A stretch of DNA of 64,000 nucleotides from a virus. A model generated the notes under the pieces. It was not told the origin of the DNA. It was given only the letters and a program-made list of their open reading frames with translations, and ran no database searches. Positions 1-64,000 of the stretch are shown here, in pieces; the stretch's first letter is position 1; every line of letters starts with the position of its first letter. Location: IMG/VR virus record IMGVR_UViG_3300030419_007131, positions 1 to 64,000 of that record; one strand, 5' to 3'. The position numbers were made by a program, and so were the translations under genes.

Positions 1-386
1 TGCCCGTGGGCTACGTCCACACATAGGATTCGCACGCCCGCATCATAAAGGGCTGTCGCTCTATCTAAATAGTCTCCCGATGTGCCTATCGCGGCGCCCG
101 CATTCGCTTGACATAAACTAATAACATGATCTACTATCTCTACTTGGCGCTCGATTGTGTTGTACCGATGCACTACGGCGAGGCCTCCCTCTTGCCACAT
201 CGCCACTCCCATTTCCTCTTCTGAAATGGTGTCCATTGGACTGGCTATGATAGGCAGCCGCAAAGGGACGTAAGCATAGGGGCCGTCGAAGTGGCTCCCA
301 ATGCTTACTTCTGAACGGCTCCGGATGTCTGAGTATTGAGGCGCCAACAGAACATCATCATATGCTAAGGCTTCTTTAATTTTCAT
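1..386 (-). CDS. IMP dehydrogenase / GMP reductase family protein, N-terminal part (runs off window start)
   Basis: Not in the ORF track; manual translation from ATG at 386 gives MKIKEALAYDDVLLAPQYSDIRSRSEV...LPIIASPMDTISE..M...GGLAVVHRYNTIE...ILCVDVAHG, the IMPDH/GMPR N-terminal signatures with no CBS insert. ATG overlaps the upstream TGA (ATGA). Confidence 0.85.
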   Translation of the reverse strand, partial: MKIKEALAYDDVLLAPQYSDIRSRSEVSIGSHFDGPYAYVPLRLPIIASPMDTISEEEMGVAMWQEGGLAVVHRYNTIERQVEIVDHVISLCQANAGAAIGTSGDYLDRATALYDAGVRILCVDVAHG

Positions 387-652
387 TTTCCCATCCTCTC
401 GGCCGCAAGGGTTTCAACCTGCTCCCAACAGGAAGGGCAAGTGAGGAGGGCTCGGTCTTCTTTAACAGTAACATGCCAGGACTGCACTGTGGTTTTGTTT
501 CTTTCAAAAGGTGTCGCACACAAGCAACACTCTTCCGGATGATTTAGCATTGCAGCCGCCTGCTCGGCGAGGACTTTGTTTAATTCCTTACGGATCTGCT
601 TGCGCCTCTTGGTGTTTACCTTGCGTATCTTAGGGCGCTTGGAAGCCTTCAT
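383..652 (-). CDS. hypothetical basic protein with Zn-ribbon (CxxC...CxxC)
   Basis: K/R-rich N-terminus, CCLC and CPSC motifs; ATGA coupling on both sides. Confidence 0.6.
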   Translation of the reverse strand: MKASKRPKIRKVNTKRRKQIRKELNKVLAEQAAAMLNHPEECCLCATPFERNKTTVQSWHVTVKEDRALLTCPSCWEQVETLAAERMGK

Positions 653-1131
653 TCGCCAGTGCTTCCGAGGGCGCCCGAACCACGATTAGAAATTGTAATG
701 GGACACCAATCATAAATGTCAGGGCTTTGAGAGCAGACAAACCGTACCGGGACGACAGGGACCACCACCCCTTGTGCCACCTTGTCGCCGGGTGACAAGA
801 ACTGGGTCTCCGTGCCTACGTTGTGGAGATTAACAAACACCTCTCCCTCATATCCACTGTCCACCACACAAGCTCCCACCAAAAGTTGCCTCTTATGGGC
901 GATGCCGGATTTATTCTTAATCTCCAGCATATAACCATGGGGAATCGCGAACACACACCCAGTAGGGATGAGCACACTTTCTCCTGGCTCAATTTTAAAT
1001 ACTGTTTCTGATGCCTCAGTGGGGCTCCAACGCAAGTCAAGGCCGGCGTCGCTCGGGTTCTCCCTGACAGGAGGGAACTGCTGTCGCGGAACGAGGCCTC
1101 CTCCTCGTACCATATAATATTGTAAAATCAT
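649..1131 (-). CDS. dut: dUTPase (trimeric type)
   Basis: Motifs DAGLDL, KSG, VVDSGYEGE, GDKVAQ, RGSGALGSTG. Confidence 0.93.
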   Translation of the reverse strand: MILQYYMVRGGGLVPRQQFPPVRENPSDAGLDLRWSPTEASETVFKIEPGESVLIPTGCVFAIPHGYMLEIKNKSGIAHKRQLLVGACVVDSGYEGEVFVNLHNVGTETQFLSPGDKVAQGVVVPVVPVRFVCSQSPDIYDWCPITISNRGSGALGSTGE

Positions 1132-1157
1132 TTTAAAAATCCTTTCTGATTTGATTC

Positions 1158-1307
1158 CTACCGTCGACCTTGGCCACGATACTTCTTCTTATAATGCTTG
1201 TTGCCCCCGTGGGGACCTGGTTGTCCGCGCTTGGTAAACTTGCTGTTTCCAATAGAAGTCTTTTTCTTTCTTACTTCGCGCTTCCGCTCTCGATTTTTTT
1301 TCGCCAT
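1158..1307 (-). CDS. small highly basic protein (49 aa)
   Basis: Below ORF-track cutoff; MAKKNRERKREVRKKKTSIGNSKFTKRGQPGPHGGNKHYKKKYRGQGRR fills the gap between dnaE and dut on the operon strand. Confidence 0.6.
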   Translation of the reverse strand: MAKKNRERKREVRKKKTSIGNSKFTKRGQPGPHGGNKHYKKKYRGQGRR

Positions 1308-1315
1308 GATATTCT

Positions 1316-4300
1316 TTATCCTAACAATCTTAAGTTTCTTCTAATCGATCTAGTTGAAAAACCCCATGCAGGATCGAAATCTAATTTACCCATATAGGGA
1401 CGATTCAAATGAATGCGATCTTTCCCTTCTACTATACCCCAACATCTAAACTTTGTCAACACTGAATTAGAATCAATTACTGCAACGATCCAATATGGTT
1501 TTCCATTCTTTGTCTTCTTTCTTATAATCTCTCGTGGAATAAACCACACCAATCCCAACTCCGGGTCATAGTCCGATATGGGAGGCACATAATAACTCTC
1601 CAGTTTGCTTCTCACGTCGTCGGTCATCACCAGATGCATCGGGAAGATGCCGGTGAGCGTCGTCTTGTTATCAATCTCTTCCTCGGTCGTAAAGTCGCCT
1701 TCGTCTTTATACTCCTCGATGTTTTCCAGAAACTTCTTCTTGCTATACACGCGATCGACTGCGACCGCAGACCAGAAGTGCTTGCGTCCCGTAAACCGTT
1801 CGTCCATTAGATTGTTTAGCGCCCCTGACCGAACGAGTACATCCAGCGCTTTCTTGTTCAGCTTGCTGTAGACGATATCGTCGTGGAACAGAAACTCCTC
1901 AATATTATTGAACGGCCTGTTCGCGACAATTTGTTCGATAGCTGCGTCTCCCAATCCCTTAAGTCCTGCGAGGGGCTGAACCAAGCGCTTCGGGTTGTCG
2001 GGATCAATCTCCCACACGAACGAGGAGGTGTTGATGTCTGCCTCCACAATCTCAAAGCCGTTCGACTTCGCGATGTTGATTGCCTTCTCCTTGCGCTTCT
2101 CGGGCTCCTTGTCGAGGAACGATGCCATCCACTCTACTGGGTAGTAGTTGTATAGCCACGCGCATTGGAACGAGATCGCCGAGTATGAGATAGCATGTGA
2201 CTTGTTGAAACCATAGCCCGAGAAGTATTCAAACCTCTCCCACATATCGTCGGCGGTGCCATGACCAATTCCCTTGGATACGCATCCATCAATGAACTTC
2301 TGCTTGAGGCGATTCTTAACGCGAGCTTCTTTGCCCGTGCCCTTCTTGGTCAACACCTTCCGAAGCATGTTGCCCTCGTCTAGCGTAAGGTCTTTGCCGA
2401 GCCTGTGTGCAAGCAGCGCGATCTGCTCTTGGAAGATAAGGAACCCATAGGTCTCTTGGGTTACATCCTTTACGTGCTCATTGATGTAATCAATTTCTCC
2501 GGGATGTGTCTTGGCTTGGATGTATTGCTCGTGCACGTTGGCGGATAGTGGACCTGGGCGATAGATCGAAGTGATGGCCGAGATATCAACTAGTGACTTC
2601 GGCTTTGCGTTCGCGCAGAATTCCTGTGCCCGCTGTTCCGTAAACTGAAAAATACCGGCGAAGTTGGCGCGGTGAAAAATGTTTCTATACACGGCTTGAT
2701 CATCAAAGTCGAGAACATCTGGATGAAGATTCTTATCATAGAACTCTTTCACATCCTCAAATGTCGGATCCGCATTATTATGATGTCTTTTTAAGATATG
2801 CCTAATCGCGCCTTCAATCATCCGGAGGGTTGACAGTCCCAACAAGTCAAACTTGATGAACCCGAGTGGCTCCAAGTGTCGAACGTTCTGCCCCTCCGAC
2901 CAAGGCGACTGTCGAACACCACCCGAACTAATGATCGGCATGTGCTCGTTCAAGTCATCCGCAATCAACACGCCCCCCGCATGACGGGAGCAGGACCGAA
3001 CCTGTCCGACCAGCGCCTCAACGTGCGTCTTGATGTGCGGATACTTTACTAGGAAGCCGCGCAGGGAAGGTGACAATTCCATCACCTCTTCCCAAGTCGG
3101 AGTATAAACTCCAGCCTTGATCCCGTGCTTTGCTTTGGCTGCCGGAGTAGCCTCGAAAATCATACTGGAGGTTACCTTGTTGACTTCAGTAAACTCGATT
3201 CCGTAAAACTTTGAAATGTCCTTGATGAGAGACTTCAACTGCAGAGTGTTCCAGTTTGAAATCGGAACAACTGAGTTCTTGCCCCAGTCTTCCATGAGCA
3301 TCTCCTTGAGTTCCATTGGCTCTGCAACATCATAATCAATATCTGGATAGTCTGTTGCATCCTTGCGCAAGAATCTCTCAAAGAGGAGTCCATACTTGAT
3401 GGGATCAATCTGAGTGATGCCCAGAACATAGGCCACCAGAGAGCCAGCCGCGGAACCACGACCAGGACCAGTCAACTGCACTTGGTTTGCCTTATCAGAG
3501 ATCGCCTTCATGGTCAAGAAGTATTTGCTAAATCCTCGGTCCTCGATAACATCAAGCTCCATCTGCAATCGGTCAGTGTATTCCTTATTATCGTGGAGGC
3601 CGCGTTGGCGCAACCCCTCCAAGGCATAGTTTACCAAAGCCTCGGCGTCGGTGAATCCTGCCGGGACCACGAAGTCTGGAAGTTTGACTGTGGTGTCAGG
3701 CACAAAGTCTTCAATTCTATTGAAAGCAATGTTGTGTGTCTCGGTGATCGAATCCATAACCAGCTGGTCATCATACTCAAAGCCACCGGTCTTGGAATAA
3801 TACTTATAGGCGTCCCACATCTGGTTGCCATTCTTGGGATACAGCTCGTACCCTATCTCTTCAACACCGTCAGGCAGTTCTGTATTGTCCTCCGCCCATG
3901 CTGGCGTTCCTTTGCCAAGCCAGCCGAGGCGCTTGTACAGTTCTCGGTCCTTCCAGGCTTCGTTGTTTGGATAATGACTGTCCGCTGTCGAGATAAGAGT
4001 AATGTCAAACTCTTTAGAGGTTTCGATAATGTACTGATTCAATTCATGCTGCTCTGGAATATTGTTCCACTGGAGTTCTCCGTACCAGCGATCCCCAAAG
4101 ATCTTTACAAACTGACGACTGGTTTCCCTCATCGCCTCGCGCACTGCTTCGGGGCCTTCCTCGCGGTTAGCCCAATAGTTCCCGGCGTACGGACCCCCTA
4201 GACAAGCAGAGGATGCGATAACCCCCTCTGAGTATTTGTCGAGCAGTTTGTAGTCCACGCGAGGATAGCGATAGAAGTTCTCTTCCTTATATGATTCGGA

Positions 4301-4756
4301 GATGAGCTTGAACAGGTTGTTCAGACCCGTTTGATTCTGCGCCAGGAGCACAAGGTGGCGGCGGCGGTTGAGAATGTTCTTTACGGCCTTCTTCGAGGCC
4401 TCTTCGTCCTCAACCGTTGCGCCGGAAGTATCTCCCTCTTTTGCCAATGACTTCGCTAGCTTAGCGTCTTCCTTAATGCGGTTGTAGTCATCGCGCCACT
4501 CATCAATGGAGGGCAAGAAGTATGCCTCTACTCCAAAGATAGGTTTAAATTCCTTTCCTTCGGACTTCATCTTCTGCCAGTGTAAAAACTGGTGCGAGAA
4601 CCCATTCATGTTCCCATGGTCTGTGAGAGCAAGTGCTTCGCCCCCGTTCTCATAGCAAAAATCCATGTGCTCATCTGGATATCCGATGGCATCAAAAATA
4701 GAGCCTGCGACGCTATGTGCATGCAGGCCCACGAAAGGAATCTTTTTCTCTGTCAT
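1316..4756 (-). CDS. dnaE: DNA polymerase III alpha subunit (family C, DnaE-type)
   Basis: PHP motifs LHAHS, ALTDHG, GVEAY, TADSHY; polymerase motifs GRGSAAGS, PDIDYD, HAGG, KFDLLGL, YGFNKSHA. Confidence 0.95.
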   Translation of the reverse strand: MTEKKIPFVGLHAHSVAGSIFDAIGYPDEHMDFCYENGGEALALTDHGNMNGFSHQFLHWQKMKSEGKEFKPIFGVEAYFLPSIDEWRDDYNRIKEDAKLAKSLAKEGDTSGATVEDEEASKKAVKNILNRRRHLVLLAQNQTGLNNLFKLISESYKEENFYRYPRVDYKLLDKYSEGVIASSACLGGPYAGNYWANREEGPEAVREAMRETSRQFVKIFGDRWYGELQWNNIPEQHELNQYIIETSKEFDITLISTADSHYPNNEAWKDRELYKRLGWLGKGTPAWAEDNTELPDGVEEIGYELYPKNGNQMWDAYKYYSKTGGFEYDDQLVMDSITETHNIAFNRIEDFVPDTTVKLPDFVVPAGFTDAEALVNYALEGLRQRGLHDNKEYTDRLQMELDVIEDRGFSKYFLTMKAISDKANQVQLTGPGRGSAAGSLVAYVLGITQIDPIKYGLLFERFLRKDATDYPDIDYDVAEPMELKEMLMEDWGKNSVVPISNWNTLQLKSLIKDISKFYGIEFTEVNKVTSSMIFEATPAAKAKHGIKAGVYTPTWEEVMELSPSLRGFLVKYPHIKTHVEALVGQVRSCSRHAGGVLIADDLNEHMPIISSGGVRQSPWSEGQNVRHLEPLGFIKFDLLGLSTLRMIEGAIRHILKRHHNNADPTFEDVKEFYDKNLHPDVLDFDDQAVYRNIFHRANFAGIFQFTEQRAQEFCANAKPKSLVDISAITSIYRPGPLSANVHEQYIQAKTHPGEIDYINEHVKDVTQETYGFLIFQEQIALLAHRLGKDLTLDEGNMLRKVLTKKGTGKEARVKNRLKQKFIDGCVSKGIGHGTADDMWERFEYFSGYGFNKSHAISYSAISFQCAWLYNYYPVEWMASFLDKEPEKRKEKAINIAKSNGFEIVEADINTSSFVWEIDPDNPKRLVQPLAGLKGLGDAAIEQIVANRPFNNIEEFLFHDDIVYSKLNKKALDVLVRSGALNNLMDERFTGRKHFWSAVAVDRVYSKKKFLENIEEYKDEGDFTTEEEIDNKTTLTGIFPMHLVMTDDVRSKLESYYVPPISDYDPELGLVWFIPREIIRKKTKNGKPYWIVAVIDSNSVLTKFRCWGIVEGKDRIHLNRPYMGKLDFDPAWGFSTRSIRRNLRLLG

Positions 4757-5601
4757 TTACTTCTCCCTCTATACATAGTATTTGTGTTCGGACGTTTGGT
4801 TTTCTTCCCCAATTCCGATGATATAAATTTACCATACCCCTCCCAGTTTGTCAAGTCATAAAAGCTATTCATTTCTTGTTCTGTTCCGGCCGGACCGCCC
4901 CCAAACACATCGCCCAGTTCATACCCCAAAGAGACTAGCCGTTCCTCAGGGGGAAGTTTTTCGGTGGGCATGCCTTCGTCAGGTGCCTTCCATACTGAGG
5001 CATTCGTGGTGATCACGCGCTTGGCCCTGCGCCACTCCTCCGGGTCAATCACAAAACTAAGGGGGATTCCATCTTTTACCGTTTTCCCCTGATGGGAGAA
5101 GTAAAAAGGAGCATTCTTCCGCAGCAGCGATCGATGCTCTAGGACCTCTTTAGGATCCATCATGCCCATGGGGAACGATACATAATATTGATCCGGCTGT
5201 GTCCACTTGGAAAACTTGGTGTGTATCCAGTACGCTACGTTCGCCCCATAAAGTGCCGACCACGCATAATTGTCCACCTTGTCTCGGTGCTTAGGGTGAA
5301 TAGGTACATAATAAATGGGAACTTCTATGTGTTTGGTTTGTCCAAACTTAGCAAAAGTGCCGCGTTGGATGCTGTCGATATCCGTGGCCACTTCGCCGAG
5401 CCTGTGCCGCAAGAGGGGGGCGACGTCATCGTTGGCCACAATCCATATTGAGGTACAGCCTGCGTGCAAACATTCATAAACAGTGGCTTCGATTGCAGTA
5501 TAGTTGGGGCCCACCGGAACTAGAGAGGCGTCCCACTCCATACCAAATTCAGTGTGCATCCCAGCCACGGGCACCACCCCAGGCATCGTCAACTTAGCCA
5601 T
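4753..5601 (-). CDS. nucleotidyltransferase-like protein (sugar-phosphate NTP-transferase fold, divergent)
   Basis: N-terminal GVVPVAG...LVPVG...AIE..VYEC..AGC.SIWIV pattern resembles NTP_transferase N-termini. Confidence 0.55.
   Translation of the reverse strand: MAKLTMPGVVPVAGMHTEFGMEWDASLVPVGPNYTAIEATVYECLHAGCTSIWIVANDDVAPLLRHRLGEVATDIDSIQRGTFAKFGQTKHIEVPIYYVPIHPKHRDKVDNYAWSALYGANVAYWIHTKFSKWTQPDQYYVSFPMGMMDPKEVLEHRSLLRKNAPFYFSHQGKTVKDGIPLSFVIDPEEWRRAKRVITTNASVWKAPDEGMPTEKLPPEERLVSLGYELGDVFGGGPAGTEQEMNSFYDLTNWEGYGKFISSELGKKTKRPNTNTMYRGRSK
4826..4854 (-). promoter_or_regulatory. sigma70-like promoter upstream of dnaE, inside the preceding CDS
   Basis: TTGACA-N17-TAAATT with TG extended -10. 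Confidence 0.5.
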
Positions 5602-6325
5602 GTAAAACTATTCTTTCGTCCATCTCTGGGGTTTCTTGGAGTGTAAAAGTATTTTTTACAGCATGTCGGAACGAATGATTAAGCGTCAAGCTTCTCCCGT
5701 TCGGCTGCTTGAAACCGTATTCCTTTAACTTGCGAGCCAAAAAAATACGGACTACAGTTTCTGAGCAATCAAAACTTCTTATCTCTTCAGTGTCAATGAT
5801 ACTGCGTGTGAGCACGTCTTTAAAATCACCTTGGGAATTTCGATCTATCCGGCTAGATGTAACAAAGCGAATCTCTTTCACAAAACTGTCACGAACGTGA
5901 ATATTGAAAGTACGGTCTCCGAGCCTAGAGCCGGCTGTAATATCAAACATATCATGCACCACATAGTCTTCGATGATCTCGATAGCGCCGAAGTCTCCAC
6001 AGTTATCTAAATCAAAAATATGCAACTTATCAAATGTAAGAAGCACTTTTGTATTGCCGTCAGTGACCACCTTGAGTCTTCCCTCATCTAGGGAGACGCG
6101 CTGGACCTCAAATGGAATTGGTAGCAACGACCTCATACCCAAGTCAAAGATGCCTTCATACCATTTATTCTTTATGTCTTGGTATCCAACAAAGTGGTGG
6201 AATGGGCGTTGGTCGCTATTCACAATCAGGTGATAGCCGTGCTCTCGCGCAAACGAAACCGCCTCCTCTCGCCACCCAAGGACTATGTTGTCGAAGGTGT
6301 ATTCAAGAGGAGGCAGTTTCATCAT
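5594..6325 (-). CDS. hypothetical protein
   Basis: 243-aa ORF directly after a near-consensus sigma70 promoter; overlaps the downstream gene. Confidence 0.6.
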   Translation of the reverse strand: MMKLPPLEYTFDNIVLGWREEAVSFAREHGYHLIVNSDQRPFHHFVGYQDIKNKWYEGIFDLGMRSLLPIPFEVQRVSLDEGRLKVVTDGNTKVLLTFDKLHIFDLDNCGDFGAIEIIEDYVVHDMFDITAGSRLGDRTFNIHVRDSFVKEIRFVTSSRIDRNSQGDFKDVLTRSIIDTEEIRSFDCSETVVRIFLARKLKEYGFKQPNGRSLTLNHSFRHAVKNTFTLQETPEMDERIVLHG

Positions 6326-6331
6326 AGTGCT

Positions 6332-6360
6332 AGTATAGCACCGATGATTGGAGGGGTCAA
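6332..6360 (-). promoter_or_regulatory. sigma70-like promoter
   Basis: TTGACC-N17-TATACT with TG; ATG only 6 nt after the -10, so the mRNA is likely leaderless. Confidence 0.7.
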
Positions 6361-6373
6361 GTATTTTGTTTTA

Positions 6374-6709
6374 TTATTCGCGACGCGGACGACCCGCCTG
6401 GGCCGCCTGCTCATCGGGCGTAATTGGCGTGAACTCATCCTCGGCGGACTGGTACCAATATACCCCCCCTATCTCAAGTCCGCCAAGTTCATCAAGCAGT
6501 CCTTCCTCGCCACCCTCCAAGCGCGCTGCTGCAGCTAGCTCGGCGGCGCTCAAGGGCTCGAGGCGTCCTTCATCATTGAGTTTACTCCACAAAGCATTAA
6601 CTTTGTCTATCGCCGACTCGTAACCAACGTCATAGAGCCCCTCATTAAGGAACTTTCTCCAGTTCTCTGTGATTAGCTGGTGGTTTTTAAAACTTGAAAA
6701 CTTGCTCAT
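6374..6709 (-). CDS. hypothetical protein, ENWRKF-leader family (putative internal head protein)
   Basis: N-terminus ...LITENWRKFLNE; GGAGA RBS; CTATTTA motif upstream. Confidence 0.6.
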   Translation of the reverse strand: MSKFSSFKNHQLITENWRKFLNEGLYDVGYESAIDKVNALWSKLNDEGRLEPLSAAELAAAARLEGGEEGLLDELGGLEIGGVYWYQSAEDEFTPITPDEQAAQAGRPRRE

Positions 6710-6728
6710 GGTATATCTCCGCGTATTA

Positions 6729-6735
6729 TAAATAG
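6729..6735 (-). promoter_or_regulatory. putative late promoter motif CTATTTA
   Basis: Same heptamer found upstream of many structural genes. Confidence 0.6.
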
Positions 6736-6760
6736 TCTAACCATAGTCTACCTATCCCAT

Positions 6761-7216
6761 TTATTCTTCTGCGTAACGCTGAAGCTCTTCGTCGTCTAGC
6801 CCTTGTAGTGATGCTACAAAGTCTGGTGTAACAAAGTTCATCGTGCACTCTGCAATTTCGTCAGCATTCGCACGGATAGCCGTCGCAATTGTTTTCTTCA
6901 TCAGCGACTCAATAATATTAGCATCGAAAGGAATATCAGGCACTACTCGATCAGCAAAATCTGCTGCATTGTCCTTTAAATACTGGGCCAATGTTTGCTC
7001 AGCTTCTTGCAAGAAACCCCGAGCCTTCCTTTTAACCATTGCTTGCAGGTCGTCGTCGCTCGCAAGGGCCGCGGTCCCCCCGGTAGCGATGGCGGCCGCA
7101 CCAGCGGCCGCACCTCCCAGTCGTCTCATGGCCGATCGGCGAGACATCTCTTCTTCAGTGAGCAGCTCTTGCTCTTTACTAAAGCGACGCCAGTCTTCCA
7201 TTATAAGTTTCATCAC
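6761..7216 (-). CDS. hypothetical protein, ENWRKF-leader family, with internal twin-arginine-like signal
   Basis: MKLIMEDWRRF..ELLTEEE followed by MSRRSAMRRLGGAAAGAAAIATGGTAALA-SDD. Confidence 0.6.
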   Translation of the reverse strand: MMKLIMEDWRRFSKEQELLTEEEMSRRSAMRRLGGAAAGAAAIATGGTAALASDDDLQAMVKRKARGFLQEAEQTLAQYLKDNAADFADRVVPDIPFDANIIESLMKKTIATAIRANADEIAECTMNFVTPDFVASLQGLDDEELQRYAEE

Positions 7217-7219
7217 TTA

Positions 7220-7226
7220 TAAATAG
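7220..7226 (-). promoter_or_regulatory. putative late promoter motif CTATTTA
   Basis: Lies between the groES stop and the next start codon. Confidence 0.6.
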
Positions 7227-7227
7227 T

Positions 7228-7506
7228 CTAACTATCCGACAAAATACCGATTACGTGGTTTTCCTTGATGACCGTGAAGGTCTCGCCGTTGTGCTCAATA
7301 TCGCGGAGCATGTGTGCTTCCACAACAAGTTGCAATCCGGTGCCCCAAAGGGTCCCCGATTCTCCCGAGCAATTGATTACCTCAACCACTGCGAATGGAC
7401 TCTCGACAGAGCGGTAGTCCTGGGGTAGCAAGATGCCACTCTCTTCAGTGTCTGTGTCCTCGACCGTCTTAACGACGAGGTAATTATTAACTGGTGATAA
7501 ATTCAT
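7228..7506 (-). CDS. groES: co-chaperonin GroES (cpn10; analogous to T4 gp31)
   Basis: LSPVNNYLVVK...ESGILLP mobile loop; C-terminal GETFTVIKENHVIGIL; 92 aa. Confidence 0.8.
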   Translation of the reverse strand: MNLSPVNNYLVVKTVEDTDTEESGILLPQDYRSVESPFAVVEVINCSGESGTLWGTGLQLVVEAHMLRDIEHNGETFTVIKENHVIGILSDS

Positions 7507-7507
7507 T

Positions 7508-8539
7508 TCATAACTCCTGTATTAGTCCTGTGTTTGTCCACTCCTCTAGCCCCTCCGGTGTCCACAGAAGAGCACCATCGGGCGATACGTCAGCCAGCGA
7601 TATAATGGCCGCTGTTCCCAATGTCAGAATGGTTGATCGGATTTCGGGGTCGGTAAACGTCACGTTGGGATTCAAGCAATTAGCTTCACACAGTACATCC
7701 GTGGGACTTTCAAAATCACAATGGTCGGCACTCGTAACTTTAACAATCTGAGAGTCTCCCATCATCTGAAAGAGAGCGAGGCCATTGTTCTCCGCATTGC
7801 ATCCCGAAGGCTCTCCCATAAGGAAGAAGCCCGTAGTAACGTCAGAAGCATACTGCTGGCCGATGAAATCAGCAACTCCGGGGGCGTCCTCAGTATCCGT
7901 AGTATCCAGACCAAGTACGCCAGGAGAGTCGGCATCTTGCGAAGCAGCAATGATAGCTGCCAGGCCTCCTGCCGAGTGGCCTGCATACACCACTTCAGTG
8001 GCACCACGTGATTCTCCGAGTTCAACCATGTTCTGGCCATTCATTTCGTGGTCTACGCCCCATAAAATATTGTAATGACATAGGGTCGGAAGAAGCACTT
8101 CCACACCCCACGAAGCTAGATGGTCAGCCCATCCTGCCATGACTCCAGCACCACGGGCAAAGCCATGACCCAAGACCACAACGGGAGGGTCGGTAACCCC
8201 CTCTGGCACATAGGCGGTATACTCCATATTAGCGCAGTCACTTACGCTAGCTGTAGCTTCCTCTTCACTCACAACATGAGGGCCTCGTTGGCCGAAGTCT
8301 GTGAGCCCTACTGGCTCTTCCGGTTCCTCTGGCTCTTCGGGCTCCTCCTCAGGCTGTTCGGGGGGTTCTTCCTCCTCTACGGGTGCACTGGAGTCGTCGT
8401 CGTCTGACGGCGTTTCTTCGGTGACCTCAACCTCTTCCTCTTCTTCGGCGGGAGCTGGCCCCCCATACGTTGTAACCCGGTAACCACACCCGGTTACTGC
8501 AATTAAAGCCCCCAAAGGGACCACTAAACTAGTTTTCAT
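7508..8539 (-). CDS. lipoprotein alpha/beta-hydrolase (chlorophyllase/PETase-like)
   Basis: Probable start MKTSLVV at 8539; lipobox VTGC; acidic Pro linker; GHGF oxyanion, HLASWG, GHSAGG nucleophile elbow, GLD, DHCDF. Confidence 0.75.
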   Translation of the reverse strand: MKTSLVVPLGALIAVTGCGYRVTTYGGPAPAEEEEEVEVTEETPSDDDDSSAPVEEEEPPEQPEEEPEEPEEPEEPVGLTDFGQRGPHVVSEEEATASVSDCANMEYTAYVPEGVTDPPVVVLGHGFARGAGVMAGWADHLASWGVEVLLPTLCHYNILWGVDHEMNGQNMVELGESRGATEVVYAGHSAGGLAAIIAASQDADSPGVLGLDTTDTEDAPGVADFIGQQYASDVTTGFFLMGEPSGCNAENNGLALFQMMGDSQIVKVTSADHCDFESPTDVLCEANCLNPNVTFTDPEIRSTILTLGTAAIISLADVSPDGALLWTPEGLEEWTNTGLIQEL

Positions 8540-8550
8540 TTTTTTCCTTT

Positions 8551-10977
8551 CTATCCGCACTTGGCGAAGCCGCACACAGTGCAAGTTACACACCCTTCAA
8601 CATAAACGAGGCCTTCGACCCCACACTCAGTACAGGTTTTCTCCGTAGCCTGTTGGCCATCTGGAATATAATTTTTCAACACTCTTGCCACGCACTTGGC
8701 GAAACTAAACATGTCCGAGTCACGATCTTTTTGAAGTTGTTCCACAACATATTGTATATTTGCTCCATGACGCAACCCCAACGAGATCATCCGAGTAAAG
8801 GCGCTGTGATTGGGGTTATCAAAAGCTTTAACCAAGTCCTTTATAATGATTGTATCACCGTTGGTTCCCACTTGCAAGTCATAAATTGAATTCATAGATT
8901 TGCGTGGATGCTTCACTAAAATACCCTCAGCCTTGGCGCGGGGAATCTCAATCAAATTTGATAGACCCCCCATAACTTCATATGGCTTGCCGTCCATAAG
9001 GCCAACCATAATGACCCACCTCTCGCCTTGAATGGTGGTGTGATGAATGTTGCAAGCGAGTTCGATGGGCCGCTTGGGAGCCTTGTGTTGTGGGAAGTCT
9101 CCAGATGTGTCCCACTTATCCACCAGCACCCCTGTACGCGAACCATCCACGTAAACGGTAATGCCCTTAAGGCCCATCTTCCAGCCTTGCATGTAAAGCT
9201 CGCCCACCAGCGCGGGATCAGTACCCTTCGGCAGGTTGATGGTAGAGCTAATGCTGTGGTCAATGGACTGTTGGATTACCGACTGGAGAGCGACGCGCTT
9301 TGTCCAATCGATGCTATCAGCCTCTACAAAGAAAGCCGGTAGGGCTCCTGGATCCTTAAAGGGATGCCACTCATGCCACTGCTGGACGTTATGGTGAAAG
9401 ACTTCGTACTCTACCCAACGATCTCCGAGATCGTCCACAAAATCAGCCTCTAGCTGCTGCTCGTCGTGAGATAGCTTGCGGCGACGAGTGTAGGAGTTAC
9501 GAAATACCGGCTCAAGGCCCGAGGAAGTCTGTGACATAATAGAAACAGATCCGGTCGGCGCGTTTGTCAGAATTGAAATGTTGCGGCGTCCATGCTGGGC
9601 GATCAATTCCTTCAGTTTCTCAGGCAACCGTTGGATAAACTCGTTGTTTTCTTCGATGCTCCAGGCAAAGGCCGGAAATGGGCCACGTTCTTGAGCAAGA
9701 TAGACGCTCTCCTCGTAGGCAGCGTCCCGTAAAGTCCGATAGATTTTCTCTGTGATTACAAGGGCTTCGTCGCTATCATACGCCAGATTGAGGCACGCTA
9801 GCGCGTCGGCCAATCCGTGAGTTCCCAAACCAGTGCGGCGACCATTTGCGGCCGCATTATATAGCTTTGTCCATAGCGCCTTTTCATCATCGGAATCGGC
9901 CACACTCCGAATGTTTTCAAGCTTCTCTAGCTCCAGTTCCACCAAGTCGTCGGACAGACGCATTCCCACCGCTGCTACCTCACGCAACTTATTAAAGTCA
10001 AAGTCTGCATTTTTTTCAAAAGAATTTTTAACGAGGCTTTTTAAATTGAGCGATATTAGTCTGCATGAGTCATAGGCAGAGAGTGGGATTTCTCCGCAAG
10101 GATTCGTTGTCTTGGTTTCAAACTCTGGATACGCATGGGCTGGCAAATTCTTAGTAATATTGTCCCACATTAAAAGCCCAGGCTCTGCGGTCTTGGTGGC
10201 TGACTCAATGATAGAGTTCCATAGCTCCGTCGCATTTATCTCAGATGTATATGCAGGGGTTTCTGCCTCTACTGGGAACTGCAGCGTGAAAGCTTCTCCC
10301 TTTTCAACGGCCTCCATAAACTCATCCGTAATCTTCACGGAAACATTGGCTCCCGTAACCTTGGTGAGGTCGTGCTTCATCTTGACGAACTCAGCAATGT
10401 CAGGGTGACGGATATCCATGGAGATCATCAGCGCACCGCGTCTGCCATTCTGTCCAATCATCCTGCATACATAGGAATAGAAATCAGCAAAACTCCAAGC
10501 CCCAGTAGTAGTCCGAGCAGAGTTGTTAACGGGAGCACCCTCGGGACGCAGATCAGAAATATCAAGGCCCACGCCACAACGACGTTTAAACAAGTTAGCA
10601 AGGTCTTTGCCAGCGTCCATAATGGACGAAACACTATCTTGTGGATTGTCGACAACCACACAGTTAGATAAAGATACATTAAGATAATCATTTCCTATTC
10701 CCATCATTGGTGAGCCCTGGGGCACAACGTATTTGAAATTCTTAAGGAAGGAATAAATATCCTCCTCTGTCAAGTGATTGGACTTGCGCGTAAGAAACTT
10801 GTCTTCCATTCTCGCGAACTCTTTCGCCAAGCGCTTATGCATATCGTCGGGCGTCTTTTCGACAAAGTTACCCTTCCTGTCGCGCAAACAGTACTTGGTC
10901 ATAAAAACGTTTGTTGCTAATTCGTCACCACCAAAATATTCCAGAGTTGCCTCACGGACTTCACTTTCTTCAAACAT
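8551..10977 (-). CDS. nrdJ: ribonucleotide reductase class II (adenosylcobalamin-dependent)
   Basis: SLSNC, RRGALM, NVSV, TNPCGE, RRTGLG, APTGS, SSGLEP, ISSTINLP, KGITVY; C-terminal Cys-rich ribbon; no beta-subunit gene nearby. Confidence 0.88.
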   Translation of the reverse strand: MFEESEVREATLEYFGGDELATNVFMTKYCLRDRKGNFVEKTPDDMHKRLAKEFARMEDKFLTRKSNHLTEEDIYSFLKNFKYVVPQGSPMMGIGNDYLNVSLSNCVVVDNPQDSVSSIMDAGKDLANLFKRRCGVGLDISDLRPEGAPVNNSARTTTGAWSFADFYSYVCRMIGQNGRRGALMISMDIRHPDIAEFVKMKHDLTKVTGANVSVKITDEFMEAVEKGEAFTLQFPVEAETPAYTSEINATELWNSIIESATKTAEPGLLMWDNITKNLPAHAYPEFETKTTNPCGEIPLSAYDSCRLISLNLKSLVKNSFEKNADFDFNKLREVAAVGMRLSDDLVELELEKLENIRSVADSDDEKALWTKLYNAAANGRRTGLGTHGLADALACLNLAYDSDEALVITEKIYRTLRDAAYEESVYLAQERGPFPAFAWSIEENNEFIQRLPEKLKELIAQHGRRNISILTNAPTGSVSIMSQTSSGLEPVFRNSYTRRRKLSHDEQQLEADFVDDLGDRWVEYEVFHHNVQQWHEWHPFKDPGALPAFFVEADSIDWTKRVALQSVIQQSIDHSISSTINLPKGTDPALVGELYMQGWKMGLKGITVYVDGSRTGVLVDKWDTSGDFPQHKAPKRPIELACNIHHTTIQGERWVIMVGLMDGKPYEVMGGLSNLIEIPRAKAEGILVKHPRKSMNSIYDLQVGTNGDTIIIKDLVKAFDNPNHSAFTRMISLGLRHGANIQYVVEQLQKDRDSDMFSFAKCVARVLKNYIPDGQQATEKTCTECGVEGLVYVEGCVTCTVCGFAKCG

Positions 10978-10979
10978 CA

Positions 10980-12347
10980 CTAGCCTCCATTGTTTTTCTT
11001 AAACTTTTTATATTTCTCAACCAAATTTTCTTTTTGCTTCTTGGCGCTGACCTCGACAATTTCATCTTCCTCAGAAGGCTCTAATACCTTAATGCAAACA
11101 TTCGAGGTGTCCATGAACAAGGGGAAGACGAGTCCGTCGGGGCCGTTGCGGTTCTTGGCCACAAAAAGTCGCCCACCATTAGCAGTCTTGTCCTCGATTG
11201 TTCTGGAAATACTGAAAATAAAGTCGGCCACAAAGCACTTGTTAAACGCTTCCGAAATAGATTCCATCGTAATGACTTCTGCGTTTAGTCCAGACCGGTT
11301 CGTCTGAGATGCTGTCCACACGGGCGCCTCGTATTCTGCTGCGATGCCGCGCAGCTCTTCATAAATAGACTCCAGTTCGTTTCTCTTCTCTTTAAGATAA
11401 CGAACAGGGCGCAATAAATCTCCATAATCAATGATGATCATGTCCACATTAATATCGCGCATGCGAAGCTTTTCCAAGTGATTCCGTATAGTTTGGGTAC
11501 TGGCGGTCTTGGTGGGATACTCCTTGACGATCAGCTTGCCTTCAACTTCTAAAACTTCCTCATAAATCTTTTCTTTAAAAGATATGAGACTTTGCAACGG
11601 AATCTTCGTGAGACAGGAATCATACCGAGAGGCTACCACGGTGTCTTGCAATTCCAAAGTATAGTGAACCACAGTCTTTCCGGCGCGCAAGGCCTGAGTT
11701 CCCAAATGGACGAGAGCCATAGACTTCCCGGCACCAGTGGGGGCTATGACTACTCCCAACTCTTTTTGGCCTAGGCCTCCCTTGCATATGTCATCAATAA
11801 GGTCCCAGCCCGTAGTCATAGGGTTGCGAAAGCGAGGCTTAAAGCGCTCTTCAAAATCCCGCTTCCAATCGTACCCCTCTTCGTTGTCCATTCCCAGCTT
11901 AAGGGAATCATTGATCACTTGAGATATTTCATCGAACGATGACGACTGCAATAGGCCAATGGATTTCACCATGGCCGATTTTAGATTCTGCTTTTTGCAA
12001 AAATCAAGAGACGTATCTTTGATATATTCAACATCTGTCAGAGCACTGATTTGACTCCGAACATAAAACTCACGTACCTGCTTAACTGTCAATTCATTTT
12101 CGTTATCCAGCTCAGATCTCAATATCGTTTTCATGATATCGCGAGAGGGATGAACTCCATACTTTTTACGATAATCAAAAATCTTATTTAAAAAAAGCTT
12201 TAAGTAATTAAGCTCTAGAAAGTTTACATCAAGGACTTCCTCAATCTGATCTGCGAACGGGCGATCATCCAAGATCACCATGCACAACTTTTCCTGAAAT
12301 GATTTTCCATACTTGGAAAAGTTGACAGGCTCTCCGTTTAATTTCAT
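10980..12347 (-). CDS. replicative DNA helicase (DnaB / T4 gp41-like)
   Basis: Walker A APTGAGKS, TLE, IIIDYGD, WTASQTNR, KNRNG; start 12347 chosen for its AAGGGA RBS (12365 also possible). Confidence 0.9.
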   Translation of the reverse strand: MKLNGEPVNFSKYGKSFQEKLCMVILDDRPFADQIEEVLDVNFLELNYLKLFLNKIFDYRKKYGVHPSRDIMKTILRSELDNENELTVKQVREFYVRSQISALTDVEYIKDTSLDFCKKQNLKSAMVKSIGLLQSSSFDEISQVINDSLKLGMDNEEGYDWKRDFEERFKPRFRNPMTTGWDLIDDICKGGLGQKELGVVIAPTGAGKSMALVHLGTQALRAGKTVVHYTLELQDTVVASRYDSCLTKIPLQSLISFKEKIYEEVLEVEGKLIVKEYPTKTASTQTIRNHLEKLRMRDINVDMIIIDYGDLLRPVRYLKEKRNELESIYEELRGIAAEYEAPVWTASQTNRSGLNAEVITMESISEAFNKCFVADFIFSISRTIEDKTANGGRLFVAKNRNGPDGLVFPLFMDTSNVCIKVLEPSEEDEIVEVSAKKQKENLVEKYKKFKKNNGG

Positions 12348-12366
12348 AGTTTCCCTTATTGTCATT

Positions 12367-12395
12367 ATAATACTATTGTTGCAACGCTTTGTCAA
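12367..12395 (-). promoter_or_regulatory. sigma70-like promoter upstream of the helicase
   Basis: TTGACA-N17-TATTAT overlapping the end of the exonuclease gene. Confidence 0.55.
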
Positions 12396-13338
12396 GCACA
12401 ATCCGATTCATTGTGGCATGCAGATCGTCCCAGTTAAACACTCCAAAACCATCCTGATTCATCATCCGAATAACCTCGGTTTTATTATAGTCATATTCAA
12501 AATTTTCCAAGGCATAGTGCACTTTATCGCGACACTGCAAAGATAGCGCAGGAGCATAAAGCTGCATCAGTTTGTAGTTCTCTATAATTACATCTCTGTG
12601 GTCCAAAACGTTCGTGAAAAACTTAGCTTTGGACTCCGTTTGCAAACAGAAATCAAAAATCTCCTGCAAAGTCACATCCTTATCTTCTCTAAGAAATTTT
12701 AAGTTTTTTGAAATACTTTTTAAGCCAGCTCGTGGGACGCCCTTAAGGTTGTCTGAGGGGTCTCCTGCGATGGCGCGTGCCATGGCGAAGTTTCGGGGAT
12801 GGATATCAAAATCCTCCACTATATTCAACTTGGTGTGCACTTTCTTTTGAATGGGTCGAAACAAAACCGTTTCATTATCGCATAGTTGGATGAAATCCTT
12901 GTCGCTAGAGACGATGACCTTCTCCCAGCCCCTGAAATGATCCAGTTGGGTGGCGTAAGCGATGACGTCGTCGGCTTCCACCTCGTCAAAACGGAGTTGA
13001 ATCACTGGCAACTCATTCAAGTATTCCATCAGACGCAATTGCTGCCACGCCATGTTGGCTTGTTGTTGTTCCTGGGTCAAGTCGGTCTGTCGATTGACGC
13101 GAATAGGCTTGCGACCTTCTTTATAGTTCTTGTTCTGCTCTCGCCTCTTGCGACTCCCACCAGGACCGTCCCAGACAATCATCACAGTGTCTGGCTTAAT
13201 GTCACGACAAAGCTTTTGCAAGATGCCCAGGAAGCCTTTTAAACCACCGATGGGCTGTCCGTGAGTAGACAGGCTTGGGTTGACGATAAACGCCCTGAAA
13301 TAGGCGTTGAGGGCGTCAACGATCATTACTCTTTTCAT
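12373..13338 (-). CDS. 5'-3' exonuclease / flap endonuclease (Pol I N-terminal domain, T4 RNase H-like)
   Basis: IVDALN, VWDG, YKEGRK, EADDVIA, SSDKDFIQL, GDPSDNLKGVPRAG; true start MKRV at 13338 (ATGA overlap), not 13515. Confidence 0.9.
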   Translation of the reverse strand: MKRVMIVDALNAYFRAFIVNPSLSTHGQPIGGLKGFLGILQKLCRDIKPDTVMIVWDGPGGSRKRREQNKNYKEGRKPIRVNRQTDLTQEQQQANMAWQQLRLMEYLNELPVIQLRFDEVEADDVIAYATQLDHFRGWEKVIVSSDKDFIQLCDNETVLFRPIQKKVHTKLNIVEDFDIHPRNFAMARAIAGDPSDNLKGVPRAGLKSISKNLKFLREDKDVTLQEIFDFCLQTESKAKFFTNVLDHRDVIIENYKLMQLYAPALSLQCRDKVHYALENFEYDYNKTEVIRMMNQDGFGVFNWDDLHATMNRIVLDKALQQ

Positions 13339-13799
13339 GCTGCTGTCCACCATTGTGGCACCTCCGACTTCCATGTAGCAAATTTTGCCTTCTCGCCATG
13401 GTAATAGGCACGATAGGCAGTCACAGCACAATCGTTTTTGTATTGTGGTGGCATCGCCTGCGCAAACGGTAGCAAGCCTGACTCTGGAAACTCTAATGAA
13501 AGACGCGAGCACCACTCAATGATGGTTTGGCTCTTGTGCGTCTTGCCATAGCGCCTAGTATACTCGGCACTCATGGCCAGGGCATGACTGATCAACCAGT
13601 CCCAGTTCTCTTGAGACTTACCTGCCCAGAGAGTGCAAGGATGCTTAGGATGGGTGCGTCGATACGGTGCATCGTACCCGTGGTTGTGCGCTACGGTGCA
13701 CAGCATCTGAGCGCTTTCTAAAATCATTTTAACAACGTGCTTGTCGCAGAGCATCTGCGCAGCAACGTCGGGTTGTTCGTGTAAAACGAATATGTTCAT
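13335..13799 (-). CDS. pyrimidine dimer DNA glycosylase (DenV-like family)
   Basis: MNIFVL...CDKHVVKMILESAQML...HPCTLW...EYTRRYGKTHKS...QAMP..YK..AYRAYY. Confidence 0.8.
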   Translation of the reverse strand: MNIFVLHEQPDVAAQMLCDKHVVKMILESAQMLCTVAHNHGYDAPYRRTHPKHPCTLWAGKSQENWDWLISHALAMSAEYTRRYGKTHKSQTIIEWCSRLSLEFPESGLLPFAQAMPPQYKNDCAVTAYRAYYHGEKAKFATWKSEVPQWWTAA

Positions 13800-13829
13800 G
13801 TGTATCCCCTAACGTATGAAGCTCCTATG

Positions 13830-13858
13830 AGTATACCTCACAGGAGCTTCGGTGTCAA
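13830..13858 (-). promoter_or_regulatory. sigma70-like promoter embedded in a 14-bp inverted repeat (13818-13850)
   Basis: TTGACA-N17-TATACT; GAAGCTCCTGTGAG-GTATA-CTCATAGGAGCTTC. Confidence 0.7.
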
Positions 13859-13879
13859 GGGTTGTTTTCTATTCTTTAT

Positions 13880-14155
13880 CTAATACTTAGCTAACTGGGC
13901 CGCGGCATTCATTAGGCCTTTAAGTGTTGAGTAAACTTTGCCGACTTCGTCCTTCAGGGCCCCATTCTCGCCATGGTCTGTGAGTGCGTCCGAATCAAGC
14001 ATCGACCCGCGGAGTTGCTTCAGGCCGACAGCAAGTTCCTTGTAAAAAGCGCGGGTCGCTTCGTTCTCCCATTTGTGGGGCACAAATTCCTCATTAACAG
14101 CATCTTCTTGAGAAAACTTTTCCCAGTTTTCCATTATAAGCTTCATATCAGACAT
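13880..14155 (-). CDS. hypothetical protein, ENWRKF-leader family
   Basis: MSDMKLIMENWEKFSQEDAVNEE; AGGAG RBS; CTATTTA at 14181-14187. Confidence 0.6.
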   Translation of the reverse strand: MSDMKLIMENWEKFSQEDAVNEEFVPHKWENEATRAFYKELAVGLKQLRGSMLDSDALTDHGENGALKDEVGKVYSTLKGLMNAAAQLAKY

Positions 14156-14180
14156 CGCGCAGGTCTCCTAAGACGTATAA

Positions 14181-14187
14181 TAAATAG
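14181..14187 (-). promoter_or_regulatory. putative late promoter motif CTATTTA
   Basis: Immediately after the recA stop codon. Confidence 0.6.
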
Positions 14188-14189
14188 TC

Positions 14190-15311
14190 TTATTCTTTGT
14201 CTACGTCGTAGAAATCTTCGGCGCTTCCCTCGCGGGTATCAAATTTACGAATGATCTCTTCATCCATGATCTCGAACACTCGGTTCTTGAACTTCTCGTC
14301 TTCCAGTTTGGAAACCCAATGAGCGGTCTGGAACTTCTCTTCGGTTCCGTCCTTGTGGACCAGCGCAAACCAGGCGCCTGCCTGCTTCAGGTTATCGGAT
14401 CCCTTGATGGCTTCCAGCCAACTCTCTTGGTCCTGAATACCGACCTCGTCGGTGCCCCATAGAATCTTGAACGCGCAATTACGGCCCTGTGTTCCGAAGC
14501 GAGACTTCTCAAGTTTAACCTTCACCTCCGAACCGATGCGGAAACCACTCTCATCCTCGATGAAAGCAGACTTCGCCTTCCGGCCTGTCAGCCAGATGCG
14601 CAGAGAGTATACATAGTGCATAGCCTTTCCGCCTGGAGTGATGTAGGGGGTCGTCATTGCGACGATGCGTGCGTTCGGTCCCTGGGGAATGTTGGTCTTC
14701 AACTGATTGAGAACCAGGAACGCAGACTTTGTATTCGCAATGGGGATTGTCAGCTTGGACATTCCCTTGGATAGAATGCGTGCCTTCATTGCCATGGTGG
14801 ACTGGGGGTTGAAGTCCCCCTCCACATCGGAGACGGTAGGAGTCAGAGCCAGCGAATCCCAGATGAACAGGGTTCTCTCAGCGCCACTATTTAAGACACT
14901 CTCCACTGTTTCTAGAACGTGCTCCACAGACTGTGCCTGGACGTAGATAAGATCATCTAAATTACATCCGGTGCGTTCTAGGAATCCTGGGTCAATCGCT
15001 GACTCTGAATCCATATATACCACCGTCATGCCCATTTTCTGAGCATTGGCTGCGCACTGCGCGGCCATAAAAGATTTGCCGGTTGATTCAAGACCTGCAA
15101 TCTCCGTGAACTTGCCGACTGGGATGCCAGCAAGTTGGCCGCGGCACACTATAGAATCCAACCACCGAGAACCAGTGGGGATCCATTCTTTTACTTCTGT
15201 AGGATTGGCTTCCTTCAGGTTGTGGGCGACATTAACGCCCGAAGTTTTGTTGATTAAAGTCCTCAACCCATCGATTGAAATCTTGCCTGCTTTTGATTTA
15301 CTCTTTGCCAT
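14190..15311 (-). CDS. recA: RecA/UvsX recombinase
   Basis: IPTGS..LD, EIAGLESTGKS, DSESAID, WDSLA, NQLK, TPGGKA..Y, KSRF. Confidence 0.92.
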   Translation of the reverse strand: MAKSKSKAGKISIDGLRTLINKTSGVNVAHNLKEANPTEVKEWIPTGSRWLDSIVCRGQLAGIPVGKFTEIAGLESTGKSFMAAQCAANAQKMGMTVVYMDSESAIDPGFLERTGCNLDDLIYVQAQSVEHVLETVESVLNSGAERTLFIWDSLALTPTVSDVEGDFNPQSTMAMKARILSKGMSKLTIPIANTKSAFLVLNQLKTNIPQGPNARIVAMTTPYITPGGKAMHYVYSLRIWLTGRKAKSAFIEDESGFRIGSEVKVKLEKSRFGTQGRNCAFKILWGTDEVGIQDQESWLEAIKGSDNLKQAGAWFALVHKDGTEEKFQTAHWVSKLEDEKFKNRVFEIMDEEIIRKFDTREGSAEDFYDVDKE

Positions 15312-15459
15312 TTTGTGCTCCCTCTGTTAGCTCCACCCTAAGTTCATCCATTTCTCTGCATACTCTGTCTATACACATTTGTAGGTGCGCGACGTCAGTG
15401 TACAATCGCCACATAATCCATACAGCGCTAAACCCCATTATGAAAAATAAAAACCCCAT
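15298..15459 (-). CDS. small membrane protein
   Basis: N-terminal hydrophobic helix MGFLFFIMGFSAVWIMW followed by a coiled segment; start moved to 15459. Confidence 0.5.
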   Translation of the reverse strand: MGFLFFIMGFSAVWIMWRLYTDVAHLQMCIDRVCREMDELRVELTEGAQNGKE

Positions 15460-15473
15460 TTGTCCAATCCTTT

Positions 15474-15698
15474 CTAGATTACCAATTCTTGCTCTGTAAC
15501 AATTAAACAACCTTCGTTGATTAATCGCTCATAATGGGTATGATACCCTAGTTCCCCTACAGTGTCAACCACGATTTTCTTCATGGTCTCCGACTTGCCA
15601 GTAATGATACGAAGGGGTAGCTCGTTGTTGTACACAAAGCTGTGTATTTTTTGAGCTACCCCCTCGTGGCGCATACCATGCAAATCCAATGTTTTCAT
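15474..15698 (-). CDS. stand-alone Smr-domain protein
   Basis: LDLHG and IITG motifs of the Smr fold; 74 aa. Confidence 0.75.
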   Translation of the reverse strand: MKTLDLHGMRHEGVAQKIHSFVYNNELPLRIITGKSETMKKIVVDTVGELGYHTHYERLINEGCLIVTEQELVI

Positions 15699-16222
15699 GT
15701 ATTGAGCGCTAGTGTTCCCTTGGGGGTTTCCACTGAAACCTCAAACCCATTTACCAACGAGTCCGGGGTAACAAAAGAAAGCGGCCTGGGGTTCGTTTCC
15801 AGATCGTATAGATCGCCCACACGCACCCGAACAGTGGTAGAAATCTCGCAGCGGCCTCGCTTATAGTCATACTGCTGCGTAGAATATTCCACTGAATATT
15901 CATTATCGTAAATGGTAGTCGCAAGCACCTCACTAAGGTACTCTTCAAACCAGCCCTCACGATCATAATCATCCAGAGCGCCGTTGCCGCGCATTTCATT
16001 CAAGAGGTCGGTGCCCTCTGAGGGGGTACCCCACTCTGAATAAACGGGAACCCCAGATGCCAAGAGCCCCGCGAGAAACTCGACAGTGGAGGTCTCTGCG
16101 ACAGTCTCTTGTACATGACTCTCGTTAATGTGCCACACGTCAGCACCCTCGCTATAACTAAGGGTCACATAATCATCCGAATCTACGCTTAATTCACGTA
16201 GAGTATCTACAATCTTGCTCAT
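15695..16222 (-). CDS. hypothetical acidic protein
   Basis: Probable start MSKIV at 16222 with GGGAG RBS. Confidence 0.6.
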   Translation of the reverse strand: MSKIVDTLRELSVDSDDYVTLSYSEGADVWHINESHVQETVAETSTVEFLAGLLASGVPVYSEWGTPSEGTDLLNEMRGNGALDDYDREGWFEEYLSEVLATTIYDNEYSVEYSTQQYDYKRGRCEISTTVRVRVGDLYDLETNPRPLSFVTPDSLVNGFEVSVETPKGTLALNT

Positions 16223-16224
16223 TT

Positions 16225-16398
16225 TTAGTTCTCTCCCGTAGATGAACGTCGCACCATACACGAGGCTGCGAAATCACTCAGTTCCTCGTGGAATCCCTCA
16301 TTGGTTGCGCGCGCCCAGATGGGATGCCCGTAATCAATATTGCTATCGTCGAACGTACGCGCGATTTCTTTCAAAATCTTCTCTTCTTCTTCACTCAT
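16225..16398 (-). CDS. hypothetical protein (57 aa)
   Basis: Not in track; MSEEEEKILKEIARTFDDSNIDYGHPIWARATNEGFHEELSDFAASCMVRRSSTGEN with AAGGGAG RBS. Confidence 0.55.
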   Translation of the reverse strand: MSEEEEKILKEIARTFDDSNIDYGHPIWARATNEGFHEELSDFAASCMVRRSSTGEN

Positions 16399-16426
16399 TT
16401 TAAACTCCCTTTCGTTGTGAAAAATT

Positions 16427-16457
16427 GAGGCATCTGTATCCCCATGCCTCCCTGCGG
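16427..16457 (-). repeat. intergenic stem-loop element, copy A
   Basis: CCGCAGG-GAGGCAT-GGGGATACAG-ATGCCTC; related to copy B. Confidence 0.65.
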
Positions 16458-16467
16458 CTGGCAGAGC

Positions 16468-16659
16468 TTAACCTGCGTTCTTAGTCTCTTGAACCTCAAC
16501 GCGTAGCTCTTGAGCCAGCGTCTTAACTTCCTGCATCGCCTTGCGCACACGCGTTCCGGCTGCATTATTACCCCGATCAAAGAACTTATCGTGATCATCA
16601 CGAGTCTCTTCAAGCAGCGCAATCATCTCTTCAAGCAGATTAGTTTCATCAGTAGTCAT
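16468..16659 (-). CDS. histone H1-like protein (Hc1 family, short form)
   Basis: DKFFDRGNNAAGTRVRKAMQEVKTLAQELR signature. Confidence 0.8.
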   Translation of the reverse strand: MTTDETNLLEEMIALLEETRDDHDKFFDRGNNAAGTRVRKAMQEVKTLAQELRVEVQETKNAG

Positions 16660-16677
16660 AACTCTTCCTTTCTATGT

Positions 16678-16709
16678 GAGGCACCTGATAACCCTGTGCC
16701 TCCCTGTGG
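16678..16709 (-). repeat. intergenic stem-loop element, copy B
   Basis: CCACAGG-GAGGCAC-AGGGTTATCAG-GTGCCTC; compensatory C-G versus T-A pair relative to copy A. Confidence 0.65.
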
Positions 16710-16717
16710 GGGGGATA

Positions 16718-17491
16718 TTAGAGAGCGCCAAGCTCTGCGAAAGCGGCATCGACAGCGTTAGCTTCGCCGTCCGTCTTGTTGCCATACTTCGTAGTCTCGC
16801 TGCTAACAGTCTCAGGGTCATCGACCTGAGCATTAACAAACGTATCCAGAATCGTCTGCACATCAGCAGTCGTCTTTCGCTCGAATAGACCGGAGAATTC
16901 CGGAATGCTATCGAGAAGCTCAGCACACTTGTCGGGGGTCAAGTCCTCGCAGAGCGGGGAGGACCGGCGACGAGGCACCAGCTTCGTCTGGGGGAAGGAA
17001 GCCCCTGGCGGCTTCCCGTAGGTCATAGTGAGATCCGTGCCAGTCTCGGTGTCGGTGATGTCACCATACTCTGGATTGAGCACGAGAGTGAGCAGGTTCT
17101 CATAGGCAGTCTTGCCGTAACCCCATACACGCACGCCCTTCTCTTCTTCTCCCCGAACCATCACGGGGCTGAAGAAACGTTGGCGCACAAAAAGAGACTT
17201 TGCGGTCTTCTTACTGTGTTCGTCGTTATTGTCGACGCCCTCACGCCAAAGCTGTGAGGCGAACTCACACACGGGACACTCGTCACCGTAGTTGCGCTTA
17301 GGACACAAGAAGCCACCCTTCTCGACATTGTAGTGAAACCACATCTCCTTGAAGGGGTCCCCGTCAGCGGTGGGAACGATCCGAATATCCTGGTCGCCAT
17401 CTTCCGGACGCCAGAAAGTGTCATTTGAGGAGTTTCCGTCTCCACGTAGTGACGAGAGCTTTTCTCTCATCTTCTCTAAATTGATACCCAT
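16718..17491 (-). CDS. single-stranded DNA-binding protein (T4 gp32-like)
   Basis: FWRP...IRIVP, HY...LCP...CPVC Zn site, VWGYG, GDITD..TG.D; acidic tail ending VDAAFAEL. Confidence 0.8.
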   Translation of the reverse strand: MGINLEKMREKLSSLRGDGNSSNDTFWRPEDGDQDIRIVPTADGDPFKEMWFHYNVEKGGFLCPKRNYGDECPVCEFASQLWREGVDNNDEHSKKTAKSLFVRQRFFSPVMVRGEEEKGVRVWGYGKTAYENLLTLVLNPEYGDITDTETGTDLTMTYGKPPGASFPQTKLVPRRRSSPLCEDLTPDKCAELLDSIPEFSGLFERKTTADVQTILDTFVNAQVDDPETVSSETTKYGNKTDGEANAVDAAFAELGAL

Positions 17492-17521
17492 TTTTATTTC
17501 CTTTCTTGGGCTAAAGTACGA

Positions 17522-18379
17522 TCAGCTAATATCCTGATCGTCTAGTAAATCTGTATACGATTGTACCACAGATGAATATTTCATGCAATAACAATATTTT
17601 TGTTCATATGTGGTCTTGAACACTCCGTATGAAACATTAATGTTTTCTTCTATTTTTGATTTCACGAAATCATTAATCTTTCTGAAGAGTGTCCCGTCGT
17701 TCTTTAGGTCTTCTTCGTTGATACCATAATAGTATACCACTTCCCGAGGCATTGTCAAGCTATAAAACCATTTTTCTCGGGCGTCGTTGTCATCAAGGTC
17801 TACGATGCCTACCGTAGCAATTCGACTTAAAGGCGACGGCTCTACAAAGCTGCCAATCACAGGCTCTGTATTCCTGAACACATTTAACATATGAATGGTA
17901 TTCACGATCGCCTGGTTGAGGGTCTCATAGTATCCGATAATAGAAATTTCCCCGATGCTGCGCTCCAGCGATGCATTATCAATCAACCATATAGCCTCCA
18001 ACAAACCAGACCGTGCATACTCTTGCAACACATTTCGAACAATCTTCTCTTGAGTCTGTTGAACCTCGCTGGCCAACTCTAAATCAGGCTGTATATAAAC
18101 TACAGTAATTCTATTGTTTTGAATTTGCTGGAGGAGCCGGAGAATCCCCCCAGATATTTGGCCGCTTCCTGCTAAGACCACGTACACCTCTTCGTTAGAA
18201 AACTTAAGCTTGCGTTTAAGGTTAGGAAAGTGCGCGTCATAGTCTTCGTGGTTTTTCCTTTTCTTGATGGTGATGTCGGCCTCTTTAACCGTATCAATCG
18301 CATACGTCTCATATTGAGGGAACTTAGAAAACCCCTTCGCAACTGCGGCGCCTGCTTTGCCGAGACCCACCACTATCAT
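17522..18379 (-). CDS. divergent tubulin/FtsZ-like protein
   Basis: IVVGLGKAGAAVA, YAIDT, degenerate signature loop LAGSGQISGG, WLIDNA, YETLNQAIV. Confidence 0.6.
   Translation of the reverse strand: MIVVGLGKAGAAVAKGFSKFPQYETYAIDTVKEADITIKKRKNHEDYDAHFPNLKRKLKFSNEEVYVVLAGSGQISGGILRLLQQIQNNRITVVYIQPDLELASEVQQTQEKIVRNVLQEYARSGLLEAIWLIDNASLERSIGEISIIGYYETLNQAIVNTIHMLNVFRNTEPVIGSFVEPSPLSRIATVGIVDLDDNDAREKWFYSLTMPREVVYYYGINEEDLKNDGTLFRKINDFVKSKIEENINVSYGVFKTTYEQKYCYCMKYSSVVQSYTDLLDDQDIS
17731..17758 (-). promoter_or_regulatory. sigma70-like promoter inside the tubulin-like gene, upstream of ssb
   Basis: TTGACA-N16-TATACT with TG extended -10. Confidence 0.5.
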
Positions 18380-18696
18380 TCTTCAACCCACTCCAATAGA
18401 TACCCCATGTTAAAGCTTCCGCGGGTCACTCGCTTAGATATCTGAGCCGCCCTAATGGCAGACTCCCCCAAAGCAAGTCGTGTACACAAAAAGTCCAGGA
18501 CTTCACGGATATCTGCCGCCTCTTCGACACAGGGATTTTCAACAAATTCCTGTACCTCTTCGCGTAGCTTCTTCAGTGCAAAACGCGTGAGGTCCTCACC
18601 TCGAAGCTGTTTTACGCCGAAGTCTTTGCCGGCGTCCGTGATGATCTCTGGAACTCGATCGCGCACAAGCTTGTGATATAGCTTCTTCTTTTTCAT
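18376..18696 (-). CDS. MazG-like / PRA-PH nucleotide pyrophosphohydrolase
   Basis: YHKLVRDRVPEII, KLREEVQEF, EEAADI, KRVTRGSF. Confidence 0.8.
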   Translation of the reverse strand: MKKKKLYHKLVRDRVPEIITDAGKDFGVKQLRGEDLTRFALKKLREEVQEFVENPCVEEAADIREVLDFLCTRLALGESAIRAAQISKRVTRGSFNMGYLLEWVEE

Positions 18697-18905
18697 CCTT
18701 GAAACTCTTCTTCCTGGTCAACCAAACATTCAAAAATATCCGCCACCGTGAGTTCGGTATAATCGCACCCACATTTCTCAGCACACTCTTCAAATATCTC
18801 AATAAGTTGTAGCCTCATAAATCCTGCGACACCGTCGACTTTTCGTACGCCATTAACAAAATGACTGTGTCTTGGAGGGCTGATCTCGATTACATTATCT
18901 CTCAT
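18693..18905 (-). CDS. hypothetical protein
   Basis: 70-aa ORF with ATGA coupling on both sides. Confidence 0.5.
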   Translation of the reverse strand: MRDNVIEISPPRHSHFVNGVRKVDGVAGFMRLQLIEIFEECAEKCGCDYTELTVADIFECLVDQEEEFQG

Positions 18906-20089
18906 AATTTTAATTCCTTCATTTCTCCGAGGTTCCTTCCAGCGGAGACATTAACCTTAAACATATCATAACGCGTTTTCCTGAAGGTGTCAAGCAAATT
19001 TAATATTTCGTAGCGATCCTCTTCCGCGAGGTCGATATACACAGCGTCGTGAATAAGAAATGCGATGTGGCTTTTTCTCCCCTTCAAAAGCTCGTAGACT
19101 TTATAAGCCTGCTCGTGCACCATATCAATTGTGGTGCTCTGAACGATATAATTAAGAGCACGATGCTCGTCTACGTTCTCTATTATTCTACCATAATCTG
19201 TCCGGATTTTAAAGCCATCCCAGTACTTATTTCGCACCAAGTCCTTGTTATATAGGCGCTCTAAGTCCTTGTTTTCCTTACTAGAATAGAGCCATGCAAA
19301 AGTTTTGACTTTGGCTTCTTCTCGGCTAAGAGTGCCATCGAAAACGTTCTTCACATTCCAATCATGAATGTCGTTCAGGGGCTGGTCCACTCCGGCTAAC
19401 GCCAGAAGCGTTCGGAGTTCGGCTGCATTAAAATCAAGCTCAAGCAACCAGTCATTGCGGGGCTGTACACAAGGACGAAACTCCTTGCTCATTGTCAAAA
19501 TTGGAAAACTACTAGGGTAAGCGGCTAGCCGCCCAGTAATGGTGCCCCATGGGTTATAATCACAACGATGTTTTACTGTACGGAGTGTACGATGAAAATT
19601 TTGCCCCTTCACCGAACTCAATAAGTGACTAATGGCGCCCACGTCTATGCTCAAGTGCTGCGACCGGATGTCTGATAGCATTTCGACTACGTTGTACATG
19701 AGATCATAGTTGGCTGGGCGCTCATGGGTGTCAAAAACATGCTGTGTTATCCGATTTTTGGCGTCCAGGTATTGAAATAAGAAATATTCGGGGACTGCGT
19801 CATACAAGCAGTTTTCTTCCAAGGACAGGTTCGACGTTTTGAAGGCTTTCAGGCACGCTCTCAGCCTGTTTTTAATCTCATCCCACTCCTGCTTCATCTC
19901 TTCCGGACAAACGTCTGTCAAGGACGCTCCGTGCGTGTAAATCCGAGCAATCTCATATGATGCTCCTTGTAGGTGAGGCGTATAGTCCCACGTCTCGCCG
20001 GTGAGGGGCGGGAGACTTCCGGCCTTAATAAAATTATTAGCGTAATAACCCGCACAATCTGTGTTGGCGTCTAAAACCTGAAAAAGCAA
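18902..20089 (-). CDS. minimal family A DNA polymerase
   Basis: TITGRL; motif A ELDFNAAELR; motif B REEAK..FAWLY; NYIVQST; motif C IHDAV; TTG start. Confidence 0.8.
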   Translation of the reverse strand: MLFQVLDANTDCAGYYANNFIKAGSLPPLTGETWDYTPHLQGASYEIARIYTHGASLTDVCPEEMKQEWDEIKNRLRACLKAFKTSNLSLEENCLYDAVPEYFLFQYLDAKNRITQHVFDTHERPANYDLMYNVVEMLSDIRSQHLSIDVGAISHLLSSVKGQNFHRTLRTVKHRCDYNPWGTITGRLAAYPSSFPILTMSKEFRPCVQPRNDWLLELDFNAAELRTLLALAGVDQPLNDIHDWNVKNVFDGTLSREEAKVKTFAWLYSSKENKDLERLYNKDLVRNKYWDGFKIRTDYGRIIENVDEHRALNYIVQSTTIDMVHEQAYKVYELLKGRKSHIAFLIHDAVYIDLAEEDRYEILNLLDTFRKTRYDMFKVNVSAGRNLGEMKELKL

Positions 20090-20098
20090 CTAAATCCC

Positions 20099-21400
20099 CT
20101 AGTAAAGCTGTTGCGTAATCGACCCAGCTGTACTTATTTTACCCTGTCTGATCTGATTGTCAAGGTTTTTAAATACATTTTCATTAATCAGCGGATAATC
20201 AATCCCATAAATGTAGTCACGATAGATGAGATTAATATATTCTACTATATTTTCCAGACCTGTCAAGTTCTGATTTGGCCGTAGCTCATGAATGGCGCCC
20301 AAATCACTTCGAAGCTTCGTTGTAAACGCAAGGGGCTCTGCTGCTTCGACGCTGCGCAAGTTAAGATACAAGTTTGCCAGATACTTGTCCGTTAAAATGT
20401 CTTCAACATAAGAGGTAGGCGGTCGTTCGCGGTTAGACAGCTGGAACTTGTCGCATCCTGGTCTATAGATGCGCTCCTCATAAAACGGATTAAGAGTAAT
20501 ATATTGATTATAAGAATTAACTAAAAATGTTTTCAACAAAGGCAAGTCCATCATATGAGCATATTCATAATAGTGACCAAAAAAATTATCCTCATCAACA
20601 GTGGCGCCGACTTCTGTTTCATACTCCACTACATATTTCATGATTGCATCTGTAAAAAGATCCGCTGTTAAAAGCCACGGAATATTTTTATTAACCGTAA
20701 AGCCATATTTTTTCGCACATCGTACATAAAATACAAAGTTAGGATCCGTAAGGTATTTTTCATACTTCCACTCATCAACATCGAATTGACCCTGGTCTAT
20801 AGACACACAGAGCCCAGAACTAAAAATATCTATGGCACTCGAAAGCGTATAGTTGGTGAGAGTGACAGGGATCGCCGGGGCAACCTCTAGCAAATATTCC
20901 ACAAATAACTCTGTGAAGCTTCGGAAGTCTCTTATTTTGCTGCTGAAGCGCGGATAGACTTCAATAAAAGATTTATACACGAGATTCAAGTACTTCTTAT
21001 AGTGGTCTAATGAACTATTATAGCCACGCTTTGCGGCGACCTTTATCATTTTTTTGTTGCCCGCTGGGTTAGCAATCCCTATTACGTTAGCATCCGCCAT
21101 ATGAGCACTGAACGCATCGAATGCGTCCGCAACAAAGTCCAATAAATAAATATCTGGCTTGGCGGCATAGCGAGGAACCTTCAAACGATTCTGCTTAAGA
21201 CTAATGGTGTTTTGAAGTCTATCAATTTTTCCATAATATTGCTTATCGTACCAAGTATCAAGGGGAGCAACAACACCAGTAGGGTATATTTTTTCTTTGT
21301 AAAGAAGTCTTTGATAATATAAGGCCAAAGACGACAAACCATTCTTGCCCTGAGGATTGGTTAAATCCGAGGGTGTAAATTTAATAGGAGGGGCGGTCAT
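20099..21400 (-). CDS. hypothetical protein (probably late/virion-associated)
   Basis: 433 aa; CTATTTA 4 nt upstream (21405-21411). Confidence 0.6.
   Translation of the reverse strand: MTAPPIKFTPSDLTNPQGKNGLSSLALYYQRLLYKEKIYPTGVVAPLDTWYDKQYYGKIDRLQNTISLKQNRLKVPRYAAKPDIYLLDFVADAFDAFSAHMADANVIGIANPAGNKKMIKVAAKRGYNSSLDHYKKYLNLVYKSFIEVYPRFSSKIRDFRSFTELFVEYLLEVAPAIPVTLTNYTLSSAIDIFSSGLCVSIDQGQFDVDEWKYEKYLTDPNFVFYVRCAKKYGFTVNKNIPWLLTADLFTDAIMKYVVEYETEVGATVDEDNFFGHYYEYAHMMDLPLLKTFLVNSYNQYITLNPFYEERIYRPGCDKFQLSNRERPPTSYVEDILTDKYLANLYLNLRSVEAAEPLAFTTKLRSDLGAIHELRPNQNLTGLENIVEYINLIYRDYIYGIDYPLINENVFKNLDNQIRQGKISTAGSITQQLY
20136..20163 (-). promoter_or_regulatory. sigma70-like promoter at the boundary between structural and replication modules
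   Basis: TTGACA-N16-TAAAAT within the 3' end of the upstream CDS. Confidence 0.5.
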
Positions 21401-21424
21401 GTTTTAAATAGTCTCTGTACTTTT

Positions 21425-24400
21425 TTATGAACTCGGGTTACTACTAGGGGAAGGCCCCAACTCAGACGGGCTACATGCGGCCTCGGAAGCCTGTGGATCA
21501 TCAGAGGCAGCAGTCGGTGTGGGGGGTGCTGCACCGTGGTGAAATTCAATACCTTCCTGGAGGGCTGTTATAGATGTGCCAAAGCTTTTTTCGGTCACCT
21601 CTGATTTAACGCCTGTCACCAAATAATACCCATGAAGCCCCAAATAGTTTAATTGCTCTTGAGAAGTATTCATCAGAAGAGGACTAACATAAATATAGGT
21701 ACCATTCTTATATAAGTTGTTGCCTACCATCTGAATCGAAACTGAGTAAAGCTCCCGCAACTGTTCGGGGCCCAGCGCGCCGGTCTTCTGGATTTTTGAC
21801 TCTCGTAAATACGGCATGTCTTCGCGCTTAAAGTTAATCGCCTTTACCAGACTGCACGCAGAACCAAGGTAGTGGTGATATATCCCCCGCTCAAGATCAT
21901 CATCAAAATCGCCTCGTAAGTTGCTGGGGTTGGTGTCAGTTGAAACTAAAATTAGTCCCATTCCTACATCAGCCAGGGCGGTTTCATCTGTCAGGGCTGC
22001 GTTGGCCAGGGCAAGACTATTAACTCCAATACATCCCTTAGATGCAGCAAGAGCTGGGGCTTGTCCTTTTTTATTAAACGACATTGGCTGAACATCAAAG
22101 CGCTGGAAGAGCCGAAGATTCTTTCCGAAACAATTCCCGCGGAGAGCGTTTGTAATAAGCTGAGATGTTAGGTCTTTAATAAAATGGAGCAAATAATAAC
22201 TATCGCGATCTTTGTCAATTACGTTCTTGACGTACCAGTTCTGAAAGGATCGAAGGGAGATCGGTATATCCCCTATATTAATGTTTTTATATAGCTGGGA
22301 GGCATCGGGTAGGTCCCCCGCGGCGGCTATCTTTTGTTGATAAAAGGCATCGCGCAAGTCACCACACTGGGCCCACTTATCAAGCTTTTGCATCGTGGCC
22401 GCAAACTGAGCATCAACAAACTGCGTTTCAGATAAAAAGAAAGCGAAATCAAGAGGCTCTCCACCGTTGTTTTCATCTATCTGAAGCAAGATGTTATCAA
22501 TCATGTCGCCCAGATACATAAAGTTGATTGGGATCAAATCATCTTTTCCTTTTTTCGCCTTCTTTTCGTCTCTTTTGGTTTGTTTGTCGTCAGCTTTGCC
22601 GGCTTTTTCTTTTTTAATTTCGTCCAGCATCTTCGATTCATACTCAGATGTCTTATTGACAACGACTTCTGTCCCAAGCTTTTCTCTCGCAAGTTCTAGG
22701 CGCTCTTCTTCTGATAACTTAGATTGTTTTTTAGCCGCTAAAAGCTCTGAAACTGGAACTTCTATATGATAAACTTTATCTGCCTCGTATAGCTTGGCTA
22801 AAAGTTTGCGATATTTAACGAGCTTGTCTGTTTCTTCGAGTTCTTTTATTTCTTCTAAAAGCTCATCGATTTCGTCCTCATATTTTTCTGGCTGGTCCGC
22901 CTTTTTACGGTCTGCGTCTTCGGCCTTAAAGGTGTCTAACTTCTTCCGCTTGGCTTCAATAGTATTCTCGTTCTCCCCGGGCGCGAAGATATTGGAGTTG
23001 GGCGCTGTTAGGATTCCGGTCAGGCTGGCCTGATAATTAACTGTCAACTGAAGACTCCCGTTTTGTTTGAAGTCAATATCGTGGCGCGTTTGTTGTAAAA
23101 ATAAGGTAACACGGGTTGCTTTAATGGCTTCTTGGAGGGCCTGGGCACGAGTCATGGTGTCGTCGTGCGGAGAGTCCGCCGCAAGATCAGGATAAATTTT
23201 CTCTAAGTTCGGCGGAGTGGCCCAGCCTGCGACAACTTTAATCCGAAAGTTGGCGCCATCATACTGACGACTTTTAACATTCTTACAATCTTTCTTGGGC
23301 TTGGATGAAGGGCTTGAGGCCTTTTTCTTTTTTCTAATGCTGGGGGAATTAATAATAAGGTCCAAGAAATTTGGCTTCGCCTTTCCAGCATCAGGGTGAG
23401 GAGTCCTGTATACATCGCCTGCTTGGGAAGCCCCCTGAAAGAAGTCCCCCACTGATTGAAACCACACTACCAGGGTAGCTGTTATGTTGTTATCAACTTC
23501 TGCAGGCTGCACACCTTCGAGGGTCCAAGAAAAGCTCTTAATGCCAGCCCCAGGAATGCGCCCTTTATCGCCAGACATGATGCTTTCAACATCTTGTTGG
23601 CTTACAAAGTTAGGGATCGACAGAGGCTGCTCTTCCCCAGTAGGCTTTCCATTTTCGTCATAGTCCACACGAGAAAGTTTTATATAAGGCACAAGAAGCG
23701 CATGAATATCCGGGCACAAACTTAATATCTCTTTAACGGCTGCCGTTTGGCCGCCATGGTTTATGACACTTAAAGTATCTCCAGGGTCACCATTGGTATC
23801 AACCGTAATGAGCTTTTGGTAAGGACCTGACAGGGCCTCGTGCTGATCTTTTAATTTCATGATGCGCTCTAATAACACACATTGATAGTCAGCGGGGTCA
23901 AGGGTGATCTTTTCCTCTTCCTCTTCTTCTTTCGCCGCATCACTCTTGGCCTCTTCAGGCGATTCTTCAGGATCCGGTTCGCCCCCCTCATCGTGACTAC
24001 GAACATCATCGGCAGCTTCCGCCTCCTCCCTAAGTTCCTCGGCCTGGGCTGCCCGTTCTTCCGCGGATTTTGCCGCGTCTGAGCATGGGACTTCCGTCAC
24101 CCTGGATTCATAAATCTCGATTAAATAGTCGTCAGGAGGGTCTCCGGTGCTCCAGTTGGTAAACAGTGTTGTAAACCCCTGCAGGGTTGCACACTTGGTT
24201 TCTCCGTCATAAGGCTCGCTTTTATTAACATGCTCGGTTAGACGAGCTTTAGCCCAGAGCCGGGCTCGTTGTTGATCAATCCCGCGGGCGACGGAGCTGT
24301 TGGACATCGGCCACCCAACCTCGATTTGGTAGGTGCCGTCGCCCAGGTCTGTGATCTTATAATCCCTTGAGCCCTTTGAAAACCAGCCCGGGCCGTCTAG

Positions 24401-24772
24401 GTCCCCCGATGGCGCGACTCCTTCCCGCACGGCCATGCCGCCGTCTGTCTGAATGTAATCAGCCTGTCCGTCTCCGTCGCTGTCGATACCCGATTCGGCG
24501 GCCGTTATCTCGCTCACTGCAACTGACCATACGGCCTCAACGCGGCCCGAAGCTCTGGCGTCATCGTGGGAGGTTACGCTATCGAGGGTGGCGCCGCTTA
24601 AATTGTATGTGTTATCGGTGGTGTTATTTTTATTATTTATAAAGCCAGTGATCTCGCGCTTCGCAGCAAGTTCGAGTTGCTCCTTGAGCTCAAGATACTC
24701 ATCATACTCAACGAAATCAAGCTCGCCCGCAACGGTTGCAACATACCTGCCGCCTTGTTCAACAACAGCCAT
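21425..24772 (-). CDS. putative baseplate hub protein with acidic N-terminal extension
   Basis: Follows the tube-initiator and LysM genes; C-terminal VSIQMVGN...GYYLVTGVKSEV...FGTSITA resembles the end of gp27/late control D hubs. Confidence 0.5.
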   Translation of the reverse strand: MAVVEQGGRYVATVAGELDFVEYDEYLELKEQLELAAKREITGFINNKNNTTDNTYNLSGATLDSVTSHDDARASGRVEAVWSVAVSEITAAESGIDSDGDGQADYIQTDGGMAVREGVAPSGDLDGPGWFSKGSRDYKITDLGDGTYQIEVGWPMSNSSVARGIDQQRARLWAKARLTEHVNKSEPYDGETKCATLQGFTTLFTNWSTGDPPDDYLIEIYESRVTEVPCSDAAKSAEERAAQAEELREEAEAADDVRSHDEGGEPDPEESPEEAKSDAAKEEEEEEKITLDPADYQCVLLERIMKLKDQHEALSGPYQKLITVDTNGDPGDTLSVINHGGQTAAVKEILSLCPDIHALLVPYIKLSRVDYDENGKPTGEEQPLSIPNFVSQQDVESIMSGDKGRIPGAGIKSFSWTLEGVQPAEVDNNITATLVVWFQSVGDFFQGASQAGDVYRTPHPDAGKAKPNFLDLIINSPSIRKKKKASSPSSKPKKDCKNVKSRQYDGANFRIKVVAGWATPPNLEKIYPDLAADSPHDDTMTRAQALQEAIKATRVTLFLQQTRHDIDFKQNGSLQLTVNYQASLTGILTAPNSNIFAPGENENTIEAKRKKLDTFKAEDADRKKADQPEKYEDEIDELLEEIKELEETDKLVKYRKLLAKLYEADKVYHIEVPVSELLAAKKQSKLSEEERLELAREKLGTEVVVNKTSEYESKMLDEIKKEKAGKADDKQTKRDEKKAKKGKDDLIPINFMYLGDMIDNILLQIDENNGGEPLDFAFFLSETQFVDAQFAATMQKLDKWAQCGDLRDAFYQQKIAAAGDLPDASQLYKNINIGDIPISLRSFQNWYVKNVIDKDRDSYYLLHFIKDLTSQLITNALRGNCFGKNLRLFQRFDVQPMSFNKKGQAPALAASKGCIGVNSLALANAALTDETALADVGMGLILVSTDTNPSNLRGDFDDDLERGIYHHYLGSACSLVKAINFKREDMPYLRESKIQKTGALGPEQLRELYSVSIQMVGNNLYKNGTYIYVSPLLMNTSQEQLNYLGLHGYYLVTGVKSEVTEKSFGTSITALQEGIEFHHGAAPPTPTAASDDPQASEAACSPSELGPSPSSNPSS

Positions 24773-24774
24773 TT

Positions 24775-25116
24775 CTAATCCTTATTATACAATCTCAAAA
24801 TATTCTCCAGAGGGAGGGGGATATAGATCAGTTCGCCCACTTCAAGATCTGCTTCGGTAGGAGTTTTGTTGTATAGTGCAATCACCCACCAATACTGTGC
24901 GCTGCCATAATAGTGAATGGCGAGTTTAAAAAAACGATCGCCAGTTTTCCATACATGACGCTTCCGAGTCACATCCGCAAGTTCGGCAGCAGTAGGGTAG
25001 CGCAGCGTGGGAGTACTATAGTGACGAATGCCTTGCGTATTTCTTTCATCCAAAAGCTTTTCATATAGGGGCTCTTGATTAAAAAAGATCCTTCGTGTGT
25101 CATATCTGGTCGGCAT
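24775..25116 (-). CDS. LysM-like baseplate protein (gp53 / tail X-like)
   Basis: HVWKTGDRFFKLAIHYYGSAQYWWVIALYN...GELIYIP. Confidence 0.75.
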   Translation of the reverse strand: MPTRYDTRRIFFNQEPLYEKLLDERNTQGIRHYSTPTLRYPTAAELADVTRKRHVWKTGDRFFKLAIHYYGSAQYWWVIALYNKTPTEADLEVGELIYIPLPLENILRLYNKD

Positions 25117-25127
25117 TGTTTATTTCC

Positions 25128-25928
25128 CTACTTTAGTATCTCTGTTTGTGTGGCCGTCTCTTGCTCCACCAAACGGTCATTGTCGAATTCTCGAACTTCC
25201 TCGGTGGTCTTATGAACATAGAAAGCATTTGGAAACTTACCATCAATATCCGTGTTACCAAAAAGATATCCTGGATCAGTCAAAACTCCTTGGCCTTGTT
25301 CTGGAGCCCAGCCAGTTAAGTGAGTATGAAGAACAGTATACTGCAGCTGCAAAGTTAATACTTTAGGAACATAGGCGCGCTTGCTTTCAAAATACTGATC
25401 ATATTGTTTGGACGTTGCCTCGTCAACATCAGAAGTTACCATGGGAGGAGTGCCTCCGACTGGTAAAAACCCACCATAAGACATGTCGGGATTGTAAGTC
25501 AAACCCCCAAGATACCCAATAAGATTTTTTCCGCTTAACGGACTAGCAGCCAAATTAGCCCATTTCATTCCAATCAAGGGAGCGGCCTTGAGTGTGTTCT
25601 GCACGCTGCGATCATCTTGTTCATATACGGGATATAAAAATTCAATCAACCTGTTAACATTTGCCAAGTTGGCTAGCGCTTCGTCGCGAGCACCAGACAC
25701 CACATCAAAGCTTAAACTAATAATCCGCTGAGTGTTTTCAAAGGTCGCCAAAGGGTCCATGCGTCCATAAACCGTTTCAGTATTCCATTTGGATTGATAC
25801 TGATCGGAAAACTCTTTCACCCATCCCTTAAATTCCACCTTTTTTTGAGTTGGCAAATGAGTAATGATAATCTTAAAAAACTCATTGCCCGCGAGGCCGG
25901 GGTCAAAATATTTATTGGGTGCATTCAT
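25128..25928 (-). CDS. tail tube initiator / baseplate protein
   Basis: FSDQYQSKWNTETVYGRMDP..F.NTQR.ISLSF pattern; follows the tape measure; CTATTTA at 25963-25969. Confidence 0.6.
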   Translation of the reverse strand: MNAPNKYFDPGLAGNEFFKIIITHLPTQKKVEFKGWVKEFSDQYQSKWNTETVYGRMDPLATFENTQRIISLSFDVVSGARDEALANLANVNRLIEFLYPVYEQDDRSVQNTLKAAPLIGMKWANLAASPLSGKNLIGYLGGLTYNPDMSYGGFLPVGGTPPMVTSDVDEATSKQYDQYFESKRAYVPKVLTLQLQYTVLHTHLTGWAPEQGQGVLTDPGYLFGNTDIDGKFPNAFYVHKTTEEVREFDNDRLVEQETATQTEILK

Positions 25929-25981
25929 CTGTTCTTTTCTTCCTTGCGCATAGGCTGTAAGTTAAATAGCCGCTGCATCAA

Positions 25982-28900
25982 TTAATGTGGTCGGTAGGGA
26001 CTAATTGGTAGTTCCTCGATAACTTTCTCAACAATATTTTCGATGGGTGCGTCGCCCAGATATATCTTAATAACGGGAGCGGCTGCTTGTTGTTGCATCG
26101 CGGTCGTTGCGGCTGCCTGTGGCGTGGTCCCTGCGGCACCACCCGCGGCTCCAGGGGCTCCTGGCTGTCCTGCGGTGCCTGCGGCGCCGGGGGCGCCGGG
26201 GGGAGCAAATGTGCCGGCCGGTACCGGTTCGGGTGTGTACACTGACTTATTAAACTCAGTGAGCGCTTCAAGCTTCTTCACGTTCAATAGTAACAAGGCA
26301 GCAGAGAACTTAGCTAGGCCTCCAGCCATTTCACCAAAGGCGGCCCCAACCAACAACAGTTCCGGGGCGATCTCCGACAACACACGCATCGAAGATGACA
26401 TCTGTTCCATGCTGTTTCCGACTATTGCCAAAGCACCGCCCAAAGCATAAAGCGGCACAATCATGGCCACAATCGATGGGCCTGACATCAAGCTCGCGAG
26501 AGCAAATGCAGCGAAGCCGGCCGAAAGCACAACCAACCCCGCGCCGGCCTTCACTGCCTGGAGCGCAACAACAGTCAGCGCCGCGGCCAATTCGGCGACG
26601 ACGGCGGGAGATACCTGTCGCATGCTTGCTGCAAACAAGTCAACCGCTTTCGCACCCAAAAACAGTGCCACACTAACCAAAGTCAATGCTGCGCCCCAGC
26701 CAAAGAGAACAAAAGTAGAAGCTGCTATAATCGGCATCGCGAAAACAAGCGTCGTTGCTATTGCCGTAAAGCCCACTGCGGCTATAACCAAAGAGGCGCC
26801 CAACAATAAAAGACTAGCACTGAGAGCGGCCACGCCCATGGCAAGCTGGACCATCTTTTCGGGGGGCACCATCATGATGGCTTCCATAAAGACTGCCATC
26901 CCGGCCGCGGCAATATTAATTCCGGTGGCCATCATAATAGCTGCCACACCCATGGCAAGCAAGATAGCTGCCAAGCTAAGCAAAACAGGAGCTGTTGCTG
27001 TAGCACCTGCAGCTGCGGCGATCAAGGCCCACACTGACACAGAAAAGGCTATAACCCCAATACTGGCCGCGATTAGTTCTTCTCCACTAAGTCCCTTGAA
27101 AGATTCCACCAAGATGGACAAGCCCACAGCCGCCAGGCCGATTCCGACGCCGAGCATCAAGAAGGCGGCACCTACGGCCAAAATGCCGGGCGCTACACTA
27201 TAGCTTGCAGCGCCGATCGCAGTGATTGCAGGAACCATTGCGTACATTATGGCCACGAAGCCTCCCATTACAACTGCCAACCCTAAGACAGCGCCCACAA
27301 TTTGCCCCCCCGTTAGGTCTTGAAATGCTTCAACAAGGTGTGAAAGGCCAACCGCAGCGAGTCCGATTCCACCTCCAATCATTAAAATCGCTGCTCCAAA
27401 TGCAAGCATTTCTTTCCAGGTACCCTTGACCGCTTCACCAAGTTTTTTAATTCCCTCAGTAAACGAGTCCCATTTGCTTGTAGCATCAGGGGCGGGTGGC
27501 TCAGGTACGGGGGGTCCTCCTCCCGGGGCGCCGGGGGCACCGGGGAGAGAAGGCAACGCACTGCCCAAGCCTCCGAGCACACCCATCACCTTGCTACCTA
27601 TCGTGTAGGCAGACAACAAGCCAAGAGTTAATGCAGCGAGAGCACCGCCGAAGGTCCAGAAGCGTTTAACCCACTTGCCAACTTCCCACTCATTGCCCCC
27701 GATCTCAATAGTAAACTGTCCCACCATATTAATAAAATCAGAGAGGCCGCCGACGATCGTCGAGAAGAAGCCTATAACTGGATCCATGGCAACCACAAGA
27801 CTCATGAATGCATTTCTCAGCTTGTCCATGGTCTTCTGGGCCTCTCGCGCTGTTTCTGCTATTTTCTCTTGGTTGCGGATCTCCAGTTCTTCGGCAGCAG
27901 ATAGCTCGCCAAACATTCTACGAGCTGTATCAACATCAACGCCCAAAGCATCAGCAATTGCAAGTTGTTCGAACTTATTAAGCTCTGAATATGTTTGCCC
28001 TGCCATATCCATGGACTGCTTAAGCATGTCAATACGCTCTGCCTCTGAGGCGTTTAGCATATCAATAGAATTAAGGTAGGGGCCGCCTAATATTGCGTTT
28101 AGTTTGCCGACCTTTTTGGCTGCGCCATCAAAAGTATCAAATGCCTTGCCACTAATGTTCACTAGCTCAGTAACCGACAAACCGGTGGCCTTTGATTGTT
28201 TTTGAAGATCCTGAAAAACGGTTACCACGTCTTTGCCGTAAAATGCTAGCTGTTTAGAGACTGCATTAAAATCCTCAAATACCGCTTTAGTCGATTTTCC
28301 TAGACTTTGCGCTGTGGCGTGAAGGGTTTCGGTTAGGCCTTCCAATTGGTTCTCGTTGAACCCTAGCGATTTGGTCGCACGATCAAAAATTTGACCAGAA
28401 GTTTGAGAACTAACTCCCAACGCATCCAAAGCAACCGTTTGGGCAAGGATCGCTTCCTTTTGATCGTCGTTTAGGGTAGTAAAGTCACTATATCCATCAT
28501 ACAGCGCCCCCATTGCGGCGGCAGCTTCTTTGTGTCCGGCTCCAAATATTGCCACTTGGTCTCGGGTATTGGAAAGAATCTTTCCGTAGGAACCCAAGCC
28601 TTCTTCGTCGGCGGCGCCGGTCATACGCCGGAAAGCAGCTGCCGATTCATCGGTGGCATATGCAAGATTAAAGCTTTCGCCAATAAGTTTTCTAGCTATA
28701 TTAAAGAAGAACTGGCCGCTTGCTATCGACTCAACCGTTGCGGTCGCGAAGCCTCTCATTTCTTTGGCCGATAAGGGGACTGTGCGAGCCACCTCTTCCG
28801 CTGCGCCACCAATACTTAGAAAACTGTTAGCTAAATATTCAGCTTTGCCGGCGCCGGCTTCCATTTCCTTTGCCTGTTTTCGTAAAAGTTCGTTACCGTC

Positions 28901-29281
28901 CTTAATAGCTTGATTATTATCTTCGCGTAATTTCAGAGCCGCTTTAAGCTCGTGCCTGTTCCGGGCCCGGGCGATTTTATCTTCACCTGCCATACGGGTC
29001 TTCAATTCCTGAAGCTCTCGCTGTTGTTCAATGCTTATGCCGACAAGATTCTGCTCTTCTTCGATGTCAGCGATAGCTTGCTTCATCTCCTCGCGAGCTA
29101 TCTTGGCATTTTTGCGTACGCGATTCCAATATGACAGGTCGTCGTCGCCGTCGCCGCGAGCAGCACTAGAGGCGCGGGATTCCGTGCTGCTACGTCGAGA
29201 GCCCGAGCTGCCTTCCATGCCGGCTGCTAATTTTTCTAACTGTTGTATAAGGGCTTCAACCTGTGCGTCAGAAACCGCCAT
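25982..29281 (-). CDS. tail tape measure protein
   Basis: 1099 aa, helical and Ala-rich, long hydrophobic C-terminal half; follows the tail chaperones. Confidence 0.75.
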   Translation of the reverse strand: MAVSDAQVEALIQQLEKLAAGMEGSSGSRRSSTESRASSAARGDGDDDLSYWNRVRKNAKIAREEMKQAIADIEEEQNLVGISIEQQRELQELKTRMAGEDKIARARNRHELKAALKLREDNNQAIKDGNELLRKQAKEMEAGAGKAEYLANSFLSIGGAAEEVARTVPLSAKEMRGFATATVESIASGQFFFNIARKLIGESFNLAYATDESAAAFRRMTGAADEEGLGSYGKILSNTRDQVAIFGAGHKEAAAAMGALYDGYSDFTTLNDDQKEAILAQTVALDALGVSSQTSGQIFDRATKSLGFNENQLEGLTETLHATAQSLGKSTKAVFEDFNAVSKQLAFYGKDVVTVFQDLQKQSKATGLSVTELVNISGKAFDTFDGAAKKVGKLNAILGGPYLNSIDMLNASEAERIDMLKQSMDMAGQTYSELNKFEQLAIADALGVDVDTARRMFGELSAAEELEIRNQEKIAETAREAQKTMDKLRNAFMSLVVAMDPVIGFFSTIVGGLSDFINMVGQFTIEIGGNEWEVGKWVKRFWTFGGALAALTLGLLSAYTIGSKVMGVLGGLGSALPSLPGAPGAPGGGPPVPEPPAPDATSKWDSFTEGIKKLGEAVKGTWKEMLAFGAAILMIGGGIGLAAVGLSHLVEAFQDLTGGQIVGAVLGLAVVMGGFVAIMYAMVPAITAIGAASYSVAPGILAVGAAFLMLGVGIGLAAVGLSILVESFKGLSGEELIAASIGVIAFSVSVWALIAAAAGATATAPVLLSLAAILLAMGVAAIMMATGINIAAAGMAVFMEAIMMVPPEKMVQLAMGVAALSASLLLLGASLVIAAVGFTAIATTLVFAMPIIAASTFVLFGWGAALTLVSVALFLGAKAVDLFAASMRQVSPAVVAELAAALTVVALQAVKAGAGLVVLSAGFAAFALASLMSGPSIVAMIVPLYALGGALAIVGNSMEQMSSSMRVLSEIAPELLLVGAAFGEMAGGLAKFSAALLLLNVKKLEALTEFNKSVYTPEPVPAGTFAPPGAPGAAGTAGQPGAPGAAGGAAGTTPQAAATTAMQQQAAAPVIKIYLGDAPIENIVEKVIEELPISPYRPH

Positions 29282-29292
29282 CGCTCAACCCC

Positions 29293-29628
29293 CTAGTTTT
29301 TGAATGGCCACCTTAAGCCCGTCTCGCGCTCAAAGCCATTGACCGCCCTGGACAACTCATATTTGCTCATCATGGTGCGGCTATCGCCTAGGCCATATTT
29401 CATATATGCATCCATATAGCGCTTTTCGGTACTCAGCGCCTTCATAAAAGATTCTACTTGTGCCTGCGTGCCCTTTATTGTAGTGGGAAAGTCAAATCCC
29501 GCATGGTATAAATCAATAAGCATTCTCCTTACACTTAAGGAGAAATCTGTGTAAAGACGCTCATTAAGAAGAAGTTCTTTGTTGTTTAAATTGATTACTG
29601 TTTTCTGCATGCGGACATACCTCATCAA
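29293..29628 (-). CDS. hypothetical protein
   Basis: Between chaperone and tape measure; CTATTTA at 29629-29635; start uncertain (29628, 29625 or 29610). Confidence 0.55.
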   Translation of the reverse strand: MMRYVRMQKTVINLNNKELLLNERLYTDFSLSVRRMLIDLYHAGFDFPTTIKGTQAQVESFMKALSTEKRYMDAYMKYGLGDSRTMMSKYELSRAVNGFERETGLRWPFKN

Positions 29629-29650
29629 TAAATAGTTATATAAAGCAAAA

Positions 29651-29670
29651 GCCGCTCAAAAGCGAGCGGC
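29651..29670 (-). terminator. rho-independent terminator
   Basis: GCCGCTC/GAGCGGC stem followed by TTTTGCTTT on the minus strand. Confidence 0.65.
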
Positions 29671-29672
29671 TC

Positions 29673-29883
29673 TTATTTCCTATGTTTTGATTTAGCCGAT
29701 CTTTGGGCCGACTCCATCTCTTCCTTTTGGGTTTTGAACTCCTTGATTAGCCTCTGAACGAACCATCTTCGCAATTGAGTAGGAATATTGTAGGCCTCGA
29801 ATATAGACCAGCCGCCATGATGTTTTAAAACAAACAGCTCTTCGTAAACAGCCTCTTGATACTCAGGACTTAGGCCAAAAAAA
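29673..29883 (-). CDS. T4 gp51-like tail/baseplate chaperone segment, probably reached by frameshift
   Basis: FFGLSPEYQEAVYEELFVLKHHGGWSIFEAYNIPTQLRRWFVQRL; no ATG/GTG of its own; begins at a T7 run inside the upstream gene. Confidence 0.55.
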
Positions 29884-30726
29884 CTCTGCCGTAATCGGCA
29901 TACCCACCTTCCCCATATGATTACAGCTTTCGCATTCGAAATCAAAGTTAAGATCCAAGTCCGGAACGAGCGTGTCATACGCTGCACGGAGTTCGCGTGA
30001 AAGGCGTGTGGGACACCTCTCAACAAATCGTTTTATTTGTGATCGATCGGTAATGTCATTAACTCGAACTATGATGGCTTCCAACTGATCAGTGATATTG
30101 GTATCTGGGAGCTTCAGCTTGCGCTTTTTCTCGCGCCTAAGAGTAAGTGTCTTCTCGTCGGCTCCCGTTAAAAGCTTTACTTCAATAGCCAGACCTTCGT
30201 ATTTATCAAAAGTAAGAAGATAATTGCCATTTTCCAATACTTCAACCGCCTGAGGGGCTTCGTCTCGTGCTTTGGTCTCAAGGGCGCCCAGGTCGAGAAT
30301 GGTCTCGTTTTGTGTAGCGCACGACGGGCATGTAATCGATGTATTGTATTCGGGACCGAAGCCAGTTACACGGGCGGCGATCAAAAGAGCATTTTTATCG
30401 CCTATTAAGAGCTGTCCTGCTTTAACTTTCTTGTCGACCACAAGCGAATCGATCAATCGATCAAGAGCAACTCCTTTTTTAATTAAGGCCTCTGAGGTAA
30501 GAATGTCTTCTTCTTTGGCTGTCATGTGTCGGATCTCGACACTTTCAACTCCATGCAAAGGATGGCCTTCTCTATACAAGGCTCCCTTACTAGGAATGTC
30601 CACAAACTCTGTGGGAGTAATAAAGGAAAATATGTCGTCTGTTTGCTGTTCTGCCACAGCAGGAGGCGGAGTGGGGGCGTCTTGATGGGGAGCGCCTGTC
30701 CTCTCCGAGTTATTTCTTCGTGCCAA
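29863..30726 (-). CDS. T4 gp26-like baseplate hub / tail assembly chaperone
   Basis: IPSKG..Y, IRHMTAKEEDIL, GDKNALLIAAR..GFG, CPSC, CESC, C-terminal EFFWP. Confidence 0.75.
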   Translation of the reverse strand: MARRNNSERTGAPHQDAPTPPPAVAEQQTDDIFSFITPTEFVDIPSKGALYREGHPLHGVESVEIRHMTAKEEDILTSEALIKKGVALDRLIDSLVVDKKVKAGQLLIGDKNALLIAARVTGFGPEYNTSITCPSCATQNETILDLGALETKARDEAPQAVEVLENGNYLLTFDKYEGLAIEVKLLTGADEKTLTLRREKKRKLKLPDTNITDQLEAIIVRVNDITDRSQIKRFVERCPTRLSRELRAAYDTLVPDLDLNFDFECESCNHMGKVGMPITAEFFWPKS

Positions 30727-30752
30727 AAGTCACCTTCTTTCTAAGTTATACC

Positions 30753-31376
30753 CTATTCGCGACTTCGCTGTTCTGCCAGGTGTCGGCGAACACCGTCGGA
30801 CATGGGAGCGCCGCCCTCTTTAGGAGTATACGTAGCCCAATCATACCTGATTGTCAGCTCAATATTAAGTAATTCTTCGCCGCTATAATCTAAATCGCCG
30901 AACTTAGCATTAGTGATGAAGGGGCTGTTGAGTACCCATTCACCAATTTCTTGTCCTTGACCGTTAATCTCTGTAATCAATACAGCGCCCAATGTAGCCA
31001 GTGCAGCTTCTTTATTGGGAGTGCCAGGGCCAGGGCCCGGGCCGTTTTCTTCACCACCGCCACCGAAGAAGGCGGCCTGGTCGCCGGGATCAAAGTAGCC
31101 GGCCTCATAAAGAGCCTTATAAAGAATATCATTGCCATCAGGCTCCACGGAATTAACTAAGGTTACAGTAATAGGATCCCAAGTAACGGCGCCTGGATAA
31201 TAGTACGTATTACCAAGAAACTTGTGCTCGGTCTCGCTCAAAGTATAAGAAGGCTTTGTAACCGTCTTTGCCAGGTACCGAAGATCGCCTCCCGCTAGCG
31301 TACTCAAGTTGGGAAAATTCAATAGAAATCTATGTTGCCTGCGGGGCTCTGATGATGCTAAGTTCCAAAATGCCAT
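30753..31376 (-). CDS. tail tube protein (gp19-like)
   Basis: EPRRQHRF, KPSY, YYPGAVTWDPITVT, FGDLDYS, IELTIRYDWA; start MAFWN at 31376; CTATTTA at 31406-31412. Confidence 0.85.
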   Translation of the reverse strand: MAFWNLASSEPRRQHRFLLNFPNLSTLAGGDLRYLAKTVTKPSYTLSETEHKFLGNTYYYPGAVTWDPITVTLVNSVEPDGNDILYKALYEAGYFDPGDQAAFFGGGGEENGPGPGPGTPNKEAALATLGAVLITEINGQGQEIGEWVLNSPFITNAKFGDLDYSGEELLNIELTIRYDWATYTPKEGGAPMSDGVRRHLAEQRSRE

Positions 31377-31445
31377 TTTTACATGTCTCCTGTTAAGGTC
31401 TAGATTAAATAGTGTAAGGAGGTAAAACCTCCCCACATTTATTTA

Positions 31446-34325
31446 TTAATCGTCGAAAGATGCTCCCGTTCTTGTAATATTGAAATCGATTGCAATATAT
31501 TCGATTGCACGCGTCGGCTTCAAGAAGATCTGAGCATACATAATGTTCCGATCGATGAGATCCGGCGTCGTGGTGGTTTCATCCAGGACCACCTTAAAGT
31601 CAGAGAGACCAAAGTTAGTCTTGACAGACTGCAGCAAGGGCTCTACTTGAGCCTTGAAGCGGTCCCATGTCACCTTGACATTCGGATCGAAAAGGATTTG
31701 CGAAGCAATCTGCGAAATGCGCTTCTTCACGAAGATCATCAAGCGACGTACATTGATACGATCAAGCGCCGAAGCCGTCGTCTGAAGGGTCTTCTGACCG
31801 AAGATCACAATTCCTTCTGCAGGGAACTTCGCAATGGGGTTAATATTCGCTCCATAAAGGTCGTCGCGGTCCTTGCGGCGCAAGTGATGGGCCACATCTA
31901 CCACCGGGATGCCAGCGGCACCCTCGGTGAGGCCGCCGCGGTTGAAGCCTGCGGGGGCGAACCAGACCTGAGTCTTCTGCTGGGAGCTTGAGAATGTTCC
32001 CAAAGCCGCAACAGAGGGGGGCAGCCACACGAAGGATCCGTTCAGGGTATCTCGTGCACGCACCCATGGGTAGAAGGCGCAACCATACGAGGAGTTAAGG
32101 CCTCGGGAGCGCATTCCATTAACAGCTGCGCGAATGGTGGAAGCCCTGTTATTGCGTGCCTCGGCGAGGCCTTCGGCGCGAGGGGTGAAACCGCCCTCAA
32201 GGTCGATAATAGCCAAAGCATCGGCCCTCTCTTCGCACATGCGAATAAGATTGGTCGTAAGACCGGCTTGCTTGAGGCCAGGAATCGTAGCCAAGTTCAT
32301 TTCAGCCACCTCAGGGTCGGCGACCGAATCGATGGATCGACGAATGCTATTGAAAACATAGCTATTCTGGTCTGTTGCAGCTGAGCCCAAGTAACGAGCA
32401 CTGCTGTTGAAGGGATCCATCTCGTCAATTTCAGTTCCATCAAAGCCGCCGTACAGAGGCACAGTGAACCGATCGTAACCGGCATCGAGAACACCACTCA
32501 CCGCTCCACTAACTGCTGTAAGCGACGTTCCGGCGCGAGTTCCGCCGGAGCCGGCGTGTGATCCACTCACCCAGGCGCCAACCATGGAGCCTGAAATATC
32601 GTCAAGAGTAAACTCAACAGATGTTTCAGTCTTAAGCGTATTGCTGGCTCCGCCGAACATACTTCCAACGATGCCGCCGCGAGGACGGAGCATATCAATG
32701 GTAGAACTATCGAACACCGTGCTGCCAGCACCCTTGCTGGTCTGCAGTCCGAAGAATGCGTCAGTCTTATTGCTAAGATTGCCAGCGGAAGCGCTTGCGC
32801 GTAGCTCCGGAGCCGGGTAAAGAACCAAGAACTCGTTAGCAGCCTGATTATTGGTAGAAGCCGAGATGACAAAAATCGACCCACTAGTAGCAAGGGGACT
32901 GCCGGGGACTGCCATGCGCGTAGCATTACTGAGGGAACCGGAAATCCAGTTGCCCTGCCCGGTAGTGCCAAGCGTCTCTTCATCATCCCACTTGGTCATT
33001 CCACGGAAGCCAAAGGGCAGAAGAGCAGGGTTGGTAAGGCCCGCATTAACGTCCGAGTTCATCTCGACGCGAATGTAGGCAGAATTATTTGGCCAATCGC
33101 CTTCTTGAATATAGCGGCGCTCGGTCTCTTCCCACACGCGGCGCTGGTCGCCGACCTTGCGTGCAACATAGTTGGCCGAGTTGGGGTTAAGATCGCAGTT
33201 AGAAAACATTTCAACCACGCGAACCACATTATCGGAGTCGCTAAGGTGACGAACCACAAGAGTAAAAGTACCATAATCGCTGGAATCGGCAGAAGACCGC
33301 TGAATATCTTGGATAGATACCTTAAGGTTTCGGTTAGTCCAGTCGCCGGGCTCTTCGAGGGCTACAACCTTGAACAGATTTTGTGGAGCGTCTGCAGGGC
33401 CCAAGCGGCAGCTGATAATTTGAGGACTCTCCGCACCCTGAAGAGGGTCGGTGAAGTCACTCGCAGCAAGTGCGCTGGTACCGCCGGCCAACTTAACCAG
33501 GGCTCCATAAGTTGTACTAGACGTAATGTTCGACTTTAGATGACGATCAAAGGTCTCGCCGAGCCAGTAGTTAAGGGGGGTGGACGTCAAGCCAGAGTTA
33601 GTCAACTGAGGATTGGTGTTGAGAGACTTACGAATGTATCGTGAATCATTTTCATTAAAGTTAACAACCACAGTTGAATCCGAAGTGCCCTGATAATTGC
33701 TAAGATTAATCTTGAACTGATACTGGATGCCCGCATTGGAGCCCACCACGTAGTCAACACCCTGGACGGAGCTCGACGCGACGGTGCCTCCGCCCGTGCT
33801 GCCCGTGGTATCCACGTAAATGGCTCCGGACAACTGAGGCTCAAAGGAGCTATCGCCATATATAATAGCCGCGAGGGCGCCGGTAAGCTGTGTTCCGGTA
33901 ACGCCGGCAGGGCCACCGCCCTCAAACACGACCAGGCCCCATGCACTGGTGGAAGACCAGCCAGCAGGACCCTCTGTTCCGGTTGGACCACCGTCAGCAG
34001 TAGTCTCCGCGCCCAGGAGGCGAATATAAGTCAAAGGAGAACTGTTCTTAAGATAAGCTTGTGCGGCATACATGCCATAAGTGGGTGCCGACAAATCATT
34101 GCCAGTACGCCAGACATCATCGCCATCGCCACCAGCGGCAGGGGCGCCAAAGACGTTAACAAATTCTTCAAAAGAGTTAACAGTTATGGGCCGTAATGCT
34201 GGCCCTTTAGCGGCGCGGCCGATGACGACGGGGCCGATGCCCGCAGGGGAAGCGGGAAGTTGGGAGTTATCAATCTCATTGACAAAAACTCCGGGTGAGA
34301 CGAATCGATACTTTTTAGCTGACAT
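31446..34325 (-). CDS. contractile tail sheath protein (gp18-like)
   Basis: FVSPGVFVNEID, FYPWV, WFAPAGFNRG, INPIAKFP, FGQKTLQ, DRINVRRL, LKPTRAIEYI; CTATTTA at 34362-34368. Confidence 0.95.
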   Translation of the reverse strand: MSAKKYRFVSPGVFVNEIDNSQLPASPAGIGPVVIGRAAKGPALRPITVNSFEEFVNVFGAPAAGGDGDDVWRTGNDLSAPTYGMYAAQAYLKNSSPLTYIRLLGAETTADGGPTGTEGPAGWSSTSAWGLVVFEGGGPAGVTGTQLTGALAAIIYGDSSFEPQLSGAIYVDTTGSTGGGTVASSSVQGVDYVVGSNAGIQYQFKINLSNYQGTSDSTVVVNFNENDSRYIRKSLNTNPQLTNSGLTSTPLNYWLGETFDRHLKSNITSSTTYGALVKLAGGTSALAASDFTDPLQGAESPQIISCRLGPADAPQNLFKVVALEEPGDWTNRNLKVSIQDIQRSSADSSDYGTFTLVVRHLSDSDNVVRVVEMFSNCDLNPNSANYVARKVGDQRRVWEETERRYIQEGDWPNNSAYIRVEMNSDVNAGLTNPALLPFGFRGMTKWDDEETLGTTGQGNWISGSLSNATRMAVPGSPLATSGSIFVISASTNNQAANEFLVLYPAPELRASASAGNLSNKTDAFFGLQTSKGAGSTVFDSSTIDMLRPRGGIVGSMFGGASNTLKTETSVEFTLDDISGSMVGAWVSGSHAGSGGTRAGTSLTAVSGAVSGVLDAGYDRFTVPLYGGFDGTEIDEMDPFNSSARYLGSAATDQNSYVFNSIRRSIDSVADPEVAEMNLATIPGLKQAGLTTNLIRMCEERADALAIIDLEGGFTPRAEGLAEARNNRASTIRAAVNGMRSRGLNSSYGCAFYPWVRARDTLNGSFVWLPPSVAALGTFSSSQQKTQVWFAPAGFNRGGLTEGAAGIPVVDVAHHLRRKDRDDLYGANINPIAKFPAEGIVIFGQKTLQTTASALDRINVRRLMIFVKKRISQIASQILFDPNVKVTWDRFKAQVEPLLQSVKTNFGLSDFKVVLDETTTTPDLIDRNIMYAQIFLKPTRAIEYIAIDFNITRTGASFDD

Positions 34326-34389
34326 TTGTTATGTTCTCCTACACATTTGAAATGTTCAAAGTAAATAGTGTTAAGTAGTCGCAATGGTA

Positions 34390-35331
34390 TTATTCTCTAT
34401 AAAAACCATCCTTAATGGTACGGGGGATATCTCCAAGTACCGCCCTTTCTCTTCCAAACTTAAACTCGACGGCATTTTCGCGTCGGACAATTTTAGGTTT
34501 TTCTTGATTTTCCCCTTCTCCGATTAAATAACCCATCACTTCGATATTGATAGTGGTTTCGTAATTGCGCTGTTCCATTCCCAGCGCGGCTTTGTTGGAC
34601 CCATTGCTAAAAGATCCGTCTATAAAAACCTCAAAGGCATGACCTTCGTTAGTAATTCTACGTGGCATGCGGGAATTACCAGGCACTGTTATAAACGGCC
34701 CAATAAGTTGATTAATCTGCTGTTGATACTCGGTTCTCAATGTTATCTCATATACTACTTTTATCCAGACTGGTAGCGGCATCGTGATTGTTTCATAAAC
34801 TGTCTTGGTTGTCATCTGCCGTTTATTAACATTAAGTTCTTTAGAAGAAACCGTGGCGGGGCTCCCAAATTTTCTATTTACTTTTGCATTTTGAAACTCA
34901 GCAGTCTTTTTCTGGTTAATCTGGCGGGCTACCGTGATGGTGCCCCCTTTGGCATCGTTAACCGGGTAAATATTGGCGTAGACTGTGCCCCGAAAGTTGG
35001 GTTCTTTCGTTACACTAGCACGGTTGACCGTAATCAACGGCAAGATCAACATTTCTTCTGAATCTCTAAGATCTTTGTTGTGCTTAAGCTGGTATGCTCT
35101 TTCTGCAGAGACCCATAAAACTGGAACCTTTTTAAATCCCTTGTTTGTTCCCAAAGAAAGGTTGAGATCTTCATCGATAAACTTCAGCATGGCGCCATCG
35201 ATCGTTTCTAGCGTCGAAGGCATAAATTCTATTTCGCCTAGCTTACTTTCAACTTCCTTATCGCCAACAGCATCATACTTCTGCGCTGCGGTATCTTGAA
35301 TCTGGTCTTGGGTCCGGCGGCTTCTAGACAT
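34390..35331 (-). CDS. tail terminator / sheath stabiliser (gp15-like)
   Basis: Between neck and sheath; VPVLWVSAER...LPLITV pattern. Confidence 0.55.
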   Translation of the reverse strand: MSRSRRTQDQIQDTAAQKYDAVGDKEVESKLGEIEFMPSTLETIDGAMLKFIDEDLNLSLGTNKGFKKVPVLWVSAERAYQLKHNKDLRDSEEMLILPLITVNRASVTKEPNFRGTVYANIYPVNDAKGGTITVARQINQKKTAEFQNAKVNRKFGSPATVSSKELNVNKRQMTTKTVYETITMPLPVWIKVVYEITLRTEYQQQINQLIGPFITVPGNSRMPRRITNEGHAFEVFIDGSFSNGSNKAALGMEQRNYETTINIEVMGYLIGEGENQEKPKIVRRENAVEFKFGRERAVLGDIPRTIKDGFYRE

Positions 35332-35335
35332 TTAT

Positions 35336-36604
35336 CTACCCCACAAAAATGCCAGCAGGTATATTCGACAAAACCTTCTCTGCTGAATCTTGCATAGAGG
35401 AGTCGATGACCGCCAACTTGTCGTAAGTAGTCTCTTCGAGAATAGTTTTCAGTTCCTCTCTCAAGGCTGTCATTTCGGAAGCAGCTTGGCCCAAAAGCTC
35501 AGCAGCATTTAGATTAACACTTTCGCCCGGAATAGGAACTGTCGCAAACTTACCACGGATCTGGCCCAGCATCTCTTTGCTCAAAGCCAAAGCGAAGCGG
35601 CGGATCCATTGTTTGCCAATAGAGTTGATGTTGGGATAGGGTATATTCTGGAATGGCAGCGTATTAAGGTTGTTAATTCCCTCCACGCCTGCTTTGCCAC
35701 GACCAGTTTCGTCCCATGGCTGATTTTCTCGATCAATAGTAAACTGCACCCAGATCTTAGCTGGGCTCGTGCTATCGGGCTGCGGGAAAAGACGTAACCA
35801 ATTGTCTTTAATCTCGTAGGAATAATGAGAAATGCGAGTCCACAACGCATCTTCATACGCCATGGCTTGAAGTTTGTTTTGCCACGTAGGAACGATTTCA
35901 AAAGTGGAATCATCTGCATACTGACCATAAGTACGCATGTTGCCTACTACTGAAAACCCTCCATAATAACCATAGAACCGCCACATAGCGCGGGGTGTCT
36001 TAAAAAACACCTTTCTGATTATCACACGCTTGTCCTGTATCTTGCCATAATACGGAACTGTCGTATCATTGGCAGATGATTGAGAAAGGAGCGTTTGCAA
36101 ATCGTAATCCTGTACAGAAGCTGTGCGTTGTATAGAAGCTGAATAAATGGGGGTCAATCCGCCTAGGCCCGTGTCGGTGGCGATGGCCTCCGAAACACGA
36201 CGAACATATCCATAATCAAAACGCGGATAACGTAATTCGATGGTAGAGCCCGACAGCGCGTCGCCTGAAACAATTTGGCCGTCTTGGTCAAAAGAGGCGG
36301 TTGCAGCGCCGAGATAACTTGATAATGAGTTCTTGCTTTGATGCAGATTCACGATATAGGAATATTCTAAGACCGCTTCTTCATATGCCGAATAAACATT
36401 ACCCTCGGTTAGCTCGATATCTAATACATCTCCACCCAGCTTTTTATATGTATAAGCCACCTGATCGGCGGCACCAGACAAGAAAGCTGCTGAGCCTGCA
36501 TAGATGCCAAAGGGTAGCGTCACGGCCACATTGGTGGTGCTTCCCGTAATAGGAAGAATGTTCGTGGTGGTGGTGGACGCAGGATTTAATTTTGGAATGG
36601 CCAT
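35336..36604 (-). CDS. neck / head-tail adaptor (gp13-like)
   Basis: KLGGDVLDIEL; C-terminal WIRRFALALSKEMLGQIRGKF..IPG..VNLN; follows the MCP. Confidence 0.75.
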   Translation of the reverse strand: MAIPKLNPASTTTTNILPITGSTTNVAVTLPFGIYAGSAAFLSGAADQVAYTYKKLGGDVLDIELTEGNVYSAYEEAVLEYSYIVNLHQSKNSLSSYLGAATASFDQDGQIVSGDALSGSTIELRYPRFDYGYVRRVSEAIATDTGLGGLTPIYSASIQRTASVQDYDLQTLLSQSSANDTTVPYYGKIQDKRVIIRKVFFKTPRAMWRFYGYYGGFSVVGNMRTYGQYADDSTFEIVPTWQNKLQAMAYEDALWTRISHYSYEIKDNWLRLFPQPDSTSPAKIWVQFTIDRENQPWDETGRGKAGVEGINNLNTLPFQNIPYPNINSIGKQWIRRFALALSKEMLGQIRGKFATVPIPGESVNLNAAELLGQAASEMTALREELKTILEETTYDKLAVIDSSMQDSAEKVLSNIPAGIFVG

Positions 36605-36631
36605 TTAATATTCCTCGGAGTGGTTCTTTAC

Positions 36632-36668
36632 TAAATAGAAAGCCCCGCCTCAAAAGAGACGGGGCTTT
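36632..36668 (-). terminator. terminator after the major capsid gene, abutting a CTATTTA motif
   Basis: AAAGCCCCG...CGGGGCTTT inverted repeat (36639-36668), then CTATTTA (36632-36638). Confidence 0.7.
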
Positions 36669-36696
36669 AACTATTTTGACCTTACGTCAGGTATGA

Positions 36697-38478
36697 CTAA
36701 ACTAGGCTCTTAATAACAACCAGTCCATACATATCAGGACGCACCATCTTCTTGGCATATCGGGTCATGACGCCCTTACGAGGTACGAAGTCCTCGACGC
36801 CGAAGATAGTAGGCGTGGTCTGCAGCGGCACATAAGGTGCGTACACATAGCCACTCTCAAGGAAGCTACTTCCACGTCGGCCAACAAGGACCAAGTTACG
36901 CGGGAAGTAAGGATCGACGATAACGTCGAACTTCTTCGAAAGCGAACCAACCTTAACAGCACCCGCGTCGCCGCGGTCGCTATCAGCAGTCACATTGGCA
37001 CGGAAGCCAGCGGTGAACTCAAGGATGTTGGCAACTTCAGGTCCGCAGACGACGAAGTTAGCAGCACCACGGAGAGTCTTCCGATGGATCTGTGCGGAGA
37101 CGTCATTGATAGTCTCAATGAGGGTCTCATACCACTCACTCACGTTACCGGTGAAGTCCGGAGGCGCAGTTCCAGTACCAATCACAACACCCGTCTCACG
37201 ATTCAAGAAATCGCCAGGGGAGCGCGACCAGTAGCGGACGCCTGCGGTAGCACCCACAACGAGATCCTCAAGGATCTCTTGATCAATTTCAAGAGCAACC
37301 TGCTCAGACAGAATCTGAGTAAGCTCGACTTCAGCGTCAAGGTTGTGGTAGGCGTTAAGATCTTGTCCTAACTCCGGGGTCCACTTGGCCTTGAGCTTCT
37401 TGGTGATCGCCGTGACGGCCACCGAGTCGACCTTGATGTCGATCTCAGGAATGTAGGCATTGCCTTCCAGTCCCCACTGCTGTGCGGGAAGAACAGCACC
37501 GATAGACGGTGACGTTCCACCAAAGTTATCAACGATCGGGAACGAAGCCGTGAGGCCTGAAGCCCACTCGGCATCAAGCTGAGCAACTGTAACAGTTCCA
37601 GTATCACCACCAACCAACACGAGCAGAACACGAGCAGAATCGGTCGGATCTTCGCGCTGGAGACGACGTGCCTGAATACCATTGGTAGGCTCGACACCGG
37701 CTGCGGTGCGCACCTTAATGGCAACAGCATCCTCTTGGTTCCATGCGCCGCCCGCGCTGTCGGCGAGGTCGGTCTTAAGAACGGAAACCACACTAAAGCT
37801 AGAACCAGATGCAAGATCCGGGTCAAACTCAAGCAGTCCGCGAAGCTGATAAGCAGCAGCGGTCTGGTTGCCGGGAGGCACGGAGAAGTCGCAAAGACCA
37901 CCCACGCCGATAGAACCCGAAGCAATTTGCTCTAAGGCAGCCGGGGAAGGACCAACACCGGCAGAACCCGTCGGAGACGAGTAACCGTTGTTGAGTGCAT
38001 ACGGACCACGCTCAGCGTTCTGCCCCGTGAGGAGAACACCGCCGGTGATCTGGCTACCAACTCGTCCACCACCATAGAGGGAGGAGCCACGAGGATAACC
38101 CAAGCGGAACGTATCCGCGGTCTGGCCATCAGCGATCTCGTTAGAGACAGTGAAGTCCAGGAAGAAGATGAGGCCCGAGGGCAAACTCATCGGCTGAACG
38201 CTAACGAGATCGTTGGCGATCAAAGAGCCGAATACACGGCGAACGAGGGGGAATGCGACAGCCGCAAAGCCCTCCACATCACCAGCAGCCATGCTACTGG
38301 ACTCACGGAGAAGCTCACGTGCCTGGTTCTCAAGCAGTCGGGCCATTCCATTCCGAAGATCATCGCTTCCAAGTCCTTCGAGAAGTCCGGTCTGTTCCCA
38401 CTTTCCAATGAGAGCAGTACCTTCCTTGCCGAGGTCACGGTTAACAATACCTTCAGTTAATTTCTGAACGATAGACAT
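36697..38478 (-). CDS. major capsid protein (T4 gp23-like)
   Basis: LLENQ, PLVRR, VSVQPMSLPSGLIF, KLKAKWTPELGQDLNAYH.LDAEVEL, YAPYVPL, GVMTRY; GGAGG RBS. Confidence 0.95.
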   Translation of the reverse strand: MSIVQKLTEGIVNRDLGKEGTALIGKWEQTGLLEGLGSDDLRNGMARLLENQARELLRESSSMAAGDVEGFAAVAFPLVRRVFGSLIANDLVSVQPMSLPSGLIFFLDFTVSNEIADGQTADTFRLGYPRGSSLYGGGRVGSQITGGVLLTGQNAERGPYALNNGYSSPTGSAGVGPSPAALEQIASGSIGVGGLCDFSVPPGNQTAAAYQLRGLLEFDPDLASGSSFSVVSVLKTDLADSAGGAWNQEDAVAIKVRTAAGVEPTNGIQARRLQREDPTDSARVLLVLVGGDTGTVTVAQLDAEWASGLTASFPIVDNFGGTSPSIGAVLPAQQWGLEGNAYIPEIDIKVDSVAVTAITKKLKAKWTPELGQDLNAYHNLDAEVELTQILSEQVALEIDQEILEDLVVGATAGVRYWSRSPGDFLNRETGVVIGTGTAPPDFTGNVSEWYETLIETINDVSAQIHRKTLRGAANFVVCGPEVANILEFTAGFRANVTADSDRGDAGAVKVGSLSKKFDVIVDPYFPRNLVLVGRRGSSFLESGYVYAPYVPLQTTPTIFGVEDFVPRKGVMTRYAKKMVRPDMYGLVVIKSLV

Positions 38479-38511
38479 TTTAAAACCTCCTATAATTGTT
38501 GAATGTCATTT

Positions 38512-39606
38512 TTATTTATTCAAACCTGCTAAGCGCAGCATTCGATCCATATTTGGATCTTTCGTTGCCTTTTTGTTTTTCTTAGAATTGATCAAAAGCG
38601 ACGTAGGCCTCTGAACCGCTTCACGAAGTGTTTGTGGTCGTGTTCTCTGATCAGGAGTGGACCCCACTGCGTTTTGAATTGTTTCAAAGATCATGTTTGC
38701 TTCTTCAACAGAATTGGCAGATTGAACAGCTTCGACAATTTTATCTTTTTGTCGCTCATTCAAGGAGGCGCTGTTTAGTGCCTTGTTTTGATAAACAAGC
38801 TTGGCGTTGGCCAAGTTCAACTTCGTGAGTTGATTCTTGGCTTCCGTTAAAAGAGCACGGAGCTCTTTGTTGGATTCTGTAAGATTCGAGATTTTGCTCT
38901 CGAACAGTTCCGCATCCGATACAACATCAGGTGCGGTTGATACTTTTTCGATTTCCTCTTCTTCTTCAAGGTGGGCGGCTTGGGCCGCGGCCATGGCATC
39001 ATTGTTGGCCTGCTCTATGCTGCTGTCAGCAGAGTTAACAGATGACCACCCTTGGGGTCGAGGAACCATGTCGACTACTAATTCTTCAATAAGATCAGAA
39101 AGCATCTCTTCACTAAGAGTTATCTCTTCGTCATCAGACTCAGTCTGCACGTGCTCGTCGGGCTCCGCTTCGGCTTCGGCTTCGCCGGCACTGTCCTTCA
39201 TCATCTCGTCTTCTGTGTCGACAAGTTCATTCCCTTCTTCTAAAGCAATCTCGTCGGCTAGGGCGGTAGCATCAGTAAGATCATCGCCCTCAACAACTTC
39301 CTCTTCTTCATCAAGGCGCGTCTTCAAAGAATCAAAGTCAATCTCAATAATTTCGTCGACGGCTGGAGCATCGATCTCCTCGTTCTGAAATGCATAAGGA
39401 ACTTCGTCCACAAACTCCATAAGCTCGTCGTGGTCTGTCTCTTCGGTTTCCGAGAGATCCTCCCCTAAGTCCTGCTCCAGTAACGTATCTATAGCACTCT
39501 TCACTTCAGTCGAATACTTCTCTAACACTGCATTTTCGGCGTTTTTAAGGGCAGCTTCCTTCAGCGCTTTAGCATCTACAATAGCTTCTTCTAATAGGGA
39601 CGACAT
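38512..39606 (-). CDS. prohead scaffolding/core protein
   Basis: Very acidic coiled-coil directly upstream of the MCP; many L-x-E sites; ends MLRLAGL; CTATTTA at 39640-39646. Confidence 0.7.
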   Translation of the reverse strand: MSSLLEEAIVDAKALKEAALKNAENAVLEKYSTEVKSAIDTLLEQDLGEDLSETEETDHDELMEFVDEVPYAFQNEEIDAPAVDEIIEIDFDSLKTRLDEEEEVVEGDDLTDATALADEIALEEGNELVDTEDEMMKDSAGEAEAEAEPDEHVQTESDDEEITLSEEMLSDLIEELVVDMVPRPQGWSSVNSADSSIEQANNDAMAAAQAAHLEEEEEIEKVSTAPDVVSDAELFESKISNLTESNKELRALLTEAKNQLTKLNLANAKLVYQNKALNSASLNERQKDKIVEAVQSANSVEEANMIFETIQNAVGSTPDQRTRPQTLREAVQRPTSLLINSKKNKKATKDPNMDRMLRLAGLNK

Positions 39607-39704
39607 AAAAATTACTCCAGTTCTGACATGTAATCAAAATAAATAGTGTCTAAGATGGGGAAATGACTCTCAGAACTCATTTTGGTTAACCCGAACTTAC
39701 CTCA

Positions 39705-42548
39705 CTAATATGTTCCGATGTTCTCCGGTAATGCAATTGCCTTCATTATTAGAGGCGGGTAGGCTCCCGACCATCGGAAGGTGGCTGAATCTCCCACATT
39801 GTAAATAGCAAGACCAAGATAAAAACTATAAGAGGTCCCGGGAGTTAAACCAGTGAGGGTCCACTCTACAACATGCTGCTGGATGTCTGATTCATCAGCG
39901 AGGCATATAATCTGCTTCGATTCATAAACACTAGTGCCATCGAGTGGATCTGAATAGGTGGACCAACTACTTCCATTTGTAGAAAGTGCCATAACTGCAT
40001 AATCGCCCGAGTTAACATCCACAACTATCTGTGCCGTGAGGAGCACGTTTCCACCCGGAGGTGCTGTAAAAGTAACAAACGATTTGCTGCTGCCACTGAC
40101 GGCATAAGTCGGTGTCTGGCTGGTTGTTGTTTGTTGGATCTGATCATTATTCCCGGAGGCTCCGACAAAATACCCCAGGACAGCGCCCGGAATGTCAGCT
40201 GTCGGTGCCGTAATTTTTACACTGGCCGAGACATTGTGGTCTTTGTCGATGGTGAGAGACGTTACGCCGGCATTATAGAATTCGAAAGAACCCGTAGTGG
40301 TTTCATTACGGAATGAATAAGCTTCATTGCCTGTAGATCCAAACCCAATCCATGCGGCACGAGTAAGAGCGCCGCCGGCATTAGTGTAATAGTAGTCTTG
40401 GTAGCTTACTACTCCCTGCCCATCACGAGTATCTGAATCATACCACCTGAGATTGGGTGCAGTACCAGTGACCATGAGGGTGCCGTCTACAACGCAGTTC
40501 CCGTCTATCTGAGTATTCCCCTTCACATGCAAGGATGCGGAAGGTTCGACGCCGTCGCTGAGACCAATGGAAAGTTTGCCCGTTGTGGGGATTATCAAGT
40601 TGCCGTTAGAGCATGTGACGTTTTGGTTGCCATCGAGGAGGAGCGCGGGCGTTCCGTTACCGCTTCTTAAGTAAAGAGAATGCCCTGCGACGCTGGTGCC
40701 AAATAGGGTATATCCAAGGTCGTATCCACTAATCCATTCTGCATGTTGCCCCACGGCAGGAGAAGATAGGTAAATTCGACTCGACCCGGCATTCGTACCC
40801 ATAAGGGTCATGCCGGGGTAGCCATCCGACCCCTGTTCGAGGACCAATGTTCTAGCCGTCCAGTCAGGCGACCTGTTAACCGACCCGGATTTAATGTGGA
40901 GAGAACCAGAGGGCTCCACTCCAGCTGCCAGACCGATACCGACGCGTGTTCCAGCAAACACGTGACCCTCCGTAACAAACGCCGAGCCACTTATGCCGCC
41001 GGATGCCGAAACGGCGCCGGCAACATCCAAGAGGTGAGTGGGCGACGAAGTTCCGATACCAAGTTTACCATCGCCCCTAAGCATCATGCGCTCAGTTAAA
41101 GTAGTAGAACCCGACGTCACAGTGTGAAACGATATTCTTCCCCCCTGTGAGGCTCCATCGGCCCACGATGCATCGTCTGCCTCGCCAAGGATCATAGCAG
41201 CATATCCAAAACTCGTATTATCCTCGGAACCTGCGAAACGAATCTCTCCTAAATTCTCCCCGTTAGGCAACGAAGCATCGCCATATTTGCGAAAGTCTAA
41301 CTGCGCGCCATCGTTGATGCTTGTGTCTTCAGACCAAATAATGAGTTGAGGTATATCGGTTCCAGAAGTTGATCTGATTACTGCGTCACCCCTTACATCC
41401 AGTTCGACGGTGGGGACCGTCGTTCCAATACCGACGCGTGTTCCAGCAAACACATGGCCATCCGTAACAAACGATGAACCACTCACCCCGGCAGAGGCTG
41501 ACATAATACCGTCGACAGTAACATTGCCTCCTGCGGGGTCTAAAGTAATGTTTCCATCAACAGTAAATGTAAGATTAGCCGCAGTACCGTCATCATCAAC
41601 TGTTGTGATGGTGGTTGCGCCGGCGGTGGTGGTTTGAATCTGGAAGTAATCGCCACTATCGGCTGAGCTTTGAATCCTAAGATCGACATTGTTAGCGCCG
41701 TCCTCAACGTCAAGTTGGAGTCCATAGTTGAAGTCGCCGCCTTGTGCTGAGATCCTTGTGCCGGTGATGAGACTGCTGCCGTTTGTGCTACCTTGTGCAT
41801 CAATACGCGCGCCGTATACATAGGCGGCGCCGGCGTCAGCAGCATGCGTAAGCGTCGGCGTGACAGTCAAACCATACATGGTGTTGGTGCCATTGGTGGC
41901 TGTGGTGTTATCCATGTCAACTTTGAGACCGTACATGGTGTTGTTTGATGTGGAAGCACCAGTTTTGTCAAAATCGATATCTACTCCGACTAGTGTGGTT
42001 GCAGTAGTATCTGAGTGGCTCTTGACCATTTTGAGAGAACCAGAACCATCGTATGTCATGCCACTGTTCCCAGCGAAAGAGCCATTCTGATTGAACTGTA
42101 TATTAGTATCAGAGCCCGCGGCGTCGCCGGTCGCGATTCCAGTAAGATTGCTGCCATCGCCATGGAAAGTGGATCCCGAAACTTGACCGTCTGTTACGAA
42201 GGATGAGCCACTCAGTCCAGACGAAGCCGAAAGTGGGCCTTGAATGGCAACAGAGCCAGTAAATTGATGCAGATCAGTAGCGTCGTCGCCAAACTTGGAG
42301 GCACCACTAGCAGAAAGATAAGAAACCGTATGGTTTATGACATCATAGTTGTCGGATATAACCGTACCCGAAACATAGATAGACCCAGTAAAGAAGAGAG
42401 AGTCGCTGCCCGTTACATATGTAAAATTAGAAGAGCCGGTTTGTGCGGTCCCGCTACCATATTTATATTGTACTGCGCCAATAGGACCATCGGCGCCCTC
42501 GTCGGCGCTGCCGCTAACATACGCCCATCCTAAATACTTTCTAGCCAT
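39705..42548 (-). CDS. fibre-like virion protein
   Basis: G/S/T-rich, RVGIGT..P...LDV repeats, HQFTGS motif; CTATTTA at 42571-42577. Confidence 0.65.
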   Translation of the reverse strand: MARKYLGWAYVSGSADEGADGPIGAVQYKYGSGTAQTGSSNFTYVTGSDSLFFTGSIYVSGTVISDNYDVINHTVSYLSASGASKFGDDATDLHQFTGSVAIQGPLSASSGLSGSSFVTDGQVSGSTFHGDGSNLTGIATGDAAGSDTNIQFNQNGSFAGNSGMTYDGSGSLKMVKSHSDTTATTLVGVDIDFDKTGASTSNNTMYGLKVDMDNTTATNGTNTMYGLTVTPTLTHAADAGAAYVYGARIDAQGSTNGSSLITGTRISAQGGDFNYGLQLDVEDGANNVDLRIQSSADSGDYFQIQTTTAGATTITTVDDDGTAANLTFTVDGNITLDPAGGNVTVDGIMSASAGVSGSSFVTDGHVFAGTRVGIGTTVPTVELDVRGDAVIRSTSGTDIPQLIIWSEDTSINDGAQLDFRKYGDASLPNGENLGEIRFAGSEDNTSFGYAAMILGEADDASWADGASQGGRISFHTVTSGSTTLTERMMLRGDGKLGIGTSSPTHLLDVAGAVSASGGISGSAFVTEGHVFAGTRVGIGLAAGVEPSGSLHIKSGSVNRSPDWTARTLVLEQGSDGYPGMTLMGTNAGSSRIYLSSPAVGQHAEWISGYDLGYTLFGTSVAGHSLYLRSGNGTPALLLDGNQNVTCSNGNLIIPTTGKLSIGLSDGVEPSASLHVKGNTQIDGNCVVDGTLMVTGTAPNLRWYDSDTRDGQGVVSYQDYYYTNAGGALTRAAWIGFGSTGNEAYSFRNETTTGSFEFYNAGVTSLTIDKDHNVSASVKITAPTADIPGAVLGYFVGASGNNDQIQQTTTSQTPTYAVSGSSKSFVTFTAPPGGNVLLTAQIVVDVNSGDYAVMALSTNGSSWSTYSDPLDGTSVYESKQIICLADESDIQQHVVEWTLTGLTPGTSYSFYLGLAIYNVGDSATFRWSGAYPPLIMKAIALPENIGTY

Positions 42549-42607
42549 TTTATAGTGTCTCCAACTCTATTAAATAGTCCATCGTTGCTAGTACGGCTCA
42601 GGGATTA

Positions 42608-43837
42608 TCATTCCCCGTGCTCCGATCTGCCATCATGAAGAATGAACCAATGGGTTCCTGTACTAATTACGCTTAAACTTTGAGGAGTAGTGCCCTCAAT
42701 ATCCACCTTAGCTTGATCTGATTCCAAATTCGGGCCTTGGAACGTGGTCGAAGTCCCGGAACTAGTAACACTCAAAACATCGTTGGCCCCCTGAGCATGA
42801 CTCACAACATGATACATACGCCCTGTGACCCCGGATGGATTAGGGAGAGTAAACGCAGCATCGCCGTTGCCCGTATAATCAACCACATAATGAGTTTCGT
42901 CAACAGTAATACTTCCTGCTATTTGGGTATAGTTGCCGGCTTGAGATCCGCTTACTTCAAAAGTTGAGGCCGGAGTTGCACTGCCGATTCCCACCCTATC
43001 ATTGGCGGCGTCAGTACGAAAAAGGTTAGCCTGATTTTCTCCTTTTACCTGAAGGTCAATATCTAGCGCTCCGTAATTAATCATCAACTTATCAGTAGAA
43101 TCTTCTTGACATTTTAAGAATCCCCTCCCGCCAACATAAAGAACTATTTCATCCTCTGAGAATTGGATGTATGTATCGGCATCTCCGTTATGATAAATGT
43201 ATTCGTCGACGCCGATGTTGCCTGCAACGTCAAGAGTGTAGTCGGGGGAATCTGTGCCGATGCCCACCCTGCCGGATCCGGTGACCGCCAAAACCGGACT
43301 CTGTGCCGAATCATGACAAATGAATATCATACTATCATCAGAAGAGGAAAGATGCATGAGAGACGTTGGGGTCCAGGCGAGGCCCGCATCGGGCCCAATA
43401 CTAAAGAAACCATTGCTATCAATAGCAGCCTTTATTACGGCACCAATTCTGAAGTACATATCTTGACCAGCAACAGAGTTTAAACTGAGATCTCCCGCGG
43501 ATCCAATTAAAAGGTTGTATTTCGCATGTCTGCCGGTGCCGTGATGATCTTGATTACTGTGCCCCAGAAACCCATATGTGGTGGACTGAGGCCATGCGCC
43601 CAGCTCTAAACGCCCCATTCTTACAATAGATGCAGATACAGGAACATCGAGAGCAAACGTAGAATCGGGTTGGGCGCCGATTCCAACCGTTGACGAGGAT
43701 ACCACTAGGGTAGCAGAGCCCCCAGTTACAACGCCGAAGGCATCTTCGCTCCAATCTAAAAATGTATTTCCCTGAGCATCATCTTCGTTGTAGATGTCGC
43801 CCCGATTGACTTTGCCTTTTGTATATTTATAAGCCAT
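42608..43837 (-). CDS. fibre-like virion protein
   Basis: VGIG..P...L.V repeats; C-terminal TLP...GTHWFI domain; CTATTTA at 43845-43851. Confidence 0.65.
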   Translation of the reverse strand: MAYKYTKGKVNRGDIYNEDDAQGNTFLDWSEDAFGVVTGGSATLVVSSSTVGIGAQPDSTFALDVPVSASIVRMGRLELGAWPQSTTYGFLGHSNQDHHGTGRHAKYNLLIGSAGDLSLNSVAGQDMYFRIGAVIKAAIDSNGFFSIGPDAGLAWTPTSLMHLSSSDDSMIFICHDSAQSPVLAVTGSGRVGIGTDSPDYTLDVAGNIGVDEYIYHNGDADTYIQFSEDEIVLYVGGRGFLKCQEDSTDKLMINYGALDIDLQVKGENQANLFRTDAANDRVGIGSATPASTFEVSGSQAGNYTQIAGSITVDETHYVVDYTGNGDAAFTLPNPSGVTGRMYHVVSHAQGANDVLSVTSSGTSTTFQGPNLESDQAKVDIEGTTPQSLSVISTGTHWFILHDGRSEHGE

Positions 43838-43866
43838 CTCACACTAAATAGAAACTACCAAACAAA

Positions 43867-43898
43867 AAGGGTGGGTACCCCGAAAGATACCCACCCTT
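43867..43898 (-). terminator. rho-independent terminator
   Basis: AAGGGTGGGTA/TACCCACCCTT inverted repeat with a T-tract on the minus strand. Confidence 0.7.
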
Positions 43899-43929
43899 AA
43901 AATTGTCTATTTCTAGAGCGACTCTAATA

Positions 43930-45324
43930 TTAGAGGACTCTGAAAGTATTATCTGCAACCTTATACAACATCACAGCTGCATACGGCGATTCGAGACGAA
44001 TCTCGGTTTCACCGTCAATATTATCAGCCGCGCCTACCGAGCAGGTAATCTTAGCGTAATTCGTATCAGACACACCACCGGCCATCTTCACGCGGACGAC
44101 GTCACCATCGTCCAACGACGAGGCTGCCGGCAACGTGTATGTGCGGGCCGCACTAAGCGACGCGCTAGCATAGTTCGTACCTTCAACAAGATCACGATCT
44201 TGGTTACCAATAGCAGTAATGGTTCCAGCAGCAGCGAGGCTGATCTTACCATTAGCAGCGCTGAGGCCCGAGCCTACAACACCGGTAACAAAAGTAGCCC
44301 AAGAAAGATAATCAAAGGCATTGTTAGAACTATTCCAGACCAAGAACGGCCTGTCGCCATTCGGATCGACAACGAGTTCACTCACGGAACTAACCACGAT
44401 CTTACCATTAATGCCAAGTTCGCCAGAACTGAGTTCAAGCAAGTCAGTGTCGCTAGCAATACCAATGTGTTGACCGTCGTCAATGATCAGCTCCTTACCA
44501 GCGAGCTGGCCAGAACCAGAGATGGTGCTCTCTGCAACAACAGCACCGGCAGTTGAAACGGTAAACTTCGAAGCATTAACATCGATGCCACCATCGAGGT
44601 CAGAAACACCAACGACAGTAAGCTTGCCACCGAGGTCAGCAGCACCATCAAGATCAAAAGTGGTTGCGCTTAACAGACCAGAACCAGAGATGTTTGTTGC
44701 ACCAGCAATTGCACCGGCAGCGCTAATACCACCAGACTGAAGCGCCAACGAAGTGCCAGCCAGAGTGTCAAAAGTAGCAGCAGCACCGGAGACGGTGCTC
44801 TCTGCAACAACAGCACCGGCAGTTGAAACGGTGAACTTGGAACCATTAACATCAATGCCGCCGTCAAGGTCAGAAACACCAACGACAGTAAGCTTGCCAC
44901 CGAGGTCAGCAGCACCATCAAGATCAAAAGTGGTTGCGCTTAACAGACCAGAACCAGAAATGCTAGTTGCACCAGCAATCGCATTAGCAGTTGTGATGCC
45001 GCCAGAGAAAACAGCACCAGCCTGAAAAGTAGGCACACCTTCAACATTTAAAGTACCATCGATGTCAGTGTCGCCGTCTGCAGCAACACTGAACTCAGCC
45101 ATCGTGATTGTGCCAACCGTTAAGTCACCAGACGCATCGATTGTGGTTGCGCCGGCGATTGAGCCTGCGTTGGTGATGCCACCAGCTTGAACGTTAAGGG
45201 CCGTAGCCGTAATAGCGTCGAAGCTTCCTGCGGCACCTGAAACCGCACCTTCTGCGGTTACTGTGTCTTCGTACGTTGTAGCTCCTTCGAGATACGCAGT
45301 ACCTAATTGGAATTTATAAGCCAT
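43930..45324 (-). CDS. fibre-like virion protein with internal duplication
   Basis: A/G/T-rich beta repeats; AGGAGG RBS; C-terminal TLP...IDG...ESPY domain. Confidence 0.65.
   Translation of the reverse strand: MAYKFQLGTAYLEGATTYEDTVTAEGAVSGAAGSFDAITATALNVQAGGITNAGSIAGATTIDASGDLTVGTITMAEFSVAADGDTDIDGTLNVEGVPTFQAGAVFSGGITTANAIAGATSISGSGLLSATTFDLDGAADLGGKLTVVGVSDLDGGIDVNGSKFTVSTAGAVVAESTVSGAAATFDTLAGTSLALQSGGISAAGAIAGATNISGSGLLSATTFDLDGAADLGGKLTVVGVSDLDGGIDVNASKFTVSTAGAVVAESTISGSGQLAGKELIIDDGQHIGIASDTDLLELSSGELGINGKIVVSSVSELVVDPNGDRPFLVWNSSNNAFDYLSWATFVTGVVGSGLSAANGKISLAAAGTITAIGNQDRDLVEGTNYASASLSAARTYTLPAASSLDDGDVVRVKMAGGVSDTNYAKITCSVGAADNIDGETEIRLESPYAAVMLYKVADNTFRVL
44521..44982. repeat. 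near-identical ~190-nt direct repeat, 270-nt period, in frame
   Basis: 44521-44712 versus 44791-44982, with long exact stretches. Confidence 0.85.
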
Positions 45325-45479
45325 ATTTAAATCCTCCTATGTTATGGCAAAACGGGTGAAAAAATTATAAATCGGTTCGCGAACACTCATCGGAGGAGTA
45401 GTAAATTTTAATTATAGAAATCCACATCCGTTTCTACTACATATAGTATTCCTTTGACGAAATATCCCATATATTTTTA

Positions 45480-46751
45480 TTAATAAATAAACCAATTAGT
45501 GCCGTTCGAATAAAGCAAAATAGAACCATAAGGAGATTCGATAGTTACGTCACTCGCTCCGTCAATAGTCTGAGAAGCAGAAGCCGCAACCGATATAGTA
45601 TTGGAGACACTTGCAGCGCCCGACTCATCCTTAATAACCAACACTTGACCTTCGGAAAACGAGGTTGCATCCACTTCAATTTCTGTCGGAACAGCACTTA
45701 CTCCCAAAATATAATCAGTTACCGAAGCCGTATAGACGGTTGACACAGTCGTACGATGATGAACGACGCCTCCCGATAGATGAGAGCCCCCCTTTACCGT
45801 AACAGTAGAACCATCATAGGTTAGGTTAGCTGATGCCCCGAAAGATCCATTATTATTAAACTGTATCTGAGTGTTGGCGCCATCGGGTGACGTCGTTCCG
45901 CCACCCCCAGTTGTTAAAACAACATTATTATCTGTGTCTAAGGATAAAAAACTGCCCGGACCGGCGATTGTTCCTGAAACTGGTTCTATATTAACTAATG
46001 ACGCGGAAAGAGTTGTCATTTCCGCAACTGACCCAGTATAAGATCCGGTGAGAGTCGCCCCATTAAAAGTTAAATTAGCTGAGCCCCCAAACGAACCGGC
46101 ATTATTGAACTGAATCTGCGTGGTGGCGCCACCAGGGGTTCCACCCCCTCCCGAGCCAGTTAGGCGTGTAAGCGCATAGTCCCCAACATAAATGAATGCA
46201 TCCACATAAGCCGGATTTTCATCCGAATCAGTGGGAGGATCCTGTTGAAAAAAGATTCCGTTATAATAATCTAATACCCAGTCACGAGCATCAAGAGCGG
46301 GGATTTGAGTAATTCCGGAGGACGTATGATATACGAGAGCAGTATAGGCAGCACCAAAGGAAGGAGGGATAATCTGAAGGGTTCCGGTTGTTTCATTTAA
46401 AACCTGACCGTTAACATAGAAGCCGCTGCCAGCATTGGGATTGGATGATTTAGACTCATAGTCTGCTGGCAGGCTTAATGCAAATGCCTGATAGCGACCG
46501 TTCGAGTCTTTGGTGCCCGCCATTGGAGTAGCCACTAATGATACCATCTCAGCAACGCCCCCCAAAATAGTATAATATGAACTCGAAACAGGTGTAGGGG
46601 GCTCATACCCAAAGATAGTGCTCGCCCCCATACTGATGTTGGAACCAATACCCTCGTTCGAAACTCCCTTTGTATTAGAGGTTTGTGCCTTTCCTAAGAC
46701 CTTTTTGAACGAAAGATTAAGTTTTGAAGTATCTGTCAATGCAGTGGACAT
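45480..46751 (-). CDS. fibre-like virion protein
   Basis: TQIQFNN.GSFG.SANLT repeats; C-terminal IKDESG...TIDG...ESPYGS...GTNWFIY domain. Confidence 0.65.
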   Translation of the reverse strand: MSTALTDTSKLNLSFKKVLGKAQTSNTKGVSNEGIGSNISMGASTIFGYEPPTPVSSSYYTILGGVAEMVSLVATPMAGTKDSNGRYQAFALSLPADYESKSSNPNAGSGFYVNGQVLNETTGTLQIIPPSFGAAYTALVYHTSSGITQIPALDARDWVLDYYNGIFFQQDPPTDSDENPAYVDAFIYVGDYALTRLTGSGGGGTPGGATTQIQFNNAGSFGGSANLTFNGATLTGSYTGSVAEMTTLSASLVNIEPVSGTIAGPGSFLSLDTDNNVVLTTGGGGTTSPDGANTQIQFNNNGSFGASANLTYDGSTVTVKGGSHLSGGVVHHRTTVSTVYTASVTDYILGVSAVPTEIEVDATSFSEGQVLVIKDESGAASVSNTISVAASASQTIDGASDVTIESPYGSILLYSNGTNWFIY

Positions 46752-49700
46752 TTAGCTACTCCCCCATGATATACTTAGGGCCGAGATATATCCAGTCCAC
46801 GCTGCGTCAGCGACTATTTTTATAACTATGTTCTCATTTTGCTCAACAGTTTGTGTAACAAAAGTGCCTTCATGAGTGTCACTATTGATCTCTAGACCGC
46901 CTGCCGGTGGCGTACCCACATATGCCCCATCAAAATCGCCCAGCTGTGCTGGGTCACTGGCAGTGGCAGAACCTAAATCAAGCCATCCAGTGGCCTTTCC
47001 AGTGGATGTGGTAGGCAATTTAACAAATACATGTATGTTAGTGCTAGACAATGCGGTTGTCGCCGGGACAATACGCGTTGAGGAGTCACCCGTAAACGTA
47101 AGTTCAAAGTTAGTCTGAGAAGCTGCACCAGTATTAGTAAAGTAACGGAAAAGTGTACGAACACCTGAGATTCCCGAATAATCAACATTTGAACTTGGAC
47201 CATTGGAGACGGCACTGAAGTCTCCGCTATTAGGTATATCACTATCAATTGGAGAATAGAGTCGCTGGTTGTAGTATAAAAGGCCATCATTAGTAAGCAA
47301 AGAGCTTGTCGAGTTCCATGCATTTGAAGAAGACGTTACGTCAGTTTGTGCAGCATAAGAAGACAGGCTTCCCGAGATCACACGATAATCTTCGCGCCTG
47401 AAGGTTTCACTAGTAGTGGTAGATGTGTTGGCTCTATTATATGCGAGAATACCACTGATCGACTGAGATCCTCCATTCGACAGATTAGACTTGAGAGGAT
47501 GAGCAACATTGACGCCAGCCGCAATAGAACTATCTAAGATCGAAGTGGTATCAATCGTAAGGCTGCCCGTCAATTGCAAAATCTTCGTTTCGTCTTCGCT
47601 CCCCACGCTAATGCTAGGCATCGCCTGTGACGGAATGGAACCATTTGTAACAGTATAGGAAATGTTCGTCGAAGTATAGACATTTCTATACGCGTTCGAC
47701 ACATCAGTTCTGTACTGAGCAGTGCCGGCAGTGTGATACTTGACTCCGGATATACGTGTATCACCGCTCATGGACAAGGTATCCAGCGCGCTGTTTGAGG
47801 CGGCCAGAGCATTACTATTAGAATCGTTAACCCAGGCAACAAAGTTAGTAGTGCGATCAAAGGTTGAAGAAGTATGAACCACACGCAAGTAGTTCCACCC
47901 TTCCCGCTGATCAGCTGCTACAACCTTGTATTTACCCGTACGATGTTGAAACAGATCCAATTCCGTTCCATCTGTAAACTCTGCTGACCCGGTTTGACTG
48001 AGATCATAAAAACCGGACCCATTGCCGTTTAGCTGAGTTCCAGTTCCAGAGCCGGGGACGCCGGTGCCGACTGCAGGGTCGGTCATGGAGGCAGTATGAA
48101 GCGTAGAACCGTTAACCTCTAATACTAAATTTCCAAGGTCAGCATCGCCAAATGAATTAGCTGGGTAGTTTACACCATCTGCAGAGACATCCTCGTTGAG
48201 GTCTCCGTTTATTACAGTACTACCATTGAAGGTGCCGCGTCGCAGGTTGTTGCTACTTGTAGAGGTGGAATACGTTCCGTTAATGTCAACGGCCGAGAAG
48301 CCGGCATCCGTGCCTACGTTGGTATAACCACTAATGGACTGTGAAGACCCAAAGGAAAGTTCCGCCGACGCGCCACTATCATTGCAATCAATGTCATCTA
48401 GATTAGGAGCGGGGCCTGGGGATAGAGCCTTTAAGATTTCATTGAATCGATCGACGGCTGTGCCGACTGGAGTGGTTACCGCAAAATCAGTAAAGAGACC
48501 ATCCGCATAAGAACTATCCTCGGCAGCTCCGATAGTTAAACCGGTCAATGCGTCGCCGCCGCCATGATAAGAGCTGGCTGACACTGTACTAGAAGCCGTG
48601 ATCCGGCCTGTTACGTTAAAGACAGATCCATCAAAAGCTAGGCCGGCGTTCGATATAACATCGTTGCTGTTCATGTATAAAATTTGATTATTGGAAAAAT
48701 CAGAACCCAGTAGTTCCATGCTATTAAAAGCCGCCGTATCGCCGTCAACCGCCGCGGAGCTTGATATAGCCCCACTGACTGTAAGCGTGCTCCCAAGAAT
48801 GGCTGCGCCGACGACCTCCAAAGTGCTAGAACCAGACATCGTTCCTACTACGCCGAAGTTGCTGCCATCAAAGGTGAGGCCCGCATTTGACGTAACGTCG
48901 TTGCTGGACATATATAAAATACGATTCGTTGCAAAGTCTCCCCCCATTAATTCCATGCTATCGAATGCCGCAGAACTCGCATCGACACTACTAGCACCGG
49001 ATATGGCCCCACTCACCGTTAAGGTGCTTCCTAACGTAGCGGCACCCACGACTTGCAACGTGCTAGAGCCCGACACTGTTCCCACCACAGCGAAGTTGCT
49101 GCCATCGAAAGTAAGGTTACTAGAGCCACCAAATGCGCCGGCGTTATTAAACTGTATCTGAGTGTTGGCGCCTCCGGGGCTTGTGGTTGCCCCGTCGCCT
49201 GGAGACAAGACAACGTTGTTGTTTACATCTAGTGACAAGTAGCTGCCCGGGCCCGCAAGAGTGCCACTAGCCACGCTTAGGTTTACTGCTGAAGCTGACA
49301 GGGTTGACACCTCTGCGAGAGAGCCAGTATAAGATCCCGTCAGCGTTGTGCCGTTAAAAGTTAAATTAGCAGAGCCGGCAAATGCACCCGCACTATTGTA
49401 CTGCAACTGAGTTGTAGCGCCGGCGGCTGATGTGGTGATGCCACTCAGATTAGAGCCGTCGCCATAAAATGCAGAAGCCGAGATATTAACCGAGGCCGAC
49501 ATAGAACCGCTTACTGAAACTTCGTGATCAGGTGCGGACGTACCTCCGATGGCCAGACTACTCGTTACATAAGCCTGACTTCCATTAATAGTGGTGAAGA
49601 TGCCTCCGACGCCACCCCCAGTCGAGGAGGTTACAATAAAGTTATTATTTGCATCCAAAGCTAGATAACTGCCGGGGCCTCCCATCGAGCCCGAAGTCGG

Positions 49701-51011
49701 TACCAGATTCATTAAAGATGCCGAAAGTGTTGTCAGTTCTCCAACCGACCCAGTATAGGACCCTGTGAGAGTGGTACCATTAAAAGTAAGATTAGAAGAT
49801 CCGGCAAAAGAGCCTGCGCTGTTAAACTGTATCTGCGTGGTGGCGCCGGCAGGCGAAGTTGTGATGCCGCTTAAATTTGATCCATCGCCGTAAAATGCAG
49901 AAGCCGATATATTCACCGATGCCGACACAGATCCGCTTACTGAAACCTGATGATCTGGGGCTGACGTACCTCCGATGGCTAAGCTGCTCGTTACATATGC
50001 TTGACTCCCATTAATGGTGGTGAAGATGCCATCGCCACCAACACTGGCTGCCGAGGAGGTGACAATAAAATTGTTGTTGGCATCAAGGGCTAGGTAGCTT
50101 GCGGGGCCACCCATGGAGCCCGAAGTTGGAACTAGGTTAAAAGCAGACGCCGACAAGATACCGGTTTGAACGCCCACAGAGGATGAAACAGTGCCCGAAA
50201 CATTCAGGGCGCTGCTTCCTGTTAAAAACACCACATTAGCACTGCCACTAAAACTACCGGCACCAACTTGAAACTGCAGCGAGCCAGTTGGGCCCACAGC
50301 ATTTTGCCCCGAAGCAGCGATTGTCAGGCTGCCACCAGCACCCCCATCGGTTAGGGTGATTCCCGTCCCGGCAGCGAGCTTTCGTTCATTAGGAAGCTGT
50401 GTATCGTTGGTAACAGTTATATAGGTCGCTGCCAGAGGCGGGTAAGGAGCAGCACGGGGAGCGGGGGCCGTGCCCTCTCCCGCCACAGTGGCGCGCTCCG
50501 TTGGTCGAGTAAGCGCAGGGGTCACCCTAAAGGCACCCTCTCTGGCACGAACGCACTCGGCACTTATCTGAAACTTATGTTCTACCTGGCCAAAATAGAA
50601 ACGCGTATCATTATAGGTTCGAACAATCTCATAAAACAAATCGCCGTACTGCACAAAATCGCCGACACGGACATACAAGTCCTGATCTTCTACTAGGCGC
50701 CGACGATTAAAATTAACTGTGAGTTTTGTTTGGTACTCATAACCATAACGATCGTTATTTTGTTCGTTTTCAACTTCAACAAATGCATATACGCGAATAG
50801 GGGGCAGAGAAACCTTTTCAACTGCCTCACCATATGTATCGTTAAAATTAGAATCTTTTATGCTTATGGGATAATAAGCAATAGGTTGCCCAATTACTCG
50901 TTCTGCAAGCTCATCATTGATTTGCTTAACAAGGTTGCGCTCTTTCTCTCCAAAGAACATTGGAGCCGGTGGCGCTGCGGGTCTTTCCCACTTATTTTTT
51001 GGGTTTGCCAT
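46752..51011 (-). CDS. gp14-like neck domain fused to a ~1250-aa fibre-like region
   Basis: First ~163 aa closely match the upstream 171-aa protein; the rest is S/G/T-rich with TQIQFN repeats. Confidence 0.7.
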   Translation of the reverse strand: MANPKNKWERPAAPPAPMFFGEKERNLVKQINDELAERVIGQPIAYYPISIKDSNFNDTYGEAVEKVSLPPIRVYAFVEVENEQNNDRYGYEYQTKLTVNFNRRRLVEDQDLYVRVGDFVQYGDLFYEIVRTYNDTRFYFGQVEHKFQISAECVRAREGAFRVTPALTRPTERATVAGEGTAPAPRAAPYPPLAATYITVTNDTQLPNERKLAAGTGITLTDGGAGGSLTIAASGQNAVGPTGSLQFQVGAGSFSGSANVVFLTGSSALNVSGTVSSSVGVQTGILSASAFNLVPTSGSMGGPASYLALDANNNFIVTSSAASVGGDGIFTTINGSQAYVTSSLAIGGTSAPDHQVSVSGSVSASVNISASAFYGDGSNLSGITTSPAGATTQIQFNSAGSFAGSSNLTFNGTTLTGSYTGSVGELTTLSASLMNLVPTSGSMGGPGSYLALDANNNFIVTSSTGGGVGGIFTTINGSQAYVTSSLAIGGTSAPDHEVSVSGSMSASVNISASAFYGDGSNLSGITTSAAGATTQLQYNSAGAFAGSANLTFNGTTLTGSYTGSLAEVSTLSASAVNLSVASGTLAGPGSYLSLDVNNNVVLSPGDGATTSPGGANTQIQFNNAGAFGGSSNLTFDGSNFAVVGTVSGSSTLQVVGAATLGSTLTVSGAISGASSVDASSAAFDSMELMGGDFATNRILYMSSNDVTSNAGLTFDGSNFGVVGTMSGSSTLEVVGAAILGSTLTVSGAISSSAAVDGDTAAFNSMELLGSDFSNNQILYMNSNDVISNAGLAFDGSVFNVTGRITASSTVSASSYHGGGDALTGLTIGAAEDSSYADGLFTDFAVTTPVGTAVDRFNEILKALSPGPAPNLDDIDCNDSGASAELSFGSSQSISGYTNVGTDAGFSAVDINGTYSTSTSSNNLRRGTFNGSTVINGDLNEDVSADGVNYPANSFGDADLGNLVLEVNGSTLHTASMTDPAVGTGVPGSGTGTQLNGNGSGFYDLSQTGSAEFTDGTELDLFQHRTGKYKVVAADQREGWNYLRVVHTSSTFDRTTNFVAWVNDSNSNALAASNSALDTLSMSGDTRISGVKYHTAGTAQYRTDVSNAYRNVYTSTNISYTVTNGSIPSQAMPSISVGSEDETKILQLTGSLTIDTTSILDSSIAAGVNVAHPLKSNLSNGGSQSISGILAYNRANTSTTTSETFRREDYRVISGSLSSYAAQTDVTSSSNAWNSTSSLLTNDGLLYYNQRLYSPIDSDIPNSGDFSAVSNGPSSNVDYSGISGVRTLFRYFTNTGAASQTNFELTFTGDSSTRIVPATTALSSTNIHVFVKLPTTSTGKATGWLDLGSATASDPAQLGDFDGAYVGTPPAGGLEINSDTHEGTFVTQTVEQNENIVIKIVADAAWTGYISALSISWGSS
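48690..50130. repeat. internal coding repeats (periods ~237 nt and ~426 nt)
   Basis: CGAAGTTGCTGCCATC at 48854 and 49091; TAAAATGCAGAAGCCGA at 49465 and 49891. Confidence 0.75.
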
Positions 51012-51025
51012 TCATTCGATCTCCG

Positions 51026-51541
51026 TCATTCATCCCGAGTAAGCTGACGCTTAACTCGAAATGATCCTTGGCGTGCACGAATGCATTCAGCACTCACCTG
51101 AAACTTGTGTTCCACTTGACCAAAATAGAACCTAGTATCATTATAGGTTTTAACTATTTCGTAAAAAAGATCACCATATTGAATAAAGTCCCCCACGCGT
51201 ACATAAAGGTCTTGATCATCAACAAGCCTTTTGCGATTAAAATTTACTGTGAGCTTTGATTGATACTCATAGCCATATCGCTCATTAGTTTGTTCACTGT
51301 CGACAATGACATATGCAAAAACGCGAATCGGTGGTAATGTAACCTTATCAATGGCCTCACCATATGTGGTGTTGAATTGTGTGTCTTTGACACTGATCGA
51401 ATAATATGCAACAGGCTGTCCCACCACCCTCTCGGATAGTTCATCATTAACTTGTTTTACCAAGTCGCGCTCTTTTTTACCAAAGAAAAGAGGAGGCGGA
51501 GGTGCATCTGGCTGGTCCCATTTATTTTTTGGATTTGCCAC
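51026..51541 (-). CDS. neck / head-closure protein (gp14-like)
   Basis: VAYY...YGE, YG....LTV.F, VGDFI.YG..FYEI, FYFGQ, AEC pattern; GTG start with GGAGG RBS. Confidence 0.65.
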   Translation of the reverse strand: MANPKNKWDQPDAPPPPLFFGKKERDLVKQVNDELSERVVGQPVAYYSISVKDTQFNTTYGEAIDKVTLPPIRVFAYVIVDSEQTNERYGYEYQSKLTVNFNRKRLVDDQDLYVRVGDFIQYGDLFYEIVKTYNDTRFYFGQVEHKFQVSAECIRARQGSFRVKRQLTRDE

Positions 51542-51579
51542 TCACGTACCCTCCGATAAAAGGATTTAGTATATCCTCC

Positions 51580-51978
51580 TTAGCCTACCACTGCGTGTAT
51601 AGACCCTGACCAATTAGATCCGGATGGTGATAAAGACGGATTATTAATGTAAGTCATGTCAATACCGGTCAGCCCCGCCATCACATCGACCAAGGTGCCG
51701 CCAGAAAGATATAGCTCGGTTACTTTAACCTTATAAATCTGACTTTCATCGGCGTCAAGAAGGATATAGTTATTCCCAACTACACCATTGGACGAAAAGC
51801 CAACCCTACAGTCAGCGGTACTGCCTATGTTGCTCACTATAACCCACTGAGTCACAGAGGGAAAACTTATTTTTATCGGTCCATGAACCGCGTTGATACC
51901 GCCGCTGACAAAAGGAATGCCAGACGATTGATACGCCGCCACACTTCCTAGTCCTGGTTTATAATTATAAGTCGCCAT
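51580..51978 (-). CDS. hypothetical virion protein
   Basis: 132 aa, beta-rich; GGAGA RBS; CTATTTA at 51997-52003. Confidence 0.55.
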   Translation of the reverse strand: MATYNYKPGLGSVAAYQSSGIPFVSGGINAVHGPIKISFPSVTQWVIVSNIGSTADCRVGFSSNGVVGNNYILLDADESQIYKVKVTELYLSGGTLVDVMAGLTGIDMTYINNPSLSPSGSNWSGSIHAVVG

Positions 51979-52019
51979 AGTTTTATCTCCGTCTAATAAA
52001 TAGCACAGTATAAACTGTT

Positions 52020-52241
52020 TTATCTAAACAATTTGTTATCCTTTTTTCTTTGAAGCTTTTGCGCTTCGCGTTTTGCTTTCTCTCTTTTCATTTTCCTGCG
52101 CACCGAGGGCTTAATAAAATGATCCGTGCGCGCTCTATAAGTTTCAATAACTTTAGCTTTTTTGCACTTTTTAATGAATCGCCTTATCAGTCTTTCTGAC
52201 GTTTCGCCTCGTCGCAAATCTACTCTGATGTTTGTGGCCAC
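52020..52241 (-). CDS. rpsU: phage-encoded ribosomal protein bS21
   Basis: V..R.GE..ERLIRRF.KK.....E...R..F.KPSV.RK.KR..A pattern; 73 aa, basic. Confidence 0.8.
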   Translation of the reverse strand: MATNIRVDLRRGETSERLIRRFIKKCKKAKVIETYRARTDHFIKPSVRRKMKREKAKREAQKLQRKKDNKLFR

Positions 52242-52248
52242 ACTGCAC

Positions 52249-52692
52249 CTACTTTCCTTCTTTTACGTCGCTCATGTGAGCATTCCAGTTTCTACCAACT
52301 GACCCAAATAGCTTGCCTATATCAACGCCCGGATCAGTGGGTGCTTGACCCGCAAGGGGAGCTGCCATTTGTTGTGGTGATGTTTCGGATGCCGCGGGCA
52401 TCGTTCCCTCAAAAAGGTCGACACCATTATAGGCGCTGGTTCCGATTGCTGACATAAGCTTGTTTTTGTGCTCTTGTAATTTCGTTTTTTGTTGGTTGTT
52501 AAACGCATTCTCAGTCATACGCGTGGCCACTGGGTCCGTCGCGACCGGGGCGGCGGTTTCGGTAACCGGATCAGCTATTCCACGCGCCACCTCTCTAACT
52601 ATCCCCGACAAAACCCCATCTTCAAGAATGGCCTCTTTGACACACTCTTTTATAAGGGGCTTCAGGATATTCTTTAGTTCTGCTTTTTTCAT
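52249..52692 (-). CDS. hypothetical head-associated protein
   Basis: MKKAELKNILKPLIKECVKEAILE N-terminus; next to the protease. Confidence 0.55.
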   Translation of the reverse strand: MKKAELKNILKPLIKECVKEAILEDGVLSGIVREVARGIADPVTETAAPVATDPVATRMTENAFNNQQKTKLQEHKNKLMSAIGTSAYNGVDLFEGTMPAASETSPQQMAAPLAGQAPTDPGVDIGKLFGSVGRNWNAHMSDVKEGK

Positions 52693-52704
52693 TTAAACCT
52701 CGTA

Positions 52705-53301
52705 TTATTCTAAAATACTATCGATCAAAGATATGATTCGATTATTTTTAAGTACTTCCTTATCTCTCAGCTTGCCTTCCTGCAGGGCCATAAATGCATT
52801 TGGCGTCGAAGGTTCTGACACAATGTCAAAACAAATTAACTGAAAATCATCTTCAACGATTGTCTTACCCATTTGCTCACGAACCGACCCCATTCCTCGC
52901 GACGAGATGCCAGTCTTAACTCCACACTCCACCAAAGATCGTAGAATCTGTCCCGAAGGGGTATTAAGAACCTTAATCTTTCCCATCACTGCGGGGCCTT
53001 CCATCCATACCTCGGTAACCATATGTGACACATTGGCAAGATTGATAATCGAAGAGTCCGGGTGGTCTAGTTCTCCCAAAGCACGGTTGTCTTCAACCAT
53101 TGCTGCGTACTTCGTAACTTCGCGTTCCATAATAGCATGCGGATAGATACGACCATTGCCGTTCTGAACGTCCGACTCTTGTAACTTGCCCGTAAGCATC
53201 ATGCCGCCCTCTTTTACAAATTTCTTTTCGGCTTCCGTCAGCAGGTCCTGACAGACACCACCTTCGCATAGTTCATAAAATTCTCGTAGTAGCTGTGCCA
53301 T
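52705..53301 (-). CDS. prohead maturation protease (T4 gp21-like)
   Basis: NGNGRIYP, ALGELDHP, VSH, GISSRGMGS, FDIVSEPSTPNA. Confidence 0.92.
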   Translation of the reverse strand: MAQLLREFYELCEGGVCQDLLTEAEKKFVKEGGMMLTGKLQESDVQNGNGRIYPHAIMEREVTKYAAMVEDNRALGELDHPDSSIINLANVSHMVTEVWMEGPAVMGKIKVLNTPSGQILRSLVECGVKTGISSRGMGSVREQMGKTIVEDDFQLICFDIVSEPSTPNAFMALQEGKLRDKEVLKNNRIISLIDSILE

Positions 53302-53304
53302 TGT

Positions 53305-53910
53305 TTATTCCTCGAAGCGGCTTACAGGAACCATCTCTGCCAGATCATTTAGCGTGGTCTGTATATTCTCGACCGAATTATTTATCTTGCGAAGTTCGGT
53401 CCAGATATCCACCCCCGCATCGATGTTGCTCGGTATAGCTCGGACAGGCTTTGAGGCACGGGCGAGGCTCTCGTTTATTGCGTCCACGGATGACTGGATC
53501 AATTCTATAGAGTCCGTCATGCCGCGTACCAAGTGTGGAGATGCTGCATCAAGTTTATGATCCAAATACGGAGTATCTAAATAGGGTGTGTGCCTCATCG
53601 GATGGTCGGGGTGCCCTTTCAGCGGTTTGCCGCGGCGGGCCTCTTCCAACGGGACTTCGTCTTCCGGGTCGGGGCCCATGGCCTGGTCAATAGCATCGCG
53701 TGCGGCAGCCATACCTGCGCCAAAAGCTTCTTCAGGTGAAAGTTGGCTGATGTCGTCAACGTGCACTTCCATACCGGGAGCACTAATATCAATTGCTTCG
53801 TCCCCTTCTTCGGCGTGAGGGCAGCCCTCCTCCAGCTCTTCGTCGTGATCTACTGTCTCGTGCAAGAAGTACCTGGGGTCTATTCTTTTTACATTTTTTC
53901 TGCGTGCCAT
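53305..53910 (-). CDS. hypothetical acidic protein (possible internal head protein)
   Basis: Start MARRK at 53910 with AAGGGA RBS; L-x-E sites. Confidence 0.55.
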   Translation of the reverse strand: MARRKNVKRIDPRYFLHETVDHDEELEEGCPHAEEGDEAIDISAPGMEVHVDDISQLSPEEAFGAGMAAARDAIDQAMGPDPEDEVPLEEARRGKPLKGHPDHPMRHTPYLDTPYLDHKLDAASPHLVRGMTDSIELIQSSVDAINESLARASKPVRAIPSNIDAGVDIWTELRKINNSVENIQTTLNDLAEMVPVSRFEE

Positions 53911-53935
53911 TGTTTTAATTCCCTTAAAGTTTAAC

Positions 53936-53955
53936 GTGGGGCCTTTCGGCCCCAC
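53936..53955 (-). other. GC-rich GAAA-tetraloop hairpin
   Basis: GTGGGGCC-GAAA-GGCCCCAC directly after a TAG; no U-tract. Confidence 0.7.
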
Positions 53956-54012
53956 CTAAAGTATGCTACCTGAGCAGCACCTACGAACTGGTTGGATCAT
54001 CCATTTTGTCAT
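53956..54012 (-). CDS. 18-aa small ORF MTKWMIQPVRRCCSGSIL
   Basis: Strong AAAGGAGGTG Shine-Dalgarno upstream of the ATG. Confidence 0.45.
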   Translation of the reverse strand: MTKWMIQPVRRCCSGSIL

Positions 54013-54328
54013 GATTCTCACCTCCTTTATGGACCACTCGGATCCCGTAATCCTCTACCAACATACTCAAAAAGTATGAGGTTCCAGCACTAATGCAACC
54101 GCACATAAACGCCGTCATGGGCTGATTGCTAAAACTAAATAGTTCTGTATAGGGACTTATGCCCCACAGAAACACGCCAACCCAAAATCCCATGCACAAA
54201 TGGCAGTGGAATAAACGGCCAAAGCCGCCCATTGATTTACAGGGTGGCCGGATCTTATTAAAAATGTGTCCGTGTATAATAATAAATGTCATGCCGTATG
54301 CGGCAAGTATAAAATGTAGTAATTCCAT
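53981..54328 (-). CDS. membrane protein with CxxC (DUF1360-like)
   Basis: Three hydrophobic segments; LFHCHLCMGFWVG motif. Confidence 0.6.
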   Translation of the reverse strand: MELLHFILAAYGMTFIIIHGHIFNKIRPPCKSMGGFGRLFHCHLCMGFWVGVFLWGISPYTELFSFSNQPMTAFMCGCISAGTSYFLSMLVEDYGIRVVHKGGENHDKMDDPTSS

Positions 54329-54341
54329 TAATCCTTCTTTC

Positions 54342-54896
54342 TTATTTAAAGTAACCGGTGCTTCCGAGGATCATGTGGTAATTTAGATCGACTGCGGTTG
54401 GGCTCGCAGGCTCCAAGTTTTTTGGCACCTCGGCATCTGCGGGATAAGCTGTTACGTACCCGGTATCGGGAAAAACAAAAAATACATAATCTGTTTTCCA
54501 AGATTTGGAAGAATCCGTGCCTTCTTTTTTATCCTTTTTTTGAATCCTAGACCCAAGGATGCCCCAGTTAGAAACCCCATTGGCATCCGTGAGACTTTCA
54601 CTTTCTTTGGCTTGATCAACTTGCACCGGAGTATTGTCTACCGGCGCATCTGATGCGTGAGCCGGCGGTGCCATGGCGCCCGTCGCAACACTTAAAGCAA
54701 CAGCAAGGGGAAGTGCTTTTTGTGTGACTTGCTTGCGAACCCAGGCCGCCTTTTTTGGCCCAACGAAGTTAACAATTCGATCCCACAGCTCGCCTTCGGT
54801 AATCTGTCCGGACTCATAAAGCAGACAAATATCCTGTGCTTCGGTTAAAAGTTGGTACTTTCTCCAGCCTTCCATCATCAGCTTCATCTCGGACAC
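54342..54896 (-). CDS. hypothetical protein, ENWRKF-leader family, with internal Sec-like signal
   Basis: MSEMKLMMEGWRKYQLLTE...KKAAWVRKQVTQKALPLAVALSVATGAMAPPAHA-SD. Confidence 0.6.
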   Translation of the reverse strand: MSEMKLMMEGWRKYQLLTEAQDICLLYESGQITEGELWDRIVNFVGPKKAAWVRKQVTQKALPLAVALSVATGAMAPPAHASDAPVDNTPVQVDQAKESESLTDANGVSNWGILGSRIQKKDKKEGTDSSKSWKTDYVFFVFPDTGYVTAYPADAEVPKNLEPASPTAVDLNYHMILGSTGYFK

Positions 54897-55402
54897 TAGT
54901 ATCGGTTCCTCAGTGGGTAGTAGTAGTAACCCGGTCGCATCGAGCCCTTCTCAGCAGACTGTGGAACTTCGCCGTACTCGGTGGAGTTGCGGTCGGATGG
55001 GTGGGTGTACATGTCTTCGAGTTCTTTCTCGTACTGATCGGCAATACGCTCATGCTGTGCTTCAGTAGTAATAAATTCTGATATAACATATACAGCAGCC
55101 TGGAGCGGATTAACTTGAGAGTTCTCATAAACCTCGCCCTCTAGAGAACGAAAAATATGACCTCCTTGGATACTCTGGCGATCCACAACTCCCCGATCGG
55201 ATAAAAGCTCCAGTAATCTATTTTGATATTCATAGACATCTTCGGTGGTAGTACTCTTGGGAAACGTACTAATTTTCATCTTTTCAGGACGCACCACAAT
55301 GTCAATTTTTTGGTGGTCCATGATCAACAAAGAGCCATCCAGCGCTTTGCGCGCATGCAGCTCAACAGTTGCCTGTGGACCGCCGATCTTAATCTTAATC
55401 AT
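54896..55402 (-). CDS. hypothetical protein
   Basis: Start MIKIK at 55402; overlaps both neighbours. Confidence 0.55.
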   Translation of the reverse strand: MIKIKIGGPQATVELHARKALDGSLLIMDHQKIDIVVRPEKMKISTFPKSTTTEDVYEYQNRLLELLSDRGVVDRQSIQGGHIFRSLEGEVYENSQVNPLQAAVYVISEFITTEAQHERIADQYEKELEDMYTHPSDRNSTEYGEVPQSAEKGSMRPGYYYYPLRNRY

Positions 55403-56207
55403 TGATCGCAACCTCTTGGGCCAACTCTTGAGTCTTCAGTACCTTGTTGAGATCTTCGTCAGAAAAATCCCTTTTCCGAAATTCTTCCAAGTATTCCAGG
55501 ACACTATTCAGCTTTTCTTCTAAAAGCGGGGCGTCGGATGTCTCTGCGGCGGCGCCAATCTTTCCCTTTAGGCGCGCCAATTCCTCATTAAGATAAGCGC
55601 GCAGTTCAAGACCCTCGTCAGCAAAGCTTGTAATATAACGATTGAGAAGGTCCTTTTGTTCCTGCAAAAGCGCTTCATACTTATTATTAAACTTCTTGAT
55701 AAACGAGTTATAAGTGATATTGTCTATGGGCGCCATGTGGAGTGTTTCGTTTATTGATTGTTTTGAACTCATGCCATCGACAATAGATTGTTCGAATAAA
55801 ACCTTTTTCTTTACTGGGGTGTTCTTGCTGAAGATAGCATTCACCGAGGCAAGACTCTTAAAGTTGGGAACAAAATTAGCCCAGACCGTCTTGCCTAAGT
55901 TCTTATTAATAACTGCGATGGCCTCAGATTGTGCCGCAAAAATATTGTCATGGTCTAGCCGTTGATGGCTAGCTTTCGTCTCTTGTAGTAGTCTTTCTGC
56001 CACCGGCGCATGCAAACGCTTTGTTTCTAGCAACACGCGATAAAGTTGTAGCTCTTCAGCCAACACACTTCCTTTATTAAAAAACTGTTTGATAATGGCT
56101 ACAACTTTTTGTTTCCGAGATGAATCCTTTTTGATGATAGCTTGTGTCAGCTCGTGGGTAAGGGTTTCATAAATAAAAGCTGTGTTTCTTTTTTTGTTAT
56201 GCTTCAT
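55395..56207 (-). CDS. hypothetical helical protein downstream of the portal
   Basis: Start MKHNKKRN at 56207; GGAGG RBS; CTATTTA at 56294-56300. Confidence 0.6.
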   Translation of the reverse strand: MKHNKKRNTAFIYETLTHELTQAIIKKDSSRKQKVVAIIKQFFNKGSVLAEELQLYRVLLETKRLHAPVAERLLQETKASHQRLDHDNIFAAQSEAIAVINKNLGKTVWANFVPNFKSLASVNAIFSKNTPVKKKVLFEQSIVDGMSSKQSINETLHMAPIDNITYNSFIKKFNNKYEALLQEQKDLLNRYITSFADEGLELRAYLNEELARLKGKIGAAAETSDAPLLEEKLNSVLEYLEEFRKRDFSDEDLNKVLKTQELAQEVAIND

Positions 56208-58140
56208 CTTTGTCTGCCTCTTTTTTCTCCATTTGTTCAACTAAGCGTCGCACTTTTGTAGTGTTTTCAAACAAATTGGCCTCGTCTTTATTATAAATAG
56301 ATTCCTTATATTGTTTCGTGCCAAACGTTACATCCAAAATCTTGCCGGGCGGAGTGGTAGCGCGGCCGCGACCACGAGGTATCTCTGGGAGAGCCGTGCT
56401 GGTAATATGACGACGCGTTCCGCCTAGGTCTCGATTGTCGACGGCCACCGGCGTATAAGTGCCATGATCATAAACATGCTCTCCTTCTTCACTTAAGTGA
56501 CCATCCTCCCGTCGTCCCGGAGTGGTGAGTAAAGGAGACTCTTCGCCGCCGAGGTCTTCGCCTCCAAGATCTTCACCGCCGAGGTCTCCCCCAAGGCCGC
56601 CAAGTTCTTCGGCACCAAGGTCGCCCCCAAGGTCGCCCCCAAGGTCGTCGCCCAAGCCGCCACCAAGTTCTTCAGCAGCTGCGTCTTCAGCAAGGGCTTC
56701 AAGTTCTTGTTGGTATTTACGATCATAAAACGTTTCGCGTTGGTTGCGCAAGAACTCAGAATCAGAAAGGCCCAAGATATTGGAGGCCACCCAACGCTTG
56801 CTGAATGTCCCCTCCGGAACAGCTGTTGCCGTATCAAACTTGGTACGCATGTATTCTAGCTGCTGCAACTCCGCCAAACGAGAGGGATTGTTGAGTGTAA
56901 TCTTAAACGACAAAAGATCCTCACCGCGATACCCCAAGGTATACAAATGAACAATCGCCATCTTCTCTAGCTCTGAAACTACCGACCTTTGCAGGCGGTG
57001 GATGGTGCGCGCAAAGCGAATATCTTTCTGGGCTAACGTTGTCTTATCTTCGTCGCCACCCTCCAAATTGGTAAGATAAGCTTGCGGAATCTTAATTGCA
57101 GCGAAGAGTTTGTCGCGCAGATATTTAACATCGTCAATATCATTAAGACTGCTAGCGCCCTGGAGGGAGCTAATGTCAGAACCAACGCCGCCACGAATAG
57201 GAATAAAGTAGTCCTCTTCCAGCGAAAGAGGGTTATATCGCAGGTCGACTCGACCAGTTGTGGCATCAACCAACTGATTACGCTTCATCTCGGTTTTGAC
57301 CTTTTCCATATACTGAGGAATTTCTTGAGGCGGGATATTCCCCACATCGATCTTAAAGATCCTGCGCTCGGGTGCACGAACGACACGGTAGGCAATCATC
57401 GCATCCTCTAAAAGAACCAGCTGGCGCCAAATGCGACGCGCTGGATCAAGAACCGAAGTGCCGTATGGGCTATACCTGTCATTACCAAGAATGCGGAAGT
57501 GGGCAACCTGCCAGTTTTCAAAGGTCATGCCGGCACCGTTCCACTGATACTGAACGTAGTTGGGATTGGTAGCGTCTTGACCCTCCAGCCTTTCAACTTC
57601 GTTATTAGGCATTCCGATCACTGACGTAATACCAAGATGCTCGTCGATGTCGAGATATAAAAAGAAGTCTCCATACTTGCACATGGAACGAGCCCAGCCA
57701 AAAGCGTTAAACTCAATATTCAAAGCATCGTAAAAGAGCGCTTCGAGAATTGACTTGATCTCGTGATTCATGCAGTCAATATTTAGAAGACGATCATACT
57801 CATTCGAGGTCGTCATTTCGTCGGCATAAATATCCAATGCTGAGGCAATCTCTGGCATGTATTCCATTTGCTCAAAATCGGTATACCGCTCGGCGCGGTT
57901 CTGGTTTCGAAACGCAGCAGAAGTATACAAGTTATAGTTCTGCGACATATTGTTGTCGGCGCGCTTAAACTCCTGGCCGCTTAGGGACCTGAATCTGTAT
58001 CGATATTTATCTAAATTGCCGCGGCGCTCTTGACGTGCGACTTGCGTCCGATAGTTTACAATCGGACCTGACAGCATTCGAGTTAATCGTTTGAATAACG
58101 GTGAAGCTGGGTTTCTTGTGTTTCTCTCGTTCTTGGCCAT
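56197..58140 (-). CDS. portal protein (T4 gp20-like)
   Basis: PEIASALDIYADE, LLEDAMIAYRVVRAPERRIFKIDVGN, EEDYFIP.RG, DDVKYL; acidic Gly-rich tail. Confidence 0.93.
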   Translation of the reverse strand: MAKNERNTRNPASPLFKRLTRMLSGPIVNYRTQVARQERRGNLDKYRYRFRSLSGQEFKRADNNMSQNYNLYTSAAFRNQNRAERYTDFEQMEYMPEIASALDIYADEMTTSNEYDRLLNIDCMNHEIKSILEALFYDALNIEFNAFGWARSMCKYGDFFLYLDIDEHLGITSVIGMPNNEVERLEGQDATNPNYVQYQWNGAGMTFENWQVAHFRILGNDRYSPYGTSVLDPARRIWRQLVLLEDAMIAYRVVRAPERRIFKIDVGNIPPQEIPQYMEKVKTEMKRNQLVDATTGRVDLRYNPLSLEEDYFIPIRGGVGSDISSLQGASSLNDIDDVKYLRDKLFAAIKIPQAYLTNLEGGDEDKTTLAQKDIRFARTIHRLQRSVVSELEKMAIVHLYTLGYRGEDLLSFKITLNNPSRLAELQQLEYMRTKFDTATAVPEGTFSKRWVASNILGLSDSEFLRNQRETFYDRKYQQELEALAEDAAAEELGGGLGDDLGGDLGGDLGAEELGGLGGDLGGEDLGGEDLGGEESPLLTTPGRREDGHLSEEGEHVYDHGTYTPVAVDNRDLGGTRRHITSTALPEIPRGRGRATTPPGKILDVTFGTKQYKESIYNKDEANLFENTTKVRRLVEQMEKKEADKDEA

Positions 58141-58143
58141 TTT

Positions 58144-59730
58144 TTATCCTTTTATCAAAGCAATATACTGCTCGTTAAATACTGCCGCTTCTTGGGAGCG
58201 CTGATTCTCTTTTGTTATTTTGTGTCCTTGCATGCCGGGAATGGTTGTTGAGATGTTTGTTTTTGATGTACTTATAGACGACAAGAACTGCTTGCTATAT
58301 TCAACGCTTTGCTGACTTTCCACGATTACAGTATCCCTCACCCAACACCCGATAGCAAATGACATCACTAAATCATCATTATAACTGCGCATCGCCTGCG
58401 GTCTTCCTGCTTGCCAAATAAATGTTTTCATTTCAGAAAGCAAACGATTCGAGTTAATCTTAATTAGTTTGTTTCTCATAAACTCTTCCATCTTAGCTAC
58501 AATCAAAGGTCTCGTTTTTGAAGATGTAGTAAACCCTGGTATCACATTCGATTGCCACTGAGCCGAAACTGGGTCCACATAACTATGATCTCCCTTTGCA
58601 GAGTGATATATATTAGGATACCCTTTATCTAATAACTTTTTAAGCACTGCATAGCCTATGTTGTTGTTTTCTATAACCAACATTGGGTTGCCATATTCGC
58701 CAGCAACATTAAATAAAACATCTGCGAAGTCGTCCGGGGTGGGCTTTCCAACATATTCGGCAACCACCTCCAGGCTCGCTAGCTCAAAAACATGAAAGGC
58801 GCTGTTGTCCTTTCCGTCTCCTCGGGCAACATCAGCAACAATCAAATAGGGCTTTCCTTCTTCATGTCTTTTCCATATCCAATAATTTCTATCGAAACCG
58901 GTCCTATACTCCGGTGCTACGATCCTATCCAAATACCACTGAATGTCGTCGGGATGCACGACCGTTTCACCCGACACATTGAAGTTGCACTCAAGCTCCT
59001 GTGCAATTTGTCGCTTTGACATGTTCTTGGTTTCTTTTTCAAACCAAGCCTTGTCGCGGTCAGGATGAGCATCCCACATCAACGTGGTCATATGAAACGC
59101 ATTTGTGCCAGCCTCAGCCTCTACACAATTTTGATGGAACCAGTTGCCTACGCCGTTGGGAGTAGAGAGAGCGATGCAGCGACCACCAGTAGAAAGTGTG
59201 GGATAAAGCGCAGTCCACAGATCAGCAAGCTTTTCAACGTGTGCGGCCTCGTCGACCACTAAAAGTGAAAGTGCCTCAGAACGACCAGCATCGCCAGAAG
59301 TCGATGAGCCCTTAATTTGAGATCCGTTTGAGAGTTCAAATGAGGTCCTATTGTCAACAACAATCTCAGATATCCGCATCCATTCAGGCAGATGCTTAAT
59401 AATAGCTTTAACTTTTTTTACAAGATTGGTTGCGGTTTGAAGTTTCGTCGCAACAACTAAAATGTTTTTGTCGCGGTGGAACAGCATGAGCCACGCAATA
59501 TAAGCTGCCGTAATCGTAGAGATACCCAACTGACGAGCCTTCAAAATAATATTGAAACGATAGTCGCTGAAATCTTTTAATAGTTCTTTTTGATAGTCGT
59601 ATGCACTAAACGGTATTAGTCCACGTTGTGGGTGCGAAATTCGACAATAACTTGTCGTGAAATAAACTGGGTCCTTGCCCGCTTTGACGATCTCTTTTAA
59701 TATCTCTTCTTTAGTGAGGGCATTCCCCAT
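58144..59730 (-). CDS. terL: terminase large subunit (T4 gp17-like)
   Basis: LKARQLGIST, LVVDEAAH, STPNG, QELEC, ADVARGDG.D.S, IENN, DDLVM. Confidence 0.95.
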   Translation of the reverse strand: MGNALTKEEILKEIVKAGKDPVYFTTSYCRISHPQRGLIPFSAYDYQKELLKDFSDYRFNIILKARQLGISTITAAYIAWLMLFHRDKNILVVATKLQTATNLVKKVKAIIKHLPEWMRISEIVVDNRTSFELSNGSQIKGSSTSGDAGRSEALSLLVVDEAAHVEKLADLWTALYPTLSTGGRCIALSTPNGVGNWFHQNCVEAEAGTNAFHMTTLMWDAHPDRDKAWFEKETKNMSKRQIAQELECNFNVSGETVVHPDDIQWYLDRIVAPEYRTGFDRNYWIWKRHEEGKPYLIVADVARGDGKDNSAFHVFELASLEVVAEYVGKPTPDDFADVLFNVAGEYGNPMLVIENNNIGYAVLKKLLDKGYPNIYHSAKGDHSYVDPVSAQWQSNVIPGFTTSSKTRPLIVAKMEEFMRNKLIKINSNRLLSEMKTFIWQAGRPQAMRSYNDDLVMSFAIGCWVRDTVIVESQQSVEYSKQFLSSISTSKTNISTTIPGMQGHKITKENQRSQEAAVFNEQYIALIKG

Positions 59731-59738
59731 GACATTTT

Positions 59739-60287
59739 TTACTTGCCTTTACGGGTATCGTTCGAAGGCCTCTTGTTCTTGGGTCCAAGCTCTAGCCATG
59801 CACGAACAGCCTTATTAAGCTTAACCTCGGCAGAACCGGCCTCGACCTCTCCCACGTCTTTAAGGCCACCAATGCGATAATCGCAATGAGCCTGGCAATC
59901 CGTCCGGTAGTTAGAGATTCTTTGAACCAAAATATGATGGTCGCCTTCTTTCGTCAACGTGAGGGTATCACCCGTGATGTTCTTATATTCGGCTTTCAAA
60001 AATTTAACGATATCAGCCAAGCGTTTTCCGATGTCATCCTCAAAGCCTGGGTCCTTGACATCTTTAATTCTAACCTCGGCCTGATACTTCACACGCAGAA
60101 TGGGCCCGTGAAAATGAACCTTAAACCCATCCATAACCCGTCGGTCATTAATATAATGGCCGTCTTCACGTGCCAGTCCTACTTTCCGAGCTAATCCGTC
60201 GGCCTGCAGGGTCTCTTCGTGAGCGCCATCATACGCGTTTGCCGCCGCCTGGCTTATTCCTTTGATGATTTCATATACAGTTGCCAT
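59739..60287 (-). CDS. hypothetical protein
   Basis: Start MATVYE at 60287 with AAGGGA RBS. Confidence 0.55.
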   Translation of the reverse strand: MATVYEIIKGISQAAANAYDGAHEETLQADGLARKVGLAREDGHYINDRRVMDGFKVHFHGPILRVKYQAEVRIKDVKDPGFEDDIGKRLADIVKFLKAEYKNITGDTLTLTKEGDHHILVQRISNYRTDCQAHCDYRIGGLKDVGEVEAGSAEVKLNKAVRAWLELGPKNKRPSNDTRKGK

Positions 60288-60288
60288 A

Positions 60289-60675
60289 TTATTGTTCCCT
60301 TGTTGGTCTCCACCCAGTCGCCCATCTTTCTTCGCGGTCCTCGATATATTGTATATAGCATTTGAAGCAGGCTTCAAACTTATTCATATACAAATCGTCT
60401 TCCGATCGAAAAGAATATTTTTCACAAACAGGACACGTCCTCTTGTGATCTCTATTAAGTAGTTTTTTGTTTATTAAAAATCCGTCTTGTTCTACTTTGT
60501 CTTGGGTTTCGGCTAGTTTTGCAAATTTCTTCTGCTCTGCCTGAGATTGCTGGATATACTGTTTTTCTTTTGTCTCGTCCCAAAACCGCTTCGGATTATC
60601 GATCGCCTCTCGTCCATACTTCTGAGTGATGGCGCGTTCTAGTTGAGCTATGTAATCTTGCTTTTCTTTATTCAT
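60289..60675 (-). CDS. hypothetical protein with CxxC...CxxC
   Basis: CPVC and CFKC. Confidence 0.55.
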   Translation of the reverse strand: MNKEKQDYIAQLERAITQKYGREAIDNPKRFWDETKEKQYIQQSQAEQKKFAKLAETQDKVEQDGFLINKKLLNRDHKRTCPVCEKYSFRSEDDLYMNKFEACFKCYIQYIEDREERWATGWRPTREQ

Positions 60676-61133
60676 TTAACTATTTCAGTCGACAGCGCAA
60701 ATATCCCCAAAGAGGTGAGGGTTCCAATTCCAAAACCCAAAGCCACCAGGAAGGGGTCTTTACCAGGCTTTTGTTGTACGATGAGATCCATCAGTCGATC
60801 ATTCTCTGCAGCTTTAAGGATCATCATGGATTCATACTTGTCCTTCCACGAACCAATCTCAATATCTTTATAGTCTAGCTGCAATTGGAACCTCTCTCCT
60901 TGGAGGTGAAGTTCATAACTGATTCGAAGGTCACACTCGGCGTCTTCAAACTTCTTTTCAGTTGCAATCTTGGCGGCCGCATCAAGAGATAAAAGAACAC
61001 CATCAAACGGCACTACGTCGCCCGCTTTAACGGGTAGGACCACATAGTCTGAGGTTGTTTCTTCCTCGGCCAAAACTATTGCAGGACAGGCTAAGAAGGC
61101 TACTAAGTAAAGGGATAATATCTTTTTAAGCAT
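60672..61133 (-). CDS. exported/membrane protein (possible spanin-like component)
   Basis: N-terminal signal peptide, coiled middle, C-terminal transmembrane segment. Confidence 0.5.
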   Translation of the reverse strand: MLKKILSLYLVAFLACPAIVLAEEETTSDYVVLPVKAGDVVPFDGVLLSLDAAAKIATEKKFEDAECDLRISYELHLQGERFQLQLDYKDIEIGSWKDKYESMMILKAAENDRLMDLIVQQKPGKDPFLVALGFGIGTLTSLGIFALSTEIVK

Positions 61134-61542
61134 TGTTTAATCCGAAAGCTTCGGCCAATTCTTTCGCTAGCTTCTCTGGATCATTATAGCTTTTGTCGAC
61201 TAATCTTTTAAGTTCTGCTTCTTTTTTTCTATCAAGGGTCTCGCCTCGTTTTTCAAATTCTTTCTCGATTTCTTCCCGTCTCTTTAGATGTTCTGCCAAC
61301 CTGGCGTTTTTCTCTGCGGTCTCGGTATTATGGATGTGCGCCAGGGTTTCCATCTCTTGGTCATGAGCATCTTGTTTGGATTCCATTAGATCCAACACGG
61401 TAGCAAGAAATGCTCCGTTGCGCGTTAAAGCTCCAATCAATGCTGCGCATATAAAAAGTAGCGCTATGACGATAACCCACCAAAACTTTTTGGCCCAAAG
61501 CCAAGATTTTTTAGCTATCAATTTCAGCTTAAGTAAATTCAT
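61126..61542 (-). CDS. membrane-anchored coiled-coil protein (i-spanin/Rz-like)
   Basis: Single N-terminal transmembrane segment followed by a charged coiled coil. Confidence 0.5.
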   Translation of the reverse strand: MNLLKLKLIAKKSWLWAKKFWWVIVIALLFICAALIGALTRNGAFLATVLDLMESKQDAHDQEMETLAHIHNTETAEKNARLAEHLKRREEIEKEFEKRGETLDRKKEAELKRLVDKSYNDPEKLAKELAEAFGLNNA

Positions 61543-61727
61543 TATTTAACACCTTTAAGTCGTGCAACCGTATCTACCACGGTCTGACTTCCAATGTAAA
61601 CGCAAGTAATAATTACCCAATCGCTCGATGCAAGATCTGCGAAGGCCAAGAGGCCTGTAGCTGTAACCCAGGCCATCAGCTTACGCGAGACCATCTTATC
61701 CAATCCTTTATCAATAATGTGTCGCAT
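61542..61727 (-). CDS. putative holin-like small membrane protein
   Basis: 61 aa from MRHII; SRKL followed by two hydrophobic helices and a basic C-terminus. Confidence 0.5.
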   Translation of the reverse strand: MRHIIDKGLDKMVSRKLMAWVTATGLLAFADLASSDWVIITCVYIGSQTVVDTVARLKGVK

Positions 61728-61769
61728 GCTATTCAACTCCTCTCCTCTAATTAGGAGCGGGGAAAAAGG

Positions 61770-62444
61770 ATGTCTAAACAACTTAGCTTGAAATTCAAAA
61801 AAATGCTGAAACAAGCTGATTTTACGCATGCTGATTTAGAGTACCACAAAGAGCTGCTCCCCGAAGCCAAAACCACCTTTGGTGAGGCCATCGCACAAAT
61901 CATTAGCGAAATGGCCGAAGAAGACCAAGAAGCCATTAAAAGAGCAGATATTAAGCGCCAAGAAGAATTCGAAAAAAAGATGGATGCCAAGCGGGATGCA
62001 GAAAACATTAACCCCGAAGAATGGGAACCCATGCCAACTAGTAAAAAAGAGATCCCGCCTGAAAAGGAATCGGAGCTTAAAAGCATCTACCGTCGCATAG
62101 CTGCCAAAACTCATCCAGACAAAGCGATAGCCAGCGGGACTTCGCAAGAGAAAAAAGCGCAGCTAGAGAAAACTTTCATACAAGCCAAAAAAGCATATGA
62201 TGAGCATAACTGGTATGCGCTTTATCGTATTGCGGTAGCTCTCGATCTTCCTTTCGGAGAGCCGAGTCAAAATAAAATCGACTGGATCGAGGAAGATATC
62301 GAGGCAGCAATGGCTGAGATATCCAGGATCGCTGGTACCGTCGCGTGGGTATGGTATAACGGCGACGACACAGCCAAGCTGCATGCGTTAAAAAGCTATT
62401 TTCAACAAAATTATGGACTAGAGCTAGTACACACTAATGATTAA
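61770..62444 (+). CDS. J-domain (DnaJ-like) protein
   Basis: ELKSIYRRIAAKTHPDK...F.QAKKAY J-domain signature. Confidence 0.8.
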   Translation: MSKQLSLKFKKMLKQADFTHADLEYHKELLPEAKTTFGEAIAQIISEMAEEDQEAIKRADIKRQEEFEKKMDAKRDAENINPEEWEPMPTSKKEIPPEKESELKSIYRRIAAKTHPDKAIASGTSQEKKAQLEKTFIQAKKAYDEHNWYALYRIAVALDLPFGEPSQNKIDWIEEDIEAAMAEISRIAGTVAWVWYNGDDTAKLHALKSYFQQNYGLELVHTND

Positions 62445-64000
62445 CTTTGGCATATCCGCCTGTTTTGTCAATCGTGACCTCTACATCCACGATATCTTTA
62501 AGAGAATCTAGATGGGAAATAAGAATAACAGTTTTAAAATACATCTTTATAAGCTGTAGAATCCTAATAAAGCCTTCCATATTCTCCGCATCTAAAGCAG
62601 TGCCTGGCTCGTCGAGAATAAAAATGTTTCCCTTGGGGAGGGATGATACAGACAGGAGCGCCAGGCGGATTGCCATAGCGGCCACAGTCTTCTCAGCGCC
62701 CGATCCCATCTCGATGGGGCGCGGATCGTGTTTGGGGTGCTTAATCAGAATATCAAGCTTGCGACCATCCTCCTGAAAGAAGACTTCAAACTCAGCAATG
62801 TTGGAAAGCACCTTGGCTATCTCACCATTAATCACTGGGAGGCGCTTTTTAATGATGTCATAAGCGATTCCGTTAGAGTGGGTGCATCGCATAAACAAAT
62901 CGTAGGATGCATACTCTTCACGAATATTGCGTAGATCTTCTTTCTTTTCTTGAAGAGTTTCGATCTTTTGCTCTAGCGAGCCGATTTGTCGGTGGTGATC
63001 ATTTATTAATTCTTCTAGCGAAATGATCGATTCTTGAGTAGTCTCGATTGTTTTTTGAACTTGATTTCTCGAAGATAAAAGATTTTCAATATTTTTTATT
63101 AAATCTTTCTTTTCTTCATACAAATCAATCTTAGTATTTACTTCGTTAAGGGTCGTTCTGTGGGCCTTTATCTTGGCATACAACCTCTCGATCGAAACCT
63201 TGTTGTCCCTCTTTTCGATCTCAATGTTGTTCTTGTTAATAATAATGTTATTATAGTTGTCAATCATTTCAATCATTTCGGCAGAATTAACCAAAGCTAT
63301 TTTAGTCTTATAAGATTTAGCATTTTCAATCTGATCAATGATGTCTACTTCTAAAGAGGGCAGTTCCACGGACGCCAAGTGCGCATCCTTAATGAATTGG
63401 CACATAGGAAAACTACTTCCACACGGCACTTCATCCAACAACTCTACTTTCTTACTCATCGCCTTATATTCATTATCAAGCAATCGAGCGTGACTCACGG
63501 TTTTATCATACTTCTTTTTAAAGTCATCGTATTCTTTCTTTTTTTCTAAAATATCTTCAATATCAATCGTCGTAAGAAAATCATCATACTCACTTAGTTT
63601 ACTATCATATTGTGCATTTTCGTCCTTAAGCTCAACAATATTAATATTAGTATCTTCAATTTTCTCTTGAAGAGATGTCTTAGTTTCTAAAAGCGCCTTA
63701 ATATCCAGTCTCTCAGCTGGGATTGATTCGATTTGTTCCGTTAAATCAGCAAACCGTTGCCGGGCGGTGGCAAGGTCTTCTCTCGCCTGCGTGTGGTTGG
63801 CGGTTTCCTCATCTAGTTCCTGTTGGGCTTCTTGCCATTGAACCTCTGCTAGCGCAATATCATTATCGTAACTAACGTCTCCCACTCGTCGCATGACCGC
63901 CTTAAGCTCTGAGCTATCTTCGTGGGCCATTTTAAACTTTCTCTCGAAAATATCCAAATCCAAGAACTTTGCTAAAATCTCCTTTCGTCGCGTTGACCCC
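62434..64000 (-). CDS. SbcC/Rad50 (T4 gp46-like) ATPase, C-terminal part (runs off window end)
   Basis: Long coiled coil with central Cys hook (CGSSFPMC), signature GSGAEK, ILDEP, ISH; frame open to the window end. Confidence 0.88.
   Translation of the reverse strand, partial: GSTRRKEILAKFLDLDIFERKFKMAHEDSSELKAVMRRVGDVSYDNDIALAEVQWQEAQQELDEETANHTQAREDLATARQRFADLTEQIESIPAERLDIKALLETKTSLQEKIEDTNINIVELKDENAQYDSKLSEYDDFLTTIDIEDILEKKKEYDDFKKKYDKTVSHARLLDNEYKAMSKKVELLDEVPCGSSFPMCQFIKDAHLASVELPSLEVDIIDQIENAKSYKTKIALVNSAEMIEMIDNYNNIIINKNNIEIEKRDNKVSIERLYAKIKAHRTTLNEVNTKIDLYEEKKDLIKNIENLLSSRNQVQKTIETTQESIISLEELINDHHRQIGSLEQKIETLQEKKEDLRNIREEYASYDLFMRCTHSNGIAYDIIKKRLPVINGEIAKVLSNIAEFEVFFQEDGRKLDILIKHPKHDPRPIEMGSGAEKTVAAMAIRLALLSVSSLPKGNIFILDEPGTALDAENMEGFIRILQLIKMYFKTVILISHLDSLKDIVDVEVTIDKTGGYAKVNH

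Follow-up and report, generated by a model that had tools for sequence, protein, structure and literature searches.

A candidate capsid-loading leader joined to a Tat-signal-like module in a protein of an uncultured marine T4-like phage

In the T4 paradigm, the internal proteins that are injected into a cell are cytoplasmic anti-defence effectors. The first 10 residues of the T4 protein IPIII suffice for capsid targeting and are removed by the gp21 protease, and proteins fused to this T4 capsid targeting sequence (CTS) are taken into the head and reach the next cell, where they can refold (PMC9026906, PMC3012670). In the giant phages phiKZ, 201phi2-1 and SPN3US a gp21-related protease cleaves many of the head proteins behind Glu, and some of them are modular, polyprotein-like precursors (PMC9026906). 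A full-text search of the literature returned no paper that joins a capsid targeting sequence with a twin-arginine (Tat) signal in a phage. The nearest analogue in function is the bipartite presequence of thylakoid-lumen proteins, in which a stromal transit peptide is followed by a Tat/Sec lumen signal and removal takes place in two steps.

The window analysed here is the first 64 kb of a single virus contig of 165,065 bp (46% GC, CheckV completeness about 91%), and the minus strand carries nearly all of its genes. The source is an uncultured, marine phage that is a distant member of the T4 superfamily. Its portal is most similar to those of Microcystis phage Mel-JY01 (43% identity) and Flavobacterium phage immuto (38%). 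The head module of Mel-JY01, the nearest cultured phage by portal similarity, contains no comparable leaders. At the nucleotide level a blastn search of our phage's head module against 50,697 phage records gave no match, and none of the deposited phages is similar to it. Tara Oceans and further marine metagenomes are the sources of the related contigs.

An initial annotation of the window had proposed that the ORF at 6761-7216(-), hereafter the target, encodes a packaged protein whose cleavable leader masks an export signal. The ORF is real, and its product consists of a leader, an RR/Gly-Ala module and a C-terminal domain (Table 1). The start is most likely the ATG at 7213, giving a product of 150 aa, because all homologues begin with MKLIM or MKFIM and this ATG lies 6 nt past a CTATTTA motif. 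The layout first described, with a leader, an RR motif, a Gly/Ala run and an A-x-A site, was correct apart from its numbering, which ran one residue too high as a result of counting from a GTG start. Residues 1-20 read MKLIMEDWRRFSKEQELLTE and residues 21-51 read EEMSRRSAMRRLGGAAAGAAAIATGGTAALA, with SDDD from residue 52 onward; the RR/Gly-Ala module itself reads EEMSRRSAMRRLGG-AAAGAAAIATGGTAALA, then SD.

Table 1. Positions in the window of the parts of the target gene, of other leader-bearing genes and of structural genes
Feature	Position	Strand	Remarks
CTATTTA late-promoter-like motif	7220..7226	(-)	6 nt upstream of target ATG
Target: type-A leader, residues 1-20	7154..7213	(-)	ends in L-T-E protease-type site; common to about 10 ORFs of the genome
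Target: Tat-signal-like module, residues 21-51	7061..7153	(-)	EEMSRR n-region, 20-residue h-region, A-L-A before Ser52
Target: acidic helical-bundle domain, residues 52-150	6764..7060	(-)	AF2 model; homologues P0002-P0016
Leader-bearing neighbour gene (..HQLITENWRKFLNE)	6374..6709	(-)	own CTATTTA at 6729-6735
Leader-bearing gene (MSDMKLIMENWEKF..AVNE)	13880..14155	(-)	CTATTTA at 14181-14187
Second leader-bearing family member, Sec-like	54342..54887	(-)	between portal and protease genes
Prohead serine protease, T4 gp21-like	52705..53301	(-)	Pfam Peptidase_S77 (PF03420) E=1.7e-31; phrog_207 E=7e-55
Major capsid protein, gp23-like	36697..38478	(-)	phrog_138 E=8e-67; KLTE at residues 6-9
Portal	56197-58140		
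Large terminase	58144-59730		
Tail sheath	31446-34325		
Tail tube	30753-31436		

Two leader families and a candidate cleavage junction

The leader of the target belongs to what we call type A, a stretch of about 14-25 aa (MKLIMExW+xF..LLTE) in which the motif M-K-L-x-x-E-x-W-[RK]-x-[FY] is followed within 0-8 residues by L-T/N/V-E. This motif heads about ten otherwise unrelated ORFs of the 165-kb genome. Those in the window are the target, at 6761-7213, and the three further leader-bearing genes of Table 1, and another cluster is found at 138-142 kb (locus L001). Among the leader-tagged products are a 476-aa protein with a kinase-like Gly-loop, recognised by inspection of its sequence and without a Pfam match, a 307-aa HAD-like protein with a DxDxT motif (Pfam PNK3P, E=0.009), small helical proteins and one family with a Sec-like segment. 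Leader-tagged families also occur in related contigs, one of them a PGDYG-domain protein. The initial annotation had called the leader shared, which its recurrence on so many unrelated ORFs and in the related contigs bears out, and at the level of sequence the leader is a portable N-terminal module. A second type of leader, type B (MKITKxxLKxIIxEE), was found at the start of at least four further ORFs, located at 65.6-67.1 kb and 136 kb. Tblastn searches of the 50,697 phage records with the target, its 20-aa leader, P0014, a protein with a type-B leader and the kinase-like cargo as queries were all negative, and no cultured relative with the target gene is known.

The claim that the target gene has a CTATTTA motif of its own was confirmed. 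The window contains 22 copies of the motif where 8.2 +/- 2.75 would be expected, 20 of these 22 are on the coding strand, and the motif also directly precedes the genes for the sheath, the tube, the head-tail adaptor and a scaffold-like protein. Because of its excess, its strand bias and its placement before structural genes, CTATTTA behaves like a late promoter element as far as can be read from its distribution. The target gene sits among replication genes, outside the head module, and the leader-tagged genes scattered among the replication genes each have their own copy. No Shine-Dalgarno sequence is present between the motif and the target ATG, and the target transcript is possibly a leaderless late mRNA.

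At its far end the leader carries a site of the type cut by T4-like prohead proteases, and the gp21-like protease previously placed at 52705 is indeed encoded there, as a member of Peptidase_S77. The N-terminus of this protease itself carries DLLTE-AE. Within the first 40 residues of the proteins of the genome LTE is found 8 times, 2.8-fold more than the approximately 2.9 expected from the rest of the proteome, and among the eight proteins that have it are the major capsid protein (KLTE), the S77 protease and five leader-tagged proteins. Further L-x-E sites lie within the expected propeptide region of the major capsid protein. Among the leader paralogues the leader is followed by LTE, LNE or LVE, and all homologues of the target have an [LI]xxE junction. 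At the sequence level the description of the leader end as an L-x-E type site is supported, the capsid protein and the S77 protease both having LTE close to their N-termini, and the distribution of LTE fits a common processing motif, for which cleavage is a prediction.

Like T4 IPI, IPII, IPIII and Alt, the leader-bearing proteins have a short N-terminal tag on unrelated sequences with an (L/I)-x-E type end, and the encoded Peptidase_S77, the late-type expression suggested by CTATTTA and the diverse, effector-looking cargo would also suit a system resembling that of the T4 internal proteins. The leader is not homologous to the T4 CTS MKTYQEFIAE, however, and shares with it a loose pattern alone (an MK start, Glu6 and an aromatic residue at position 7 or 8). 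Unlike T4, the same genome has a second leader type, and the cargo of the target is acidic whereas T4 internal proteins are basic. The most economical reading, which we consider probable, is that the leader acts as a propeptide for capsid loading of the type known from the T4 CTS.

An alternative reading of the gene is that Met24 is the true start, in which case the protein would be an ordinary Tat precursor and the upstream leader untranslated or mis-called. The homologues examined were five close clusters, one IMG/VR contig, fifteen metagenome loci and eight more distant representatives; IMG/VR contained just one relative, and a word-indexed search with residues 21-60 alone found nothing but the target itself. 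About 25 metagenomic homologues keep the leader, the [LI]xxE junction, the SRR and the uncharged Gly/Ala run. In three lineages 40-65 in-frame amino acids are inserted between leader and junction, and the sequence ..[LI]xxE-EEMSRR is invariant. Since the frame stays open through these insertions, the junction is invariant and the codons of the leader vary synonymously among the loci, so that it is conserved as a protein, we conclude from sequence comparison that the leader is translated.

What speaks for a start at Met24 is the ATG immediately before SRR, together with purine-rich Glu codons that could mimic a weak ribosome-binding site. Yet those preceding Glu codons vary among loci, and the GGAG that a typical gene of this phage has 7-9 nt upstream is absent before Met24; no conserved ribosome-binding site of the GGAG type was found there among the homologue loci compared. 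Locus L022 has GTC (Val) in place of Met24, so a start at this Met is not conserved. The RR module of the 363-aa fusion P0009 moreover lies at about residue 240 of the ORF, directly behind SELLTE. The Val24 lineage, the open frame across the insertions and the internal position in P0009 largely refute Met24 as the sole start, and we regard the chance that it is the true start as close to negligible.

The coupling of junction and RR module is kept even where the module is internal, as in P0009, or stands behind another type of leader. In loci L018-L022 the module follows a type-B leader, reading MKISKTQLRTIIKEEL...E, then AEMSRR and LGLVGGGVAGLAGGAAAA. The h-region of P0009 is short and interrupted by Glu. 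The N-terminus and upstream promoter region of the leader-bearing gene at 13880..14155 match those of P0009. Across the primary products the RR motif is thus found from 24 to about 240 residues from the N-terminus.

The RR/Gly-Ala module and the domain behind it

Residues 32-51 of the target form an uncharged run of 20 residues (10 Ala, 5 Gly, 2 Thr, 2 Leu and 1 Ile). The local GC content of the module is 75%, against 45% in the rest of the gene. Base composition was considered as the origin of the Gly/Ala run and rejected, since the segment has this GC content in a genome of 46% GC. Among approximately 173 ORFs the target is the sole one with RR followed by at least 13 uncharged residues near the N-terminus. 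Close and mid-distance homologues all retain the SRR and the Gly/Ala run, and SRR is invariant wherever the module is present. It is followed by S, A, N or R, then by A or M, then L or M, then G, R or K; P0010 reads SRRSMLK, which is close to the Tat consensus. The h-regions of the module carriers are 14-21 residues long, uncharged and rich in Gly and Ala, with a mean Kyte-Doolittle hydropathy of 1.2-1.7, and vary in sequence and length. Taken together, the comparison indicates that the segment is clearly signal-peptide-shaped and under selection.

Whether the signal is of the Tat type is less firmly indicated. The residue at RR+2 in the module carriers is Ala or Met, and in Tat signals it is usually Phe, Leu or Val, so Ala is atypical. 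TIGR01409 scored 7.5-13 bits on the module, below its cut-off of 16.7, and Pfam TAT_signal gave no match there even at E<=10. Most of the best matches over the RR module are the N-termini of Tat substrates, among them TIGR02811 (formate dehydrogenase region TAT target, E=5.7e-4), followed by TIGR01409, TIGR01412 and MelC1, all under their curated cut-offs. A-L-A before Ser is confined to the clade with type-A leaders, and the type-B clade has ..AAAAKEAG.. instead. Of the Tat-like signal claimed by the initial annotation, then, the SRR, the h-region and, for the close clade, A-L-A are present in the sequence, whereas the sub-threshold HMM scores and the Ala/Met at RR+2 do not support it. The expectation that homologues would keep both RR and A-x-A was borne out in part: SRR persists in close and mid-distance homologues, but A-x-A is lost in the type-B clade and both are absent from distant ones.

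The module resembles bacterial Tat signals in its S-R-R, its weakly hydrophobic h-region rich in Gly, Ala and Thr, and the A-x-A of the close clade. It differs from those described by TIGR01409 and TAT_signal in that it is not N-terminal in the primary product, has Ala or Met at RR+2, scores below the cut-offs and lacks A-x-A family-wide. The Tat assignment is accordingly weaker than the evidence for the leader and the junction, and we treat the module as a candidate Tat-type signal.

The domain behind it, residues 52-150, is acidic (pI 4.2) with a conserved core YLxxNAxDxA..VPDIPFDxDIIE..AEC. AF2 predicts a confident helical bundle for residues 53-149, with pLDDT mostly >90, a low-confidence helix for the leader and disorder in the Gly/Ala run (residues 33-50, pLDDT <50). 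Compared with BFVD, the PDB (Foldseek, VIA wide) and the ESM Atlas, the model matched generic helical bundles alone (Z<=7, TM<=0.44), and an ESM Atlas feature search gave no usable match. Pfam and PHROGs returned nothing meaningful for the target; the match to phrog_2231 (E=0.0017) spans just the low-complexity region. A search of 1.84 billion representatives gave no bacterial relative of the domain that carries an ordinary Tat signal. The distant homologues P0011-P0016 (25-32% identity) have a type-B leader and no RR/Gly-Ala module, which indicates that the domain is not intrinsically dependent on export. The domain also holds the conserved L/I-x-E triplets LQE, IIE and IAE, at which a protease of the T4 type might fragment it in the manner of a scaffold-core protein.

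These features suggest another explanation, in which the target is a packaged internal head or prohead-core protein and the RR/Gly-Ala module serves as a flexible, protease-accessible spacer with an Arg-rich patch, perhaps for contact with DNA or core, or as a membrane-active ejection peptide. Such a role would suit the sub-threshold Tat scores, the predicted disorder of residues 33-50, the distant homologues that keep leader and domain while dispensing with the module, and the internal L/I-x-E sites, which resemble those of degradable core proteins. Stretches of Arg with Gly/Ala occur elsewhere too, in a 344-aa protein (L001:528-1562) and in the upstream ORF in L002. A spacer would not, on the other hand, be expected to keep S-R-R invariant, with no substitution by Lys, across clades that share just 46-60% identity, nor an uncharged run of 14-20 residues that survives indels. 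In the close clade the n/h/c order with A-L-A before Ser is exactly that of a signal peptide, and Tat N-termini make up most of the closest HMM matches to the RR module. We consider the spacer explanation a possible one, but doubtful.

A second leader-bearing family and the possible routes to the envelope

Among about 20 leader-tagged families a signal-like segment is present in two, at the junction in the target family and some 40 residues further on in the family of 54342-54887. In the latter gene leader-LLTE is followed by a 30-residue helix, a Lys/Arg-rich patch (KK..K n-region), ALPLAVALSVATGAMA and PPAHA, then SD. About 25 homologue clusters keep this layout with differing C-terminal domains, in two short forms the hydrophobic segment comes almost directly behind the leader, and a paralogue is encoded at L001:2804-3445. 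The general enrichment of signal peptides right after L-x-E, for which the initial annotation had suggested a test, was not found, as the target family was the only one among the approximately 20 to have such a segment there.

The position of this second family between the portal and protease genes raises the possibility that the proteins tether the prohead to the membrane, the leader binding the core and the RR/hydrophobic segment anchoring in the inner membrane until cleavage at L-T-E frees the prohead. T4 proheads are indeed built on the inner membrane and come free once they have matured (PMC9026906), and the positive charges on the leader side of the hydrophobic run would fit an N-in topology. 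The Gly/Ala run of the target is only weakly hydrophobic (GRAVY 1.3) and so would make a poor stable anchor, cleavage at the A-x-A site would cut off the domain on the periplasmic side, the gene is not part of the head module and no precedent for such a device is known. We find a tethering role quite improbable.

A further alternative is that the target is made late and exported in the ordinary way by the producer cell, via Tat or as a membrane-anchored protein, with a function for example in lysis or exclusion, and that the leader is a long n-region or has some other purpose, the protein being unpackaged or having a dual fate. Long n-regions do occur in Tat signals, and an extra stretch at the N-terminus need not prevent recognition by Tat. 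The gene is located among replication genes, outside the head module, and the virion location of the target is predicted from sequence, both of which would be compatible with export from the producer cell. But the same leader is found on soluble, enzyme-like proteins without a hydrophobic segment, and the phage's ordinary exported proteins, plain lipoproteins (7508-8593; L001:5528-6190), have plain N-terminal signals and no leader. The RR motif of some homologues is 70-95 or about 240 residues from the N-terminus, and the junction is a protease-type site that is also present on the capsid protein and the protease. An i-spanin-like version was tried and rejected, since no lipoprotein partner gene follows and the compact bundle also occurs without the hydrophobic segment. 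In checks of the phage genome itself we found neither TatA nor a further TIGR01409 match, GH19 or T4-type lysozyme; an Amidase_3 gene in the related contig L025 has neither leader nor signal. We judge export in the producer cell to be unlikely.

Our main reading, to which we assign a probability of about 0.35, is that the target is packaged, cleaved, injected and exported as a late cargo with two addresses. The leader (MKLIMExW+xF..LLTE) would dock the precursor into the assembling prohead core, by analogy with the T4 CTS, and the Peptidase_S77 protease would cut the [L/I]-x-x-E / L-T-E junction, making EEMSRR and the Gly/Ala run the new N-terminus. The processed protein of 14 kDa would exit the head with the DNA. 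In the new cell the exposed, weakly hydrophobic twin-arginine segment would engage the inner membrane, for which the host Tat translocase is the most likely route. For members of the close clade, a cut by signal peptidase behind A-L-A would follow and deliver an acidic helical domain of 11 kDa to the periplasm before any phage gene expression. If the leader does load the capsid, the conserved coupling of cut site and RR module implies that cleavage exposes an N-terminus that targets the membrane or export.

In weighing the packaged-then-exported reading we counted in its favour the diversity of the leader cargo, the S77 protease, the late-type motif, the coupled junction and RR module, the lipoproteins without leaders and the second similar family; counted against it were the sub-threshold Tat HMMs, the patchy layout, a domain that offers no functional hint and the internal L/I-x-E triplets. 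The first interpretation of the locus therefore stands with respect to the leader, the type of cut site, the late-type motif and the translation of the leader, and falls short on the Tat thresholds, the conservation of A-x-A and the family-wide enrichment.

Stated for the group as a whole, the proposal is tentative: uncultured T4-type phages may pre-load proteins with a bipartite address whose Tat-type signal, or Sec-type signal in the second family, is unmasked by the prohead protease, so that the next host would export them to the periplasm or inner membrane, for action on the envelope before transcription. Such an arrangement would resemble the thylakoid-lumen presequence in having serial address labels, the first of which is removed by a dedicated protease to expose a Tat/Sec-type signal ending in A-x-A, with the difference that here the first compartment would be the capsid and the second step would take place in another cell. 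The fusions P0009 and P0016 are modular, as are some giant-phage precursors; the giant-phage cut sites have a different motif logo, and no export signal has been reported behind them. None has been described for T4 either, whereas in our phage a signal-peptide-like module stands behind the predicted cut site of a putatively packaged protein.

Even without export, the type-A and type-B leaders stand as two newly defined portable families, and with them comes a sizeable set of candidate head-packaged cargo, including kinase-like and phosphatase-like proteins, in an abundant uncultured lineage of marine phages, which provides concrete targets for viral metaproteomics. If the main reading is true, it would represent a new logic of protein delivery from cell to cell, in which the capsid is the first compartment and a host export signal is held in reserve for the next cell. 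The internal-protein paradigm of T4 would then extend to the cell envelope, and the periplasm or membrane of the host could be altered within seconds of adsorption.

Leaders and the modules behind them

The phage has a second portable leader, type B (MK[IL]T+xxL+xIIxEE), at the front of no fewer than four or five small ORFs. Proteins with distantly related versions of the target domain (P0008 and P0011-P0016) and ORFs in the related contig L025 begin with this leader type too. In the metagenomic homologues P0009 (L004:375-1466) and P0016, two leader-tagged modules are naturally fused within a single ORF, the leader of the second module being reduced to its cut-site end, and both proteins look like polyprotein precursors.

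One leader-tagged family recurs, with the motif GGRD(L/M)AAMY.A.DR.TP..LRLLA and hydrophobic helices. Relatives of the copy in this genome were found at loci L003, L008, L010, L014, L018, L020 and L021 and in P0012 and P0014, and three proteins, P0009, P0012 and P0014, combine the family with the domain of the target. Two further leader-tagged proteins resemble enzymes, the 476-aa one by a kinase-like Gly-loop and the 307-aa one by a HAD motif; the latter also has, in its C-terminal part, the ParB-like motif GHHRLEAAKKLG. Each of the two is a candidate injected enzyme.

Coordinates of the features discussed
Feature	Position	Strand	Remarks
Type-B-leader ORFs	L007:1652-1960; 1996-2376; 2376-2873; 2870-3085		genome 65.6-67.1 kb
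Type-B leader, further site	genome about 136.1 kb
GGRD-family copy	L001:528-1562	-	DUF6582 C-terminus; QLTE-EED site
476-aa protein	L001:3448-4878	-	Gly-loop IGRGSFRSVYK..VIKV
307-aa protein	L001:1611-2534	-	DxDxT; Pfam PNK3P E=0.009
Hydrolase-like lipoprotein	window 7508-8593	-	lipobox LIAVTGC
Thioredoxin/AhpC-TSA-like lipoprotein	L001:5528-6190	-	lipobox LLVGAC
S77 protease	window 52705-53301	-	DLLTE-AE, residues 19-25
Capsid protein	window 36697-38478	-	KLTE, residues 6-9
Short CTATTTA-to-ATG gaps	window 7213-7226; 21400-21411; 43837-43851
Short CTATTTA-to-ATG gaps	genome 142011-142024; 149690-149705

Neighboring lipoproteins

The hydrolase-like lipoprotein has a long linker rich in Glu and Pro followed by an alpha/beta-hydrolase-like C-terminal part (Hydrolase_4 at only E=0.026), and its gene adjoins a GroES-like gene (7228-7506; Cpn10 E=1.4e-4). 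The thioredoxin-like lipoprotein gene adjoins the leader-gene cluster, a layout kept in the related contigs L025 and L026.

Putative cut sites and late-type gene starts

The LTE motif that closes the leaders is also present on the S77 prohead protease and the capsid protein, which suggests that the protease processes itself and that leaders, protease and capsid protein have one cleavage logo in common.

In several phage genes the ATG lies 4-10 nt 3' of the late-type motif CTATTTA and lacks a Shine-Dalgarno sequence, whereas other genes of the same phage have GGAG 7-9 nt upstream. The late mRNAs of the genes with the short gap may be leaderless or almost leaderless.
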